NCBI GenBank assembly: GCA_905480195.1
Contig: CAJQPN010000017.1
Coordinates: forward strand, 6,233-70,232
From: an uncultured Acidimicrobiales bacterium
GTDB taxonomy: Bacteria; Actinomycetota; Acidimicrobiia; Acidimicrobiales; Aldehydirespiratoraceae
DNA: 64,000 nt
Direction of reading: 5' to 3'
Shown: positions 1 to 64,000 of the stretch, piece after piece
Numbering within the stretch: position 1 is the stretch's first letter
Layout: each line of letters begins with the position of its first letter
Notes under the pieces: generated by a model
Database searches by the model: none
What the model saw: the letters and a program-made list of their open reading frames with translations, nothing else
Told to the model about the DNA's origin: nothing
Made by a program: the position numbers and the translations under genes

Positions 1-573
1 GAGGCGCTCAACGCGTTCACCAGCGAGCCGGCCGACGTGGTCTTGATCGATATCATGCTGCCCGGCATCGACGGCTTCGACGTATGCCGCTCGATCCGGC
101 GCAACAGTGACGTACCAATCGTGATGGTCACCGCCCGCGCCGACACCCACGACGTCGTCGCGGGCCTCGAGGCCGGTGCCGACGACTATCTGACCAAACC
201 GTTTGCGCCCAAAGAGCTCAGCGCCCGGATCCGTGCTCTGCTGCGTCGTGCTCGTTCACTCGACCCGGGCTCACCGCAGATGGTATTCGGTGACCTCGAG
301 ATCATTCCCGACCAAGGTGTCGTGCGACTCGCCGGTGAGGAGGCGCATCTCACCAAGACCGAATTCAGACTCCTCGTCGAACTCGCCTCGAACCCTGGTC
401 GTGTGCTCAGCCGTGAGGTGCTGCTTGAGCGAGTCTGGGGCTACGGCTACTTCGGTGACGGCCGACTCGTCGACGTCCACGTCCGTCGACTTCGAACCAA
501 GATCGAGCCCGATCCAGCGAATCCGAGCTATGTCGTGACCATCCGCGGCCTCGGCTACAAGCTGAAGACCTGA
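1..573 (+). CDS. OmpR-family response regulator (MtrA-like), 5'-truncated by window edge
   Basis: Frame is open from base 1. Receiver motifs DIMLPG and GADDYLTKPF; winged-helix motifs LTKTEFRLL, VDVHVRRLRTKIE, RGLGYK. Confidence 0.93.
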   Translation, partial: EALNAFTSEPADVVLIDIMLPGIDGFDVCRSIRRNSDVPIVMVTARADTHDVVAGLEAGADDYLTKPFAPKELSARIRALLRRARSLDPGSPQMVFGDLEIIPDQGVVRLAGEEAHLTKTEFRLLVELASNPGRVLSREVLLERVWGYGYFGDGRLVDVHVRRLRTKIEPDPANPSYVVTIRGLGYKLKT

Positions 574-584
574 CTCGGCAGATC

Positions 585-2000
585 ATGAGGAACGTCTGGG
601 GGCAGCTCGGACTTCGGGCCCGGATCATGGGCCTCTACGCGCTCGGTGGACTGTTGCTGTCGTTGATCATCGCCGTTGCGACGTTGACTCTGGCCCGGCA
701 GAACCTCTTGGAAGATCGCGAGGACCGAGCCTTTCCAGTCGCGGTTCGCAACGCAGCACGCGTCGAAGGTGCCTTGTCAGGCGAAACGGAGATCAAGGAC
801 GTGCAGACGATCTTCGATCTCCTCAACGTGACCGAGCGCTCGGTTGCGCTCGTTCGACTCGGCACGGAATCCACCTCCGGCAGCCCTCAGGTGTTCAACC
901 AAGAACTGATCCCTTCATCACTGCGAGCACAGGTCGACGCAGGGAACGCAGCACGAATGAGGACCCGTGTCAACGGTACCCACATGATCCTCACCGGCAT
1001 CCCGATCCCCGATGTGGACGCCGACTACTACGAGGCCGCCCTCACCGACGATGTCGAGGATGCACTCGACGCGCTCGGCATCATCGTGCTCGGTGTGGCA
1101 GCAGCCACGACACTCCTGTCGGCCGCGCTCGGCTCATGGGCCTCACGGCGAGCGCTCACACCGCTTGCCGACGTTCGTATCGCTGCGGAATCCCTCGCAG
1201 CAGGCGAACTCGACACCAGGCTCGAGCCCCCTGCCGATGCCGACCTTGCATCGCTCACGGCTTCGTTCAACGGCATGGCGCGTTCACTTGAGGATCGAGT
1301 CGAACGCGACGCCCGCTTTGCGTCGGAGGTCAGTCACGAGCTGCGATCGCCACTCATGACACTGAGCGCATCGATCGAGGTGTTGCAAAACGGTCGCGAA
1401 CAACTGTCAGAGCGAAGCCAGATGGCGCTCGACCTGCTCACCGACGACATCCAGCGCTTCACCCTCCTAGTCGAAGACCTGCTCGAGATCAGCCGGTACG
1501 ACGTGGGAACCGCATCGCTGCAGGCGGAACCGATCGACCTGATCGAGTTCGCTCGTCAATCGATCCGCCACCTCCCCCACGACAACGTGAACGTCGACTT
1601 CGGTGATCTCGAGCACCTTGTGTTTGTCGGCGACAAGCGCCGACTCGCCCAAGTGATCACGAACCTCGTCGACAACGCCGCAAAGTACGGCGCCGGCGCG
1701 ATCACGGTAACCCTCAGCGAGCACGACGGCAGCGCGTTGCTCGCGGTCGAAGACGAAGGCGTTGGGGTGCTCGAGGCCGAAAGGACCGTGATCTTCGACC
1801 GATTCTCGCGCGGCAGTGCCGGAGGGCGACGAGGCCAAGGTACGGGGTCGGGGCTCGGGTTGGCCCTCGTCGCTGAGCACGTAGGACTGCATCGCGGAAC
1901 GGTGTGGGTCGAAGACCGCGCGGACGGCAAGCCAGGTGCTCGCTTCGTGGTCCAGTTGCCGATCGATGAGATCTCCGAGTTTGAGGGGGAGTTCGAATGA
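585..2000 (+). CDS. HAMP sensor histidine kinase (MtrB-like)
   Basis: Two TM segments, HAMP region, H-box VSHELRSPL, N-box NLVDNAAKY, G-boxes VEDEGVG and GSGLGLA. Confidence 0.93.
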   Translation: MRNVWGQLGLRARIMGLYALGGLLLSLIIAVATLTLARQNLLEDREDRAFPVAVRNAARVEGALSGETEIKDVQTIFDLLNVTERSVALVRLGTESTSGSPQVFNQELIPSSLRAQVDAGNAARMRTRVNGTHMILTGIPIPDVDADYYEAALTDDVEDALDALGIIVLGVAAATTLLSAALGSWASRRALTPLADVRIAAESLAAGELDTRLEPPADADLASLTASFNGMARSLEDRVERDARFASEVSHELRSPLMTLSASIEVLQNGREQLSERSQMALDLLTDDIQRFTLLVEDLLEISRYDVGTASLQAEPIDLIEFARQSIRHLPHDNVNVDFGDLEHLVFVGDKRRLAQVITNLVDNAAKYGAGAITVTLSEHDGSALLAVEDEGVGVLEAERTVIFDRFSRGSAGGRRGQGTGSGLGLALVAEHVGLHRGTVWVEDRADGKPGARFVVQLPIDEISEFEGEFE

Positions 2001-2665
2001 AGCAGAGCCTCGTGCTGCTGATCGCAGGACTTCTCAGCCTCGTAGTGGGTTGTTCGCTCCCCACTGACGATGAGGCAGCGATCGTCGACCCCGAGGACCT
2101 GCCTGACGTGTTGCGCAGCGACCTCGAGGTGGAGGTCGAGGAGGCTGACACGCCCGGTCCACTCACGGTGACGTTCACCATCTTCTTGCTGGAGGTGGTC
2201 GGGGAACGCAACGTCGTGGTTCAACGCGACCGTGAGGTCTCACCCCAGACCGGGTTCTCCGACCGTATCGGATTGCTTTTCCGCGACGAGGTCCGCACCG
2301 AGGAAGAGCGTGAGCTCTACAGCAACGCTCTGCGGGAGTTCACACTCCTCGACGCCCAGATCAACGAGAACGACGTTGCAATCATCGACATGGTTGCCCT
2401 CGACGAGGAAGGTGCTCCGATCCCGACCGAGGCCGAAGTGCTTCGCAATGCGGCAGCGCAGTTGGTGTACACCGCCACCGGGCTCCCCGATGTGGTCGCA
2501 GTTCGTATCCGAATCAACGGTGAGCGGATCTCATTGCCGACGAGTGAGGGTGACACCGAAGGGGTCGTCGACCGCGACGACTACTTCCAGTACGACCCGA
2601 ACTTCGAGGTTCCCACCACGTCCACGACGTCTTCGACAACCCTGCCACCCGAAGAAAGCAGCTGA
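1997..2665 (+). CDS. GerMN-domain lipoprotein (LpqB-like accessory of the two-component system)
   Basis: Lipobox LVVGC; GerMN-like AQLVYTATGLPDVVAVRIRING; ATGA overlap with the kinase stop. Confidence 0.75.
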   Translation: MKQSLVLLIAGLLSLVVGCSLPTDDEAAIVDPEDLPDVLRSDLEVEVEEADTPGPLTVTFTIFLLEVVGERNVVVQRDREVSPQTGFSDRIGLLFRDEVRTEEERELYSNALREFTLLDAQINENDVAIIDMVALDEEGAPIPTEAEVLRNAAAQLVYTATGLPDVVAVRIRINGERISLPTSEGDTEGVVDRDDYFQYDPNFEVPTTSTTSSTTLPPEESS

Positions 2666-2668
2666 CGG

Positions 2669-3718
2669 TCAGGCAAAAAAGGACCGAGCGACAGCGCGAA
2701 GTTCGGGGCTCGTGTACTTGATCTGAGCGATCGCATCAGCCAGCGACACGCGAACCATCGAGCCGCACTGAAACGCAATCATTGAACCGAAGTCACCGTC
2801 GGCGAGCGCTTCGGCAGCCTCGACGCCGTACCAACTCGACAACGCCCGATCGAACGATGTCGGGGTACCACCGCGCTGCACGTGGCCGAGCACCGTCACA
2901 CGCGTCTCGAAACCGGTACGAGCCTCGATCTCGGCTGCGACCACATTGCAGATCCCACCCAATCGCTTATGGCCGTACTGATCGACTGGCGGCTCAGGGA
3001 TCTCGAGCGTGCCTTCGGCAGGTCGGGCACCCTCGGCGACAACCACGATCGACGCGAACTTCCCTCGGGCGTGGCGGCGAGTCAACGCCTCACACACATC
3101 GGCGATGTTGAACGGCTCCTCGGGAACCAGGGTCAACGTGGCGCCGCCCGCCAGGCCAGCCCATGTCGCGATGTGGCCGACGTTGCGACCCATCACCTCG
3201 ACGACCATCACGCGGTTGTGGGATTCGGCCGTGGTGTGGAGGCGGTCGATCGCATCGGTTGCGATCTGCACGGCAGTGTCGAACCCGAAGGTGCGTTCGG
3301 TAAGTCCGACGTCGTTGTCGATGGTCTTCGGTACGCCGACCAACGGAATGCCACACAAGTGCATCTCGTGAGCGCACGAGAGGCTTCCTTCCCCACCGAT
3401 CACCACGAGAGCGTCGAGCCCCCGGCGTTCCATGGTTTCCTGCACTTTTTCCATACCACCCTCGTGCATGAATGGGGTGTGGCGACTGGTGCCGATGATG
3501 GTGCCACCACGCGGCAAGATGCCGCGGCAACCCTCGACCGTCAACTCCTCCATCGAGTCATCGAGCAGGCCTTTGAACCCTTCGTGAACCCCGAAGATTC
3601 GCCAGCCGTACTGCCGTTCGGCCTTACGAACGACACCACGGATAACGGCGTTCAGACCGGGGCAGTCACCACCGCTCGTCAATACAGCAATCGTCGTGAT
3701 CTTGGGGGAGCCAGACAC
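2669..3718 (-). CDS. pfkA: 6-phosphofructokinase, probably ATP-dependent
   Basis: TSGGDCPGLN, IGGEGS, PKTIDND, EVMGR and LGHVQRGG motifs. Confidence 0.95.
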   Translation of the reverse strand: MSGSPKITTIAVLTSGGDCPGLNAVIRGVVRKAERQYGWRIFGVHEGFKGLLDDSMEELTVEGCRGILPRGGTIIGTSRHTPFMHEGGMEKVQETMERRGLDALVVIGGEGSLSCAHEMHLCGIPLVGVPKTIDNDVGLTERTFGFDTAVQIATDAIDRLHTTAESHNRVMVVEVMGRNVGHIATWAGLAGGATLTLVPEEPFNIADVCEALTRRHARGKFASIVVVAEGARPAEGTLEIPEPPVDQYGHKRLGGICNVVAAEIEARTGFETRVTVLGHVQRGGTPTSFDRALSSWYGVEAAEALADGDFGSMIAFQCGSMVRVSLADAIAQIKYTSPELRAVARSFFA

Positions 3719-3770
3719 GCATAGGACCCTACCGGCGCTTCACAAAGGCTGACGGCTATGGTCGCCCGCC

Positions 3771-5252
3771 ATGGGAATCGTGATCGCTATCGATGCCGGC
3801 ACGACCGGGGTCCGTTCCGTTGCCATCGACGAGTCCGGTACGCCGCTTGGGTTCGCATACCGGGAGTTCACCCAATACTTCCCGCAGCCGGGTTGGGTCG
3901 AACACGATGCCGAAGAGATCTGGCAGGCGGTCCTCGCGACACTCGGTGAGGTCGCCGAAACCATCACCGAACCGATCGCTGCGATCGGTATCACCGACCA
4001 GCGGGAGACGGTCGTGATGTGGGATCGGCGCTCCGGCAAGCCCCGTCACCGTGCGATCGTCTGGCAGGATCGTCGCACCGCTGGGCGTTGCGAGGAGCTG
4101 CAGAATGCAGGCCATCTCGACATGGTGCGTCACACAACCGGTCTGGTTCTCGACCCGTACTTCTCGGGTAGCAAAGTCGAGTGGTTGCTCACCGAAGGCG
4201 GCCTGGAGGTTGACGACGATCTTGCGTTCGGCACTGTCGACTCATGGCTCGTGTGGAAGCTGACCGGCGGCGTCCACATCACCGACACCACCAACGCGAG
4301 CCGGACTCTGCTCTTCGACATTGGCGAACTCCGCTGGAGTGATTCGATGTGCGACCTGTTCGGGGTGCCAATGTCGATTCTCCCCGAGGTTCGGCCGTCA
4401 TCGGAGCGCTACGGGATCACGACCGGCGGACTTCCCGTCCCGGCCGGCACTCCAATCTCTGGTATCGCCGGCGATCAACAGGCCGCACTCTTCGGGCAAG
4501 CCTGCTTCGAGCCTGGTCAGGCGAAGAACACCTACGGCACGGGTTCCTTCGTGCTCATGAACGTGGGGCAGGTCTGTCCGGATCCGGTGGAGGGATTGCT
4601 GACCACGGTGGCATGGACGCTCGACGTCGGTGGCGAATGGCAGACGAGCTACGCCTACGAGGGCGCCATCTTCGTCACAGGTGCTGCGATCCAGTGGTTG
4701 CGCGACGGGTTGGGAATCATCGATGACGCAGCAGAGACCGGACCTCTAGCGGCGTCCGTGGTCGACACCGGGGGCGTCGTCTTCGTCCCGGCGATGGCCG
4801 GACTCGGCTCGCCATACTGGGATCCTCGCGCCCGCGGCACCATTGTCGGGATCACCCGCGGGACCGGTCGGGCCGAACTCACACGAGCGACGGTCGAGTC
4901 GATGGCCTACCAGACCCGCGACGTGGTCGATGCCATGACCGCTGCGAGCGGCACGGGTGTGCGCGATCTCCGCGTCGACGGTGGCGCGTCGGTGATGGAC
5001 TTCTTGCTGCAGTTCCAGGCAGATCAGCTCGGAGTTCCCGTGATCCGGTCGAAGATCGCGGAAACGACGGCTCTCGGCGCTGCCTATCTCGCCGGCCTTG
5101 CCGAAGGTGTCTGGGACTCCCCCGCCGACGTCACCGCCAACTGGGCCGCCGACGGCGAGTTCGTGCCTACGGTCGACCGCAGCCGAGCAGACATCGAGTA
5201 CGCCCGCTGGCAGCGTGCAGTCGAACGGTCGCGGCACTGGGACGTGAGTTAA
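3771..5252 (+). CDS. glpK: Glycerol kinase
   Basis: [48 protein letters not shown]. Confidence 0.95.
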
Positions 5253-6430
5253 CCCTCGAGCAGCGGTAACGCTTCCCGGAGGTTGCGGACCGCCTGCGCA
5301 ATGCGCTGCTCGTTCTCGATGAGCGCAAACCGGACGTTGCCTTCACCTCCGGGGCCGAAACCCACGCCGGGTGACAGGGCAACGTTTGCGTTCTTGACGA
5401 GCATCGATGCGAATTCGACGGAATCCATGTGGCCGTACTCGGTTGGGATCGGCGCCCAGGTGAACATCGTTCCCTTCGGCGGCTCGACGTGCCAGCCGAT
5501 TCGATGGAGTCCCTCGATCAGAGCGTTTCGTCTCGCCTCGTAGACGGCGCACGCCTGCTCCGGATAGTCGGGCGCCTCGTTCATGGTGACCGTCGCTGCG
5601 ATCTGGATGGGCTGGAAGGTTCCGTAGTCGAGGTACGACTTCATTTTGGCGAGCGCAGCCACGACCTCAGCATTGCCGGCCATGAACGCAACCCGCCAGC
5701 CCGCCATCGAGAACGACTTGGTCATCGAGTACAACTCGACTGCAACCTCCTTGGCCCCATCGGCTTGCAGGATCGATGGGGGTGCGTAGCCATCGAAGCC
5801 GAGGTCTGCGTACGCGAAATCGTGTACGACCACGACGTCCTGTTCACGGGCGAAGTCCACCACCCGCTGCATGAAGTCGGCATCGACACAGGTGGTCGTC
5901 GGGTTGTGTGGGAACGAGAGGAGGATCACTCGCGGTCGCGGCCACGAGTAGGTGAAGCGATCTTTCATCGCCTCGAAGAAGGTGTCTTGATCTTCACTGA
6001 GTGGAATCTCCCGCACGTTCGCGCCGGCGAAGATCGGGGCGAAGATGTGGATCGGGTACGAAGGTGCTGGCACCAACACGCTGTCACCGCTCTGGCACAG
6101 CACCCACATCAGATGTGAGAGGCCCTCTTTGGCGCCGATGGTGTTGATGACCTCGGTCTCGGGGTCGAGATCGACGTCGAAACGGCGCTTGTACAGGTCA
6201 GCAAATGCCTGACGGAGCTTGGGGAGACCCTTGCTCGACGAGTAGCGATGGTTGCGAGGGTTGCGGGCAGCTTCAACGAGTTTCTCGACGGCAATGTCGG
6301 GAGATGGCAGGTCGGGGTTCCCGAATCCGAGATCGATGACGTCTTCGCCAGCACGCCGTGCTTGCACCTTCAGCGAATCGATGATGGTGAAGACGTACGG
6401 GGGCAGACCAGTGATCCGACGGAATTCCAT
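5249..6430 (-). CDS. Class I/II PLP aminotransferase (AlaC-like)
   Basis: [25 protein letters not shown] and the PLP-lysine motif [15 protein letters not shown]. Confidence 0.9.
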
Positions 6431-6547
6431 ACATCTAGGCTACTGAGAAGGCAAAGCCGAACTCGGTGAACACTTCGCCTCGAGGTCAGGAAGCGGTGGG
6501 TGCCGGCCCGTCGATCTGTTCGGCCAGCCGCGGCGACCCGACAGGCG

Positions 6548-6997
6548 TCAAGCTCCGGACTCCACGTGGGTCGTGAAGTCGTTCACCGCAGTGCGAACGA
6601 TGCGGGCTTCGGCCCGCCGTTTCACGAACCCGGGCAAGGGTACCGAGAGGTCGACGGCAAGGTGGTAGACGACCTCGGTCGACGACGGATCTGACGGCAC
6701 CGGCAAGAACTCGTACTCGCCGTCGAGACGGCGCGCGATGTCGCCGCTCTGGAGCCGCCATGCGAGCCGGCTCGGATTCGATCCGTAGAAATAGCGCAGG
6801 GTGTACGTAGTGGATCGACCCATGGCTGCTGCTCGGAACTCGACGTCGACGGCACGGCCTTCGTCGTCGCGCGAAAGCACGCGTGCCATCTTCACATCGG
6901 AGGCCCAGTCGGGATAGCGCTCAAAGTCGATCGCAGCCGCAAAACAAGCCCCTGGAGACGCGGCGATAGTTGTGCGAACAGTGGCCTGATCAACCAT
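6548..6997 (-). CDS. SRPBCC/polyketide cyclase-dehydrase family protein
   Basis: DFERYPDWA, LDGEYEF and VYHLAVDLSVPLPGFVKRRA pattern; typical position near pimB in actinobacteria. Confidence 0.85.
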   Translation of the reverse strand: MVDQATVRTTIAASPGACFAAAIDFERYPDWASDVKMARVLSRDDEGRAVDVEFRAAAMGRSTTYTLRYFYGSNPSRLAWRLQSGDIARRLDGEYEFLPVPSDPSSTEVVYHLAVDLSVPLPGFVKRRAEARIVRTAVNDFTTHVESGA

Positions 6998-7013
6998 GTC
7001 AGGACCCTAACAA

Positions 7014-7475
7014 CTAGCTGTCGTTATCGGTGTTAATCGGCCGATCAGTTGGTTCAAAATCGCCGTAACGAGCTGCCCAAAGGCCCATCAGGCCGATACC
7101 AAGGATCGGGACCAGGGTTCCGAATGCCAGTGACGTGAAGGGGCGGATCGACGCCGTGACGATCCCCACGACGACCTGCAGAGCCAGCGCCCCAAGGAGG
7201 TGTCGCCGAACCGGCCGCGGTGAGCTCCCCATACCGAGATACAGACCCCCCACACCGATCGCATCGACGCGGCTTCGCTGGACGGCGATAGCGAAGGCCC
7301 ACAGCATCGTGATGATGCCCACGGCAAAGAGGGCAAGCGCAACGACCACAGCGGGCCAACGCAACCAGCTGGGTCCGATTGCGGCTGCAAACGCAGTGAC
7401 GGTGAACACGGCGGTCGCCTGCCACGACGAGCGGATGAGGCCGGTTCCCGGGCTCGGCAGCGTGACGATCCTCAC
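7014..7475 (-). CDS. Hypothetical membrane protein
   Basis: About 4 hydrophobic segments; start overlaps the glycosyltransferase stop. Confidence 0.7.
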   Translation of the reverse strand: MRIVTLPSPGTGLIRSSWQATAVFTVTAFAAAIGPSWLRWPAVVVALALFAVGIITMLWAFAIAVQRSRVDAIGVGGLYLGMGSSPRPVRRHLLGALALQVVVGIVTASIRPFTSLAFGTLVPILGIGLMGLWAARYGDFEPTDRPINTDNDS

Positions 7476-8608
7476 GATGGTTCCACCATTGCGTCAATCG
7501 CAGCGCCCAGTCGGGCGGCAAGCACGCTATAGTCGAATTCGTTCGCCGCTCGCGCTCGGGACGCTGCCGCCATGGTCGCTCGACGGGCCGGATCGCGCAT
7601 CAGCACGGCGATCGCCTCGGCAGCAGCCAACGGGTCGCTCGGGTCGTCGACGACGATCCCGGACTCGCCGTGCTCGACCGCTTCATGAGCGCCACCACTT
7701 CGCCCAGCAACCTGAGGGACACCGGCGGCGGCGGCCTCGACGAACACAATTCCAAATCCTTCCTGCTCTAGCCCTCCCCATCGCGACCGACACAGCATCG
7801 CGAACACATCGCCAGCTCCGTACAACTCGATGAGTTCGTCTTCTGACAGGCGGCCGACGAGCTGTACCGGCGCGCCGGCGTCGTCGATCAGACCCTGGAG
7901 GCGACCGATGTCACGCCCCTGGCCAGCGATCAAGACGGCGAGGTCGGGGAACTCCTTTGCGAGGATTGTGCTGGCGGCGATCAGCGTGTCCATACCTTTG
8001 CGGGGTACGAGCCGCGACACCGACGTGATCATCGGTTGATCGGGAGCGATGCCGTAGCGGGCTCGCACCGACGCGCGGGCAGCGGTGTCGAGTGAAGCGA
8101 AGCGCTCGGTATCGACACCGGGAGGCACAACCGTGCACGGTGGTAACGGGCGACCCAGGCTTCGTTCGCCCTCGGCTGCCGGGTAGCCGCCTGCGGCTAT
8201 CACGCCGCGTGCGTCGGCCAGCACGCGGTTGAGTAGCTGGCGGGTGCCAGGGATTCTTCCGGGAATCGTGACCTCAGCTCCGTGGAGAACGACACCGTAG
8301 GGAACGTCGAGATGGGGCCCGATCAAACCGACGGGCACAGCCGGATCAAGGATCACAACCTCGGCTTTGTACTCGGCGATCAAGCGATTCACGCGTCGGA
8401 TCAGCACCGGTTGCGGCAGCAACCAGGGCTCACGGCTGCGAACGATGGTGTGGTCTTGGGCGGCGTCGAAGGCCTCGGCACCTTGGTGGGGCGTCGTATG
8501 GACGACGACGTCGTCGGCGGGCAGACGGCGCCACAGTTCCCAGAGATAATTCTGGATGCCACCGATCTTGGGCGGGTAATCGTTGGTGACGAGCAGATGC
8601 CGGACCAC
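7472..8608 (-). CDS. GT4 glycosyltransferase (PimB-like phosphatidylinositol mannosyltransferase)
   Basis: LLVTNDYPPKIGGIQ, VSRLVPRKG, EGFGIVFVEA. Confidence 0.85.
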   Translation of the reverse strand: MVRHLLVTNDYPPKIGGIQNYLWELWRRLPADDVVVHTTPHQGAEAFDAAQDHTIVRSREPWLLPQPVLIRRVNRLIAEYKAEVVILDPAVPVGLIGPHLDVPYGVVLHGAEVTIPGRIPGTRQLLNRVLADARGVIAAGGYPAAEGERSLGRPLPPCTVVPPGVDTERFASLDTAARASVRARYGIAPDQPMITSVSRLVPRKGMDTLIAASTILAKEFPDLAVLIAGQGRDIGRLQGLIDDAGAPVQLVGRLSEDELIELYGAGDVFAMLCRSRWGGLEQEGFGIVFVEAAAAGVPQVAGRSGGAHEAVEHGESGIVVDDPSDPLAAAEAIAVLMRDPARRATMAAASRARAANEFDYSVLAARLGAAIDAMVEPS

Positions 8609-8617
8609 AGGCTGACC

Positions 8618-9703
8618 CTACGGCCGAGCGACCTCGATAGCGACGAGCGCATCGGGGTCGGCCATCACCTGGTGAGGGAGGGCGATATCGAGTCGGCGAG
8701 CAGTCCACACGGCGTGGGCGCGAAGCATCGGGTTCGGGGAATCGAGGTACTGCTCGACTGCGGCACGTACCGCAGGATCGGTGCCGTCGGCAACGTTTGC
8801 CAACACCAGGAGTGCGTTCCGGCGGACATAGTCGGGATCGCGATTTGCGATGTACCAGCGTCCGAGCCGATCCATCAGTGAGCTGTTGTCAGCCGCCAGC
8901 ACGTCGAGTAGGTCGATCCATGCCTCGTCGGCGCCTGCTCCCGATGGACGACGCATCCGGACCCGGTTTGGTGGGCAGACGTCTTGGCAGTCGTCGCAGC
9001 CGTATATCCGATCACCGAGCGCTTCACGGAACTCGACCGGGAACATGCCGTCGGTTTGCACCAACCACGCCAGGCATCGACGGGCGTCGATCACTCCCGG
9101 CTCGACGATCGCTCCAGTCGGACACCCCGAAAGGCACTGTGTACACGTGCCACACCCGTCGGAGACCGGTTCGGTGTGATCGGGAGCGATCACACCATCG
9201 GTCACCACTGCACCAAGAACAACGAGGCTCCCAGCTCCAGGGATAAGGATGTTGCTCGACTTTCCCCACCATCCAATCCCGGCACGGTGGGCTGCAGCGC
9301 GATCGACGAGATGGTTCTGGTCAGCTACCACGACCGCGCGGTGACCCTCAGCCCGCAGTGCTGCTGCGATTGCTTCGAGCGCGTTGCGAAGCATGGCGTA
9401 GTGGTCTTCCCACGAGTACGCCGCGACTCGTCCGACGACAACTCCGTTCGGCGGTGTCGGCGCCTCGCGCTGATAGTCGTAGGCCCCTACCACCAACGAT
9501 GCCGCTCCCGGCAAGACGTGCTGGGGGTCGGTGGAACGTGCCGGGTTGCGGTAGGTGAACTGCATACCGCCGTGCAGCCCTTCGGCTCGGCGGCGTTCGA
9601 TTTCGGTCCGCACATCGTCAAACGGAGAGGCATTAGCTGCTCCGACTGCACAGAGACCGGCAGCGAGTCCGATGGTGCGAAGCTCGCCGATCGACGGGGT
9701 CAT
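8618..9703 (-). CDS. queG: tRNA epoxyqueuosine(34) reductase
   Basis: CGTCTQCLSGCPTGA and DARRC...YGCDDCQDVCP Fe-S motifs, RAGIGWWGKS, C-terminal HEAT-like repeat. Start re-called to ATG 9703. Confidence 0.9.
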   Translation of the reverse strand: MTPSIGELRTIGLAAGLCAVGAANASPFDDVRTEIERRRAEGLHGGMQFTYRNPARSTDPQHVLPGAASLVVGAYDYQREAPTPPNGVVVGRVAAYSWEDHYAMLRNALEAIAAALRAEGHRAVVVADQNHLVDRAAAHRAGIGWWGKSSNILIPGAGSLVVLGAVVTDGVIAPDHTEPVSDGCGTCTQCLSGCPTGAIVEPGVIDARRCLAWLVQTDGMFPVEFREALGDRIYGCDDCQDVCPPNRVRMRRPSGAGADEAWIDLLDVLAADNSSLMDRLGRWYIANRDPDYVRRNALLVLANVADGTDPAVRAAVEQYLDSPNPMLRAHAVWTARRLDIALPHQVMADPDALVAIEVARP

Positions 9704-9719
9704 CCCGCCATGGTGCCAG

Positions 9720-9974
9720 CTATGCCACGCCGTTGCGGGATGCGAAGCGGGACGGAGGTACAAGGCCACCGTCGACGAGTAGTTCAACTGCCGTTTGTTC
9801 GTCTTCATCGAGCACGACCGGCGTGCCGGCTTCATGCCCCACGAGATACGAGACGAGGCAGTCATCGCACGCATCGGTGAACTGGGCGACGCAAGCGTCG
9901 CAGTCGATGGTGAGACCGGGGTCGGAGGCAAGCGCCGGCACGAGACGAAGGTGGGGAACGTGGGTGCGGGTCAT
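9720..9974 (-). CDS. Small Cys-rich hypothetical protein (CxxC...CxxC)
   Basis: IDCDACVAQFTDACDDCLVSYL followed by LDEDEQTAVELLVDGGLVPP; -10-like TAGGGT 7 nt upstream of the ATG. Confidence 0.75.
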   Translation of the reverse strand: MTRTHVPHLRLVPALASDPGLTIDCDACVAQFTDACDDCLVSYLVGHEAGTPVVLDEDEQTAVELLVDGGLVPPSRFASRNGVA

Positions 9975-9981
9975 GATTCGT

Positions 9982-10003
9982 ACCCTACGAAAGGGGTGTG
10001 ACA
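9982..10003 (-). promoter_or_regulatory. RecA-NDp/PafBC-type DNA-damage promoter (TGTCAC-N10-TAGGGT), leaderless
   Basis: Minus strand reads TGTCAC ACCCCTTTCG TAGGGT ACGAATC ATG, matching the TGTCnn-N10-TAnnnT spacing of mycobacterial PafBC promoters. Confidence 0.6.
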
Positions 10004-10034
10004 GCGAACCTCCTGTCGTCGAATACTTGACATG

Positions 10035-10048
10035 CGAACAGTCGTTCG
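10035..10048. promoter_or_regulatory. LexA/SOS box 1
   Basis: CGAAC-AGTC-GTTCG, the Gram-positive GAAC-N4-GTTC consensus, directly after TTGACA (10027-10032). Confidence 0.8.
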
Positions 10049-10065
10049 GGCATCGTCACACCTCC

Positions 10066-11763
10066 ATGAACGAACATCTGTTCGCAGAAATTCAACCAAC
10101 GCCCGCTGCACCCCCGCTCCCACCGCAGCAGCGAACCTTCGACGACCTGGGTGCATCGCTGCATGAGGTCACGTTCGTCGTGTTTGACGTCGAAACCACC
10201 GGCGGTTCCGCAAAGGACGGTGCGATCACCGAGATCGGGGCCGTCAAGCTGCGGGGAGGCGAGTGCCTCGGTACCTACCAGACCCTCGTCGACCCGGGCC
10301 GGGCGATCCCTCCCGAGATCACAATCCTCACCGGGATCACCCAGGCCATGGTGATGCGGGCCCCGGCAATCAATGCTGTGCTGCCGTCCTTCATCGACTT
10401 CGTCGGCTCCGACTCGGTGCTGGTCGGCCACAACGTCCGCTACGACGTCTCGTTCATGGCTGCTGCGATGGAACGCGCCGGCCGCGAAAAGCTCACCCAC
10501 CGCTCGGTCGACACACTGGCCTTAGCCCGCCGCCTCCTGCGTGACGAGGTACCGAACTATCGCCTCGGCACCTTGGCCGATCGCCTCCGTCTCTCCCATC
10601 GGCCGAGTCACCGAGCCCTCGACGACGCCCTCGCTACCGGCGAACTCCTCCACCTTCTGCTCGAGCGGGCGGGTGCCATCGGGGTCACCGGGCTCGACGA
10701 CCTCCTCACCTTGCCGAAGATGGCTGGAAACGCCCAAGCCCAGAAGCTCAAGCTCACCGAGCGACTTCCTCGCTCCCCCGGCGTCTATCTGTTCCGCGGA
10801 CGCGCTGGCGAGGTGCTCTACGTGGGCAAAGCCACCAACCTTCGCTCGCGCGTCCGGAGCTACTTCTCGACCGATGAACGCCGCAAGATCGGCCAGCTGC
10901 TGCGTGAAACACACCGCATCGACCATCAAGTCTGCCGCAATGGCCTCGAGGCTGCGGTGCTCGAACTGCGGCTGATCCACGAACACCTTCCCAGGTTCAA
11001 CCGCCAGGGCACCCGAAGCTCTGCGTACCCGTACGTGAAGCTCACCCTCGACGAACGGTTCCCTCGCCTTTCAGTCGTTCGCACGCTGCAAGACGACGGG
11101 GCGCTCTACCTCGGTCCGGTCCCATCATCCAAGGCTGCTCATCGGCTGATCGAGGCGATCCAGACCGCATCCCCCATCCGGCGTTGCTCCACCAAGTCGA
11201 CGAGCCGCACTGCGAAGCCGATCTGCACCGCCGCCCAGATCGGCGTCGCCGCATGTCCGTGCTCCGGCCAGACCTCCGACGATGACTACCGAGAAATCGT
11301 CGTCGGCTTGGTGGCCGGCCTCACCCGCGAGCCAAGACGCCTGCTCGATCCCCTCGACCAACGGATCGCAGTGCTCGCTGCCGAGGAACGCTACGAAGAG
11401 GCAGCCGACGTTCGCGATCGCGCCGCAGCGCTGTCGGCGGCGCTTCGCCGCCAGCGGCGTTTCGATCTACTCCGCCGCGCAGGGCGGGTTCGGTTCCAGG
11501 TCGGCGACGCATGGGCCGAACTCGACAACGGTCTGTTACGTCGCTGCGGAAACATCGATGATCCGCCGTCACTTCTCGACAACGACGAGACCGAATCTCC
11601 ACCGGTGGTCGATGGTCCACCGAGTCGCAACGAAGCCGACGAGTTGCTGTGCATCGCCCGTTGGCTCGACGACAACGCCCACCGAATCTCGCTCGAGTTG
11701 ACGACGGGTGAGCTAGCCGAGCCACTCCCCCGCCTACCGACCTTCGTACCCCCGGAGCCTTAA
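10066..11763 (+). CDS. DEDDh exonuclease + GIY-YIG (UvrC-like) fusion, Rv2191-like
   Basis: VFDVETTG, VGHNVRYD, HRALDDA; PGVYLF..LYVGKATNLRSRVRSY; UVR-like YEEAADVRD. Start re-called to ATG 10066. Confidence 0.9.
   Translation: MNEHLFAEIQPTPAAPPLPPQQRTFDDLGASLHEVTFVVFDVETTGGSAKDGAITEIGAVKLRGGECLGTYQTLVDPGRAIPPEITILTGITQAMVMRAPAINAVLPSFIDFVGSDSVLVGHNVRYDVSFMAAAMERAGREKLTHRSVDTLALARRLLRDEVPNYRLGTLADRLRLSHRPSHRALDDALATGELLHLLLERAGAIGVTGLDDLLTLPKMAGNAQAQKLKLTERLPRSPGVYLFRGRAGEVLYVGKATNLRSRVRSYFSTDERRKIGQLLRETHRIDHQVCRNGLEAAVLELRLIHEHLPRFNRQGTRSSAYPYVKLTLDERFPRLSVVRTLQDDGALYLGPVPSSKAAHRLIEAIQTASPIRRCSTKSTSRTAKPICTAAQIGVAACPCSGQTSDDDYREIVVGLVAGLTREPRRLLDPLDQRIAVLAAEERYEEAADVRDRAAALSAALRRQRRFDLLRRAGRVRFQVGDAWAELDNGLLRRCGNIDDPPSLLDNDETESPPVVDGPPSRNEADELLCIARWLDDNAHRISLELTTGELAEPLPRLPTFVPPEP
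10071..10084. promoter_or_regulatory. LexA/SOS box 2
   Basis: CGAAC-ATCT-GTTCG, overlapping the first codons of the nuclease gene. Confidence 0.75.
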
Positions 11764-12791
11764 CCGACGAGGGCTAGCAGCTTTGCGGCCGCCGAACCAT
11801 CGTCGATCGCCGCTGCGGCAGCCTCGACCCCGTCAGCGAGACGGTCGACCACGCCAGAAGCGACGAGACCTGCGCCGGCGTTGAGCACGACGATGTCGCG
11901 GGCCGCGATGCGTTCGCCTGCGAAGATCCGGTGGGCGATCGCAGCGTTCGCTTCGGCATCGCCGCCGGCAAGCTCGTCGGGTGTCACCCGAGCCAAGCCA
12001 AAATCGACTGCGTCGATCTCGATTTCGGTGATCTGACCGTCATCGAGCGACAACATCCGTGACGGACCAGTGGTGGTGAGCTCGTCGAGGCCCCCGTCGC
12101 CGTGCACGATCAGCGACCGGACCGAGCCGGTGGACCCGAGTGTCTCGGCCATGTGGTGTGCGAGCGTCCAGTCGGAGGCGCCGATCACCTGCCGCCGCAG
12201 GCGGCCGGGATGTGAGAGTGGACCGAGGATATTGAACACCGTCGGGATCCCGAGCTCAGCGCGGACGGGACCGACGTGGCGCATCGCTGGATGAAACACT
12301 CGAGCGAAGGCGAACCCGAGGCCGTACTCAGCCACCTGTCTCTCGAGCGCTCGGGGGGCAATGTCGACGTCGACGCCCAGGGCCTCGAGAACGTCGAAGC
12401 TGCCTGATGTCGACGAGGCCTTGCGATTCCCGTGCTTGCAGACCGATGCTCCGGCACCAGCGGCGACGAACGCCGCCATGGTCGACACGTTGAGCGCATG
12501 GATACGGCGTGAAGGCACACCACCGACACCGACGATGTCGATCGTGTCGTCGGGAACGTCAAGCGGCGCAGCAGCATCCATCATGGCGTGCTGTAAGCCG
12601 ATGAGTTCCTCCACGGTCTCGCCCTTGAGCCGAAGCCCAACGATAAATGCTGCGATCTGGGCATTGGTCGCCTGGCCAGCGAGGATGTCGGTAAGCACAG
12701 CGGTGCAGTCATCGCTATCGAGGTCGTTGCCGGCTGCGAGTTGACCGAGTACCGCTGGCCATCCGCCGAGCTCAGCGATCAAGGAAGTCAT
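11760..12791 (-). CDS. trpD: Anthranilate phosphoribosyltransferase
   Basis: KGETVEE, NVST, KHGNRKASS, FHPAMRHV, TVFNILGPL, GLDEL. The PRPP loop is atypical (GVGGV). Confidence 0.88.
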   Translation of the reverse strand: MTSLIAELGGWPAVLGQLAAGNDLDSDDCTAVLTDILAGQATNAQIAAFIVGLRLKGETVEELIGLQHAMMDAAAPLDVPDDTIDIVGVGGVPSRRIHALNVSTMAAFVAAGAGASVCKHGNRKASSTSGSFDVLEALGVDVDIAPRALERQVAEYGLGFAFARVFHPAMRHVGPVRAELGIPTVFNILGPLSHPGRLRRQVIGASDWTLAHHMAETLGSTGSVRSLIVHGDGGLDELTTTGPSRMLSLDDGQITEIEIDAVDFGLARVTPDELAGGDAEANAAIAHRIFAGERIAARDIVVLNAGAGLVASGVVDRLADGVEAAAAAIDDGSAAAKLLALVG

Positions 12792-13198
12792 GAGGACTCC
12801 TCAGCTCCCCACTGTTGGGCGTCGGTGAGCTTCGCAAGATGATCGTGTTGTGCTGCGGCGAGCTTGTCCATCCACGATGCCAGATCGCCTCGCCCGCCAG
12901 CGCGGAGTTCCTCGGCCAGTGAGGCATGGTGAGCCGCGTGGGAAGGCAGCCGCTCGAGCAAATCATCAACGCCGGGCCGGGCATCAGCGGTTCCGGTCTC
13001 TTCGGCAAGCAGCGCATACAGGCCTTGGGCGAGGCCTCGATTGCGTTCGGTCATGGCCCGAAGCAGGGCTGCGAGGTGCGGTTCACCATCAACATCGGCC
13101 TGTTCGGCCAAGTACTCCGTCCGGGTCACCGACGCGCTGATGTGGCGAATCCCGGCCCGCAGAGCGTCCATTGCGTCAGTACCGGTCGACTCGGTCAT
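12788..13198 (-). CDS. Rubrerythrin/ferritin-like four-helix protein with degenerate metal ligands
   Basis: YLAEQADVDGEPHLAALLRA and RAGGRGDLASWMDKLAAAQHDH follow the rubrerythrin helix pattern. Confidence 0.55.
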   Translation of the reverse strand: MTESTGTDAMDALRAGIRHISASVTRTEYLAEQADVDGEPHLAALLRAMTERNRGLAQGLYALLAEETGTADARPGVDDLLERLPSHAAHHASLAEELRAGGRGDLASWMDKLAAAQHDHLAKLTDAQQWGAEESS

Positions 13199-13219
13199 CG
13201 GCGGTACTCTAGGGCCCCT

Positions 13220-13610
13220 GTGAACGACGCCCTCAACGCCCCCGCCGTCCTTCGTGGTGCGCTTGTGACGCTCGTGATCGCCACACCGGCCGTGCTGATC
13301 ATCCGGGCGCTAGGCGAAACCGCCGATGGTACCGACCAGAGCAACTGGGTCTCTTTGGCGTTCGTGTTCGTCTTGATTGCCTACATTTCGGGCGGTTGGG
13401 TAGCGGCCCGCCGCTCGATCGAGACTCCGTTCGTCAACGGGGCGGCAGCTCCTGCTGCGGGGTTCGTTGTTTTGCAGACGATCGCCTGGATCGCTTCGGG
13501 CGGCGGCATCAGCGTGATCGCCGCCCTCTTCAACCTGCTCCTTGCAGCCACCATTGGCGTGGTCGGGGCGGGCTTGGGTGGTATGCGTGGCACACTAGTT
13601 GGTGGTGGCG

Positions 13611-13627
<17 letters not shown>
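13220..13627 (+). CDS. Small integral membrane protein (about 4 TM)
   Basis: Hydrophobic ORF from GTG 13220, preceded by TACTCT; its 3' end runs into rnpB. Confidence 0.7.
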
Positions 13628-13942
<315 letters not shown>

Positions 13943-14013
13943 CGCCACCGCCCAAAAAACACAAGGGATATGGGACCTTCCGAGCAAGGTATGTGCACCA
14001 GATGTGCAACGAG

Positions 14014-14457
14014 ATGCTCCCAGGTTCCACGTTCAGGAACGCAAAGAACACCCAGCAGACCCACATCGGAACCATTTCGGGCCCGACATCAATGAAAGCA
14101 ATGTCAGCCGTTGGTGGAATGCCAACGTTCGAAACATCGGCGTGAGGTCTCACGGGAACACTCGCGGGGGCCGAGGTCACCAGCTTTGCCTCGTACAGCG
14201 CCACGATGCGCGCTGACGGCTCCTTTTATGGAGAATGCCCCAACGCAGGGGTCATCATGACTGCCGACGGAGTAGCGACCTTCCGGGCCACAGGATGCGG
14301 CAATCCGACCAGCGATGGAGGGTTCGTGTTCAAAGGCGTGGTGTACTTCGAAGCTCACGCAGCGTCGCTGTCGTCCCTCAACGGTAAGGCTGTGGTGTAC
14401 GACTGGGTTGTTTCGCCTGATGGCAATGCCACATGGGAACTGTGGGAGTGGATCTAA
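14014..14457 (+). pseudogene. Conserved-looking hypothetical protein interrupted by in-frame TGA (14143-14145); start uncertain
   Basis: The frame reads HIGTISGPTSMKAMSAVGGMPTFETSA*GLTGTLAGAEVTSFASYSATMRADGSFYGE...WELWEWI continuously across the TGA. Confidence 0.6.
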
Positions 14458-14499
14458 GCGCCTAATCCATAGGTGCCGGATCTCCTCGCTGCGGCCGGT

Positions 14500-15210
14500 T
14501 CAGGACTCGGTTCCGATGACCAGACGCAGCAGGTTGGCTACCTCTTCGCTGTCTCGGGCACCAGCGCCTTTTCCAACAGCATCAACTTGCATTGCAGGAA
14601 GCGGGCCCCACTCATCGACAACGGTGGCAAGGATCGCAGCACCAGTCGGGGTCGTGCTCTCGAACGAGGCAGGCCCCGCCTGCACGGGGACGTCGCCGGA
14701 CAAGAGCTCGAGCACGGCTGGCGCTGGCACCGGAATCGGTCCGTGCGCGCCCCGAGTCGAACCAGACCCGAGGCTGAGACGAGAGCAACACACCCTGGCG
14801 AGGTCGAGGTGGACGAGACCCGCGGCAGCGCCAACCACGTCGGCGATGGAGTCGAGCGCCCCGACTTCGTGGAAGTGGACGTTTTCAACCGGTACTCGGT
14901 GCACGGCGGCTTCGGCTGCTGCGAGTCGTTCGAATACCGCCGTGGCCACGGCCCGAACCACAGGGTCGAGGCTGCCGAAGAGTCCAACAACGTCACGAAG
15001 ATGTCGCATCACCGTCGTGTCGGGAACCTCGACATGAACCTGGGTCGCCCCGAGACTGGCCCGCTGCACCGCTTCGGGCCGCAAAACGATGCCGAGATTC
15101 AGCGCATCGATCGCGCCTGCCACGACCTCAAGCGGCACACCTGCGTCGACCACCGCGCCCAACACCATGTCGCCGCTGGCGCCCGCAGCGCCGTCGAACC
15201 AACCGATCAC
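14500..15210 (-). CDS. larC: Nickel-pincer cofactor Ni-insertase LarC, N-terminal half
   Basis: WFDGAAGASGDMVLGA, AEAAVH..VHFHEVGALDSIAD, HGPIPVPAPA, TPTGAA, GKGAG..NLLR; GAGGAG RBS before GTG 15210. Confidence 0.88.
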   Translation of the reverse strand: MIGWFDGAAGASGDMVLGAVVDAGVPLEVVAGAIDALNLGIVLRPEAVQRASLGATQVHVEVPDTTVMRHLRDVVGLFGSLDPVVRAVATAVFERLAAAEAAVHRVPVENVHFHEVGALDSIADVVGAAAGLVHLDLARVCCSRLSLGSGSTRGAHGPIPVPAPAVLELLSGDVPVQAGPASFESTTPTGAAILATVVDEWGPLPAMQVDAVGKGAGARDSEEVANLLRLVIGTES

Positions 15211-15215
15211 GCCGC

Positions 15216-15872
15216 CTACTCCTCGGCGACCACGGGAAGCAACGACAACATTCGGACCGCTGCGCATGCGGCGCCGAATCCGTTGTCGATGTTGACCACG
15301 GTGACGCCCTGAGCGCAGCTCGCAAGCGCGCTGTTGAGTGCAGTCGTGCCGCCCTCGGCGACTCCGTACCCAATCGAGGTGGGTACAGCCACAATCGGCG
15401 CTGCGAGCAGTCCACCGAGCACCGACACCAGTGCTGCGTCCATACCGGCGGCGACGATCACGATGTCGGCCCCACGGATCTCGGGTAATCGGGCTTCGAG
15501 CCGCCAGAGCCCAGCCACACCGACATCGATGAAGGAACGAGTCCGGACTCCCGAAAAGGCCAGCGTGCGCGCCGCCTCGGCCGCAACCCGTTGATCGGAG
15601 GTACCGGCAGCCACGATCGCGATATCGCCGGGCCGAGGAGGCTGTGGCGATCCCAGAACTGCAGTCTCCGAAACGGCGTCGTATTCGAGTAGCGCTGCGA
15701 TCTCGGGGAGACGGTCGAGCCGCCCTGCGGGCAGCCTCGTGAGTAGCGAGGACACGCCCGCTCGACTGAGGTCGTCAACGATCGCAACAAGCTGACGGTC
15801 CGTCTTTGCCGAACAGAGGACCGCTTCGGGCATGCCGATGCGTTCGGGGCGAGAGTGGTCGTGGACGTGCAT
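15216..15872 (-). CDS. larB: NPN cofactor carboxylase/hydrolase LarB
   Basis: RIGMPEAVL, AGTSD, DVGVAGLWRL, AGMDAALVS, AVPTSIGYG, SCAQGVTVVNIDNGFGAA. Confidence 0.92.
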   Translation of the reverse strand: MHVHDHSRPERIGMPEAVLCSAKTDRQLVAIVDDLSRAGVSSLLTRLPAGRLDRLPEIAALLEYDAVSETAVLGSPQPPRPGDIAIVAAGTSDQRVAAEAARTLAFSGVRTRSFIDVGVAGLWRLEARLPEIRGADIVIVAAGMDAALVSVLGGLLAAPIVAVPTSIGYGVAEGGTTALNSALASCAQGVTVVNIDNGFGAACAAVRMLSLLPVVAEE

Positions 15873-16687
15873 CAGCTGGTTGCGATCACGGCCCGACCCG
15901 GCCGGTACGGTCGGGAGTCGAGCTCGACGGCAGCGATCTCAGGATCAACAGCCTGCATAGCCGCTGCTGCACGGTCGATGATGTCTTGGCTGATACGGGG
16001 CCGATCGGTGTCGGGCAGTTCGATCCACACGACATTGTCACGACGACGGCACCGAACAATTCTGAAGCCTGCAGCGCGCAGCGACTCCTCCCCTGCGTGC
16101 ACTGCAGCGAGACGGGTGGGGGTCACCCGCGTTCCGGTGTACAGACGACTGGCGAGGCACGGTGAGGCTGGAAGTTCGGCCTCATCGAGATCGAGAACTC
16201 GAGCGATCGCCCGGATACGTTCCTTGTCGATACCAGCATCGACGTACGGGTGGCGAACCCCGTGCTCCGCTGCGGCGACGAGGCCGGGACGGTACTCGCC
16301 GAGGTCATCGACGTTGGCACCGCTGACGACCGTCGCCTCCGGCGACGAGAACTCGGCCACGATCTCGTCGATCGCGTCGTAGAGGTTGGACTTGCAGAAA
16401 TAACAGCGATCCGTCGGATTGGACAGATATCGCTCATCACCGAACTCTCGAGACTCCACGATCCGCAGGGTCCACCCTTCTCGGTGGGCGTGATTGCGAA
16501 CCCGCTCGGTGCCGTCGGGTGGGACGGCTGGCGTGACCGTGTGGGCCACGATGGTGTGCTCGGGATCGAGCCGATGAGCCACCGTCGCCAGCACGAGCGA
16601 ATCGATTCCTCCACTGCACGCAACGACGATGGGCGAACACTCGGTGAGCGCTTGACGCAGCGCCACGAGGTCGGCTTCTGTTGTCAT
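15872..16687 (-). CDS. larE: ATP-dependent sulfur insertase LarE ([4Fe-4S] CxxC-C type)
   Basis: PP-loop CSGGIDS, NPTDRCYFCK, GANVDDLGEYRPG, ASPCLASR. Start re-called to ATG 16687. Confidence 0.88.
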   Translation of the reverse strand: MTTEADLVALRQALTECSPIVVACSGGIDSLVLATVAHRLDPEHTIVAHTVTPAVPPDGTERVRNHAHREGWTLRIVESREFGDERYLSNPTDRCYFCKSNLYDAIDEIVAEFSSPEATVVSGANVDDLGEYRPGLVAAAEHGVRHPYVDAGIDKERIRAIARVLDLDEAELPASPCLASRLYTGTRVTPTRLAAVHAGEESLRAAGFRIVRCRRRDNVVWIELPDTDRPRISQDIIDRAAAAMQAVDPEIAAVELDSRPYRPGRAVIATS

Positions 16688-17154
16688 GCCTGACGGTCCG
16701 TTGCTGCTGCGATGGCCGCGGAGAGCACCACTTTCGGCGCCAAGCCGAGCGAGGCACTCACCCGAACGACGTCGTCCCACTCGATGCTCCGGTTCACCAC
16801 CTCGCCGTCGACCCAGGCCACCTTGGTGTCGATTTGGTGATCGCCGACAGCAACCGTCTCGACCGAACGCTCGAGCACGTGTTTGACGATCTCCCATTCA
16901 CGAAGCCCGATGGTGCTGGTCTCGGCGAAGACAACCGCTCGGATCACCTCAAGATCAGCTGCGGCACACAGTACGCCGAGGGTGAACGCCGGTCGGCCCT
17001 TCTTCATCACGATCGGGGTGATCCATGCGTCGTGGGCACCAGCAGCCAGCAAGGCATCGATGACGTGGGGCCAGATCCGAGGATCGAGGTCGTCGACATT
17101 GGCTTCGATCTGCACACAGGAGACCCGCTGCGGAGCGTTGGACGACTCGTTCAT
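16684..17154 (-). CDS. larC: LarC C-terminal half (LarC2)
   Basis: IEANVDD, AGAHDAWITPIVMKKGRP, ETSTIGLR, EWDDV. Confidence 0.88.
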   Translation of the reverse strand: MNESSNAPQRVSCVQIEANVDDLDPRIWPHVIDALLAAGAHDAWITPIVMKKGRPAFTLGVLCAAADLEVIRAVVFAETSTIGLREWEIVKHVLERSVETVAVGDHQIDTKVAWVDGEVVNRSIEWDDVVRVSASLGLAPKVVLSAAIAAATDRQA

Positions 17155-17229
17155 GACGCCGTCAGGTTAGGCAGCGCGGTCCACCCTTCCGACAACCGGG
17201 CGAGCGCAGATTGCACCACGAGACGGGCA

Positions 17230-17421
17230 GTCGTCTACCTGCAGACGCTGACGAGCCCTTTTGATCTCGGCCAGCCGACGCTTGTTCGCCCGGGCTGCCT
17301 TGGTCGGGCGGGGCAGGCCTTCGGCAACGAGAGCACTCGCCACACGCGCGCGAATTCACTCCATTGCGATCTCTCAGTGGTGAGGCTGCGAGCGCTCGTC
17401 ATCAACAGCGAACCGGACGGT
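17230..17421 (-). pseudogene. Decayed duplicate of the 3' half of arfB
   Basis: Translates TVRFAVDDERSQPHH*EIAME*IRARVASALVAEGLPRPTKAARANKRRLAEIKRARQRLQVDD, colinear with the ArfB C-terminus at 18625-18840. Stops at 17374-17376 and 17356-17358. Confidence 0.85.
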
Positions 17422-17544
17422 ACACGTCGATGATTCGCGTGACGATGCAGACGAATCAGCACGGCCTCGAGCTCAATGGTCGTTCGTCTGCGAAGGACTT
17501 AGGTCCCTAGTCGCCGGTGCGGGTTGGGGCTTACGGTCACGTCC

Positions 17545-17766
17545 ATGATTCTGGTTTCGCAACTCATCGGCTTCATCATCTCCCTGGCCATAGGAATGAC
17601 CCTCGTAGCACTCGTCTCATGGGGCGTCGCAGCACTGACGACCGAGACAATCGGATGGGTTGCGTTTGGCGTGTTCGTCTTTCTCTGCGTCAACAAGTCG
17701 ATCATTCATGCGGTCGAGGGGTACCAGGGACGCAAATACGAGTCTCAGATGCGTAAGGCGAGCTGA
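17545..17766 (+). CDS. Small hypothetical membrane protein (73 aa)
   Basis: Two hydrophobic helices; TACGGT 7 nt before ATG 17545. Confidence 0.6.
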   Translation: MILVSQLIGFIISLAIGMTLVALVSWGVAALTTETIGWVAFGVFVFLCVNKSIIHAVEGYQGRKYESQMRKAS

Positions 17767-17864
17767 GTCGGAGAGCCGCCGAACCAACATCGCCGGCAAC
17801 CACTGGCCGGTTGCTTTGAGCCCATCAGCGGATGTGCTGGTGGCTGCGGTCTATTGTCGTCGCA

Positions 17865-18212
17865 ATGCGAAGGCTGTTTGCGTGTGCGGTTCTGGCATTT
17901 GCACTCGCGGGATGCGGCGAAGGTAGCCCTGCATGGACGGAAGAGTTTCGAGATCAGGTTCGAGCCGACCTTCCATCCCCAGAAATAGCTGGCGACATTT
18001 TTCCGATCTGTCAGGTCCTGGAGGAAGACGGCGGTAGGGACCTCGTCGAGGCAGAGCTTGCCGCTGCGTTCAACGACCCCGAGAACGAATACGACGGATC
18101 CGGCCGCCCTGTTCGCGAGATCCTTGCGGATTACGACATTGAACTGACACCTGCGATAGCGGACCAAGTGGTGAAGATCTTCCTTGAAGAAATCGAAAGG
18201 CTTTGCCCCTGA
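17865..18212 (+). CDS. Hypothetical lipoprotein
   Basis: Signal peptide and lipobox MRRLFACAVLAFALAGC; TATTGT 7 nt before the ATG. Confidence 0.7.
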   Translation: MRRLFACAVLAFALAGCGEGSPAWTEEFRDQVRADLPSPEIAGDIFPICQVLEEDGGRDLVEAELAAAFNDPENEYDGSGRPVREILADYDIELTPAIADQVVKIFLEEIERLCP

Positions 18213-18621
18213 TCTTTTGGGGCCGATCGACCGACCGGAACACATCCGCACTGGCCTTGATTTCGAGCGACTTCGATTGCTGGTTTGCAGTGGGCTGCAT
18301 ACGCACGCAACCCTGACATCCGGTTGCGCATCGATGGTTGCCACCTCCCCGATCCGCACCGTCCTCGGCTCGATCCGGTCGTCACGCCGTTCGTGAGCAC
18401 GTGGGCCAGGAGCACTCTTTGCCGACGAAATTGGCCATGAGCCCACTTCGTGGACCGTGCTTTCACAACGGAATTCGACACGTTGCGAAGATCCGGGCCT
18501 CCGCAGGGCGTGGAAGAGACGGGAAAGAAAGGACCATCTGTTCCCCGGCTCGAGAAGCGTCACTCTGTCCGTGCCCAGCCCCTCGGGAGGATCTGAGGAG
18601 CGCAGCCTCACTCCGAAACAC

Positions 18622-19017
18622 TTAGTCGTCGATTTGCGGTTTCTGTCGACCTCGCTTGATCTCGCTCCGCTGGCGCTTCACATCGACCCGCCGACGTTTA
18701 CTGGCCCGGGTCGCCTTGGTCGGACGGCGCGGATGTTCGACCACCAGCGCACTCGCGACGCGCGCCCGAAGTCGCGCGATGGCGATCTCACGATTACGGC
18801 TCTGCGAGCGCTCGTCGTCTACCGCGACGCGAACGGCGTCACCCAGCCGCTCGAGTACCCGGACACGCGCAGCCGGTGGGACGCTCGGGGAATCCTCGGG
18901 GCGCCACACTGCGATGACCTTGGTGTTCGATCGATTGGCATGTTGGCCGCCCGGCCCACCAGAGGTGGTGAAACGAAACTCGATCTCGGCTTCGGGAACC
19001 GCCCAGTCTCCGCTCAT
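18622..19017 (-). CDS. arfB: Alternative ribosome rescue peptidyl-tRNA hydrolase
   Basis: SGGPGGQHAN (GGQ motif), ERSQSRNR, basic tail RRPTKATRASKRRR. Confidence 0.93.
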   Translation of the reverse strand: MSGDWAVPEAEIEFRFTTSGGPGGQHANRSNTKVIAVWRPEDSPSVPPAARVRVLERLGDAVRVAVDDERSQSRNREIAIARLRARVASALVVEHPRRPTKATRASKRRRVDVKRQRSEIKRGRQKPQIDD

Positions 19018-19101
19018 CGCTTACCCTTCGCCGCCACGCCGTGGTGACGCTAGCAGGCAGTTCTTGCCCCCCCAGGGGGCCGCCCCCCCCGAACCTGCCG
19101 T

Positions 19102-19680
19102 TCACGGAAGATGGTCGAGGTGGGCGATTTCGTTGAATGACCGTAGAGACGGGTTGGGGCCGTTCGTCGCGATCCGCAAGATCGATGCTTGCTGCACAAA
19201 GCATCGCCACGAGATATCGATCGACACGCCGAGTCCCCAGGCCGCTGCTGCCTTGATCGGCGAAACATGGCTTACGAGGACGACGTCACGCTGGGCAGCT
19301 TCATCGGCTAGTTCATCGAGCAACTCCCACACCCGAGCAGCAAGTTGGTCGTGGCTTTCGCCACCAGGTGGTGCCCAAGAGTTGTCGTTGCGCCATTCGG
19401 CCCAGGTCTGCGGCGCCACCTCTTTGACCGGCACGCCCTCGAGTTCGCCGTAGTCGATCTCGAGGAGCCGATCGTCGGTCTCGTGGTCGGCGTCGATTGC
19501 ATCAGCTGTCTGGCGGCACCGCAGGAGCGGACTCGAGATGATCCTTGCACCCTTTGGAAGCGCCTCGGCGATCGCCGCAGCCTGCTCGCGGCCGAGATCA
19601 TCAAGTCCGGGATCGCGACGGCCAAGGAGCTGGCCGGCAGCGTTGGCAGGCGTCCGACCGTGACGAGCGACAATGAGCAT
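19102..19680 (-). CDS. Histidine phosphatase family protein
   Basis: ARHGRT, SSPLLRCRQTA, EIDYGE, GGES, VSHVSPIK. Confidence 0.9.
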   Translation of the reverse strand: MLIVARHGRTPANAAGQLLGRRDPGLDDLGREQAAAIAEALPKGARIISSPLLRCRQTADAIDADHETDDRLLEIDYGELEGVPVKEVAPQTWAEWRNDNSWAPPGGESHDQLAARVWELLDELADEAAQRDVVLVSHVSPIKAAAAWGLGVSIDISWRCFVQQASILRIATNGPNPSLRSFNEIAHLDHLP

Positions 19681-20168
19681 CAGCGGAGCCGATCGGATGG
19701 AACTCGACCAGTACGAACGAATGCCCGCCGATTGGCTGGATCATCGAAGCCGAGTCGGCGGGCGAGAACGAACGCAGCAACGATCGCCGCGAGTTCCAGC
19801 GCCACAAGAACGCTCAGCGGTCGGTCGTACTCGGGCAGTGGACGCTCGGCGATACCGTCCAACCCTGCGAAGGGCCACCAGAACAGCTCGGTGCGGGCCC
19901 ACACACCGGCGACGATCAAGAACACGAAGCTTCCGATCGGAACACCGAGCCAGCGGCGCCGCACCAGTCGACGGCCGACGGTGAGCACCATGACGATGCC
20001 CATGAGCAGCACCGGGCCAAGAAGGGTGTGCAGCAGCAGGGGTCGAAGCGTCAGCGCTTCGACCAGCGGCAAGACACCGCCGAGTGCCACCCATCGGTAG
20101 TCGACTGCCGGGGAGTCGAACACGAACAAGACGACACCCATCGCGGCGACCGCGAAGAACACGAACAC
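19680..20168 (-). CDS. Hypothetical membrane protein
   Basis: Hydrophobic, with DYRWVALG, HTLL and FWWPF; embedded in the operon. Confidence 0.7.
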   Translation of the reverse strand: MFVFFAVAAMGVVLFVFDSPAVDYRWVALGGVLPLVEALTLRPLLLHTLLGPVLLMGIVMVLTVGRRLVRRRWLGVPIGSFVFLIVAGVWARTELFWWPFAGLDGIAERPLPEYDRPLSVLVALELAAIVAAFVLARRLGFDDPANRRAFVRTGRVPSDRLR

Positions 20169-20169
20169 G

Positions 20170-20877
20170 TCAGCGAAGGACGATCCGGCCGCACTCGCTG
20201 CACGACACAGGATCGGTTCCGTCGAGGTGCTTCAGTCGATCGACTTCCATCGCGGGCATGATCGAGGGGCAGCCCACGCAACGCGAGCCGTTGAACTGCA
20301 CGGCGGTGGCGGCGCCGAATGCCGGACGAAGCCGTTCGTACTCTGCCAGTAGGGCATCGTCGACTTCGCCGACCCTGGCCGAACGGTCGGCGACCACCTG
20401 TTCGAGTTCGGCGTCGATCTCGGCTTCGAGGGCACCGATCTCGGCTTGCAGCGCCGAGACTCGCTGATCGGCGCTCTCTCGCGCGGCTTCGAGTTCAGCG
20501 ATCTGCACTGCGAGCACTTCGGCCTCTTCCATTGCTTCGAGCGCTTCATCTTCGAAGCCACTCTGCCGTTTGCGCAGCGTGGCAATCTCGTGCTGCAGCG
20601 CCTCGAGTTCCTTCAGGCCCTTTACATCTCCACCGTAAAGCTTCGCCTCGTCTGTATCAGCCCGGTCAGAAACGATCTGCGCTTCGTTTTCGAGTCGTCG
20701 CTGACGGTTTGCCACATCGACGCGAACCACTGCCACCTTGTCGATCTGGTCCTGCTCGGCTCGCTGGTCGGAGAGCGCCTGCTCGAGCGCGGCTCGCTCC
20801 TGCAAGTTGTCCCGCCGATGCCGAAGCTGATCGGCAGCAACGTCGAGGTGCTGGATGTCGAGGAGGGCGTTGGTCAT
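20170..20877 (-). CDS. Coiled-coil + C4 zinc-ribbon protein (DUF164/Rv2229c-like)
   Basis: Long coiled coil, YERLR, CVGC and CSECGRIVL. Confidence 0.88.
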   Translation of the reverse strand: MTNALLDIQHLDVAADQLRHRRDNLQERAALEQALSDQRAEQDQIDKVAVVRVDVANRQRRLENEAQIVSDRADTDEAKLYGGDVKGLKELEALQHEIATLRKRQSGFEDEALEAMEEAEVLAVQIAELEAARESADQRVSALQAEIGALEAEIDAELEQVVADRSARVGEVDDALLAEYERLRPAFGAATAVQFNGSRCVGCPSIMPAMEVDRLKHLDGTDPVSCSECGRIVLR

Positions 20878-21338
20878 TCGTCGAGAGTCTGCGTCGTGGT
20901 GATGAAGGAGGACGACAACAAGAGAACCGTAGTGGTCCTCAGCGCTCGAGAACCTTCTTGCTCACCGTCTTCGTCCAAATCTATGGGCTCGAACAAAGCT
21001 GGGCACCCCCGACATCCTCGTTACCTGGGCTGCAGAGGCTTTCGATCAGGTCGTTGTCGTCGTCTTTTTCTTGCTCGTTCAGATCCGTTCACCCTGAACG
21101 CCGTGGTTGGTGAACGAGGTAGAGGCCGGGGCCATTTCGATTGGAGTGAGACCTTGCGGGCGAATCAGCATCGAGATCGCCACATTGGACAAGCCCACGG
21201 CGAGACCGAGGCGAACACGTGAACAGTTCGAGGAGGTGCTCCGGACCCACCAACACTGCGGACGACCCCAGGGGCCACTCCCCCTGCTCAGGGCCGCCTG
21301 CGGCGACGACTTCGCCTCGGCCGTGACACGATGCAATC

Positions 21339-22214
21339 GTGACAACGATCGGCATCATCGGAGGCGGTAGGGCCGCCACCCTCCACGCTGATGCTGCGCT
21401 GCAGATGCGCAGAATCGACCTGATCGGTGTTGGGGGCCGGCCAGGCTCCGCCGATCGCCTCGCTTCGGATGCAGGGGTCTCGAACTTGGCACTGCCGTTA
21501 CTGTGTGAGGCAGACCTCGTGGTTATCGCCGTTCCGCCCTCGGAGGTCAGTGACGTTGCTGGCCTTGTTGCGAACGAGATTCTTCGCGGGTCACCGGTCC
21601 GTGCGGTGATGATCGAGCCGCCGCTGCGCTCCCTCCCCGTCCTGTCGGTCCCCACTGTTCTTGCGGCCAACCTGCTCCATGCGCCCGTCGTCAAGCAGGC
21701 ACTGCGAGCCATTGCAGCGATGCAGGCACCACATCACCTGCAACTCCGAGTTCGCCAGCCTGCGCCGACTTGGGGTGCCCACGGCACGCCGGCGTTCGGT
21801 GGCCCCCTTCACGACCCAGGAATCAGGCTTGCGCCCCTGCTGCTCGCAGCAGCGGCCGAGACTGCGGTGCACGTCGAACAGGTCGAGATCGGGGGTGGTG
21901 TCCACGCAGCGATCGAGCTCGAATCCGGTCGTCGTGTCGGCCTCGATGTCGCATGGACCGAGGGACCGGCGCAGATCGAGCTCGAGGTCGCCGACGATGG
22001 CGGGGTGATTCTGCTCACGCTCGATCCTTTCCCCCACCTCGAAATCGACGGTCGCCACATCGAGCCACCCGATCTCCACCCGCTCGATGCGCTCGGCTTC
22101 GTCGGCCAACTCGACCGACTCAGCCGTACTGCCGACGGAGCCGACCCGTGGCCCTCGACTGCGACCGGCCTAGCGATCGAAGCGCTGTTTGACCTTGCGG
22201 CCAACGGTCCTTGA
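21339..22214 (+). CDS. Gfo/Idh/MocA-like oxidoreductase (divergent)
   Basis: Rossmann motif IGIIGGG, DLVVIAVPP, NLLHAP, FGGPLHDPG; EKP motif reads EPP. Confidence 0.6.
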   Translation: MTTIGIIGGGRAATLHADAALQMRRIDLIGVGGRPGSADRLASDAGVSNLALPLLCEADLVVIAVPPSEVSDVAGLVANEILRGSPVRAVMIEPPLRSLPVLSVPTVLAANLLHAPVVKQALRAIAAMQAPHHLQLRVRQPAPTWGAHGTPAFGGPLHDPGIRLAPLLLAAAAETAVHVEQVEIGGGVHAAIELESGRRVGLDVAWTEGPAQIELEVADDGGVILLTLDPFPHLEIDGRHIEPPDLHPLDALGFVGQLDRLSRTADGADPWPSTATGLAIEALFDLAANGP

Positions 22215-22221
22215 ACGTTGA

Positions 22222-22253
22222 TTGAACACGTGCAATTATCTTTACGTGTTAAA
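22222..22253. promoter_or_regulatory. Inverted repeat, probable TetR operator
   Basis: TTGAACACGT-N12-ACGTGTTAAA (9/10 palindromic) in an AT-rich patch about 30 nt upstream of the TetR start. Confidence 0.6.
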
Positions 22254-22284
22254 GGTTGTGCCGACAACGATCCGCGAACGCGGC

Positions 22285-22911
22285 ATGAACGAACGCCGCG
22301 AACGCATCGTCGACGCTGCCGCCAACCTGGTCAGCAAAGGAGACGTCAGCGCGCTCACCATGCGCGCCCTCTCCGACGTCGCCGGTGTCAGTGTGCCAAC
22401 CGTCTACAACCTCATCGGGGGCCGAGATGACGTACTCGTCGCCATCTGGGAACGGGCCGGCGAGGCAATCGAATCCGAGTTAGCCGCCCTCAGCGGTGAA
22501 CCCATCGAGCGTTGCTTCCAGATCGCCGATCACTGCATCGCTCGGGTCACCGCCCCAACAAGCCTCATCCGCTCGATCTATGCCGAAGGACTCGGACCAG
22601 TGTTGTTCGCTTCGGACGCGGGGCCACTGCGCCGGTACGGCATGGCGACCGGTCTTGCGATTCTCGAAGCCACTGAGTGCGGAGACCTCGAGCCGGTCAC
22701 TAGCGCACAACTCCTCGTCGAGTCGCTGATGAGCCAACTCATCGTGCGTATCGCCCAATGGGTCTCAGCAGATCCGCCGCCCGATCCTGCCTACCCCCGC
22801 GCCGAGGCCGCGCATGCGGTTGCGCTGACCTTGATCGCGGTATCGACCGAGCAAACCCGACCGGACCTACTCCACCGCCTGAACACGGCACGAACCACTC
22901 TTAGCCACTGA
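22285..22911 (+). CDS. TetR/AcrR family transcriptional regulator
   Basis: HTH RERIVDAA..LTMRALSDVAGVSVPTVYNLIGGR. Confidence 0.88.
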   Translation: MNERRERIVDAAANLVSKGDVSALTMRALSDVAGVSVPTVYNLIGGRDDVLVAIWERAGEAIESELAALSGEPIERCFQIADHCIARVTAPTSLIRSIYAEGLGPVLFASDAGPLRRYGMATGLAILEATECGDLEPVTSAQLLVESLMSQLIVRIAQWVSADPPPDPAYPRAEAAHAVALTLIAVSTEQTRPDLLHRLNTARTTLSH

Positions 22912-23046
22912 ACCTTTCCTCCGAGGACTTCCATGACCCGAACCAACATCAATCGCCCTTCGAGCTCGCCCAACCCCAGAAGAAAAACTGGGCCGCGCAC
23001 GACGGCCTTCCCCCACGTCTGCGAGAAAAGTGAGGGTCGAATTCCT

Positions 23047-23739
23047 GTGCGCGTCGTGATCGCCATACTTGCGATCTCGTTGTTTGTCGCAGCGTGCGGA
23101 GGTGGCGATTCTGACGAAGCCGGGGCGGGTGCGGTCATCATTCGCGACATCAGCGTCGACACGGTCGACGGGACCGATGTCACCGCGAACGAACCAGCGG
23201 ACGGCACCAGTGTGGGCTCCGATGACGGCGATGACCAGGGCTCGGATGAAAGCGATAGCGACGACGAGCAGCCGACCGCGACGACCCTCCCCCAGGCCGA
23301 CGTTGCCTCACCCCAAGAGGATCTGTTCGCAGCAGTAGAGGTCTTCCAGAGCTGCATGACCGCTGAGGGCATCGACTTCATTGGAGCACCCGATGCAAGC
23401 CTTGGCGCTGACGCGCCGCAAAATCAGCAGCCCTACATCGATTCGTTGATCCGGTGTGCGACCCGCAGCGACATCCAGAACAAAATTGCTGCCGCACAAG
23501 CCGCACAAGCTGACCTCACGCCCGAAGAGATCGAAACCCAGAATCGAAGCTTCCTGCTGTTTCGCGACTGCATGATCGGGCGTGGCTGGTTTATTCCGGA
23601 TCCGATTCCGGACGACACCGGGTTACTCTTCAGCCTCGCTCAGACCAGTGAATGGGAACCGCCAGCCGGTGAGCAGCTGATCGACTCCGACGATGTCGCG
23701 GCGTGCCAGGACGAAGTCGCCGCAAACGAGGACTCGTGA
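23047..23739 (+). CDS. Lipoprotein accessory of the ABC transporter
   Basis: Lipobox LFVAAC, acidic linker, two repeated units (FQSCMTAEGI and FRDCMIGRGW). Confidence 0.75.
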   Translation: MRVVIAILAISLFVAACGGGDSDEAGAGAVIIRDISVDTVDGTDVTANEPADGTSVGSDDGDDQGSDESDSDDEQPTATTLPQADVASPQEDLFAAVEVFQSCMTAEGIDFIGAPDASLGADAPQNQQPYIDSLIRCATRSDIQNKIAAAQAAQADLTPEEIETQNRSFLLFRDCMIGRGWFIPDPIPDDTGLLFSLAQTSEWEPPAGEQLIDSDDVAACQDEVAANEDS

Positions 23740-23741
23740 CC

Positions 23742-25937
23742 ATGGGACGACTCACTCGCGCTCAGACGATGGGGATATTCATCCTCGTTATCATCATCGC
23801 CGGGCTCGTGATGGTCTGGCAGTGGACCAGTGACGAGGACGCCGACCCGAGCAGCGAGATCGAACTGCTCGTCGACACGGTCGGACGTCAAACGCTGCGT
23901 GACGAGCTCACACTCAACGGCGAACTCCGCCGCGACGAACTCCAGTCGATCAACTCGCCGTTCAACGGCCGCGTAAGCCAGGTCGCAACCGAAGATGGCG
24001 ACGAGATTGCAGCCGGAGACGTCATCTTCGCTCTGGACGGCCGCCCGGCAGTCGCCGCAAATGGCGAATTCTCGTTTTATCGAACGCTCGACGTCGGATC
24101 CGATGGCCCCGACGTCTTCCAACTTGAACAGATTCTCGACAGCGCAGGATACGACCCGGGCCTCGTCGACGGTCTCTACACCGAGGACACGCGCCGGGCG
24201 CTCCGGCAGTGGCAGGTCGACTACGGCTACGGCGGGGCCACGCCCGAACCCGAAGAGACGATCGTCATCACCTTGACGAACGGGAACGGGTACACGGTCG
24301 GGAACAAGGACTCGAAGGCGATTCGAATCGGCCCATCCGTGCCGAGCGATCTGTCTGGGGCAGCTGACGGCAATCTGCCAAGCACCGCAATGGCCGTCGT
24401 GCCGGCGCAAACATCGCGCCCTGCGATCGGGGTCGCGCTCGCCGAGGACACCGTGGCCGAGGGCAACACGCTCGACATTACCCTGACGGCCAACCCGGCC
24501 CCCGACGCCGATACCCAGGTCAACCTGATTTTTGGTGGTGACGCAACCGGTGGCAGCAGCGAAGACATTTCAGACCCAGACGTCGACGTCGACTACCTCA
24601 ACGAGGCATTGGAAGACACCCCGATTCTTTGGCCGGCAGGTGAGACCTCATTCACCCTCTCCCTCGAGGTTCTCGCCGACGACCTCGACGAAGACGATGA
24701 AATCTGGACGGTCTCTATCGCTCCCGACAACGCCGCTGGCACCAACTACAGCATCGCCCCAATCAATACCATGGCGGTCACCATCGTCGATTCGACGCCG
24801 AGCCGGATCCCAGTCTTGTCCGTGATGGTCGACGACAGAGACGAACAGGTCGAGGAGGGCGAGGACGCCATCTTCACGATCACCGCCGACGACGAACTCA
24901 GCCGCGATGCGGAGGTTCGCTTCACGCTGATTGGCTCTGCCCAGGAGGGCGAGGACTACCCCGACCAAGACGACGACACGAGCATCGTCTTCCCCGCCGG
25001 CGAAATCGAGATCACGGTGCGGATTCCGACGCTCCAAGACGATCGAATCGAACCGAGCGAGAACCTCGTCTTCCAGCTGAAGCCCGCACTCGGCGACGAG
25101 TACTCGACTGCCGACCCGACTACCGCAACCATCACCATCCAAGACGAGGACGATCCCGAACTCACCATCGTCGGGAGCGAAATCACTGTGCCCGAAGGGG
25201 GTGCCGTGGTGGTCACCATTCGCGCCGACGAGGCGCCAAGCCGTGATATCTCAGTCGACTATCAGGTCGGAGGTACCGCCACGATGGGCGTCGACTTCCA
25301 GGTCCTCACCGGCACGGTCACGTTCCCGGCGGGCCGAACCGAGGTTGACCTCGTCATCAACACGATCGACGACGACGTCTTCTTCGTTCCCAGCGACATG
25401 ATCATCGCCGATTGGCCAGCTCGGGTCGGCACCGTCTTTGTCGACGAGGGACAGACCGTGCAGCTCGGCCAGACGCTGCTGAACCTCACGGAGCCGGAGT
25501 TCACGATCAATCTGATCGCGAGCCCAAGCGACCGGTCGAAGTTGGTGCTCGGCCAAGCCGTGACGGTCGAAATCGAGGCTGGCGATCAGAACGTCACTGG
25601 CACCATCACTGAACTTGACGACGCCGCGACCATCACTGACACCGGAACCGAACGCTACGAAGGGGTGGTCGAAGCCGACGGCGAACTGTTCGCAGTCGAA
25701 GGAGCGACGGTGAGAATCGAGGTCGTGCTCGATGAACGGGTCGACGCGATCGTTGTTCCACGAGCGGCGATCTACCAGAACGCAACGGGCGAGACGGTCA
25801 TTCGGGTGATCGACCTCGACACCGGGGTACAGACTGAGGTCATCATCGAGACCGGCATTCAAGAGGGTTCCTTCACCGAAGTCGTCCGAGGCCTCGCCGG
25901 TGGCGAGAAGATCGTGGTGGATGTCACCGGCGGATGA
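23742..25937 (+). CDS. Membrane-fusion/adaptor protein with a peptidoglycan-binding domain and Calx-beta-like repeats
   Basis: N-terminal TM; lipoyl half (SPFNGRV..EDGD); PG-binding domain (GSDGPDVFQLEQIL..DGLYTEDTRRALRQWQ); three repeats of V.EG...G.AT.G.DY..(W/F)PAG...DD; MFP C-terminus (IVVPRAAI..TG..EVVRGL.GGEKIV). Confidence 0.8.
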   Translation: MGRLTRAQTMGIFILVIIIAGLVMVWQWTSDEDADPSSEIELLVDTVGRQTLRDELTLNGELRRDELQSINSPFNGRVSQVATEDGDEIAAGDVIFALDGRPAVAANGEFSFYRTLDVGSDGPDVFQLEQILDSAGYDPGLVDGLYTEDTRRALRQWQVDYGYGGATPEPEETIVITLTNGNGYTVGNKDSKAIRIGPSVPSDLSGAADGNLPSTAMAVVPAQTSRPAIGVALAEDTVAEGNTLDITLTANPAPDADTQVNLIFGGDATGGSSEDISDPDVDVDYLNEALEDTPILWPAGETSFTLSLEVLADDLDEDDEIWTVSIAPDNAAGTNYSIAPINTMAVTIVDSTPSRIPVLSVMVDDRDEQVEEGEDAIFTITADDELSRDAEVRFTLIGSAQEGEDYPDQDDDTSIVFPAGEIEITVRIPTLQDDRIEPSENLVFQLKPALGDEYSTADPTTATITIQDEDDPELTIVGSEITVPEGGAVVVTIRADEAPSRDISVDYQVGGTATMGVDFQVLTGTVTFPAGRTEVDLVINTIDDDVFFVPSDMIIADWPARVGTVFVDEGQTVQLGQTLLNLTEPEFTINLIASPSDRSKLVLGQAVTVEIEAGDQNVTGTITELDDAATITDTGTERYEGVVEADGELFAVEGATVRIEVVLDERVDAIVVPRAAIYQNATGETVIRVIDLDTGVQTEVIIETGIQEGSFTEVVRGLAGGEKIVVDVTGG

Positions 25938-26668
25938 CCGACGCCCCGCTCCTGCGCCTTACGAACGTCTCCCGCATTTATGGCGAGGAGGTGAAGGTCC
26001 ACGCGCTCAATGAGGTGTCGCTCACGATCGAGACGGGCGAGTTCATCTCGATCGTTGGCCCGTCGGGCTCCGGCAAGTCGACGATGCTCGGCTTGTTGGG
26101 CCTCCTCGACCTCCCGTCGCTGGGCACCCTCGAGGTCACGGGTACGTCGGTGAGCGACCTGTCAGACGGGATCCGGTCAGCGCTTCGCGGCGACGTAGTC
26201 GGGTTCATCTTCCAGCAGTTCCACCTGATCCCTCACCTCGACGCCCGTCGAAACGTCGAGACCGCGCTCCTCTACCGAGGACTCACCACTCGCCAACGTC
26301 GCGAAAAGGCGATGACCGCGCTCGATGCCGTCGGCTTGGCCCCCCGCCACGAGCACCGCCCGGTGCAACTGTCGGGCGGAGAGCAACAACGCTGTGCGAT
26401 CGCCCGCGCGATCGTGACCGAACCGCAGTTGCTCCTCGCCGATGAGCCCACCGGGGCCCTCGACAGCACGAACGCTGCGAATGTCATGGAAATCTTCCGC
26501 AAGCTCAACGATGGTTCGCGTGCAATCGCCATCGTCACCCACGACCCGGCTGTTGCTGCTTCTGCAGACCGGCGGGTGTCGATGCGAGACGGCAAGATCG
26601 TTGCCGACGAGCGCCTGAGCGGCGGCCAAGTCATCTCGTCGTTCGGCGGAACGCTGGGAACGTCGTGA
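25934..26668 (+). CDS. ABC transporter ATP-binding protein (MacB/LolD type)
   Basis: GPSGSGKST, LSGGEQQR, LLLADEPTGALD, VTHD. Confidence 0.95.
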   Translation: MTDAPLLRLTNVSRIYGEEVKVHALNEVSLTIETGEFISIVGPSGSGKSTMLGLLGLLDLPSLGTLEVTGTSVSDLSDGIRSALRGDVVGFIFQQFHLIPHLDARRNVETALLYRGLTTRQRREKAMTALDAVGLAPRHEHRPVQLSGGEQQRCAIARAIVTEPQLLLADEPTGALDSTNAANVMEIFRKLNDGSRAIAIVTHDPAVAASADRRVSMRDGKIVADERLSGGQVISSFGGTLGTS

Positions 26669-27894
26669 GGAGTATCCGTGATCTCGTCGGCGTCGCCGTC
26701 AGCGGCCTCACCGCCCGCTGGAGTCGCACACTCCTGATCATGCTCGGACCGATCATCGGTGTCAGCGCAATCGTTGCAGCAGTCGGCCTCACCGAGTCGG
26801 CGAAGGGTGACCTCCAGGCAACCCTTGCCGCGCTGGGCGACAACCTCATTCGGGGCGAAGCATCAGGTTCGTTTGGTTCAGAACCGGCCTACCCAGAAAA
26901 TGTCGTCGAGCGCGTCGCCAAGTTGGCCACGGTCGAAGGGGCCACGGCAACCAAGACGGTTTCTGGAGTAATCACCTCGCCATACGAGGCGGCCGAGAAC
27001 TACTACACCGCCTTCCCGACCCCGGTCCTGACTGCTGACGAGCACTTTCTCGAGGTGATGCAGGTCGACCTCGTGACCGGACGTTGGCTCAACGATTTCG
27101 ATCAGCAAACTGCGGCACGGTCCGCCGTGGTCGGCATCGGCCTCGCAGACGAGTTCGGATTCCGGATCGGACAGCGCACGATCCGTCTCAACGGCATCGA
27201 CTACGGCATCGTCGGTGTCGTGGAGAGCTATCCACTCGATTCAGTTTTTGACAATGCGGTGATCATCCCGGCCACGACCGCCGACCGGGACTTCGCCGTC
27301 GGACTCGAGCCCGACACCGTCTACGTGCGGTCCAACCCGGGCGAGACCCAACTCACCGCGGAGATCATGGGCACCGCTATCAACCTCGGTGACAGTGGGG
27401 CAACTGCAACCACGATCCTGAGCGATGCACTCGAAGCCGAAGCGGCCGCCGACAGCACCCTTCAGATCATCGTTGCCGCAATGGGGCTGCTAGCGCTGAT
27501 CGTGGGTGGTGTCGGTATTGCAAACGTGATGTCGATCTCGGTGATACAGCGTTCTTCCGAGATCGGTATCCGCCGAGCGCTTGGACACCACCGATCACTT
27601 CTTGCCTGGCAGTTCCTGCTCGAGTCGGTCGCGGTCGGCCTGATGGGCGGCCTCCTTGGCGCCCTGTTCGGCGTTGGCATCGTGGTCTTCGCCAGCCGAA
27701 TCGCAGGCTGGGTCTACGTACTCGCTCCAGAACTCGACCTTTTTGGCGTCGCGCTGCCGTCGCACTACCTCGGCGTGCCGACGCTCTACCTGATCGGCGT
27801 CGGAGCAGCGCTCGGCACCAGCGTATTCGCCGGCCTCTATCCAAGCGTCAAGGCCGCCCGACTTGAGCCCCTCGAGACCCTGCGACTCGGTTAG
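26665..27894 (+). CDS. ABC transporter permease (MacB/FtsX type)
   Basis: LIVGGVGIANVM, EIGIRRALG, QFLLES, GLYPSVKAARLEP. Confidence 0.92.
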   Translation: MRSIRDLVGVAVSGLTARWSRTLLIMLGPIIGVSAIVAAVGLTESAKGDLQATLAALGDNLIRGEASGSFGSEPAYPENVVERVAKLATVEGATATKTVSGVITSPYEAAENYYTAFPTPVLTADEHFLEVMQVDLVTGRWLNDFDQQTAARSAVVGIGLADEFGFRIGQRTIRLNGIDYGIVGVVESYPLDSVFDNAVIIPATTADRDFAVGLEPDTVYVRSNPGETQLTAEIMGTAINLGDSGATATTILSDALEAEAAADSTLQIIVAAMGLLALIVGGVGIANVMSISVIQRSSEIGIRRALGHHRSLLAWQFLLESVAVGLMGGLLGALFGVGIVVFASRIAGWVYVLAPELDLFGVALPSHYLGVPTLYLIGVGAALGTSVFAGLYPSVKAARLEPLETLRLG

Positions 27895-27897
27895 CCA

Positions 27898-28353
27898 CTA
27901 CAACTTCGTGTGGTCCCAGCTAATTGTGTTGATCGGCTCGACAATCACTGCAGTCCGCTTCGATGCCATGTGCTCTGCAGCCTGCTCCAAGAGTTCGAGC
28001 GGAATCTCGGGCTGGTTGCGGGTCAGCACCTCGAGTGCGAGCGGGTGAACTGCGGCAGGATCATCGACGAGGGTGGCTGTGCCCTTGATCATCACACCTC
28101 GAAGCTGCTCATACACGAGGCCGTCCTCAGCCAGCACCGTGATGCGGGGATCGCGTCGCAGATTGAGAACCTTCTGGCTCTTCGTGTACGTCTCGAACAC
28201 GATCTTGCCGTCGACCATTGCGAACCAAAGCGTCGACAGGTGGATACTTCCGTCCTGGCTGAGTGTCCCGACCTGCAAGCTCTTCTGAGCTCCCAAAAAC
28301 TCGACGAGTTCGTCGCCGGTCATCCGGATGGCGTCACGTCGGTTGTTGCTCAC
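27898..28353 (-). CDS. PPOX-class (pyridoxamine 5'-phosphate oxidase-like) probable F420-dependent enzyme
   Basis: DGSIHLSTLWF, KSQKVLNLRRDPR, YEQLRGV, SWDHTKL. Confidence 0.85.
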   Translation of the reverse strand: MSNNRRDAIRMTGDELVEFLGAQKSLQVGTLSQDGSIHLSTLWFAMVDGKIVFETYTKSQKVLNLRRDPRITVLAEDGLVYEQLRGVMIKGTATLVDDPAAVHPLALEVLTRNQPEIPLELLEQAAEHMASKRTAVIVEPINTISWDHTKL

Positions 28354-28462
28354 GTCGGACCTCCTGGTTTCACTCGACGCTAGAGCATCTCAATGCCGGT
28401 GGTGAATGCTGAAGAGGTACTGGATTAGGCGGCAGACGTTGGCTTCGCGAGAATCTCCAGCC

Positions 28463-30274
28463 ATGACAGTCGAGATCTCGGTACCGACGGATTGCACCGT
28501 GGTCGACGTTGCGGTCAATGCCGGGACGCCAGTGGCAACCGACACGGTTGTGGCGATCGTCGAGATGATGAAGATCGAGCACCTCGTTCGAGCACCCGAA
28601 GCCGGTGTCGTAACCGAGATGCGGGTTGAGCCCGGCCAAGTACTGAAGGCGGGAACGGTGATCGCCATACTCACCCCCGGCAAAGCCGTCACCGAATCAC
28701 CCAACGACGCCGCTCCTGTCGCAGCCGATCGTGCCGACCTCGCTGAGCTGCGGGCACGCCGGAACCTTCTCAACGACGATGCACGACCGGAGGCGGTCGC
28801 CAAGGTCCACGCGCGTGGAAGACGAACCGCTCGCGAGAACCTCGCCGACCTCGTCGACGAGGGCAGCTTCCAGGAGTACGGGAGTTTCATGTACGCCGCC
28901 CAGAAAGGTCGCCGCAACGTCGAGGATCTCATCGCCAACACGCCTGGCGACGGCATCGTCGGGGGGTTGGCAACGGTGAACGCCGATCTGGTTGGCGAAT
29001 CCAGGGCCCACGTCGCCGTGATGTCGTACGACTACACCGTCCTCGCAGGAACGCAAGGCTTTCGGGGTCATGAAAAGAAGGACCGACTCCTTTCGGTCGC
29101 TCATCAACTCGAGGTTCCGTTGATTCTTTTTGCCGAGGGTGGCGGAGGACGCCCGGGCGACACCGACACGCCGTTCCTGGCCGGGCTTCAGCTCAACACG
29201 TTCGCCTGGATCGCAAAGCTGAGCGGACACGTACCGACCGTGGCGATCGTCAGCGGTCGCTGTTTCGCCGGCAACGCAGCGCTGGCAGGCGTGTGCGACG
29301 TGATCATCGCCACGCCCGATGTCAACCTCGGCATGGCTGGCCCTGCGATGATCGAGGGCGGGGGTCTGGGCACGTTCCAGCCCGAGGACATCGGCCCGAT
29401 CGACGTTCACATTGCCAACGGGGTCGTTGATCTCGCAGCTGACGACGAAGCCCACGCCGTCGAACTGACCAAGCAGTACCTCAGTTACTTTCAGGGACGA
29501 CTCGAGCACTGGGACGCCCCCAACCAGGACGCCATGCGCGACATCGTCCCCGAAAACCGGAAGCGGGTCTACGAGGTCCGCGACGCGATCCACACTCTCG
29601 CTGATGTCGACTCAGTACTCGAATTGCGCCCGGCATGGGGCCGTTCGATCGTCACCGCTCTGGCTCGACTCGAGGGTCGTCCCGTGGGAATCATGGCGAA
29701 CGATCCTGCTCATCTTGGTGGTGCGATCGACTCGGACGCAGCCGACAAGGGCGCACGCTTCATGCAGTTGTGCGACGCCCACGGGCTGCCGATCGTTTCA
29801 CTCTGTGACACGCCGGGTTTCATGGTCGGGCCCGCTGCCGAAGAAACTGCGCAGGTTCGGCACTTTGGACGCATGTTCGTGGTCGGCGCCAGCCTCAACG
29901 TCCCGTTCGTCACCGTGATCCTTCGCAAGGCCGTAGGACTCGGCGCAATGGCAATGACTGCAGGTTCAATGCACGCTGCATTGCTCGCTGTGGCATGGCC
30001 AACCGGCGAAGTGAGCGGCATGGGCATCGAGGGAGCGGTGAAGCACGGTGCTCGTCGCGAGCTCGACGCCATCGATGACCCCACCCAACGCGCGAATCGA
30101 TACGACGAGCTGGTGGCCCGGATGTACGAAAACTCCAAGGCGCTCAACGCCGCTGCGCACAACGAGATCGACGACGTCATCGACCCGGCCGACACCCGAC
30201 GGCGGGTCGTGCAGGTCTTGGTGGCCGCCCCCGAGGTGAATCGAAAAGGCCGCCCGATGATTGACAGCTGGTAG
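28463..30274 (+). CDS. Biotinyl domain + acyl-CoA carboxyltransferase fusion
   Basis: Biotin site EMMKIEH; TAREN, YDYTVLAGTQG, EGGGGRPGD, GRCFAGNA, DTPGFMVGP. Confidence 0.88.
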   Translation: MTVEISVPTDCTVVDVAVNAGTPVATDTVVAIVEMMKIEHLVRAPEAGVVTEMRVEPGQVLKAGTVIAILTPGKAVTESPNDAAPVAADRADLAELRARRNLLNDDARPEAVAKVHARGRRTARENLADLVDEGSFQEYGSFMYAAQKGRRNVEDLIANTPGDGIVGGLATVNADLVGESRAHVAVMSYDYTVLAGTQGFRGHEKKDRLLSVAHQLEVPLILFAEGGGGRPGDTDTPFLAGLQLNTFAWIAKLSGHVPTVAIVSGRCFAGNAALAGVCDVIIATPDVNLGMAGPAMIEGGGLGTFQPEDIGPIDVHIANGVVDLAADDEAHAVELTKQYLSYFQGRLEHWDAPNQDAMRDIVPENRKRVYEVRDAIHTLADVDSVLELRPAWGRSIVTALARLEGRPVGIMANDPAHLGGAIDSDAADKGARFMQLCDAHGLPIVSLCDTPGFMVGPAAEETAQVRHFGRMFVVGASLNVPFVTVILRKAVGLGAMAMTAGSMHAALLAVAWPTGEVSGMGIEGAVKHGARRELDAIDDPTQRANRYDELVARMYENSKALNAAAHNEIDDVIDPADTRRRVVQVLVAAPEVNRKGRPMIDSW

Positions 30275-30275
30275 G

Positions 30276-31205
30276 TCAAGCGCTCGCCGCTCGAAAAGCC
30301 GCCACCAGTGAGCCGATCTGGTCGATCAACTCCTCGCCGTTTGACGTGAATCGAGCGTTGCTCCTGAAGTCGGTGACGCCGACCTCAGCCAGTCGAGGGA
30401 CCGGGTGCATCGTCGCGGCGACGTCGATTGCGCCAGACCCGTCGAAGCGGGTCGGCAGCGAACCGACCACGTCGAGGCCGGTTGCGTCGCCGCCGGCCTC
30501 TGCTACAGCGACACGCATTCGTGGAATCGATGAACCGAGATCAGCAGCGTCAGGCCCCCAAGGGATCCAGCCTGATCCAAAGCGGGCGAGACGCGTCATG
30601 GCTCGCCGGTTGACGGTGCCGCTCACCCAGATGGGCACTCCCCCACCCGCTGGTTTGGGCTGTTGATGGATCTTGGCGAAGGTCACCCGATCGTCGTCGA
30701 ACGATGCCTCGTCATTGGCCCAGAGTTCCTGGCAGACAGCGAGCGTGTGATCGAGTTGGGCGCCGCGCGAAGAAAACGACAGTCCCGCTGCCTCGTACTC
30801 GGCGGCCTGCCAGCCGACACCAACACCGAGATCGAGTCGAGAGCCCGAGAGTACATCGATCGTGGCTACGGCCTTTGCGAGGACGACCGGACGCCTCAAC
30901 GCAGCGAGAAGCACGTTCGTAGCGAACCGGACGCGACGGGTCACCCCCGTCAGATGGGACACGACAGTTAACGGCTCGAGCCACAGACCATCAGGGCCGG
31001 TCGGTTGGCGACCACCATCGACCCCACCCTTGGCCGGATCGGCATACGCCGAGAGATCTGTGCCGAAGGCAACATGATCAGAGAGTGCGAGCCGATCGAG
31101 CCCCGCCCGGTCGGCTGCTACCGCGCGATCGATCAGATGCGACCAGTCTTGCGGATCGTCGGCTGCGAAGGTGGCAAGTGTCAGCGACAGCTGAGGTGAA
31201 GGCAT
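30276..31205 (-). CDS. LLM-class flavin/F420-dependent oxidoreductase
   Basis: SDHV, LAKAVATIDVLSGSRLDLGVGVGW, PIWVSG. Confidence 0.88.
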   Translation of the reverse strand: MPSPQLSLTLATFAADDPQDWSHLIDRAVAADRAGLDRLALSDHVAFGTDLSAYADPAKGGVDGGRQPTGPDGLWLEPLTVVSHLTGVTRRVRFATNVLLAALRRPVVLAKAVATIDVLSGSRLDLGVGVGWQAAEYEAAGLSFSSRGAQLDHTLAVCQELWANDEASFDDDRVTFAKIHQQPKPAGGGVPIWVSGTVNRRAMTRLARFGSGWIPWGPDAADLGSSIPRMRVAVAEAGGDATGLDVVGSLPTRFDGSGAIDVAATMHPVPRLAEVGVTDFRSNARFTSNGEELIDQIGSLVAAFRAASA

Positions 31206-31244
31206 CCCGAAGCGTGGCCGGGCCAGCGCACCCGATGCAACAAC

Positions 31245-32213
31245 TCAGTTGCTGCGCCGGGATCGACGCCGGGCACCGGTGGGTGCTCGCTCGGCCGGCG
31301 TGAAGTCAACTTCGGGCACCGGCAGCGTGCCGTCAAGGACACCGCGCATCACGGCAAGGTGTGAGGGGTCGTTGCCGCAGCAGCCCCCGATGATGGACAC
31401 CCCGGCGCTGCGCACCCGGTTCGCATGGGCACCCATCACGTCGGGTGACCCGGAATAGACGAGTTCGGTGCCGTGCCAGTGTGGAATGCCGGCATTGGCC
31501 TTGCAGATCACCGGCGTGTCGCCGGCAACCTCGAGCATCTCAGCGAGCGCAGCTTCGGTATCAGCCAGGTTGTTGCCGCAATTCGCACCGAACGCAGCCA
31601 CCTCGAGTTCGAGGAGGCGGGATGCTGCCTGGGCCCCTGTCACCCCCATCATCGTGCGGCCCGCCGTGTCGAAGCTGAGCGTGACGGCGATCGGCAGCTC
31701 AGAAACGGAGCGGACACCTTCGACAGCCGCCTCGATCTCATCGATCGACGACATCGTTTCGATCCAGAGCAGATCGACACCGCCCTCACTGAGACCACGG
31801 GCCTGCTCAGCAAAGGCCGCGGCTGCGTCGACCGCTTGGAGTGAGCCGAGCGGGGCGATGAGTTCGCCGGTTGGGCCGATCGAGCCAGCCACCAGGACGC
31901 GACGCGGGAGCTGATCGACGACGTGGCGGGCGTTGCGGGCAGCCTCGCAATTGAGCTCGACGACGCGGTCGTCGAGCTTGTGGAGCTTGAGCCGGTATCT
32001 GCTTCCACCGAAGGTGTTGGTCAAGACGATGTCGGATCCAACATTGACGTAGGACTCGTGGAGCCCATGCACGACCTCGGGACGATCGAGGTTTAGGCGC
32101 TCCGGCGCATCGCCAGGCTCGAGGCCGGCCGCCATGAGCTGGGTTCCTGTGGCGCCGTCCACGACAAGGAACCCTCGTTCGACAACGAGTTCAGAGAGTA
32201 CGGACTCAGGCAT
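31245..32213 (-). CDS. Homocysteine S-methyltransferase domain protein (betaine-homocysteine methyltransferase Bmt-like)
   Basis: DGATGT, TNTFGG, GSIGPTG, ETMS, GRTMMG, GANCG, KANAGIP, IIGGCCG (Zn ligands). Confidence 0.82.
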   Translation of the reverse strand: MPESVLSELVVERGFLVVDGATGTQLMAAGLEPGDAPERLNLDRPEVVHGLHESYVNVGSDIVLTNTFGGSRYRLKLHKLDDRVVELNCEAARNARHVVDQLPRRVLVAGSIGPTGELIAPLGSLQAVDAAAAFAEQARGLSEGGVDLLWIETMSSIDEIEAAVEGVRSVSELPIAVTLSFDTAGRTMMGVTGAQAASRLLELEVAAFGANCGNNLADTEAALAEMLEVAGDTPVICKANAGIPHWHGTELVYSGSPDVMGAHANRVRSAGVSIIGGCCGNDPSHLAVMRGVLDGTLPVPEVDFTPAERAPTGARRRSRRSN

Positions 32214-32283
32214 GGAGCGAAGGGTAGAAGTTCACCGATGGCTAAACGATGCTCGGACAGCCTGGATGCACACCCACGATCGG

Positions 32284-33828
32284 CTAACGATCGCGCAGTT
32301 CGCGGCGCAAGATCTTGCCCGAGGCGCTCTTCGGGATGGCATCGATGATCTCCAGCAACCGGATCTGCTTGTAGGAGACGAGATGCTCACCGACGAACTC
32401 CTGCAGTTCCTCGAGCGTGAGGTCTTCACCTGGGGCGACTTGCACAAAGGCCTTCGGTAATTCGCCCGCGGCATCGTCGGGTACACCGACAACGGCGACG
32501 TCGAGCACCTTCGGATGGGTGACGATCAGGCCCTCGAGTTCAGCCGGTGGCACCTGGAAGCCGTTGTATTTGATGAGCTCCTTGATGCGATCAACGATCG
32601 AGAAGTAGCCGTCCTCATCGACGATGGCTACGTCACCGGTGTGGAGCCACCCGTCGGCATCGATCGTGTCGACAGTGGCCTGCTCGTTGTTCAGATAGCC
32701 CTTCATCACCATTGGGCCCCGGACCCACAATTCGCCGCGTTCACCGACAGGCTGATCCTCGCCGGTTTCGGGATCGACGATGCGGCTCTCGACGTTGCTC
32801 ACCGCAACACCGCTCGTACCAGGCTTGTTGCGACCCTCAGGCGTGCAGTGGGTAACAGGACTCAGTTCGGTCATGCCGAAACCCTGGACGACCTCGCAGT
32901 TGATCCGGGCTGCGCAAGCCTCCTGTAGCTCGACGGTGAGCGGCGCTGCGCCTGAGAAGACCTGCTTGACCGACGAGAGGTCGTAGTCATCAACGATCGG
33001 GGCCTGCGACAGACCGAGCACCATTGGAGGCACAGCGAAGAAGCGGGTCACCTTGTGGTCTTGAACCAACTGCAGGGCTTCTTGCATATCGAACCGAGGC
33101 ATGGTCAGAACCGTGACCCCATTTGCGAGCATGCCGTTCATCAGCACCTGCATCCCGTAAATGTGGAAGAACGGCAGGGCCGACAGCCCGACCTCGTTGT
33201 CGGTGTAGACGAGCACATGTTCCATCTGGCAGATGTTCGCCACGAGGTTGTAGTGCGTGAGCATGACGCCCTTGGGCAAGCCTGTGGTACCCGAGGAGTA
33301 CGGGAGCACCATCACGTGATCTCGGGCATCAACCGGAACTTGTTGAAGCGGCTCACCCATGTAGTCGGCGAGTGGTGTGGTGTCCTCGGCAGCGTCGATC
33401 GTGACGATCTCGGTCACGTCGGTACCCTCGATGGCCTCGCGTGCGACGTCGACGAACATGGCGATCGTGACGATCACGTTTGCGCCGGCGTCCTGCAACT
33501 GGTGCCGGACCTCGCTGGGACCGTATGTGGGGTTGATGGTGGTGAGCGTTGCGCCAGCGGTTGCAACACCGTGGAACACCACGGGGTACTGGGGCAGATT
33601 CGGCGCCATCAACGCAATACAGGAACCGACGCCAATCCCGCGTTCGGCGAGGCCTCCGGCGAAACGACGAGCGGCCTGCTCGAGTTGGGCGAATGTGTAC
33701 TCGTTGCCATGGCCGTCGGACACTGCGATGCGATCGGGGTACGCACCCGCCTTCGCGAAGACATGATCGGTAATCGACACCTCAGGGATCGCAACGTCGG
33801 GCAGGTTGCTGACATGGATCAAGGACAC
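32284..33828 (-). CDS. 4-coumarate-CoA ligase-like acyl-CoA synthetase
   Basis: YSSGTTGLPKG, PFFHIYG, QGFGMTE, GWLHTGD, DRIKELIK, PKSASGKILR; GGAG RBS before GTG 33828. Confidence 0.9.
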   Translation of the reverse strand: MSLIHVSNLPDVAIPEVSITDHVFAKAGAYPDRIAVSDGHGNEYTFAQLEQAARRFAGGLAERGIGVGSCIALMAPNLPQYPVVFHGVATAGATLTTINPTYGPSEVRHQLQDAGANVIVTIAMFVDVAREAIEGTDVTEIVTIDAAEDTTPLADYMGEPLQQVPVDARDHVMVLPYSSGTTGLPKGVMLTHYNLVANICQMEHVLVYTDNEVGLSALPFFHIYGMQVLMNGMLANGVTVLTMPRFDMQEALQLVQDHKVTRFFAVPPMVLGLSQAPIVDDYDLSSVKQVFSGAAPLTVELQEACAARINCEVVQGFGMTELSPVTHCTPEGRNKPGTSGVAVSNVESRIVDPETGEDQPVGERGELWVRGPMVMKGYLNNEQATVDTIDADGWLHTGDVAIVDEDGYFSIVDRIKELIKYNGFQVPPAELEGLIVTHPKVLDVAVVGVPDDAAGELPKAFVQVAPGEDLTLEELQEFVGEHLVSYKQIRLLEIIDAIPKSASGKILRRELRDR

Positions 33829-33902
33829 TGGACACTCCATCGATGGGGAAGAACACAAAATCGTAGCTTCAGTTCTGAGACGCCAGTGCCTATGCTTTAT
33901 CT

Positions 33903-34718
33903 ATGACCCCCACTGATCCACTGGGTCGCCTTCTTCCGCGCTACGAGATCAGCGCGCAGCGATTCGAGATCGACTGGAACGTCAAGCCCGGCAAACGCAA
34001 GCCTGACCAGCCGGAGACGGTAGACCGGGCGGTCATTGTTGACCTTTCGCTCGGAGGCGCACTGATACAAGCCGGCCGTGACAGTGAGCACGTCGTCAAC
34101 GACACGGTGACGGTGCGCTTTGGGGGCGTCGACGGTCAGGTGATCATCCGGCATCGTCAAGAGGCCGAAGACGCTGTGCTGTACGGAGTCGAATGGGACG
34201 TCTCCATCGACGCGCTAGAGCTCATCAAGACGGCCGTCGGATTCGTTCGAATGAGCGGTGAACTCCCGCCTCAATGGGAAGAAGCTCAGTCCCCAGTACT
34301 TGACGTTCAGCCGCCCAGGCTGGCGCCTGACTTTCTTCGGGACCGATTACTTCCCCGCTATTCCCTGGCCAACCAGCAGCCCCGCATCGGCTGGGACGTG
34401 AAGCTGGTCAACCCTGTCCTTCGTCGGCGCGAGGCCCGAAAAGAAGCGATCGTCCTTGATCTCTCGCTCGGCGGTGCCCTCATCGAGGTCAGTGCTCCGG
34501 ATACCCACGAAGCCGACGACGTCGTTATTGTGCGGCTCGGAGGCGTCGACGACCAAGTGGTCATCCGGCACCGCCAGGAGTCCGGCGATGCGGTGTTGTA
34601 CGGACTCGAATGGGGTGGGTCCTACGAGTTTTCGCAGGCTGTTGCGAAAGCCGTCCAGATGGCTCGTGGCGACAGCGAAGATAAACTCCGAACTCGCTGG
34701 GAATCAGGCCGAGACTGA
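33903..34718 (+). CDS. Tandem PilZ-like domain protein
   Basis: Two internal repeats, each with RLLPR (RxxxR) and DLSLGG (D/NxSxxG). Confidence 0.7.
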   Translation: MTPTDPLGRLLPRYEISAQRFEIDWNVKPGKRKPDQPETVDRAVIVDLSLGGALIQAGRDSEHVVNDTVTVRFGGVDGQVIIRHRQEAEDAVLYGVEWDVSIDALELIKTAVGFVRMSGELPPQWEEAQSPVLDVQPPRLAPDFLRDRLLPRYSLANQQPRIGWDVKLVNPVLRRREARKEAIVLDLSLGGALIEVSAPDTHEADDVVIVRLGGVDDQVVIRHRQESGDAVLYGLEWGGSYEFSQAVAKAVQMARGDSEDKLRTRWESGRD

Positions 34719-34750
34719 CGAGAATCGGTAAACCGCCATAGGCTTCCACT

Positions 34751-35113
34751 ATGGACCTCTCGGGGACACGCATCCGTCGAGCCGTGCGCGATACGTGGAC
34801 CGAGCTCAAGGCTCGCCGTGCGGGACGTGCTGGCATCGTGAAGCCGAAAGTGAACAGCGCTCGGCAGATCGCCGGAATCACCGGTGCGTTGATGTCGAAC
34901 GGGTACGACCGCATCGCCGAGGGTTCGAAAGCGTATGAAAAGTCGTTCGACCCTCACATTCCACCAAGTGTTCACGTCTCCTACAACGACATGCTCCGCC
35001 ACAACGTGCCGGTCCCGTTGGCCGAGCGTTGCATCGAAGACTGGCAAAGCCCGCCTCGTCCCGACGTCGACGCTGAGCTGAATGCAATTCTTGACGAGGC
35101 TGGCGACTGTTGA
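34751..35113 (+). CDS. Hypothetical protein
   Basis: 120-aa ORF with TAGGCT 6 nt before the ATG; no recognisable motif. Confidence 0.55.
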   Translation: MDLSGTRIRRAVRDTWTELKARRAGRAGIVKPKVNSARQIAGITGALMSNGYDRIAEGSKAYEKSFDPHIPPSVHVSYNDMLRHNVPVPLAERCIEDWQSPPRPDVDAELNAILDEAGDC

Positions 35114-35116
35114 CGC

Positions 35117-36328
35117 TCAGTGGGTTCGAACGATTAGTTCGTCGAGTCCGCGAAGGTTGATACGACCGTTCCACCTCGGTTCACCCACGATGTCGACCTG
35201 ACCGAACCGCTTTGCGAAACTCTCGATTGCGACCTCGGCTTCGAGTTTTGCCAGCGAGGCTCCCAAGCAGTAGTGGATGCCGGAGCCGAAGGACACGTGT
35301 TGCCCTGCGTTGGCGCGGGCAAGGTCGAGAGTATCGGCGGTCGGACCCCAGAAATCGGGGTCGCGGTTCGAAGAAGCCAGCGAGACGAGAATGAGCGCCC
35401 CTTTGGGAATGCGCTTGCCCCGAAACTCGATGTCGGCCGTGGCAACTCGACGAGTTATCTGTACTGGCGAAACCCACCGGAGGAGTTCATCGATCCCGGT
35501 TGCAGGCATGCCGTGCGCACGAACGAGTTCGAACTGATCCGGGTGCCGTAACAGCTCTCGAATCCCCGTTCCGATGAGGTTGACGGTCGTTTCGTGGCCA
35601 GCGATGAAAAGCAGTGATACCTGGTCGCGCAGCTCCCTCCTCGTCATGGTGTCACCGTCGTCCTCCGCCTCGAGGAGCAGGGTGAGCAGGTCGTCTCCCC
35701 GGTTATCGGCCTTCCAGTCGATGACCTTGGCGAGATGTGCTCCCATCTTCTCGTCGGCGTCCAGCGCTGCGGCGACCTCCTCTTCGCTGATGACGGGGTC
35801 AATCATCTTCACAATCGCGCCGCTCCAATCGCGAATGAGATCCTTATCGGCCTCCGGCATGCCGAGCATCTCGGAGATGACGTCGAACGGAAGCGGAAAA
35901 GCGAGCCGTTCGACGACGTCAGTGTCTCCGTCGGCTGCCATCTGATCGAGCATCTCGTCGACCATGCGTTGGATCATTGGTCGAAGCGCCTCGATCGTTC
36001 GCGGTGTAAAAGCCTTGCTCACGAGACGGCGCAACCTTGTGTGATCAGGGGGATCGATGTTGAGAATCGATCGGTTGTGGTCATCTGGATCAACGTCCTC
36101 GAGGAGCGCGGCCCGCTCGAGGCGTTCCATGTCGATGTTCTCGTCATCGACACTCAAGCTCGGGTCGCGCAACAGCGTGAACGTGTCGTCGTAACGGAAC
36201 AGACCCCATTGCCCAGTCAGGAGATGATGAACCGGGTCCTGCTCGCGAATCTCAGCGAGGTGCGACCAAGGATCATCGATGTAGCCCTCTGCGAGCGGGT
36301 TGAAGAAAACCGGTTCCGTTGCATCCAT
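35117..36328 (-). CDS. Cytochrome P450
   Basis: DPPDHTRLR, AGHETT, ELLR (ExxR), heme motif FGSGIHYCLG. Confidence 0.95.
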   Translation of the reverse strand: MDATEPVFFNPLAEGYIDDPWSHLAEIREQDPVHHLLTGQWGLFRYDDTFTLLRDPSLSVDDENIDMERLERAALLEDVDPDDHNRSILNIDPPDHTRLRRLVSKAFTPRTIEALRPMIQRMVDEMLDQMAADGDTDVVERLAFPLPFDVISEMLGMPEADKDLIRDWSGAIVKMIDPVISEEEVAAALDADEKMGAHLAKVIDWKADNRGDDLLTLLLEAEDDGDTMTRRELRDQVSLLFIAGHETTVNLIGTGIRELLRHPDQFELVRAHGMPATGIDELLRWVSPVQITRRVATADIEFRGKRIPKGALILVSLASSNRDPDFWGPTADTLDLARANAGQHVSFGSGIHYCLGASLAKLEAEVAIESFAKRFGQVDIVGEPRWNGRINLRGLDELIVRTH

Positions 36329-36380
36329 GCCGTGATGGTACGACGCAGCCCTGTCGGTGAGTCGCCGTAGCATTCGGTTC

Positions 36381-37292
36381 ATGGCCTCGATCAGTCCAGC
36401 AGAGCGTGACGTCGAAGAGGGCATCGCTCCGTGGGACGGCCGCCGCGTACCAATGACCCTTCTCGGCGGCTACCTCGGTAGCGGCAAGACCACCATCCTC
36501 AATGACTTGCTTCGCCGGACCGACCGTCCACTCGCGGTGCTGGTCAATGACGTAGGTGAGATCAACATCGATGCACAGCTGCTCAAGAAGCGGGCGGGTG
36601 AGACGTTGGAGCTCACCGACGGGTGCGTCTGCTGCTCGATGAAGGAGGGCCTCGGAGCGGCACTCGCCAAGTTACGGGCCCGACCCGAGCCGCCTGATCA
36701 CGTGATCATCGAACTCAGTGGCGTGGCAGACCCGACCCAGGTCCTGCCGTGGACGAACTCCGACGGGTTCCGACTCGACGGCCTGATCGTCTTGGCCGAC
36801 GCCACCGCCGTTATCACCCAACTACGCGACGAGCGTCTCCGGCCATTGCTCGAGCGACAGATCACCCCTGCTGATCTCGTGGTGATCTCGAAATCCCAGC
36901 TTGTGACGAGCGATGAACGCACCGCAGCAAAGCGAGCCGTAGCCGCCGTGTCCCTCGACGTTCCGGTCGTCGACGATCTCGACGGCACGGTCGCCTCGAC
37001 GCTGCTCGGTCTGGGCACCCGCCGTGGTCACGATGCCACCGCCGTTCCGCCGCCGACACTGCTCGATTTGCACCGCACCGAGGTGCACCCGCTCCCCCGG
37101 CCAACCACCGGCACCGCGCTGAGCGATCTTCTCGAGGGGCTGCCCGACGACGTCGTTCGGGCCAAGGGCATCGCCGAGGGCCCAGACGGTTCCCGGCTGT
37201 TACTTCAGGTCGTCGGACGCCGCCGTCGAATCACCCTGCTTCCTCGCTCCGAGGATCAGGAACCGACCGATCTCGTCGTCATCCGGTTCTGA
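36381..37292 (+). CDS. CobW/COG0523 GTP-binding metallochaperone
   Basis: GYLGSGKTT, VNDVGEINID, GCVCCS, ELSGVA, RAKG. Confidence 0.9.
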   Translation: MASISPAERDVEEGIAPWDGRRVPMTLLGGYLGSGKTTILNDLLRRTDRPLAVLVNDVGEINIDAQLLKKRAGETLELTDGCVCCSMKEGLGAALAKLRARPEPPDHVIIELSGVADPTQVLPWTNSDGFRLDGLIVLADATAVITQLRDERLRPLLERQITPADLVVISKSQLVTSDERTAAKRAVAAVSLDVPVVDDLDGTVASTLLGLGTRRGHDATAVPPPTLLDLHRTEVHPLPRPTTGTALSDLLEGLPDDVVRAKGIAEGPDGSRLLLQVVGRRRRITLLPRSEDQEPTDLVVIRF

Positions 37293-37301
37293 CCCGATCG
37301 G

Positions 37302-38243
37302 TCAGGTGCCGGCAAGGGCCTCGATGACCTCGCCGAAGTGTTCCATGCCTTGCCCGTCACTGTGCTGGACAACGACATAGTTGAAGCCCCACCGCTCGCG
37401 TCGTTCCTGCAACTGCTCGACGATCTCAGAGACCGAACCGACGATCAATGCTGGTGTCTGGGCGACATGCTCGGTCGGAGCACCGAACATTTGAGAGAAG
37501 AACTCAAGGGCCCCGTCACGGTCATTGGTGATGGTGGTATTCATCGACAGTGAGCTGAGTTCGAGTTCTCCGGCTCGTTCACCGGCAACATCTCGCACCC
37601 TGGCGAGCTTGCCATCGTAGGCGGCGGGCATCGAGTCGGCGATGGCGTCGGCCCCCACCTCTCCGGCCCGGAGGTTGGCGGTGATGCCGACGATGTCGGC
37701 GTTGTCTGCGGCAAGCCCAAGCATGCGTGGGCCCCCGGCGCCGATGATGATCTTCGGTCCGCCAGGCGTGTACGGCAGCGGCAATCCGTCGTAGCCACTG
37801 ATTCGATAGTGCGCTCCTTCGAAGTCAAAGGCCCCCTCCGACCAACAGCGTTTGATGATCTCGAGGCTCTCAAGGAAGCGGTCGATGCGCAGTCCCGGAG
37901 CATCGTAAGGCATACCTGACTCGGCGTAGTCGGTCCGCATCCAGCCAGCGCCAAGGCCGAACTCGACACGGCCCTCGGCGATGTGATCGAGCGTGGCGAT
38001 CTCTTTGGCCAGCACCACCGGATGGCGGTAGTCGTTTCCAAAGACCAGCGCGCCAACCGTGAGCTCGGTCGTCACGGCTGCAGCAGCCGACAGTGCGGTC
38101 AGCACCCCGAACTGATCGTGGAAGTGATCGGGCATGAGCAGCGACGAAAAGCCGGTCTGTTCGGCGTAGCGGGCAGTGTCGACCCACGTCATGCCCTCAA
38201 TTGGCCCGTGGGTCTGGAGTCCGAAGCGGAACGGTAACGACAT
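37302..38243 (-). CDS. LLM-class probable F420-dependent oxidoreductase
   Basis: PFRFG, PDHF, NDYRHPVVLAKEIATLD, GLGAGW, IGAGGPRML. Confidence 0.88.
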   Translation of the reverse strand: MSLPFRFGLQTHGPIEGMTWVDTARYAEQTGFSSLLMPDHFHDQFGVLTALSAAAAVTTELTVGALVFGNDYRHPVVLAKEIATLDHIAEGRVEFGLGAGWMRTDYAESGMPYDAPGLRIDRFLESLEIIKRCWSEGAFDFEGAHYRISGYDGLPLPYTPGGPKIIIGAGGPRMLGLAADNADIVGITANLRAGEVGADAIADSMPAAYDGKLARVRDVAGERAGELELSSLSMNTTITNDRDGALEFFSQMFGAPTEHVAQTPALIVGSVSEIVEQLQERRERWGFNYVVVQHSDGQGMEHFGEVIEALAGT

Positions 38244-38265
38244 GACGTCCGACCCTAGAGGCGGC

Positions 38266-39303
38266 TCACCCTCCAGGCCAGGTGTCTGGCACGCGATAGC
38301 CGGTCGGCCAAGGGTCGGACGGGTCGACGAGGTGGTGGGACACGCCGGTGATCCATGCCCGCCCGCTGATCTCTGGGATGATCGACCCATCTGACGCAAC
38401 CTCAAGGATCTTGCCGCGGAATTCCGAGCCGATGACGGACCGCATGAGCAACTGGTCGCCCACCCCGACCTGGCCTCGGGCGTGTAGGACGGCGAGGCGA
38501 GCCGACACGCCGGTGCCGGTCGGTGATCGATCGAGCTTGCCTGGATCGATCACCGACGTGCTCTGCAGCTCAAACCCATCGGCACCTTCCGAGAGTCGAC
38601 CGGCGATCTGGCAGAATGAGATGTGAGCCCAGTCCGAGTTGGTGGGATGCCGAAAGCCCAGCTGTTCGTTCGCCGCAAGAGTGACCGCCGTGCCGATCTT
38701 TGCAAGGTCGGCAGCCGCAGCCGGCTCTACCGAAACGCCGAGATCGACGGCATCGACCAACACAAAGCTGTCGCCACCGAACGCCGTGTCGACCCGCACC
38801 GAACCAACACCGGGAACGTCGAGTTCTACGTCAAGACGATCGGCGAAGGACGGAAGGTTCCGTATGGCGACGCGCTCGACCTTGCCGGCACGGCACTCGG
38901 CGCGAACGGCGACGAGTCCGCCGGGGGCTTCGATCGTGAACTCGGTGACAGGTTCGACCATCGGCACCCTTCCGGTCTCGAGCAGGACCGTGGCGACACA
39001 CATCGAGTTACTTCCCGACATCGGTGGCGTGTGACAAGGCTCCATGATGATGAAACCAGCGACCGCCTCGGGCGCTACCGGTGGTACGAGCAGATTGACG
39101 TGGCGGAACACGCCACCCCGAGGTTCGTTGAGAACGAGGTTTCGAAGGGTCTGGTCAGCGTCGATCCACCGCGACTGTGCCCAAAGTGAGTCGCCGGGTG
39201 GCGGTTCGACGCCACTCACGATCACGTCTCCAACCTCGCCCTCGGCGTGGCAACCAACGATCTCAATCGAGTCGGCGAGATTGAGGCCATGTGAGTTCGA
39301 CAT
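38266..39303 (-). CDS. Proline racemase family protein, Ser/Thr active site (hydroxyproline dehydratase-like)
   Basis: [28 protein letters not shown]. Confidence 0.88.
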
Positions 39304-39354
39304 GCACGTGAGATTGCCACATGGTGTCGGCCGGATCGGGTCTACGCTGCGCGC

Positions 39355-41670
39355 ATGAGGAGCGTCTCGCCTGTTCTGGTCGTGTCGATCGACGGGATGG
39401 CGTCTCGTCACGTGACCCGCACAACCATGCCGACGCTCACCACGCTCGCTCGCGAGGGCGCTTCGTGCTTCCGTTCGCAGACGGTACGGCCACCCTGGAC
39501 GCTGCCTGTCCACACGACGATGTTTCGGGGTGTCGATCCTGCGAGCCACACAATCACCAACAACACGCCGGGCGAGCCGAAAACAGGTGCTTCCTCCTTT
39601 CTCAAGCTCGCTCGCGAGGCCGGTCAGTCGACGGCAGCTTTCCTGAACTGGCTGCCGCTCGACTCCGTGCTCGAACGAAATGCCACCGAGCGCCGTTTCG
39701 TTATCGACGGGGGCTACGGCCCTGATGACGACCGCCGCTCGATTGAAGCCGCTCTTGAGGCCCTCGCCGAAGGGGTTCATGACCTCGTCTTCGTCTATCT
39801 GAGTCAGCCTGATGCCGACGGGCATCGGTTTGGCTGGGACAGCCCGGAGTACCTCGACGCAGCGAAACGCTCCGACTTCGAGCTCGGTCGACTGCTCGAC
39901 GCGGTGGGGTCCAACGCCTCGGTGCTCGTCACGACCGATCACGGCGGCTTCGAAAAAAACCATGCCGATCCAATCCCGGAGGTGCTCGAGACATTCATCG
40001 TCGTTCGCTCGCCCGGACGCATTGCGCCAGCCTCAGTGTGGGACGCAGCGAGCACACTCGACGTTGCTCCGACCGTCGCCGACCTGTGCGGATTCAAACC
40101 AGATCCGCACTGGGAAGGTCGCTCGTTACTCGGTGCCGAACGCCTGCTGATCGATGTACTGCTGGAGCTGCTCGCCACCACCGCCCACGAGTCATATGGC
40201 GAGCGGGTCACGATGCTCGACCATGCGCTGCAGTCCGCTGCGATCGCTCGGGCTGAAGGCGAAGGCGACGAGATGGTGCTCGCCTGTCTGCTCCACGACG
40301 TGGGTCATGCGCTCGGCGACGCCGGTGACTGGGGACTTCCGGGACACGCAGAGCGCGGCGCACGGGTGCTTCAGCCGTTCCTGGCGCCAGGGATCGTTGA
40401 ACCGATCCGGCACCATGTCCGCGCCAAGCGGTACCGGGTTGCTGTCGAACCCGGCTACCACGACCGGTTGAGCCTGGCATCGCAGATGTCGCTGCAGGAG
40501 CAGGGGGGTCCGTTACCGCCCGACGAGGTCGAACGTTTCGGACGTCTGCCATTCGCCGACGAAGCACTGCGTCTCCGCAACTATGACGATGATGGCAAGG
40601 TCGAAGGTCTCACGATCGAACCACTGGAGTCGTATCGGCCACTTCTTCATGCCGCCTTGGGCGCCAACCCCCCGATCGACCCCTCGTGGGCGCGTGATGC
40701 CTGCCGCTGCCCAGAGTGCCGCGATGTGGGTAACGACCAACATCTGATCGGCGCCAGCGGCCTCGACGGTTGGACCGTCATCACGTCGGCTGTCGATGCC
40801 GGGGGGCTTCGTGTGCTGCTGCACCACCACGACGGCACGCGCCACGAGGCGATTATCCCCTCCCCACCGCCGGGCGAGGAACAGCAGCACACCTGGCCCG
40901 AAGACTTCGCCTCACGGATTCGTGCCACCAGCACGGCACGGTCGGCAGATCTCGGCAGCTTCAGTCGGCAACTCACTACGTTCGGCGTCGCCTTGTTGCA
41001 CGACTGTGGCGACGCAGAGGGGACCGTCGTCGACATCGGCAACACGATCGGTTTCGTTCGCCGAACGAACTACGGGACCCTGTTCGATGTTCGGGCCGAG
41101 CCTGATCCGATCAACCTCGCCTACACGCCGCTCGGGCTCGCAGCCCATACGGACAACCCGTACCGTGAACCCTGCCCGACGGTGCAGTTGCTCCATTGCC
41201 TGCAGGCGGCACGGGAAGGCGGCGCAAGCCGCTTTGTCGACGGCTTCGCCGCTGCGGAATGGCTCCGGACCGAAGCGCCTGACCATTTCCGGTCGTTGAC
41301 GACCACCGACGTCACGTTCAGATTCCACACCGACGACGTGGACCTTCGTGCCAGCCGACCACTGATCGAGCTCGATCGCTCAGGGCAAGTGCGAGCGGTC
41401 AGTGTGAACAACCGCTCGATGGAGCCACCCCAGTTGTCGCCCGGCGCATCGGCCCGGTTCTACGCCGCCTACCGCTCTTTCGTCGATCTCCTGGAGCGTC
41501 CCGACTTCGCAATCGAGATCTCGTTGCGACCCGGCGATTTGGTGGCGTTCAACAACCGGCGGGTGCTTCACGGCCGTCGAGCCTTCTCCAACACAGAACC
41601 CCGCCATCTGCAGGGGTGCTACGTCGACATCGATGCCATCCGTTCGGCTGCCCTGCTCGCTGGCGGCTGA
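39355..41670 (+). CDS. Triple fusion: alkaline phosphatase-superfamily hydrolase + PhnZ/TmpB-like HD oxygenase + TmpA/gamma-butyrobetaine-dioxygenase-like Fe/2OG enzyme
   Basis: AP domain: SIDG, WTLPVH, PDADGH, TTDHGG. HD domain: [33 protein letters not shown]. Dioxygenase: [31 protein letters not shown]. Confidence 0.85.
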
Positions 41671-41725
41671 CGAAGACGAAAACCCGGAGTGTCTCGCGAT
41701 CCCGTCAACTCTCGGGCTTCGTCGA
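41671..41725 (+). terminator. Imperfect hairpin downstream of the fusion gene
   Basis: GACGAA..CCCGGAG pairs with CTCGGG..TTCGTC; no U-tract. Confidence 0.35.
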
Positions 41726-41905
41726 AGTCATCCCAAGCGTGACCGACACAGCATCGGGTCGAACACTACGGCGTTGCATGTGCCGGTCACCTTGACGATT
41801 TCGGCAGCTCCGCAAGGCGGGCGAACCGAGCCTTCAACCCGGTCCTCCTGAGCAGCGAGAACGTGAGCGTTTGATCGAAAAATGGGGCGCAGACATGATT
41901 CAGTC

Positions 41906-44392
41906 ATGACTGGACCCGTCGTCAACGCAGCGATCCCGGCGGTCGGCCTCCCGAATCGAGCGCGTGTGGTGATCATCGGAGGCGGCGTGATCGGTACGAG
42001 CGTTGCCTACCATCTCGCGAAACTCGGCTGGAACGATGTCGTCTTGCTCGAGCGGGACCAGCTCACCTCCGGAACCACCTGGCACGCCGCCGGTCTGATC
42101 GTCTCGGGTGGCATGACCACGGAGACGCTGGCCTGGATGGCGAAGTACTCACGAGATCTCTACGCGACGCTCGAGCAAGAAACGGGCCAATCCACCGGGT
42201 TCAACCCCGTTGGCTATCTCCAAACTGGGAGCACTCCTGAACGCGTCCACAAGCTCCGCCGGGAAGCCGACTTCCTCAGGCTGATGGGGATCGACCGGCA
42301 CGAGATATCCGGCAAGGAGGCCGGCGAACTCTGGCCCCACGTCGACGCCACCGATATCATCTCCGGCTTTTATACCGAGAACGAGGGACGAGCCGACCCC
42401 TACAACGTTGCGTACTCACTGGCCGCAGGTGCCCGCATGCACGGTGTGCAGATCCTGCAAGGGCAGCCGGTGACCGGTATCGGGCAGGCGGGAGGACGGG
42501 TCACGGGGGTCACGACTGCGAGCGGCACGATCGAGGCCGAATACGTCGTGAACTGTGCGGGCATGTGGGCTCGCCAGGTCGGTGCAATGGCGGGCGTCTC
42601 GATACCACTCCAGGCGATCGAGCACGCGTATCTGATCTCGGAACCGTTTGACGGTGTTTCTCCGGACCTGCCGATCTTCGAGGACCCGGATCGGTATGCG
42701 TATTACCGCGAAGAGACCGGTGGCCTCATGGTGGGGCTGTTCGAACCGGTGGCCGCTCCCTGGTCACTCGATGGGGTGCCGATGGACTTCAGCTTCGGTG
42801 AGATTCCGAGCGACTGGGATCGCCTGGCCCCGTTTCTGGAGTTCGCCATGGAAACCCTTCCCGGACTAGCCGATGTCGGAGTCCGAAAGCTCTTTACCGG
42901 CCCCGAGAGTTTCACCCCTGACAACGGGTATCTGATGGGGGAGGCACCCGAGCTCGACAACTTCTTCGTGGCTGCTGGCTTCAACTCACTCGGAATCTTG
43001 AGCGGCGGTGGCGCCGGCTCGATCATTGCGAACTGGATCGTCGACGGGCATCCGCCGATCGACGTCACCGACATCGACATCGCCCGATTGCAGCCGTGGC
43101 AGACCAACCGCTCATATCTCGCAGAGCGCAGCGTCGAATTGCTCGGACGGCTGCACTCGACCGGCTCGTGGCCACACGCAAGCCCGGCGCTGGCCCGCGG
43201 TGTTCGGCGCTCAGTGCTGCACGAACAGCTCGAAACTGCTGGGGCTCGTTTTACCGAGTCGTCGGGATGGGAACTGCCCTCGTGGTTCGGACCCACCGAC
43301 GAGGCGCTCACCAACAAACTGACGTACGCAAGACAGCCTTGGTTCGACCACCACGCTGCAGAACACCGCGCCGTTCGCAGTGCTGTCGCTCTGTTCGACA
43401 TGTCGTCGATGTCGAACTTTGTCGTTCGGGGCCCCGACGCCGAGCGCGTGCTCGACCATCTCTCGGGGAACACGATCGCTGTGCCGGTGGGTCAGTGCGT
43501 CTACACCCAATGGATGAATGTCCGCGGCGGCATCAACGCCGATCTCACCATCACCCGGCTTGGTGACGACCAGTTCTTGATCGTCGTCGCTGAACTCTTC
43601 CATCGCCGCGTCGAGGCGATGCTGCGCAGGGCGATCGGCCATGATCATCACGTTTTCGTGACCGACATGACCTCGGCATACACGATGCTGAGCGTGCAGG
43701 GTCCCAACTCCCGGGCCCTTCTGCAAAACATCACCACTGCGAGTCTCGACAACGACGCCTTCCCGTATTTCACTGCCCAGCAGATCGATCTCGTCCACGG
43801 CCGGGCATGGGCACTTCGAATGAGCTTTGTCGGCGAACTGGGCTGGGAGTTGTACATCCCCACCGAGTTCGCGACCCACATCTACGAGCGGATCGTGGAA
43901 GTTGGCGCCGACCACGGACTTCGTCACGCAGGAATAGAGACGCTCGAGTCGACTCGCACCGAAGCAGGGCGTCTCGACTACGGGCTCGACATCGAGAACT
44001 CCGACTCTCCCCTTGAAGCGGGTCTCGGGTGGGCGGTCGACTTCGACAAGCCGAGCGGCTTTGTCGGCCGCGACGCGCTCCTCGCGCAGCACCAGGGGCG
44101 GCCGTACACGGCTCGCCTCGTTCAGTTCCTGCTCGATGACGCCGAGCCGCTGCTTTACGGCGAGGAACCGATCCTTCGCGATGGCGAGACCGTCGGTTAC
44201 CTCCGCTCAGGAGCGTACGGTCACACGTTGGGCGGCGCCGTGGGGTTTGGATATGTCGAGAACAGCGATGGAGTCACGAAGGACTTCATAGAAAGTGGCA
44301 CCTGGACAATCCGCGTTGCCAGCGATGACGTCGATGCACGGGCATCGTTTCGCTCGATGTACGACCCCTTCAATGAGCGGGTACGCGCCTGA
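41906..44392 (+). CDS. FAD-dependent dimethylglycine/sarcosine dehydrogenase-like protein with GcvT folate domain
   Basis: IIGGGVIG, LTSGTTWHAAG, GPESFTPD, FDMSS, SFVGELGWELY, SGAYGH. Confidence 0.9.
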   Translation: MTGPVVNAAIPAVGLPNRARVVIIGGGVIGTSVAYHLAKLGWNDVVLLERDQLTSGTTWHAAGLIVSGGMTTETLAWMAKYSRDLYATLEQETGQSTGFNPVGYLQTGSTPERVHKLRREADFLRLMGIDRHEISGKEAGELWPHVDATDIISGFYTENEGRADPYNVAYSLAAGARMHGVQILQGQPVTGIGQAGGRVTGVTTASGTIEAEYVVNCAGMWARQVGAMAGVSIPLQAIEHAYLISEPFDGVSPDLPIFEDPDRYAYYREETGGLMVGLFEPVAAPWSLDGVPMDFSFGEIPSDWDRLAPFLEFAMETLPGLADVGVRKLFTGPESFTPDNGYLMGEAPELDNFFVAAGFNSLGILSGGGAGSIIANWIVDGHPPIDVTDIDIARLQPWQTNRSYLAERSVELLGRLHSTGSWPHASPALARGVRRSVLHEQLETAGARFTESSGWELPSWFGPTDEALTNKLTYARQPWFDHHAAEHRAVRSAVALFDMSSMSNFVVRGPDAERVLDHLSGNTIAVPVGQCVYTQWMNVRGGINADLTITRLGDDQFLIVVAELFHRRVEAMLRRAIGHDHHVFVTDMTSAYTMLSVQGPNSRALLQNITTASLDNDAFPYFTAQQIDLVHGRAWALRMSFVGELGWELYIPTEFATHIYERIVEVGADHGLRHAGIETLESTRTEAGRLDYGLDIENSDSPLEAGLGWAVDFDKPSGFVGRDALLAQHQGRPYTARLVQFLLDDAEPLLYGEEPILRDGETVGYLRSGAYGHTLGGAVGFGYVENSDGVTKDFIESGTWTIRVASDDVDARASFRSMYDPFNERVRA

Positions 44393-44532
44393 GTGTCGGA
44401 ACTTTTCGGTGCATCGTGGCTTCCTTGCCGGTGCCGAACGCGACACCCTCATCCCACGTAAGACCTCGATCCAATCGAAGCGACCAATGAACGGTCTGCC
44501 AAGAGCTCGTTGGCCGGCCAGTACTCGTTCGC

Positions 44533-46557
44533 CTATGGCGCAGTGGCGCGCTCGCGGCGAAAACGAACGGCCACCGGAATGTGGGCTTGCAGCTCGCGGG
44601 CGTACTGATGGCCTGCGTACACCGACGTGGCGATCGTGCCGGGTGCCTTGCAGTCGCCGATCGGGGTGATGTCGATTTCATCAACGAGCGAGTGATATAG
44701 CGCATCGTTCGGGGTCCGGGCGGTGACCATCACGATCGACGAGGTCTCTACAGTCCGTATCTGTCCGGTGTAGATGCACTCGAGATCGACGCTGTCTGAT
44801 CGAACCTCGGCAAGCGAGTGACCGGTCGCGATCGAGATCCCGAGGCCGAGGACCCGAGCCTGGATCCGGTGCTGCTCCTCGGTATGTGTCGTCCAGGTCG
44901 AGATCTCGTTGGCGGGCGTCACGATCGTGACCTCGAGGCCCTCGCTGCGCAGCCGTTCTGCGAGAATCCCCCCGAGGTAATAGTGGTCGTCGTCGTAGAT
45001 CACGACAGGCCCGTCAGGGATCGTTCCGTCGAGGACATCGTCAGCAGTAAGCACCGATGGCTGGTCCCAACCCGGCACGGGGTTCTCCAGCCAACGACCG
45101 GTGCCGTCTCGGTTCCATGTCGAACCGCTTGCAAGCACGACGTGATCGGCACCGAACTCGCGAATCTGCATCTCGTCGACGACGCTGTCGAGGTAGACCT
45201 CGACGCTGGGCAGCTTGTCGATCTGGGTGAGACGCCAGTCGCGAACTCTGCCGTACTCGGCGAGGCCTGGCATTCGTGCTTCACGGGTGACGCGGCCGCC
45301 GAGCTCGGTGCGAGCCTCGGTCAACACGACATCGAACCCTCGTTGGCCGAGCGCCATTGCTGCCTCGAGTCCGGCTGGACCAGATCCGATGACGAGTACC
45401 GATGCGTCGGCCTTCTTGGGCGGGATGAACTCGGGGTGCCAACCCTTGCGCCACTCCTCCCCCATTGTCGGGTTTTGGGTACAACGGATTGGTGTACCGG
45501 TCTGGTCTCCCGAGTAGCAGATGTTGAAGCCGATGCACTCGCGAATGTCGTCGTCGCGGCCCTCGGCAATCTTGGTGGGAAGAAACGGATCAGCGATCGA
45601 CGGTCGGGCAGCGCCGACGAAATCGATGATCCCCTGGTTGACCATCCGGAGCATCGTTTCGGGTGACGTGAAGCGTCCGACGCTGACAACCGGCTTGCCG
45701 GTGACGCCCTTGACCCATGCCATCGTGTCCTCGAGCCCACCTTCCTTCACGAATCGCGAGGTACCCATCTCGTAGGAGTAATCGTCGACGACGATGTCCC
45801 AGAGATCAGGCAGGTCTTTGAGCATCTCGATGACCTCTCGCGGCTCATGGTTGTCGAGATCCTCTACTGCGCCGACTTCACCAGCCGAGAAGCGCACCGC
45901 CACGGCACACTCGTCGCCGATTGCTTCCTTGGTCTCCTCGAGCAGTTCCCGAATCAGACGGACCCTGTTCTTGAGTGCGCCGCCGTACTCGTCGTTGCGG
46001 GTGTTACCGGGATCGAGGAACTGTTTCAGCAGGTACCAGTGACACGCGTAGACGTAGACAACGTCGAATCCTGCCCGCTTCGCTCGTACAGCGGCGTCGA
46101 GATGCCATTGCTTGAGCTCTCGAATGTCGCGCTTGTCCATCTGACGGGTCTGCACCGGATCCCAGACACCGGCAGGGCGACTCGTTGGACCGATCGGCGT
46201 CTCACGGCTGTAGTGGTTTGCGCTTGCGGCACCGCCATGCCACAGCTCGACACCGGCAAGTGCGCCGTGGGCGTGGACCTTGTCCACCATCAGGGCGTGC
46301 GAACGGATGTCTTCGTCGTCCCACAGAGTGGCCGACGGGTACGGATCGTCATCGGAACTCGGGTGGATCGAGCAGTACTCGGTGTTGATGACGCCCCAGC
46401 CTCCTTCGGCCTTCATCTCACGGAGCGCAGCCAGAGTCTGAGGCTTCTTGTAGCCGATCCCGGTGCAGTGGGGCACCTGATAGAAGCGATTCGGTGCCGT
46501 CACCGGACCGATCCTCACCGGCTCGAACAGGACGTCAAAACGAGGGTCACGGGGCAT
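44533..46557 (-). CDS. Trimethylamine/dimethylamine/histamine dehydrogenase family flavoprotein
   Basis: NRFYQVPHC (flavinylation Cys), MKAEGGW, YVYACH, ARPSIADPFLP, ECIGFNIC...CTQN, GSGPAGLE; AGGAGG RBS. Confidence 0.88.
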   Translation of the reverse strand: MPRDPRFDVLFEPVRIGPVTAPNRFYQVPHCTGIGYKKPQTLAALREMKAEGGWGVINTEYCSIHPSSDDDPYPSATLWDDEDIRSHALMVDKVHAHGALAGVELWHGGAASANHYSRETPIGPTSRPAGVWDPVQTRQMDKRDIRELKQWHLDAAVRAKRAGFDVVYVYACHWYLLKQFLDPGNTRNDEYGGALKNRVRLIRELLEETKEAIGDECAVAVRFSAGEVGAVEDLDNHEPREVIEMLKDLPDLWDIVVDDYSYEMGTSRFVKEGGLEDTMAWVKGVTGKPVVSVGRFTSPETMLRMVNQGIIDFVGAARPSIADPFLPTKIAEGRDDDIRECIGFNICYSGDQTGTPIRCTQNPTMGEEWRKGWHPEFIPPKKADASVLVIGSGPAGLEAAMALGQRGFDVVLTEARTELGGRVTREARMPGLAEYGRVRDWRLTQIDKLPSVEVYLDSVVDEMQIREFGADHVVLASGSTWNRDGTGRWLENPVPGWDQPSVLTADDVLDGTIPDGPVVIYDDDHYYLGGILAERLRSEGLEVTIVTPANEISTWTTHTEEQHRIQARVLGLGISIATGHSLAEVRSDSVDLECIYTGQIRTVETSSIVMVTARTPNDALYHSLVDEIDITPIGDCKAPGTIATSVYAGHQYARELQAHIPVAVRFRRERATAP

Positions 46558-46678
46558 GGACCCTCCTAGGGTCATCGGATCGAGTGCTCAGCCTGCGGTA
46601 GGCCGATCGGCTCTTTGCCGAGAGACGCGCGGGCAGCCCGCTCGTGTCGGCGCCAGAACTTTTCTTGTCGTGCCGCCC

Positions 46679-46720
46679 CGCGACCAGCGCCCGGCCCTTG
46701 ACGGGCGGGCGCTGGCCGCG
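46679..46720 (-). terminator. GC-rich hairpin after the substrate-binding protein gene
   Basis: CGCG-A-CCAGCGCCCG..CCC/GGG..CGGGCGCTGG-C-CGCG inverted repeat, 10 nt after the stop. Confidence 0.55.
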
Positions 46721-46730
46721 ACCGGAGCAC

Positions 46731-47840
46731 TTAGCCCTTCGCCTCAACAAACGCGTCGGAGTAGTTGACCTCGAAGTCGCCGGTGTCTTCCAGCGCTTCG
46801 AGCGAATCCACACCGCCGGCGAGCACGGCCGGGTCATTGACGAAATCCAAGAGGTCTTCGTCTAGACCCGCGACAGCTGCCGCATTCGGCGTGTTGTAGT
46901 AGTTCCAGTTGGTCAAGGCCGCGCCCTGATCGGCGCCGTACATCCAGTTGATGAACGTGTGCGCAGTACAGGGGTGCGGTGCGTCATGTGCAATCGCGAA
47001 GTTGTCGATCCAGCGCGTCCCACCCTCTTCGGGCACGAAGTAGACGTAGTCACCGGGGTTATCGGTCTCGAGGAACTGAACGAACATGTCGCCGGAGTAG
47101 CCGTGAGCGATCACGGTCTCACCCGAGGTGAGGAACTCATCAGCAGAGTCGGTGTTGAACGCCGCAAGACGACCCGCAGTGGCGGCGACGAGTTCGGTCG
47201 CCTCGGCGAGTTCGTCCTCACTCGTGGTGTTCATCGAGTACCCGAGGTACTTCAGCGCAGCACCCATGGTCTCGCGTGGGTCGTTGAGCAGCTGGATTTG
47301 ACCATCGAACTGGCCGGAGATGGCGGGGTCGAAGATGATGCCCCACGACCGAGGGAAGTCGGTTCCGACCACAGCGGTGTTGACGGCAATGCCCGTTGTA
47401 CCCCACTGATAGGGCAGCGAGTACCCACCTTCCGGGTCGAAGTAGAGGTTGCTGAAGTCGTCACTCAGGTTCGACGAATTCGGGATCGCGTCGTAGTTGA
47501 GCAGCATCAGCGAGCCGGCTGAGATCATGACCGAGACCATGTAGTCCGATGGGACGATGACATCGAAGCCGCTGCCACCCTCTGAGACGATCGGCTGCAT
47601 CGCCTCGTTGGAATCGTAACTGTCGAGCGAATAGGAGATGCCGTACTCGTCGGCAAACTCCTGGAGCTGCTCCTCATCGATGTACTCGGCCCAGTTGTAC
47701 ATGGCCAGATCACCATCGATCTCGCCGACTTCGCAGTCAGCGCCCCCGCTGGACTCGTCATCGTCACTGCCGCAAGCAGCTGCAAGGAGCGTGAGGGTGA
47801 AGAGCCCGGCGAGGAGCCGGAGCCAGTGCTTTGTGTTCAT
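46731..47840 (-). CDS. potD: Spermidine/putrescine ABC substrate-binding lipoprotein (PotD-like)
   Basis: Lipobox LAAAC, YNWAEYID, YDSNE, PSDY, PYQWGTTG, YSGD, PEEG..WIDN. Confidence 0.88.
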   Translation of the reverse strand: MNTKHWLRLLAGLFTLTLLAAACGSDDDESSGGADCEVGEIDGDLAMYNWAEYIDEEQLQEFADEYGISYSLDSYDSNEAMQPIVSEGGSGFDVIVPSDYMVSVMISAGSLMLLNYDAIPNSSNLSDDFSNLYFDPEGGYSLPYQWGTTGIAVNTAVVGTDFPRSWGIIFDPAISGQFDGQIQLLNDPRETMGAALKYLGYSMNTTSEDELAEATELVAATAGRLAAFNTDSADEFLTSGETVIAHGYSGDMFVQFLETDNPGDYVYFVPEEGGTRWIDNFAIAHDAPHPCTAHTFINWMYGADQGAALTNWNYYNTPNAAAVAGLDEDLLDFVNDPAVLAGGVDSLEALEDTGDFEVNYSDAFVEAKG

Positions 47841-47896
47841 TATTTCTCCTTTCGACCCGAAGGCCGATTCCAGGGACTTAGTAGAAAAAGGCAGTG

Positions 47897-48745
47897 TCAA
47901 GCTGTGCCTGAGCCACTGCGGCTGCGTTCGAGTAACAAGGACAGCACAACAAGGAGCATCGAGGCCACCAGCATCACCACAGAGATGGCGTTGATCAGCG
48001 GAGTGACGCCCTTTCGGATCAAACCGAACACATACACCGGCAAGGTCGTTCCTCCCGGGCCGGTGACGAACTGGGTGATCACGACGTCGTCAAGAGACAG
48101 GGTCATGGCGAGCAAGCCGCCACCCGCAATACCAGGGAGGATCTGCGGCATGGTGACGTACCGGAACGCCTGCCATCGGGTGGCGTAAAGGTCGAGTGCC
48201 GCCTCCTCCATCTTGGAGTCCATGCCGGCGAGTCGCGCCCGCACGACGACCGACACGAAACTGATGCTGAACGCAATGTGGCTCAGGGTGATCGAACCGA
48301 CTCCCTTGGCGAGCTCGATGCCGAACACGGTGCCGAGAAGCTCAAAGAACTGTGAGAAGAACAGCAACAGCATCACGGCCATGGTTACGTCGGGGATGAT
48401 GATCGGAAGGTAGAGCAGAGCGTCGAAAACCTGCTTCCCGCGAAATTCGAAGCGCTCAAGCGCCAGCGCCGACATCGTCCCGAGAACGACAGAGACCACC
48501 GTCGATACGAGTGCTATCTGGAGAGATGTCGACAGCGCGCTTCGTGCGTTCCGACTTTCTGCGAATTCTGCGTACCACTCGAGCGTCCACCCACCCCACG
48601 TTCCGACATTGCGACTGTCGCTGAACGAGAAGACGACGAGCAACAAAATTGGCGCATAGAAGAAGAAATAGACCAGCCACCCGTTGGTGTGAAGGAAGAA
48701 TTTCGTCCAGCCGTGCGGCTCGACCGCGCTGGTTTGCTTGCTCAC
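47897..48745 (-). CDS. potC: Polyamine ABC permease (PotC-like)
   Basis: EEAALDLYA, SLDDVVIT, TLPVYV. Confidence 0.88.
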   Translation of the reverse strand: MSKQTSAVEPHGWTKFFLHTNGWLVYFFFYAPILLLVVFSFSDSRNVGTWGGWTLEWYAEFAESRNARSALSTSLQIALVSTVVSVVLGTMSALALERFEFRGKQVFDALLYLPIIIPDVTMAVMLLLFFSQFFELLGTVFGIELAKGVGSITLSHIAFSISFVSVVVRARLAGMDSKMEEAALDLYATRWQAFRYVTMPQILPGIAGGGLLAMTLSLDDVVITQFVTGPGGTTLPVYVFGLIRKGVTPLINAISVVMLVASMLLVVLSLLLERSRSGSGTA

Positions 48746-49650
48746 AGCGTCCTCCCTCCCTTCCGGAAGTACACGACAGTGGCAGCCAGCATGATCGCCA
48801 TCAAGACGAAAGACATCGCAGCACCGAACGGCCAGTTCCGTGCGGTCAGGAACTGGGTGACGATGTAACTTCCCAGCAATGTCGTCTTGGCTCCGCCAAG
48901 GATCTCGGGCGTGACGTAGGCGCCAAGGCTCGGAATGAAGCAGAGAATCGACCCGGCGATCACCCCGGGCATCGACAGCGGCAACAGCACGTGCCGGAAC
49001 GACTGGAAGCCATTCGCGTAGAGATCACGACTCGCCTCGAGTAGTCGCCGGTCGATTCGCTCGATCGCTGCGTACAACGGAAGGATCATGAACGGCAGGA
49101 AGCCGTAGACGAGCCCCAAGACGACCGCGGTCTGGGTGAACAGATACTCGTGCTCCCCGAGACCGACGAACTCGGTAGTTTTCGTTAGCGGACCGTCGTT
49201 GCCGAGGATGACTCGCCACGCGTAATTGCGAACCAAGAAGTTGGTCCAGAACGGGATCATCACGAAGACCAGCATCACGTTGCGTACCCGCAGACTTCTC
49301 GTCGCTAGGTAGTAGGCGAACGGGTAGCCGATCACGAGACAGATGACCGTGGTGAGCGCTGCCAACCAGACGGAGCGAAAGAAGATCTCGCGGACGAGTG
49401 GCTCGGCCAACTTGACATAGCTGTCGACGTTCCAACCCGAGAGATCGGTACCGCCGAAACGGTTGCGGGTCGCGAACGAGTAAACGACGACGATGACGAG
49501 AGGTACTGCGAAGAACAGCGTGAGGTAGCCGAATTCCGGCAGTGCCAACAGGAATCCCCGTCGTCGTTCCTGGCGCTCTGCAGCCGCCTCGAACTCCGGC
49601 GTTACCTCAAGGACCTCTTCATCGGCCTCGGGCGCCTCCACAGCTGTCAT
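48742..49650 (-). CDS. potB: Polyamine ABC permease (PotB-like)
   Basis: PFWTNFLVR, LPFMILPLY, EASRDLYA, NWPFGAA. Confidence 0.88.
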   Translation of the reverse strand: MTAVEAPEADEEVLEVTPEFEAAAERQERRRGFLLALPEFGYLTLFFAVPLVIVVVYSFATRNRFGGTDLSGWNVDSYVKLAEPLVREIFFRSVWLAALTTVICLVIGYPFAYYLATRSLRVRNVMLVFVMIPFWTNFLVRNYAWRVILGNDGPLTKTTEFVGLGEHEYLFTQTAVVLGLVYGFLPFMILPLYAAIERIDRRLLEASRDLYANGFQSFRHVLLPLSMPGVIAGSILCFIPSLGAYVTPEILGGAKTTLLGSYIVTQFLTARNWPFGAAMSFVLMAIMLAATVVYFRKGGRTL

Positions 49651-50711
49651 CAGTCGGTCACCACCGAGATGGCGGACGGGTCCCAACTGATCGACACATC
49701 GGTGCCCGGCTCGCAGACCTGCATTCCGGGCCGGTTCTCCTCCCGTACCTCCATGGTCATCCAGTCGAGCCGTATGTCGTACACGCGGGCGTTGCCGAGG
49801 TAGGTGATCCGCTCGACGATCCCATCGACAGAGGTTTCCCCCGGCGGAATATCTCCCCGGTCTCGAATGTGCGCTCGTTCGGGCCGGAGACTGACGGCCA
49901 CCGCAGTGCCGGTGGCGTGCTCACTCGGTGCAGCTACCCGGGCTCCGTTGGCGAGACAGACCGTGTCGTGGTTCTCGACGGTACCTTCGAGCAGATTTGT
50001 TTGGCCGATGAAGTTTGCGACGAACCGATTGACAGGCTTTTCGTAGATTTCCTCCGGCGTAGCAACCTGGAGAAGGCGGCCTTCATTCATCACGGCGATC
50101 CGATCGCTCATTGTGAGCGCTTCTTCTTGGTCATGGGTGACAAAGACGAAGCTGATGCCGAGTTCCTCTTGGAGCCGCTTGAGCTCTCCTTGCATCTCCT
50201 GGCGCAGTTTGAGATCAAGCGCACCGAGCGGCTCGTCGAGCAACAGCACCTTCGGCCTGTTGACGAGTGCTCGAGCCAGCGCCACGCGTTGCTGCTGGCC
50301 ACCCGACATCTGGGTCGGCCTACGCGCTTCGAGGCCGGCGAGCTGCACCGTGGTGATCATCTCACGGGCAGCCGCGCGAGCCTCGGCCTTCCCCACGCTG
50401 CTCATCTTCAAACCGAAGGCGACGTTGTCGAGCACGTTCATGTGGGGGAACAGCGCGTAGTTCTGAAAGACGGTGTTGACGGGTCGCTTGTTCGGAGGCA
50501 GCGTTCCGACCTCATCGCCGAAGATCTTGAGGCTGCCCTCGGTCGGAAAGTCGAGACCGGCGATCATGCGAAGCGTCGTGGTCTTGCCGCAGCCGGAAGG
50601 ACCGAGCAATGCAAAGAACTCGCCGTCTTCGATGACGAGATCAATGGCGTCGACCGCGACAACGTCGCCGAATCGCTTCGTAATCGCTGTGAGTTCAACA
50701 GCTGCGGACAT
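49650..50711 (-). CDS. potA: Polyamine ABC ATP-binding protein (PotA-like)
   Basis: [36 protein letters not shown]-terminal TOBE region. Confidence 0.9.
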
Positions 50712-51163
50712 CAGTTGGTTCCCCAAGCGTAATTCTGCTGCACCATCCGCAGATAGGTCATGATTTCTACATCGCTGACGGCATCGGTGTCGCGGATCTG
50801 GTCACTCACTTCGAGCAGGTGTTTACGATCGCGACACACGATCTCGGCGAGAACGTCGAAGCGACCCGTCGCGACGACGGTGTAGTCAACAGACTCGATC
50901 TGACTGATCTTCTCGGCGGTGGCGTCAACCGCACCCGACACCTTGATACCGAGCATCGCCTGGAATGGATACCCGAGAGAGACAGGGTCGGTGACTGCCA
51001 CGATTTGGATGACGCCCCGATCTTGGAGTCGGTTGACCCGCTGACGGACGGCGGCCTCGCTGAGCCCAACCTGCGGTGCAAGTCGCGAGTAGGCGGCCCG
51101 GCCATCGACCTGGAGTTCCCGGATGATCGCCTTGTCGATTTCGTCGATGTCGAAGGAAGCCAT
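50711..51163 (-). CDS. Lrp/AsnC family regulator
   Basis: [32 protein letters not shown]. Confidence 0.9.
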
Positions 51164-52527
51164 TATCGAAAACGTTCCATTTCCCCCATGGCCTCTGTGA
51201 GGGCCTGACGGATGACCTGGTTCATGGTGTCGAACTCCGCCTGGCCTGCGATCAGCGGCGGTGACAGCTGAATCACCGGCTCTCCGCGAGCATCAGCTCG
51301 ACACAACAGACCGAGTTCAGCGAGGCGATTCGACAGAAACGATCGCAACAGGTGATGGGCCTCTGCAGCGGTGAAGGTCTCCTTCGTTCCTTTGTCCTTC
51401 ACCAGTTCGATTCCGTAGAAGTAGCCCATCCCACGCACGTCACCAACGATCGGCAGGTCGCTGAGATCGTCAAGTGCAGCCCGGAACGACGCCTCGTTTT
51501 CCAACACATTGCCGCAGAGACCGTCTCGCTCGAAAAGGTCGAGGTTGGCGAGCGCCACCGCACACGAGACGGGATGACCGGCGAAGGTGTACCCGTGGAG
51601 GAACTGCTCGTCGGTGTCGGCGAACGGTTCGGCGATCTTGTCGCTCACGAGCATGGCGCCGAGCGGGGCGTACCCAGACGTGAGCCCTTTGGCTGAGGTG
51701 ACGATGTCGGGCTGATAGCCGAGGCGCTCACAACCAAACATCGTGCCGAGGCGCCCGTAGGCGCAGATCACCTCGTCGGAGACGAGCAGCACGCCATACG
51801 TGTCGCAGATCTCACGAACCCGTTGGAAGTACCCATCAGGAGGCACGAAACAGCCGCCTGCGTTCTGCACCGGTTCGAGAAAGACCGCGGCGATGGTCTC
51901 GGGCCCCTCACGCAGAATGGCCTGCTCGATCTCTTCGGCAAAGTACGAATCGTCGGCTGCGTGGGGCGGCAAACGGTAGCTGTTGGTGGCAGGCACCTTG
52001 ATCGCACCTGGAACGAGCGGCTCGAACATGCCCTTTACCGAGGCCAAGCCGGTGATCGACAACGCACCCATCGTGACGCCGTGATAACTGAGATCACGGC
52101 TGATCGCCTTCGTGCGAAGCGGCTCACCCTTGGCCTTGAAGTACTGACGAGCGAGCTTCCACGCCGACTCGACCGCCTCCGAACCTCCACTGGTGAAGAA
52201 CACCCTGTTCAGATCGCCGGGCGCAAGGTGGGCGAGGCGAGCGGCGAGGTGGACCGCCGCCGGGTGTGCATACGTCCAGATCGGGAAGAACGCAAGGGTC
52301 TCGGCCTGGGCGCCTGCTGCGGCAGCGAGTTCGGACCGGCCGTATCCGGCCTGGGTGGTGTAGAGCCCTGCGAGGCCGTCGAGGTAGCGCTTGCCCGTCG
52401 TATCCCAGACATAGCAGCCTTCACCTCGCTCGATGACTGTCATGCCGTCAACACTGCGACCGAGGCTCGAGAACTGACCCCACAGATGCCGGTTTGCCAG
52501 CTCGGCTAGTTCGACGTTCGACGTCAC
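51163..52527 (-). CDS. Class III PLP aminotransferase (putrescine/omega-amine type)
   Basis: YLDGLAGL, SGGSEA, YHG, EPVQNAGG, DEVICAYGR, AKGLTSGY, HGYTFAGHP; GGAGG RBS before GTG 52527. Confidence 0.9.
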   Translation of the reverse strand: MTSNVELAELANRHLWGQFSSLGRSVDGMTVIERGEGCYVWDTTGKRYLDGLAGLYTTQAGYGRSELAAAAGAQAETLAFFPIWTYAHPAAVHLAARLAHLAPGDLNRVFFTSGGSEAVESAWKLARQYFKAKGEPLRTKAISRDLSYHGVTMGALSITGLASVKGMFEPLVPGAIKVPATNSYRLPPHAADDSYFAEEIEQAILREGPETIAAVFLEPVQNAGGCFVPPDGYFQRVREICDTYGVLLVSDEVICAYGRLGTMFGCERLGYQPDIVTSAKGLTSGYAPLGAMLVSDKIAEPFADTDEQFLHGYTFAGHPVSCAVALANLDLFERDGLCGNVLENEASFRAALDDLSDLPIVGDVRGMGYFYGIELVKDKGTKETFTAAEAHHLLRSFLSNRLAELGLLCRADARGEPVIQLSPPLIAGQAEFDTMNQVIRQALTEAMGEMERFR

Positions 52528-52576
52528 GGTTATCCCTCCAGCTCGCCACGGATTCAACACCACACCACCATCACCC

Positions 52577-52593
52577 GCAACCGAATCGGTTGC
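52577..52593. promoter_or_regulatory. Perfect palindrome in the divergent promoter (candidate Lrp/AsnC operator)
   Basis: GCAACCGA-A-TCGGTTGC between the divergent aminotransferase and GNAT starts. Confidence 0.55.
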
Positions 52594-52626
52594 ATACGTC
52601 GGCTGCGGGGCACAGAATCGGCGTTC

Positions 52627-53244
52627 ATGGGTGAGCTGCAGTACGTCAATCTCTCCGTCGAGTACGCCGAGGAACTCGAAGAACTCGAACTCGCGGTCTT
52701 CTCCACGATCAACCCGGTCGACCTCTACGACGCGGCCGAACTCCGCACACTCGCTTCGGTCTTTCCCGAGGGAAATTTCGTAGCCCTCGATCAAGGCAGA
52801 CCCATCGGCATGGGACTCGGCATCCTGACCAACTTCGACTTCGAGCACACCCAACACTCCCTAGCTGAGGTGGGTGGTACTGAACTCCACGACCCCGACG
52901 CGGATTGGTACTACGGCACCGACATCTCGGTGTATCCCGAGTACCGCGGTCGAGGGGTCGGGCGCCGACTCTACGAGCTTCGCAAGGACTGCGTGCGATC
53001 ACTCGGCAAGCGAGGCATCGTCGCCGGCGGAGTCATCCCCGGCTTCGCAGACCACATCGACTTCATGAGTGCCCAGGAGTACATCGACAAGGTCGTGGCT
53101 GGCGACCTCTACGACCCGACGCTCACCTTCCAGTTGGAGAACGGCTTTCAGGCCTGCGGCGTGATCGAGAACTACCTCGACGATGCATCGGTCGGCAACA
53201 ACTCGGTGCTCATCGTGTGGGAGAATCCCGATCACCAGCCATGA
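52627..53244 (+). CDS. GNAT-family N-acetyltransferase
   Basis: FPEG, YYGTDISVYPEYRGRGVGRRLY, DPTLTFQLENGF. Confidence 0.85.
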   Translation: MGELQYVNLSVEYAEELEELELAVFSTINPVDLYDAAELRTLASVFPEGNFVALDQGRPIGMGLGILTNFDFEHTQHSLAEVGGTELHDPDADWYYGTDISVYPEYRGRGVGRRLYELRKDCVRSLGKRGIVAGGVIPGFADHIDFMSAQEYIDKVVAGDLYDPTLTFQLENGFQACGVIENYLDDASVGNNSVLIVWENPDHQP

Positions 53245-53594
53245 CCGACTTCGACACCATCCGTACCCTCACCGCCACCATCGACAGTCTGTTCGACGCG
53301 ATGGAGCCTGACCCGGAAAAGCCTGCCGAACTCGACTCGGTGTGGCGTTTCGCTTCGCTCGGCTCCCGCGCGCTGGAGTCCGGCGTATGGGAAGCCAGCA
53401 CTGCGACCTGGACCGAAGACGAGTATCCCGTGGAGGAGGTCTGTGTCATCTTGGCCGGTCACCTTCGTCTGACTGACGCCGACGGCGCAGCGCACGACCT
53501 CCGCACAGGCGATGCGTTTCACCTCCCCAAAGGCTGGTCGGGAACCTGGGAGGTCGTGGAGGACATGCGCAAGTTCTACGTCATTCTCCCGTGA
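53241..53594 (+). CDS. Cupin-domain protein (DUF861/EutQ-like)
   Basis: SGVWEA, EEVCVILAG, GDAFHLPKGWSGTW..RKFYV. Real start is ATG 53241, overlapping the GNAT stop. Confidence 0.85.
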   Translation: MTDFDTIRTLTATIDSLFDAMEPDPEKPAELDSVWRFASLGSRALESGVWEASTATWTEDEYPVEEVCVILAGHLRLTDADGAAHDLRTGDAFHLPKGWSGTWEVVEDMRKFYVILP

Positions 53595-54982
53595 CCGATC
53601 CGAGCGCTCTTGTCGCCGCTGCGAAGCCTGCGGTGTTCTGGACCGATCGCGGCGATGCGCCAACCCCGGCTGCGCCGCTTCACGGCTCGTCCAGTGCCGA
53701 CCTCTGCATCGTCGGGGGTGGCTTCACTGGCCTCTGGGCAGCGCTTCAGGCCCTCGACGACAACCCGGGGCGACGTGTTGTCGTTCTCGAGGCGGCCGTG
53801 TGCGGCTCGGGCGCGTCGAGCCGCAACGGTGGATTCTGCGACCCCAGCCTGACCCACGGCTTCCTCAACGGCCTGATGCACTGGCCCGACGAGATCCACA
53901 CTCTCGAGCGCCTCGGACGCCAGAACTTCAACGACATGCTCGAGTCGATCGAACGTTTCGCGATCCAAGCTGACGTGCAGCGGGTCGACGAGGTGTCGTT
54001 CGCGACCAGTGAAACCCAACTCCAACGGCAGCGAGAAGAAGCGGAGACGCTGTCGGCCCACGGGGTCGAGCACACACTGCTCGACCAGGTTGCCGCTCAG
54101 GCGATTGCTCGCTCCCCCACCTATCTCGGCGCTCTCACCAGCCCAGGGATCGCCCTCGTCGATCCAGCCCGCCTTGCCTGGGGTCTTCGGCGTGCCGTCC
54201 AAAGCCTGGGCGGCGTGATCTACGATCAATCTCGGGTGACCCAGATCGACGCCGACGAGGAACGGATACGGGTCGGGACCGAGCACGGTGCCATCCATGC
54301 ACAACGCGTCATCGTCGCAACCAACGCATGGGCCGAACCACTCCGACAGATGCGTCGCTACATCGTCCCGGTCTACGACCATGTCTTGATGACCGAACCG
54401 CTCTCGGCGGAGCAGATGGCTGACGTCGGCTGGTCGGGTCGTGAAGGGCTCGCCGATGCCGGAAACCAGTTCCACTATTACCGGCTCACTGCCGACGACC
54501 GAATCCTGTGGGGCGGCTACGACGCGAACTACCACTGGAACAACGGTATGGGCGCCGAGTGTGAGCAGCGGACGGAATCCCACGAACTCCTTGCTCGTCA
54601 CTTCTTCGAAACCTTCCCTCAACTCGAAGGGCTCCGCTTCAGTCACCGCTGGGCCGGGCCAATCGGCACAACGAGCAAGTTCGCGGCCACGTTCGGAACG
54701 ATGCACGGCGAGCGGCTTGCCTGGGTCGGTGGCTACACCGGGCTCGGCGTTGCTGCAAGCCGGTTCGGGGCGGGAGTTGCGCTCGACCTGATCGATGGGC
54801 TTGCCACCGAGCGCTCGATGATCGAAATGGTCCGCCGCCGCCCAATGCCATTTCCGCCTGAGCCGCTCCGATCCCTGGCGATCCGCACGACCCGCAGCGC
54901 CCTCGCCAAGCAGGATGAGACCGGTAAAACCGGGCCGTGGTTGAAACTCCTCGACCGCATCGGCGTCGGCTTTGACAGCTGA
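53591..54982 (+). CDS. FAD-dependent amine oxidase (PuuB-like)
   Basis: IVGGGFTGLW, GASSRNGGF, VDPARLA, HRWAGPI, GYTGLGV. Confidence 0.85.
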   Translation: MTDPSALVAAAKPAVFWTDRGDAPTPAAPLHGSSSADLCIVGGGFTGLWAALQALDDNPGRRVVVLEAAVCGSGASSRNGGFCDPSLTHGFLNGLMHWPDEIHTLERLGRQNFNDMLESIERFAIQADVQRVDEVSFATSETQLQRQREEAETLSAHGVEHTLLDQVAAQAIARSPTYLGALTSPGIALVDPARLAWGLRRAVQSLGGVIYDQSRVTQIDADEERIRVGTEHGAIHAQRVIVATNAWAEPLRQMRRYIVPVYDHVLMTEPLSAEQMADVGWSGREGLADAGNQFHYYRLTADDRILWGGYDANYHWNNGMGAECEQRTESHELLARHFFETFPQLEGLRFSHRWAGPIGTTSKFAATFGTMHGERLAWVGGYTGLGVAASRFGAGVALDLIDGLATERSMIEMVRRRPMPFPPEPLRSLAIRTTRSALAKQDETGKTGPWLKLLDRIGVGFDS

Positions 54983-54985
54983 CGG

Positions 54986-56362
54986 TCAGCTACCGCGCAA
55001 CCAGCGCGACACGCGCATGGCCAACTTCGCCTCCCGGCCGCGGGCTTCACGGGCGTCGGCGCTCGCCATGATCCGGCGGCTGCCGCGAATGCCGATCCAA
55101 CGCAGCGGCTCGGGTTCCCACCGACGTGGCGTCGGTCCCACCCAGGGGAGATCGGTGCGTTCAGACTCTGTCCGGGTGATCAGCTCCGCAAGGGTGCGGC
55201 CTGCTGCGTTGGCGGCTGCAACCCCTTCCCCTACGTAGCCGCCAGCGGCGGCGAAGCCAGCGGCAAGGTCGGCGTGCACGAACGGTGTCCAGTCGCGGGG
55301 CACACCAAGTACACCTCCCCATCGGTGCGTGATCTTGACATCGGCGAGCATCGGGAAGAGGTCAACGAGCGCTTCGTGAACAAGACGGTGTGAATCGGCA
55401 CGCACTTCGCATGCAGGATCAATGCGGGAACCGAAGAGGTACGGTACGCCGCGCCCACCGAAGGCAATCCGGCCGTCCTCGGTGCGCTGACCATAAATGA
55501 CCATGTACCGATCATCGGAGAAGGTCGGGCGATCATCGAGGCCGATCTCGGCCCATTGATGGTCGGTGAGCGGTGCGGTCGCGAGCATGCGGCTGTAGGT
55601 GGGCACGAGGTCACGTCGCCGTCCGGCGAGATCACGGGTGTAGCCCTCTGTCGCCATGACGACCATGCCTGCACGAACCTCACCGGACTCTCCCACAGCG
55701 CGGCCCACTTCGATCCGGTCGATCGGAGAACGCTCCATGATTGCGACGCCCGCAGCCTCGCAGGCCGCTGCCAGCCCGGCGACGAGTCGGGCTGGGTCGA
55801 CTGCGGCACAGTGCGCGAAGAAGAGCCCGCCGTGCACTGCGGTGGCGCCACACATCGCCTCGGCCTCCGGAACCGACAGCAACCGCAGATCGTCATCGGA
55901 GAACCCGAGTTCGAGGTGATGCTCAACCTCTTCGACCTGGCGGTCTCGCTGGAAGCGATTCCGGGCGAGACGAATGTTGCCTCCCTTTGCGTAGCCGCAG
56001 TCGATTCCTTCGGTGGCGACAACGCGACCGATCTCGTCGACGGCTGCGAAGACTTCGCGCGTCAGGCGAAGTGCACCATCGAGCGAGCTGCGGGCCGCGT
56101 ACTTTTCGACACCTGCGGCCAACTCGCCAACCGCCCAACCCCCATTTCGACCCGACGCACCAAACCCGACGTAGTCGCGCTCGAGCACGACGATCTGGAG
56201 TGTGGGATCGAGCTGAGCCAGGTAGTAGGCGGTCCACAGACCCGTGAAACCCCCGCCGATGATCGCCACGTCGGCATCAAGTTCGCCCTGCAACGCCGGG
56301 CGCCTGGGTGATGCGCCGAGCTGATCGAGCCAAAGAGACGGAGCACCAGCCACGTTCACCAC
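54986..56362 (-). CDS. Second FAD-dependent amine oxidase (PuuB-like)
   Basis: IIGGGFTGLW, GASGRNGGW, VDPARL, HRWGGVLG, GYVGEGV, WEPEPLRW. Start approximate. Confidence 0.85.
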   Translation of the reverse strand: MVNVAGAPSLWLDQLGASPRRPALQGELDADVAIIGGGFTGLWTAYYLAQLDPTLQIVVLERDYVGFGASGRNGGWAVGELAAGVEKYAARSSLDGALRLTREVFAAVDEIGRVVATEGIDCGYAKGGNIRLARNRFQRDRQVEEVEHHLELGFSDDDLRLLSVPEAEAMCGATAVHGGLFFAHCAAVDPARLVAGLAAACEAAGVAIMERSPIDRIEVGRAVGESGEVRAGMVVMATEGYTRDLAGRRRDLVPTYSRMLATAPLTDHQWAEIGLDDRPTFSDDRYMVIYGQRTEDGRIAFGGRGVPYLFGSRIDPACEVRADSHRLVHEALVDLFPMLADVKITHRWGGVLGVPRDWTPFVHADLAAGFAAAGGYVGEGVAAANAAGRTLAELITRTESERTDLPWVGPTPRRWEPEPLRWIGIRGSRRIMASADAREARGREAKLAMRVSRWLRGS

Positions 56363-56375
56363 GCTGCCACAGCCA

Positions 56376-57014
56376 TCAGAAATGGAAAAGCACCTGCTCG
56401 AGCGGGTGTTCGGGATCGACGAGGTGGAAGTCGCACCCTGCAGCCGCAGCCGCTCTTCGATCGGTCTCGCTATCACCGACGAACAGCACCTCGGTGATCG
56501 CTACGCCTGCTCGTCGGGCCGACTCGTGAAGCATGCCGGGCTCGGGTTTGACACCGAAGCCCGAGTCGTAGCCCAGCACGCTGGCGAAGTGGCTACGCCA
56601 TCCAAGGTGTTCGAGTTGGCGGTCGGTCGCCACGACACTGTCATTGGTCGCCACGCCCTGCCAGATCCTGCGACCGGTGAGTGTCGCCAATACCTGATCG
56701 GTTGCATCGAAGGGGACGGCATGGCGAACTGCGAGGTCCTCGGTCAGTGATTCGAGACTCACCAACACGTCAGCCACAGGCTCGTGAATCGCCGACGCGA
56801 TCGCCTCGGCGATTTCTGCGTTGCTGCCGGCGATGACCACCGAATCGGCGGCGAGAGACGCCGTTTCGAGGTCGAGCGACAGAGCAGCGGACGCCGCTGC
56901 CGCGGCTTCGCCCGCCACGGCCGGAATCACCTGGGCGAACACTGGACCCCAGGTGAGATGGACATCGATGAGAGTGCCGTCTTTGTCGAAGACCACAGCC
57001 CGATAGCGCGTCAC
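56376..57014 (-). CDS. HAD-family hydrolase (phosphoglycolate phosphatase-like)
   Basis: FDKDGTL, ATND, KPEPG, VGDSETD. Confidence 0.85.
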   Translation of the reverse strand: MTRYRAVVFDKDGTLIDVHLTWGPVFAQVIPAVAGEAAAAASAALSLDLETASLAADSVVIAGSNAEIAEAIASAIHEPVADVLVSLESLTEDLAVRHAVPFDATDQVLATLTGRRIWQGVATNDSVVATDRQLEHLGWRSHFASVLGYDSGFGVKPEPGMLHESARRAGVAITEVLFVGDSETDRRAAAAAGCDFHLVDPEHPLEQVLFHF

Positions 57015-57045
57015 GCGGGGAGCGTACGCCGTACAGTGCGCGGCG

Positions 57046-58077
57046 ATGCTTACGACGACCATCGGTGCGTTCCCGAAACCCGATTCGATCCCGTTGACGG
57101 ACTGGTTCACCAAGCAGCATGGCAACTACACCGCCACGTATCTCGATGAACTCGCCTCGACGACCGATGAAGCGCTCGACGCAGCCGTTCACGACGTCGT
57201 GACGGCTCAGGTCGACGCCGGCATCGATATTCCTACCGACGGTGAGATCCGCCGTGAGAATTACATCCACTACCTCTGCCGCCACCTGGCGGGGATCGAC
57301 TTCGAGAATCTCGGTCACCGGATGATCCGAGGCATCACCCCTGCCATGCTGCCGACGATCACCGGACCGATCACGACGACCGGCGACTCGCCGCTACCTC
57401 GCGACTTTCGGGTTGCGCAGACTGCGACCGATCGGCCGGTCAAGATCACACTTCCCGGCCCCATGACGATCATCGATTCGACGATCGACCGCTACTACTT
57501 CGATGATGTTTCACTCGGCGCGGAGCTCGCAGCGGCGATCAACAAACACGTTCTTGCGCTGGCCGGGGCCGGCTGCCGGCATATCCAGATCGACGAGCCG
57601 GTGCTGGCACGGAAGCCTACGGTCGGGCTCGCGCACGGCATCGCCCAACTCGATCGTTGCTTCGACGGCCTTCCCGAAGATGTCACCCGCATCGCTCATG
57701 CGTGCTGTGGGTACCCGAATTACCTCGACCAAGACGACTACGAGAAGGCTGACCGCCATGCCTACCTGGAAGTGGCAGAAGCGCTCGATGCGACGAGCAT
57801 CCAGGTCCTCTCACTCGAAGACGCCCATGCCAACAACGACCTGGCCAAACTGCTCCCGCGTTTCGCTTCGACCACGATCGCCCTCGGCGTGATCGGCATC
57901 GCCCGAAGTCGAGTCGAATCCGTGGCGGAGATCTGCGATCGGCTCGAGGCTGCGCTCGCGTACCTTCCCACCGATCGTCTGATGGCGGCCCCCGACTGCG
58001 GGCTTGGCTATCTCCCGCGCGGCCTTGCCCTGGCAAAGCTGCGAAATCTGACCGAAGCCGCACGCGCCTTCAGTTGA
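57046..58077 (+). CDS. Cobalamin-independent methionine synthase II family (MetE C-terminal domain only)
   Basis: TTIGAFPKP, TDGEIRR, PGPMT, QIDEP; Zn ligands HACCG and PDCGLG. Confidence 0.88.
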   Translation: MLTTTIGAFPKPDSIPLTDWFTKQHGNYTATYLDELASTTDEALDAAVHDVVTAQVDAGIDIPTDGEIRRENYIHYLCRHLAGIDFENLGHRMIRGITPAMLPTITGPITTTGDSPLPRDFRVAQTATDRPVKITLPGPMTIIDSTIDRYYFDDVSLGAELAAAINKHVLALAGAGCRHIQIDEPVLARKPTVGLAHGIAQLDRCFDGLPEDVTRIAHACCGYPNYLDQDDYEKADRHAYLEVAEALDATSIQVLSLEDAHANNDLAKLLPRFASTTIALGVIGIARSRVESVAEICDRLEAALAYLPTDRLMAAPDCGLGYLPRGLALAKLRNLTEAARAFS

Positions 58078-58525
58078 TGGCCAGCCGCAGCCGATCGACG
58101 AATAGCCGTTGGTTTTTGGCGAGTAGTCGTGCTGCATCACCCAGCGAAACCCATGCAGCGCGGTCGAGTTCGGGAAACGTCTGGAGAATCCCCGACTTTG
58201 GTGGCCATTCGAGTTCGAACCGGTTCGATTGGATCACCTCGGCGTCGAAGTCACCCGAACGGGCGAAAAGGCGGATCGATTTCCCGTTCGCCTCGATAAC
58301 CCCGAGATCGCAGGTTTCTCCTGCTGGTGCAGGGGCGCCGAGTTCCTCGGCGAATTCTCGCTCAGCGGCGGCAAGTGCCTCCTCGCCGGACTCGATCAGC
58401 CCTTTGGGAAAGGTCCAACCTCCCTCGGCCTTCTTGGCGAAGTAGGGGCCACCCATATGCCCGATCAGCACCTCGATGTCGGTACCGCACCGGCGGTGAA
58501 GCACGAGTCCGACGCTCTCGATCAC
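58070..58525 (-). CDS. NUDIX hydrolase
   Basis: HMGGP, PKG..EREFAEELG, EWPPKSG..FPELDR. Confidence 0.85.
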   Translation of the reverse strand: MIESVGLVLHRRCGTDIEVLIGHMGGPYFAKKAEGGWTFPKGLIESGEEALAAAEREFAEELGAPAPAGETCDLGVIEANGKSIRLFARSGDFDAEVIQSNRFELEWPPKSGILQTFPELDRAAWVSLGDAARLLAKNQRLFVDRLRLAIN

Positions 58526-59325
58526 GGTCGCTGCTGCACCATCAGCGACTGGTTCGCCACACCCAGGTGACCGTCTCGATCGGCGAGTACGGCCGATGCG
58601 GTACCGAATCCTGCAGCGCGGGCGTGCGTGAGGGCATCACTGAGGACCCATTCGTCGATGGGTAACCGATGCAGATACACGGCAACATCGGGGTTGATGT
58701 AGACGTGGCTCGATCTGGGGGTGATATTGCTGATTCCGTTTCCGAAATCACCGACCGAAAGGACCCGGTCGAGGGGGCTGATGTTCTCACCGGCGAACAC
58801 CGGCACGAGCAGCTTGAACCATGCTGCGGAGGGTCCGAGGGGACCGAACGTTCGGCCATCGCACGAACGGATCTCGAAGGCGTCGAGATAAAACCCGCCT
58901 GGAGGCAGCCGATAGTCGTGGCGAACGAGTGTTGCGTCCTGCGGACCTGGAAAGTCGAGCGGACCGGGCATGTCGATCGTGCCTTCGTCGAGACCGTTCT
59001 CGACGCGAAGGATGCGCATACCCCGCGCATAGGCGAGTTCGAGGCCGTCGCCTGCTCGCACGACGGCATCGAGCAGTTGAATGCGGCGCGCCATGCGGGT
59101 TTCGGTCACCTCGACGGTGAGGGGAGACAGCGGGATCGGACGGACCAGTTCGACGGTGACGCGCGCCAGGTGAAAGTCGTCTGCGCCTCCAGCGTGGTCG
59201 GCCAGGAGCCGACCGCAGAGCGCGAGAGGGGGTCCGCCATGCATCACGTTGGGGTCCCATGGGCCCGTGCAGATCGGGCCCGGCACCACCTGCGAACCAT
59301 CTCGCTCAAACATCGCCTCCAGCAC
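58522..59325 (-). CDS. TesB-like acyl-CoA thioesterase family protein
   Basis: GPWDPNVMHGGP, DFGNG, INPD. Confidence 0.85.
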   Translation of the reverse strand: MLEAMFERDGSQVVPGPICTGPWDPNVMHGGPPLALCGRLLADHAGGADDFHLARVTVELVRPIPLSPLTVEVTETRMARRIQLLDAVVRAGDGLELAYARGMRILRVENGLDEGTIDMPGPLDFPGPQDATLVRHDYRLPPGGFYLDAFEIRSCDGRTFGPLGPSAAWFKLLVPVFAGENISPLDRVLSVGDFGNGISNITPRSSHVYINPDVAVYLHRLPIDEWVLSDALTHARAAGFGTASAVLADRDGHLGVANQSLMVQQRP

Positions 59326-59453
59326 CCGAGCGAGCGTAGACGGCCGTCGTCGGCGCGCGCTCTTGCGCTACCGTCCGCTTCGTTCCCGCGCGAGGACCAC
59401 GCGAAGGCGCAAAGCGTGGTGCTGGTCCCTGGGAGATCTGAGCGTTGTCGCCA

Positions 59454-59474
59454 GACACCCCCGATCGGGGGGTC
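59454..59474 (-). terminator. Hairpin immediately after the candidate small ORF
   Basis: GAC-A-CCCCC-GATC-GGGGG-G-GTC. Confidence 0.4.
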
Positions 59475-59595
59475 AGGACTGCCCGGCCACCTGGCTCAGT
59501 AGTCGCTCGGTGGCGCCCGCGAACTGCATTCCCGGGCCGAGGGCGGCTCGCAAGGTGACCTGGTTGGGGGTGATGGGATACTTGGGGGAAATCAC
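59473..59595 (-). CDS. Candidate 40-aa small protein divergent from LysR
   Basis: GTG...TGA ORF MISPKYPITPNQVTLRAALGPGMQFAGATERLLSQVAGQS, between the AT-rich LysR promoter and a hairpin; not in the ORF track. Confidence 0.35.
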   Translation of the reverse strand: MISPKYPITPNQVTLRAALGPGMQFAGATERLLSQVAGQS

Positions 59596-59621
59596 GACTT
59601 CAGTCTCGGGCGTAATAGACC

Positions 59622-59667
59622 ATGACAGACTCTGTTATTGTTTCTATTTACCATTAATTTTTGTCAT
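59622..59667. promoter_or_regulatory. AT-rich LysR control region with dyads
   Basis: ATGACAGA-C-TCTGTTAT (59622-59638) and the T-N11-A box ATTAATTTTTGTCAT (59653-59667). Confidence 0.5.
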
Positions 59668-59686
59668 ATATTGCTAGCCTGTTCAC

Positions 59687-60556
59687 ATGCAGCTCGATGT
59701 GGAGTCCCTTCGGGCATTCATCACCGTGCTCGACCTCGGTGGCATGACTGCGGCAGCCAACGAACTCGGCATCAGCCAGTCCGCGGTCAGCTGGAGGATC
59801 AAACGGCTCGAAGAACGGGTCGGCCGCGATCTCCTGATGCGTGATGGTCGTCGATTTTCTCCATCTCGAGACGGTCGAGAACTTCTCGAGTACGCCCGGA
59901 CTCTCGTGGCCACACATGACGCTGCGGTCACCCGGTTGTCCGCCACCGGCCTCGAAGGCTCCGTGCGGCTCGGCTCGACCGAGGAAGCATCGGCCTTGTG
60001 CACCGGCGCTGTCTGCGGCCGGTTCAGCCGGATACACCCCAACGTCAACCTCGAGTTCCACGTCGATCGATCGTCAGTGCTCGCATCGATGGTTGCGGCC
60101 AACCAACTCGATGTGGCAGTGCTCCAGCTCCGCGTTCACGATGTGCAGGCCAACGACACGGTTTTGTGGCACGACACGCTGGTGTGGGTGTCGTCGCCCG
60201 ACTGGACGTACGACGAGGGCGCTGTTCCGCTCATCACCTTCGGTCAGGACGGTTTCTATCGACCGATTGCCGAGGCCGCACTGCGCGATGCCAACATCTC
60301 ACACCGGGTGGCATTCTCGGGACCGAGCGCGGCGAGCGTGCTGTCGGCCGTGTCGGCGGGAATCGGTGTTGCGTTGCTTTCGAGTCGCTCCGTGTCGGGC
60401 GACGTTATCCAGTGGCCCCGCAGCAGCGCCGTCGAACACGCACAGCCGGTGGTCAACATCGCTCGTGCCGCCCGCGGCGCCACATCGGAGGTCGCAGCGG
60501 AATTGCTTGCCGATCTTCGCGCTGAACTCGGGGAAGTGTCGGCAGCCGCCGTCTAG
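59687..60556 (+). CDS. LysR family transcriptional regulator
   Basis: HTH LRAF..MTAAANELGISQSAVSWRIKRLEE; LEGSVRLG. Confidence 0.93.
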   Translation: MQLDVESLRAFITVLDLGGMTAAANELGISQSAVSWRIKRLEERVGRDLLMRDGRRFSPSRDGRELLEYARTLVATHDAAVTRLSATGLEGSVRLGSTEEASALCTGAVCGRFSRIHPNVNLEFHVDRSSVLASMVAANQLDVAVLQLRVHDVQANDTVLWHDTLVWVSSPDWTYDEGAVPLITFGQDGFYRPIAEAALRDANISHRVAFSGPSAASVLSAVSAGIGVALLSSRSVSGDVIQWPRSSAVEHAQPVVNIARAARGATSEVAAELLADLRAELGEVSAAAV

Positions 60557-61683
60557 GCGAGACCCTGTGCAATTGCGGTGTCGATCAGTTCGCGGAGGTA
60601 GCCGGCGAGCGCTGACGACGTCTCGCTGCTCGACTCGGTCAGCACGAACACCCCGTAGCCATCATCCAGGTCGAGCCACGGCGCAGAGCCGAATGCTCCC
60701 CCGTCTGAGATGTGCCCGTTGGCGCGATCCACCCACCAGCCCATGCCGTAGCCGGTTCCGGACCCGAACGCATTGCCGTCGTAGACCGCGCCGATCCGAT
60801 CGCGGTGCATGAGCGTCAGCGCTTCAGAACTCAACACCCTCGTGTTGTCACACATGCCGCCGCGTAGGTGCATCAAGAGCAGCTTCCCGTAGTCGGTGGT
60901 GTTGGTGTACGCCCCCGCTTCCATACTCGGATTTGCGCTGTCGCGGAGTTCGTCGGGGTTGTTTTTGAAACCGGGCGGGTGCTTGAAGCCATCCATCTGC
61001 ACCTGGTCGAACGGGCTGCTGTAGCCGAATACTTCGAGCCCGCAGGCCTGGACGTAGATCTCATGGACGAGTTCGTTCCAGCTTTTACCCGAGACCGCCT
61101 CGGCCACGCCCCCGGCAACTTGCCACTGCCCACCGCCGTACCGAAACCGGGTGTCAGGAGGGATGACGTCATCGTTGTCAGCCTCGGTGGTCATGATCTC
61201 AGCTGCGCACTCCTGCAGCGTCGTGTCCGACACCCACATACAGGTGTACGGATTCGGCTCGAACAGACCGATCAGACCCGAACTGTTCGACAGGAGCTGT
61301 GCCGTCGTGATCTCCGGGTTGCCTACTCCCCACTCGACGTACTCAGCGATTGGCATGTCGATGTCGAGCAGGCCGTCATCTTGCAGTCGAAGGAGCACAC
61401 CGGCCGTGACCATCTTGGTGGACGACGCGATCAGCGAAACGCGGTCCTCGTCGAACACCCCCCAGTGTTCGTGGTGGATCACACCGAACTCGCGATGCAC
61501 GATTATCAGTCCGGCACCATTCAGGCCTGAAGCAGCGACAAAGGTCGCAACAGTGTCGTCGACCGCTGCGAAATCGAAGGAAGGGCCGTTCGTCTCGGCC
61601 TCAGGGGTGCCACCACAACCAGCAGCTCCGAGGGCCAACGCGAGCAGGAGCGCAATACATCGAGCGGGCCTCCGCCTCGCCAA
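60553..61683 (-). CDS. Serine hydrolase/beta-lactamase family lipoprotein
   Basis: Lipobox AAGC, SxxK (ASSTK), LLSNSSGL, FRYG, YGMGWW. Start approximate (TTG 61683). Confidence 0.82.
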   Translation of the reverse strand: MARRRPARCIALLLALALGAAGCGGTPEAETNGPSFDFAAVDDTVATFVAASGLNGAGLIIVHREFGVIHHEHWGVFDEDRVSLIASSTKMVTAGVLLRLQDDGLLDIDMPIAEYVEWGVGNPEITTAQLLSNSSGLIGLFEPNPYTCMWVSDTTLQECAAEIMTTEADNDDVIPPDTRFRYGGGQWQVAGGVAEAVSGKSWNELVHEIYVQACGLEVFGYSSPFDQVQMDGFKHPPGFKNNPDELRDSANPSMEAGAYTNTTDYGKLLLMHLRGGMCDNTRVLSSEALTLMHRDRIGAVYDGNAFGSGTGYGMGWWVDRANGHISDGGAFGSAPWLDLDDGYGVFVLTESSSETSSALAGYLRELIDTAIAQGLA

Positions 61684-61709
61684 CGCAACTTCTTGCCATC
61701 CGGGCTCGG

Positions 61710-62390
61710 TCAACTGATCAGGCCGACGTGACGGCACCAATTCTCAATCAATTGTCGACCCGCTGGTGCGTCGTCGGTCCAGTACTCGGGGTGGAACTGG
61801 GTTCCGGCCAACGGCTTCGTCGCATGCACGGCCATCTGGATGGGCGTGACATCGGTTTCGCCGATACAGACGAAACCGTCGGGCAAACACGCAAGTTCCC
61901 ATGTGTGCGCGTGGCGAAACACCGGTGCATCGCCGAGGTCGGTGTGAAGCGGATGATCACCGATGAGGCGAATCGGCCGATAACCGACCTCCTTGATCCA
62001 ACCGGGCTGATACGCCGGGGCGGGGTCCTCTTCCTCGTCCGGAATACGACCGATACGTACGACGTCGACACCAAGCGTCTCAGCGATGAATTGGAGCCCA
62101 CCGCAGAACCCGAAGACGGGAAGGGTGCCGGCCCGGATGATCTCACGAAGGGCCGTTCGGTCAGCCTCCTCGTACATCTCCTGGGGGGCGCCGTGACCAC
62201 TGATGAAAATCGCTCGAACCTCATGCTCGGCGATCAGGTCATGAGTGATCGCCTGGTACCGCTGCAGCAAGCAGGTGTCGCCGGTGAGATCTTCAAGCCG
62301 GTACGCGATACGGGCCCGAGCGGCCAACAGCCACTCGGTGCCTTCCCGTTCGTAGACCGAGGCATGCTCATTGTCGACATAAACGATCAC
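61710..62390 (-). CDS. Class I glutamine amidotransferase-like hydrolase
   Basis: ISG, nucleophile motif GFCGGLQ, QFHPE. Confidence 0.85.
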   Translation of the reverse strand: MIVYVDNEHASVYEREGTEWLLAARARIAYRLEDLTGDTCLLQRYQAITHDLIAEHEVRAIFISGHGAPQEMYEEADRTALREIIRAGTLPVFGFCGGLQFIAETLGVDVVRIGRIPDEEEDPAPAYQPGWIKEVGYRPIRLIGDHPLHTDLGDAPVFRHAHTWELACLPDGFVCIGETDVTPIQMAVHATKPLAGTQFHPEYWTDDAPAGRQLIENWCRHVGLIS

Positions 62391-62423
62391 TGTTGCGGTC
62401 CTACCATGGCTTTGCGGCGCCGA

Positions 62424-63056
62424 TCATTCGCCCTGGATTGACAAGATCTCTTGCTCAGCGCCGTCGACCACGATCTCGGTGATCCGTTCTTCGACATCGT
62501 CGTACTCCGTGCGGAGGGCTCGCGACATCACCGCATGTTTGAAATAGAGCGTCGTGATGTAAGTGAGTTCCAGCACAGCGGTGTCACCGATGGCATCCTT
62601 CAACGGCTCGAAAATGTCATCCGGGACGCGTCCATGGTCGTAGACGAGACAATCCGTGTAGGCGAGGACGAGGCGTTCGGTCGGATCGAAAAGGTCCGAT
62701 GTTGACCACGCCGGGATTGCTGCGATCTTCTCTTCGGAGACGCCGAGGCCCCGAAGCGACTTGCAGTGCTGAGAAAAGACGAACTGACTCGCGGCTGCGT
62801 ACCCGGCACGGGTCTGACCGAGTTCACGTAAGACCGGCGACAGCTCCCGAGTCGGGCTTTGATAGAGACGAAAGCCGAGCACGGCGTGTTCAAGCACGTC
62901 GGGCGAGTTCGCAAAGACGGTCCACCAGTCACCAGGGGTCCCCGTGGCGGTTCCCCGCTCGTCGACCGGGTCACGATCGCCGAACAGGAACCGGTACATG
63001 GCCTTCACGATCGGGGCGTTGTCGTCGCTACGACGGATCTCTTTGAGGCGAGGCAT
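62424..63056 (-). CDS. Carboxymuconolactone decarboxylase/AhpD-like protein
   Basis: ANSPDVL, LRELGQTRAG..SQFVFSQHCK, ERLVLAYTD. Confidence 0.75.
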   Translation of the reverse strand: MPRLKEIRRSDDNAPIVKAMYRFLFGDRDPVDERGTATGTPGDWWTVFANSPDVLEHAVLGFRLYQSPTRELSPVLRELGQTRAGYAAASQFVFSQHCKSLRGLGVSEEKIAAIPAWSTSDLFDPTERLVLAYTDCLVYDHGRVPDDIFEPLKDAIGDTAVLELTYITTLYFKHAVMSRALRTEYDDVEERITEIVVDGAEQEILSIQGE

Positions 63057-63160
63057 AGGCCGAGCATGTCAGGTCAACTCGCAGTCGTACACCTGCACAG
63101 CCAGCGTGCCCCCTGAGCCAGCACTTCTCCCGAACGCCGTCCCTCGCGTACAGTCGGAGT

Positions 63161-64000
63161 ATGGGGACTGACATCGATACGTTGACCGGCGAGACCGTCG
63201 CATTGCTGCAGGAGATGATCCGCAACCAGTGCGTGAATGACGGAACCCCCGACAGTGGCTTCGAGTTTCGCAATGCCGAGCTCGTCCGCAACGAGCTCGA
63301 GGGTCTCGGACTCGACTTCGACACGTTCGAGGAACGGCAAGGACGCACCTCGGTGGTCGCCCGCTACGAAGGCACCGACCCCGACGCACCTTCCTTGTGC
63401 CTCATGGGCCACACCGATGTCGTGCCGGTCGATCCTGCGGGCTGGGTCAATGACCCGTTCGGCGGAGAGCTGATCACATCCGCTGACGGTGTCGACGAGA
63501 TCTGGGGTCGTGGTGCGGTCGACATGTTGAACCTCACGTCTTCGATGCTTGTCGCCTTCCGCGACATCGTCCGATCAGGGAAGCGCTACCCGGGCGACAT
63601 CATTTACTTCGCAGTCGCCGACGAGGAGGCTGGCGGTGTCCTCGGCGCCGGGCCGATCGTCGAGAAGCACTGGGACATCGTGGGCTGTGACTACATGCTG
63701 ACCGAGTACGGGGGCACGCCGTCGCACGCCGACGACGGTACCTGGGTCCTTCTCACCGCAGGCGAGAAGACCGGGGCAGCACGCCAGATCACGGTCCACG
63801 GGACACCGGGCCATGGCTCGATGCCTTACGCCACCGACAATGCCCTGATGAAGGCGGCCGAGATCGTCCGTCGCGTACAACACGCCGAACTCGAACCCCA
63901 CATCGACGACATGTTCCGCGATCGTGTCAAGGCACTCGGGCTCACCCCCGAACAGCAGCGGGGGCTACTCGATCCAGGGCTCATCAAGGAAACACTGGCG
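63161..64000 (+). CDS. M20/M25/M40 family metallopeptidase, 3'-truncated by window edge
   Basis: Open frame from ATG 63161 to the window end: LMGHTDVVP, WGRGAVDM, ADEEAGG, GHGS. Missing from the ORF track because it has no stop in the window. Confidence 0.9.
   Translation, partial: MGTDIDTLTGETVALLQEMIRNQCVNDGTPDSGFEFRNAELVRNELEGLGLDFDTFEERQGRTSVVARYEGTDPDAPSLCLMGHTDVVPVDPAGWVNDPFGGELITSADGVDEIWGRGAVDMLNLTSSMLVAFRDIVRSGKRYPGDIIYFAVADEEAGGVLGAGPIVEKHWDIVGCDYMLTEYGGTPSHADDGTWVLLTAGEKTGAARQITVHGTPGHGSMPYATDNALMKAAEIVRRVQHAELEPHIDDMFRDRVKALGLTPEQQRGLLDPGLIKETLA

Follow-up and report, generated by a model that had tools for sequence, protein, structure and literature searches.

A hydrolase joined to TmpB- and TmpA-like oxygenases in one chain: a candidate enzyme for quaternary-ammonium phosphonate catabolism in Acidimicrobiia

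In the 64,000-nucleotide stretch of DNA analysed here (the window), an uncultured Acidimicrobiales bacterium encodes a single protein in which a compact hydrolase of the alkaline phosphatase (AP) superfamily is joined to a PhnZ/TmpB-like diiron HD oxygenase and a TmpA-like Fe(II)/2-oxoglutarate (2OG) dioxygenase. The best explanation of the whole, ester hydrolysis included, is that this is a cytoplasmic enzyme with three active sites for the catabolism of quaternary-ammonium phosphonates, an explanation that is tentative and held with slightly less than even confidence. The features concerned are:

39355–41670, + strand: whole tri-domain open reading frame (771 aa, ATG start, uninterrupted, stop codon included)
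39355–40140, + strand: compact NPP/alkaline-phosphatase-superfamily hydrolase domain (residues 1–262; from Pfam, the structural model, Foldseek and conservation)
40141–40674, + strand: PhnZ/TmpB-type HD-domain diiron oxygenase (residues 263–440; from NCBIfam and PDB scores)
40675–40944, + strand: N-terminal zinc module of the BBOX/TmpA type (residues 441–530; C450, C452, C455 and H497)
40945–41667, + strand: TmpA-like Fe(II)/2-oxoglutarate dioxygenase core (residues 531–771; from PF02668 and PDB scores)
41882–44392, + strand: dimethylglycine-dehydrogenase/oxidase-like flavoprotein (DAO + FAO_M + GCV_T + GCV_T_C; context)
31245–32213, − strand: betaine–homocysteine S-methyltransferase (BHMT; NF005718 365 bits, cut-off 338; context)

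The single 771-aa frame on the + strand described in the initial annotation is present in the list of open reading frames, and its identification of three complete domains is upheld by Pfam and NCBIfam matches and by catalytic residues kept across relatives. The borders proposed there (about 40135 and 40660) agree to within a few codons with those drawn here (40140/40141 and 40674/40675), and all of the motifs that it named are found in the translation: SIDG at 11–14, WTLP at 48–51 with T49, DADGH at 153–157 and TDHGG at 194–198 in the AP domain, followed towards the C-terminus by C450-x-C452-x-x-C455, H598-T-D600 and H739-G-R741. The tri-domain protein has 165 relatives, with 100 of the 120 listed being 740–830 aa long. 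All residue counts given below come from 100 aligned full-length relatives (46–99% identity), and each catalytic residue of the three domains is retained by 94–100 of them.

The annotation had also raised the possibility that separate genes were joined into one long frame by an assembly or frameshift artefact. Broken relatives do exist (L027 at a domain junction, L016 at residues 342/343 and G008 near residues 70–73), but the fusion is intact in one frame in 30 of 40 genome loci and in seven metagenome loci, and one uninterrupted match to it is found in 12 of 41 related genomes. The remaining genome loci comprise four that end at contig ends, two that are split or frameshifted, three that are degraded and one distant relative. 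Moreover, three DNA runs, each of a different study, gave contigs in which the gene is covered without indels or joints, one contig spanning all of 39000–42000 and two more bridging both domain junctions. The fusion is thus real, and the artefact reading is refuted, its remaining probability being negligible. One metatranscriptome run yielded two short identical contigs (39566–39758 and 40700–40859), which are only a hint of expression because DNA carry-over is possible; five other RNA runs held small shares of the sampled gene words and a sixth next to none.

The N-terminal domain matches Phosphodiest (PF01663) at residues 7–219 with 88.5 bits against a cut-off of 23, together with weaker Pfam matches to Sulfatase and Metalloenzyme. 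Its AF2 model (pLDDT 89.7, pTM 0.91) has the core fold of the AP superfamily, with a Foldseek probability of 1.00 and a TM of 0.80 on the query to the Xac NPP structure 7n1s. The sequence leads us to propose T49 (39499–39501) as the nucleophile and D13, D153, H157, D195, H196 and H203 as the metal ligands, roles that we assign on the assumption that the NPP motifs apply here, with N70 taken as the NPP-type Asn. The Thr, the Asn 21 residues after it and the six ligands of the two-metal site are all present and are strongly conserved among relatives: T49 in 99/100, N70 in 97/100, D13 in 94/100 (the other six being N-terminal gaps), and D153, H157, D195, H196 and H203 each in 98/100.

The fold and the Pfam family are shared with NPPs (Xanthomonas NPP and ENPP1/3/5/6/7; TM 0.74–0.80 on the query), and the Thr nucleophile, the Asn 21 residues on and the six metal ligands presumably have the same roles in both. 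However, identity is 13–18%, phmmer matches are partial, and the AP domain is cytoplasmic, fused and much smaller (262 aa; NPPs have about 380 or more, and Xac NPP and ENPP5/6 have 380–400). The PF01663 match spans profile positions 1–246 of 342, and the domain was found not to be a full-size NPP catalytic domain, as it is without the inserted region that shapes the NPP substrate pocket. From glycerol or ceramide, ENPP6 and ENPP7 release a phospho head group that carries choline, and the title of the ENPP6 structure reads 'choline-specific glycerophosphodiester-phosphodiesterase'. Foldseek placed ENPP6 in complex with phosphocholine, and a choline sulfatase, among the structural neighbours of the AP domain.

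Closer homologues are the stand-alone proteins named 'alkaline phosphatase family protein' (about 255–300 aa, about 28–35% identity), which carry the same catalytic residues and with which the AP domain is grouped in the ESM Atlas. These compact proteins form a very large family in which no NCBIfam equivalog was matched. The fused domains differ from them in having A16/R18 where the stand-alone proteins have R16/D18, along with F214, R218, W229 and other residues. Comparison with the stand-alone family revealed no trimethylammonium-specific pocket feature in the AP domain. The conserved aromatic residues W99, W161, Y166 and W253 were considered as a trimethylammonium cage and rejected, as the stand-alone family has them too and they are therefore not diagnostic.

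In both the reading frame and the model, the protein opens immediately with the first core beta-strand of the hydrolase, and a signal peptide is absent. The AP domain is therefore unlikely to act directly on phosphonolipids of the membrane or on glycans of the cell surface, and among phosphonate esters only imported soluble ones fit, so that a soluble imported ester is the favoured substrate. Of the proposal in the initial annotation that the AP domain releases phosphonates from their esters, the ester release itself thus stands as the leading hypothesis, whereas the lipid and glycan sources that it suggested are unlikely.

The HD domain matches PF01966 at residues 288–359 (29.8 bits, cut-off 22) and scores below the cut-offs of three NCBIfam models: TIGR03276 (161.2 bits, cut-off 214.6), the TmpB model NF049941 (132.1 bits, cut-off 300) and NF052439 (130.8 bits, cut-off 300). 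Against PDB chains it scores 98 bits with TmpB (6npa) and 83 bits with PhnZ, and it is probably a little closer to TmpB. The diiron motif H...HD...H...H...D, as given for HD C–P oxygenases in the accessible part of PMC8177086, is present as H290, H314/D315, H331, H354 and D411, which align with TmpB and PhnZ. Each of these residues, as well as H318, is found in 100/100 relatives. The substrate loop differs: Y281-G-E283, with Tyr and Glu in 100/100, is one residue shorter than the YxxE loop of PhnZ/TmpB-type enzymes (described in the same part of PMC8177086), and at this point the HMMER alignment with PhnZ contains a gap and that with TmpB has the Tyr displaced.

The C-terminal part matches TauD (PF02668) at residues 530–756 with 160.8 bits against a cut-off of 27. 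In agreement with the earlier claim that this dioxygenase is more like TmpA than the carnitine-forming BBOX, it scores 201.9 bits with TmpA (6npb), 130.5 with BBOX and 100.8 with DfmD among PDB chains, and 308.4–309 bits with the TmpA model NF049936 against 275.3 with the BBOX model TIGR02409, both under their equivalog cut-offs (400 and 414.75, respectively). The facial triad H598, D600 and H739 and the zinc module C450, C452, C455 and H497 are each kept in 100/100 relatives. This module aligns with the N-termini of TmpA and BBOX, with the NF049936 alignment beginning at residue 442, and the tri-domain protein has no match to the Pfam DUF971 model. The motif HTDNPYR is common to the TauD part and TmpA, where BBOX has HTDYPAL; in comparison with TmpA-like proteins 75 conserved positions are identical and one is conserved but different. 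Among the nearest shorter relatives, five with 42–45% identity are named 2-trimethylaminoethylphosphonate dioxygenase by NCBI. Judged by bit scores, the oxygenase pair appears nearer to TmpA/TmpB than to BBOX/PhnZ. Since both oxygenase domains miss the NCBIfam equivalog cut-offs, specificity for 2-(trimethylammonio)ethylphosphonate (TMAEP) is something that we infer. No TmpA match over the cut-off was found among 301 sampled Actinomycetota genomes.

TmpA and TmpB of Leisingera caerulea (PDB 6npb-d and 6npa) are the best-scoring solved relatives of the two oxygenase domains, belonging to the same two enzyme families with the same sets of metal ligands; counted from the alignment, about 45% of 225 aligned columns are identical between TmpA and the TauD part. 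Unlike TmpA and TmpB, the two oxygenases here share a single chain, with HD before TauD and an additional hydrolase ahead of both, and the HD domain has the Y-x-E loop. The accessible part of PMC10590968 describes the only known M3AEP pathway as consisting of two iron oxygenases, which bears out the earlier statement that an AP domain lies outside the published TmpAB pathway. Fusion of the oxygenases themselves is already known. PhoF of the fungus Fonsecaea multimorphosa, a PhnY–PhnZ fusion that accepts AEP and aminopropylphosphonate, likewise carries a 2OG hydroxylase and an HD C–P oxygenase on one chain (accessible part of PMC10574752). As described there it is eukaryotic, with two domains only and no hydrolase, whereas the tri-domain protein is bacterial and has the AP domain. 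A second case is formed by many NCBI-named TmpA proteins of actinomycetes (for example P0327, P0351, P0369 and P0371), which are bacterial and have the same oxygenases (TauD 42–45% identical) but in the reverse order, with no AP domain and with a DUF971 (PF06155) match that the fusion lacks. Their TauD-then-HD order points to an independent fusion, and bacteria would thus have joined the two oxygenases on at least two occasions, once in each order. What is new is the hydrolase at the N-terminus: no paper on an AP+HD+TauD protein was found in a literature search that was thin on subscription journals and supplements.

The AP domain is predicted to dock on the HD domain. Complex prediction of AP against HD–TauD gave the result 'supports binding', with a score of 0.80 as compared to 0.00 for the best of three controls; the mark for this score is reached by 58/80 solved complexes and 2/110 mismatched pairs, counts that are only rough because own alignments were supplied. 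At least 83% of contacts agree between runs, with a partner pLDDT of at least 89. The modelled interface pairs AP residues 17–39 and 224–230 with residues 337–348 and 435–440 of the full-length protein, and R18 and W229, which are specific to the tri-domain proteins, fall inside it. The contact is with the HD domain and not with the hydroxylase, which is the enzyme that would act next in the order proposed below.

In the window, genes for betaine catabolism lie near the fusion: BHMT and the dimethylglycine-dehydrogenase-like gene, the latter on the same strand and 211 bases downstream. The neighbourhoods of 40 genome loci and the window were compared using crude ORF calls that were then clustered. 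The dimethylglycine-dehydrogenase-like gene (cluster c27) lies beside the fusion in only 3/41, and the commonest neighbours are LLM oxidoreductase (10/41), CobW (8/41) and P450 (7/41). No transporter or other neighbour is conserved family-wide among the 41 neighbourhoods, and hence gene context does not name the imported substrate. Neighbours in other subgroups include a class IV aminotransferase, a GS-like protein, a serpin, a permease, an alpha/beta hydrolase, a PPTase and SulP, and three neighbour ORFs of other subgroups have no Pfam match.

Further along the window, 46731–57125 encodes a PotD-like ABC transporter, a class III aminotransferase, two TIGR03329-like FAD oxidoreductases and a HAD hydrolase that matches phosphoglycolate phosphatases. 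This region was considered as an AEP cluster and rejected, all members being far under the phosphonate equivalog cut-offs; it is read as an amine or polyamine cluster. In the source genome (87% complete) PhnJ was not found and there was nothing over cut-off for phosphonatase or PEP mutase, while a choline dehydrogenase is over its cut-off with 808 bits.

The genomes with the fusion point, by their records, to sponge symbionts and marine plankton, and metagenomes of five studies, covering estuary, seawater, marine and ballast-water samples, contain the fusion as well. A metagenome scan, from which 80 loci were kept of 591, found the HD-to-TauD order in seven of the 80, with the AP domain fused in frame in 7/7 and no AP-less HD-then-TauD locus among those kept. 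HD–TauD proteins of 494–534 aa could represent split forms or gene calls that were cut short. In L027 the AP part is an ORF of its own that overlaps the start of the HD–TauD ORF exactly at the domain junction. In the metagenome locus L105, genes for an MFS protein, a TmpA-like protein, an HD protein and a full-length NPP are chained with 1- to 4-base overlaps, and the NPP bears a signal peptide and matches PF01663 with 174 bits. In this unrelated operon a secreted NPP accompanies tmpA/tmpB-like genes, which represents an independent association, the only one in 73 metagenome loci with tmpA/tmpB-type genes, whose flanks were at most 4 kb and often cut.

In the proposed mechanism, we infer the identities of the substrates and the order of the steps from the architecture, the residue conservation, the family similarity and the modelled interface. 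The AP domain would act as a minimal NPP-type binuclear metallohydrolase, with T49 as its nucleophile and docked on the HD domain, that hydrolyses an imported water-soluble phosphonate ester, for example a glycerol- or sugar-linked head group. Such a substrate would be a phosphonate monoester, which is chemically a diester analogue, and the free phosphonate could then reach the oxygenases. The two oxidative steps are more secure: the TmpA-like dioxygenase would hydroxylate C1 of TMAEP or a very close analogue, and the diiron HD oxygenase would then oxidatively cleave the C–P bond to give glycine betaine and phosphate. These predicted TmpA/TmpB-type products fit the neighbouring BHMT and dimethylglycine-dehydrogenase-like genes, and the betaine may feed the route that they encode. 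It is possible but doubtful that the AP domain is dedicated to hydrolysing phosphonate monoesters and so to freeing quaternary aminophosphonate head groups, which would make the protein a self-contained three-step machine from ester to betaine and phosphate.

An unlikely alternative for the AP domain is that it scavenges phosphorus independently, as a phosphatase or diesterase for phosphate esters such as phosphocholine or glycerophosphocholine, with the fusion serving co-expression and choline being oxidised elsewhere. The choline dehydrogenase of the genome is consistent with this, as are the ENPP6–phosphocholine and choline sulfatase structures among the neighbours, the absence of any phosphonate-specific feature in the domain and the wide distribution of the compact family, whose stand-alone cytoplasmic members have an identical set of catalytic residues. 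Against it, the HD-to-TauD order is seen only together with AP in the metagenome loci, the confident HD interface was tested with controls and contains residues specific to the fused subfamily, and in the L105 operon the oxygenase genes are likewise paired with an NPP, though a different one. It is quite improbable that the steps run in reverse, with the oxygenases taking the esterified phosphonate and the AP domain then releasing phosphate from the leftover phosphate monoester of the carrier alcohol. Docking on HD, the last oxygenase to act, would suit this order, and the sub-cut-off scores and the Y-x-E loop could reflect a bulkier substrate. However, nearly all residues conserved in TmpA-like proteins are unchanged, including R604, R736, R741 and R750, which suggests that the head group bound is still the same free phosphonate, and the Thr/Asn site is, as we take it, that of a diesterase-type NPP and not of a classical monoesterase with Arg.

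The link to TMAEP itself may be wrong, with the oxygenases acting on 2-AEP, mono- or dimethyl-AEP, 3-aminopropylphosphonate or a non-phosphonate betaine of the kind used by the carnitine-forming BBOX, a reading to which we give little credence. The missed equivalog cut-offs and the 0/301 Actinomycetota genomes with TmpA over cut-off are in its favour, as are the substrate range of PhoF (accessible part of PMC10574752) and JGI records that call relatives 'gamma-butyrobetaine dioxygenase'. However, scores are higher for TmpA than for BBOX with PDB chains as well as with NCBIfam models, genes for betaine catabolism lie close to the fusion, and a non-phosphonate substrate is unlikely for a dioxygenase that, unlike BBOX, is fused to a PhnZ/TmpB-type C–P oxygenase. 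The preferred reading remains the breakdown of a quaternary-ammonium phosphonate such as TMAEP.

Phosphonates are a large marine pool of phosphorus, held mostly in esters such as lipid and glycan head groups. To our knowledge, the described pathways of phosphonate catabolism all begin with the free phosphonate. The review PMC10574752 names, in its accessible part, no enzyme for the ester-release step. An NPP-type hydrolase joined to the only known M3AEP-degrading chemistry is an expressible candidate for this step, whose tri-domain architecture is masked by annotation as 'TauD/TfdA family dioxygenase' or 'HD domain-containing protein'. If the proposal is true, it would be the missing enzyme for freeing head groups from glycerol or sugar esters, as part of a three-step machine spread among sponge-associated and planktonic Acidimicrobiia.

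The fusion is read from one frame, and each of its three parts is recognised by a domain model:

39355..41670, forward strand: tri-domain ORF with ATG start, 771 aa (ORF listing)
Residues 7-219: Phosphodiest domain, 88.5 bits (Pfam)
Residues 288-359: HD domain, 29.8 bits (Pfam)
Residues 530-756: TauD domain, 160.8 bits (Pfam)

The single uninterrupted frame described in the initial annotation is borne out by the ORF listing, and every motif quoted there was found where it had been placed in the protein. The hydrolase core starts straight away at the N-terminus with its first strand (strand E7-12 in the structure model of the alkaline-phosphatase-type (AP) domain), leaving no space for a signal peptide, and the protein is therefore taken as cytoplasmic. 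A full-length homology search of 8000 candidates returned 165 proteins at E ≤ 0.001, and among the matches listed 100 of 120 are 740-830 aa long and align end to end with the fusion at 46-99% identity. Across these 100 full-length relatives, each proposed catalytic residue, whichever of the three domains it belongs to, is retained in 94-100 sequences.

The fear that the fusion is an assembly or frameshift artefact is refuted by intact loci and by independent contigs free of indels. One uninterrupted full-length match is present in 12 of 41 related genomes; among the same 41, the gene is divided over contig ends in G005 and G006, and G008 (locus L004) has a frame break near residues 70-73. A scan with the AP domain, taking one genome per species, gave 40 loci, of which 30 run from AP to stop in one frame (27 of 28 in one check, plus L012, L021 and L036) and four are interrupted by contig ends (L022, L038, L041 and L042). 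L016 carries a frameshift at residues 342/343, and L027 holds two ORFs that meet precisely where AP passes into HD, the ATG of the downstream ORF overlapping the upstream stop; L043, L047 and L048 are remnant copies, and L050 is a Myxococcales protein of 26% identity. Fourteen DNA runs from five studies (estuary, seawater, marine and ballast-water metagenomes) contain near-identical DNA; in three of them, each from a different study, contigs cover the gene without indels or joints, one independent contig spanning 39000-42000 and two more bridging both domain junctions. Broken, divided or remnant copies are seen in several relatives (L016, L027, L043, L047, L048, G008 (L004) and G636), and indel errors are a possible cause in some single-contig chromosome-scale MAG assemblies.

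Apart from L050, the record titles of the scanned loci are all Acidimicrobiales or Actinomycetota MAGs, including Candidatus Poriferisodalis, Candidatus Aldehydirespiratoraceae and several Acidimicrobiaceae bins, and a few proteins in the homology search have Gammaproteobacteria or Pseudomonadota as source name. In an even, order-wide sample of 401 genomes, the AP domain was detected at E ≤ 1e-40 in 12 genomes (5 of 215 genera, four families), so the family is real but patchy. Open frames of 756-835 aa hold the domain in 9 of the 12 positive genomes; G005 and G469 have frames of 696 aa and 728 aa (one each), cut by contig ends, and in G590 and G636 it lies in frames of 325-357 aa.

The oxygenase pair does not qualify as a TmpA or TmpB equivalog, these being the enzymes that convert 2-(trimethylammonio)ethylphosphonate (TMAEP) to glycine betaine and phosphate. 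All NCBIfam scores fall below cut-off: over residues 442-766, 308.4 bits for TmpA (NF049936, cut-off 400) and 275.3 for BBOX (TIGR02409, cut-off 414.75); over residues 265-433, 161.2 for Phn-HD (TIGR03276, cut-off 214.6), 132.1 for TmpB (NF049941, cut-off 300) and 130.8 for the hydroxymethylphosphonate PhnZ1 model (cut-off 300). Among PDB sequences, TmpA gives 201.9 bits with the TauD part, BBOX 130.5 and DfmD 100.8; with the HD part, TmpB gives 98 bits and PhnZ 83. By hand count, about 45% of 225 aligned columns are identical between TmpA and the TauD part, and the two have the motif HTDNPYR in common, whereas BBOX has HTDYPAL there. In a comparison covering TauD only, with 28 hand-picked TmpA-like proteins (14 single-domain and 14 two-domain, the latter of opposite domain order), 75 positions are conserved with the same residue in both groups and 1 is conserved but with differing residues. 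Five of the nearest shorter relatives (42-45% identity) bear the NCBI name 2-trimethylaminoethylphosphonate dioxygenase. The six diiron ligands of the HD domain are invariant in the alignment of relatives. Its gating loop, Y-G-E, is a residue shorter than the YxxE that PMC8177086 describes in PhnZ and TmpB. Among 301 sampled Actinomycetota genomes, seven match the TmpA model at E ≤ 1e-40 and none above cut-off. From these similarities we conclude that the pair would carry out reactions of the PhnY*/PhnZ type, with a substrate that most resembles TMAEP.

Joining two such oxygenases has precedent. According to PMC10574752, the fungal protein PhoF joins PhnY and PhnZ in one chain; the present bacterial protein likewise holds both oxygenase types in one polypeptide. 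Two-domain bacterial forms also occur, in the order TauD-HD (523-552 aa, actinomycetes, 42-45% identical) and HD-TauD (466-534 aa, same clade as the tri-domain protein, 48-71% identical). The former belong to Kitasatospora, Streptosporangium, Longispora and relatives (P0314-P0378) and the latter to the marine clade (P0274-P0300). The opposite orders point to at least two independent bacterial fusions of the two C-P oxygenases. Among the best 80 of 591 confirmed metagenome loci, HD precedes TauD in seven, and every one of these also carries an in-frame AP domain; the remaining 73 comprise tmpA-then-tmpB operons, fusions (6 of them in a single frame) and lone tmpA genes. With these precedents, the joining of the oxygenases is not itself new; the novelty lies in the N-terminal hydrolase and the reversed domain order. 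No description of the AP+HD+TauD architecture was found in the literature searched, two key primary papers and all supplements lying outside its coverage.

The AP domain is modelled with confidence (pLDDT 89.7, pTM 0.91), and its closest folds are Xanthomonas NPP (TM 0.80 on query), ENPP1/3/5/6 and sulfatases, at 13-18% identity. T49 and N70, the proposed counterparts of the nucleophile and Asn of NPPs, are separated by 21 residues as in that family, and D13, D153, H157, D195, H196 and H203 presumably fit a two-metal site of NPP type. When 1.84 billion representatives were searched by profile, 16,893 proteins matched at E ≤ 0.001, 109 of them at E ≤ 1e-30; those outside the fused family are mostly stand-alone proteins of ~255-300 aa and about 28-35% identity, for which generic names but no NCBIfam equivalog were found. 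Catalytic and aromatic residues are common to both forms. Positions that set the fused subfamily apart include A16/R18, F214, R218 and W229.

Prediction of a complex between AP as partner and HD-TauD gave 'supports binding' (score 0.80; best of three controls 0.00). This mark was attained in 58 of 80 solved complexes and in 2 of 110 mismatched pairs, figures that are only approximate because our own alignments were used. Contact agreement between runs was at least 83% and partner pLDDT at least 89. The modelled contacts set AP 17-39 and 224-230 against full-length residues 263-268, 337-348 and 435-440, that is, the HD domain, and the subfamily-specific R18 and W229 sit in this surface; the predicted interface is a model, and the two chains in it come from a single natural protein. 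A metagenome locus supports NPP-oxygenase coupling independently:

L105:2541-6983: operon-like chain of MFS transporter, TmpA-like dioxygenase, HD oxygenase and full-length NPP

Each ORF overlaps the next by 1-4 bases; the NPP (PF01663, 174 bits) has a hydrophobic signal-like N-terminus, and a convergent class-V aminotransferase follows. The locus possibly represents the three-enzyme scheme in a second, unfused form; of the 73 tmpAB-type loci among the best 80 of 591, all with short flanks, it alone has such an NPP.

The surroundings of the gene and one distant locus of the source genome are as follows:

~7 kb upstream: betaine--homocysteine methyltransferase (BHMT), 365 bits (cut-off 338)
36357-37292, forward strand: CobW/COG0523-type GTPase, two genes upstream
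38266-39330, reverse strand: trans-3-hydroxy-L-proline dehydratase, 554 bits (cut-off 550), divergent to the fusion
211 bases downstream: DAO+GCV_T dimethylglycine-dehydrogenase-like gene (Pfam)
44533-46575, reverse strand: OYE + pyridine-nucleotide-disulphide oxidoreductase flavoprotein, 680 aa
46731-57125: PotABCD-like transporter, 563-aa class III aminotransferase, two FAD oxidoreductases, HAD hydrolase
G000:C4:3416-5059 (elsewhere in source genome), reverse strand: choline dehydrogenase BetA, 808 bits, over cut-off

The BHMT and dimethylglycine-dehydrogenase-like genes are consistent with betaine as product; this neighbourhood is not conserved across the tri-domain family. The source organism can probably also make betaine from choline (BetA). 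In its 87%-complete genome no PhnJ was found, and no phosphonatase or PEP mutase over cut-off. The dehydratase start and the fusion start codon (39355, +) are only 24 bases apart; a pair of divergent promoters plus leaders would hardly fit there, so both genes may be transcribed without leaders. The flavoprotein, best matched by mycofactocin-system FadH/OYE far below cut-off, lies between the dimethylglycine-dehydrogenase-like gene and the PotD-type ABC transporter; in the nearest relatives (L011, L012, L014 and L042) the transporter directly adjoins the fusion gene. The 46731-57125 genes resemble a cluster for amine catabolism. The two FAD oxidoreductases are distantly similar to 'aminophosphonate oxidoreductase' (TIGR03329; 223 and 208 bits against a cut-off of 633), and the scores lend no support to a role in phosphonate metabolism. 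The CobW-type GTPase (cluster c3) recurs in 8 of 41 neighbourhoods; in the window-like subgroup it is accompanied by an F420-type LLM oxidoreductase and a P450. A metallochaperone link to the multi-metal fusion enzyme is conceivable.

The most economical explanation of the fusion is a three-step catabolic enzyme, in which the NPP-type domain would hydrolyse a soluble ester of a choline-like phosphonate, the TmpA-like domain would then hydroxylate the freed phosphonate and the HD domain would cleave the C-P bond to yield betaine and phosphate. The two oxygenase steps are likely; ester release by the AP domain is put forward tentatively, at slightly under even chances. It is unlikely that the AP domain serves unrelated phosphate-ester scavenging, and a reversed order, in which it hydrolyses a phosphate monoester left by C-P cleavage, seems improbable. 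A different phosphonate substrate, which overlaps with these rivals, is as unlikely as scavenging. For the three-step enzyme, the chemistry of the HD and TauD domains is known and the AP-domain family is uncharacterised; the tri-domain combination offers a direct handle on how phosphonate esters enter catabolism.
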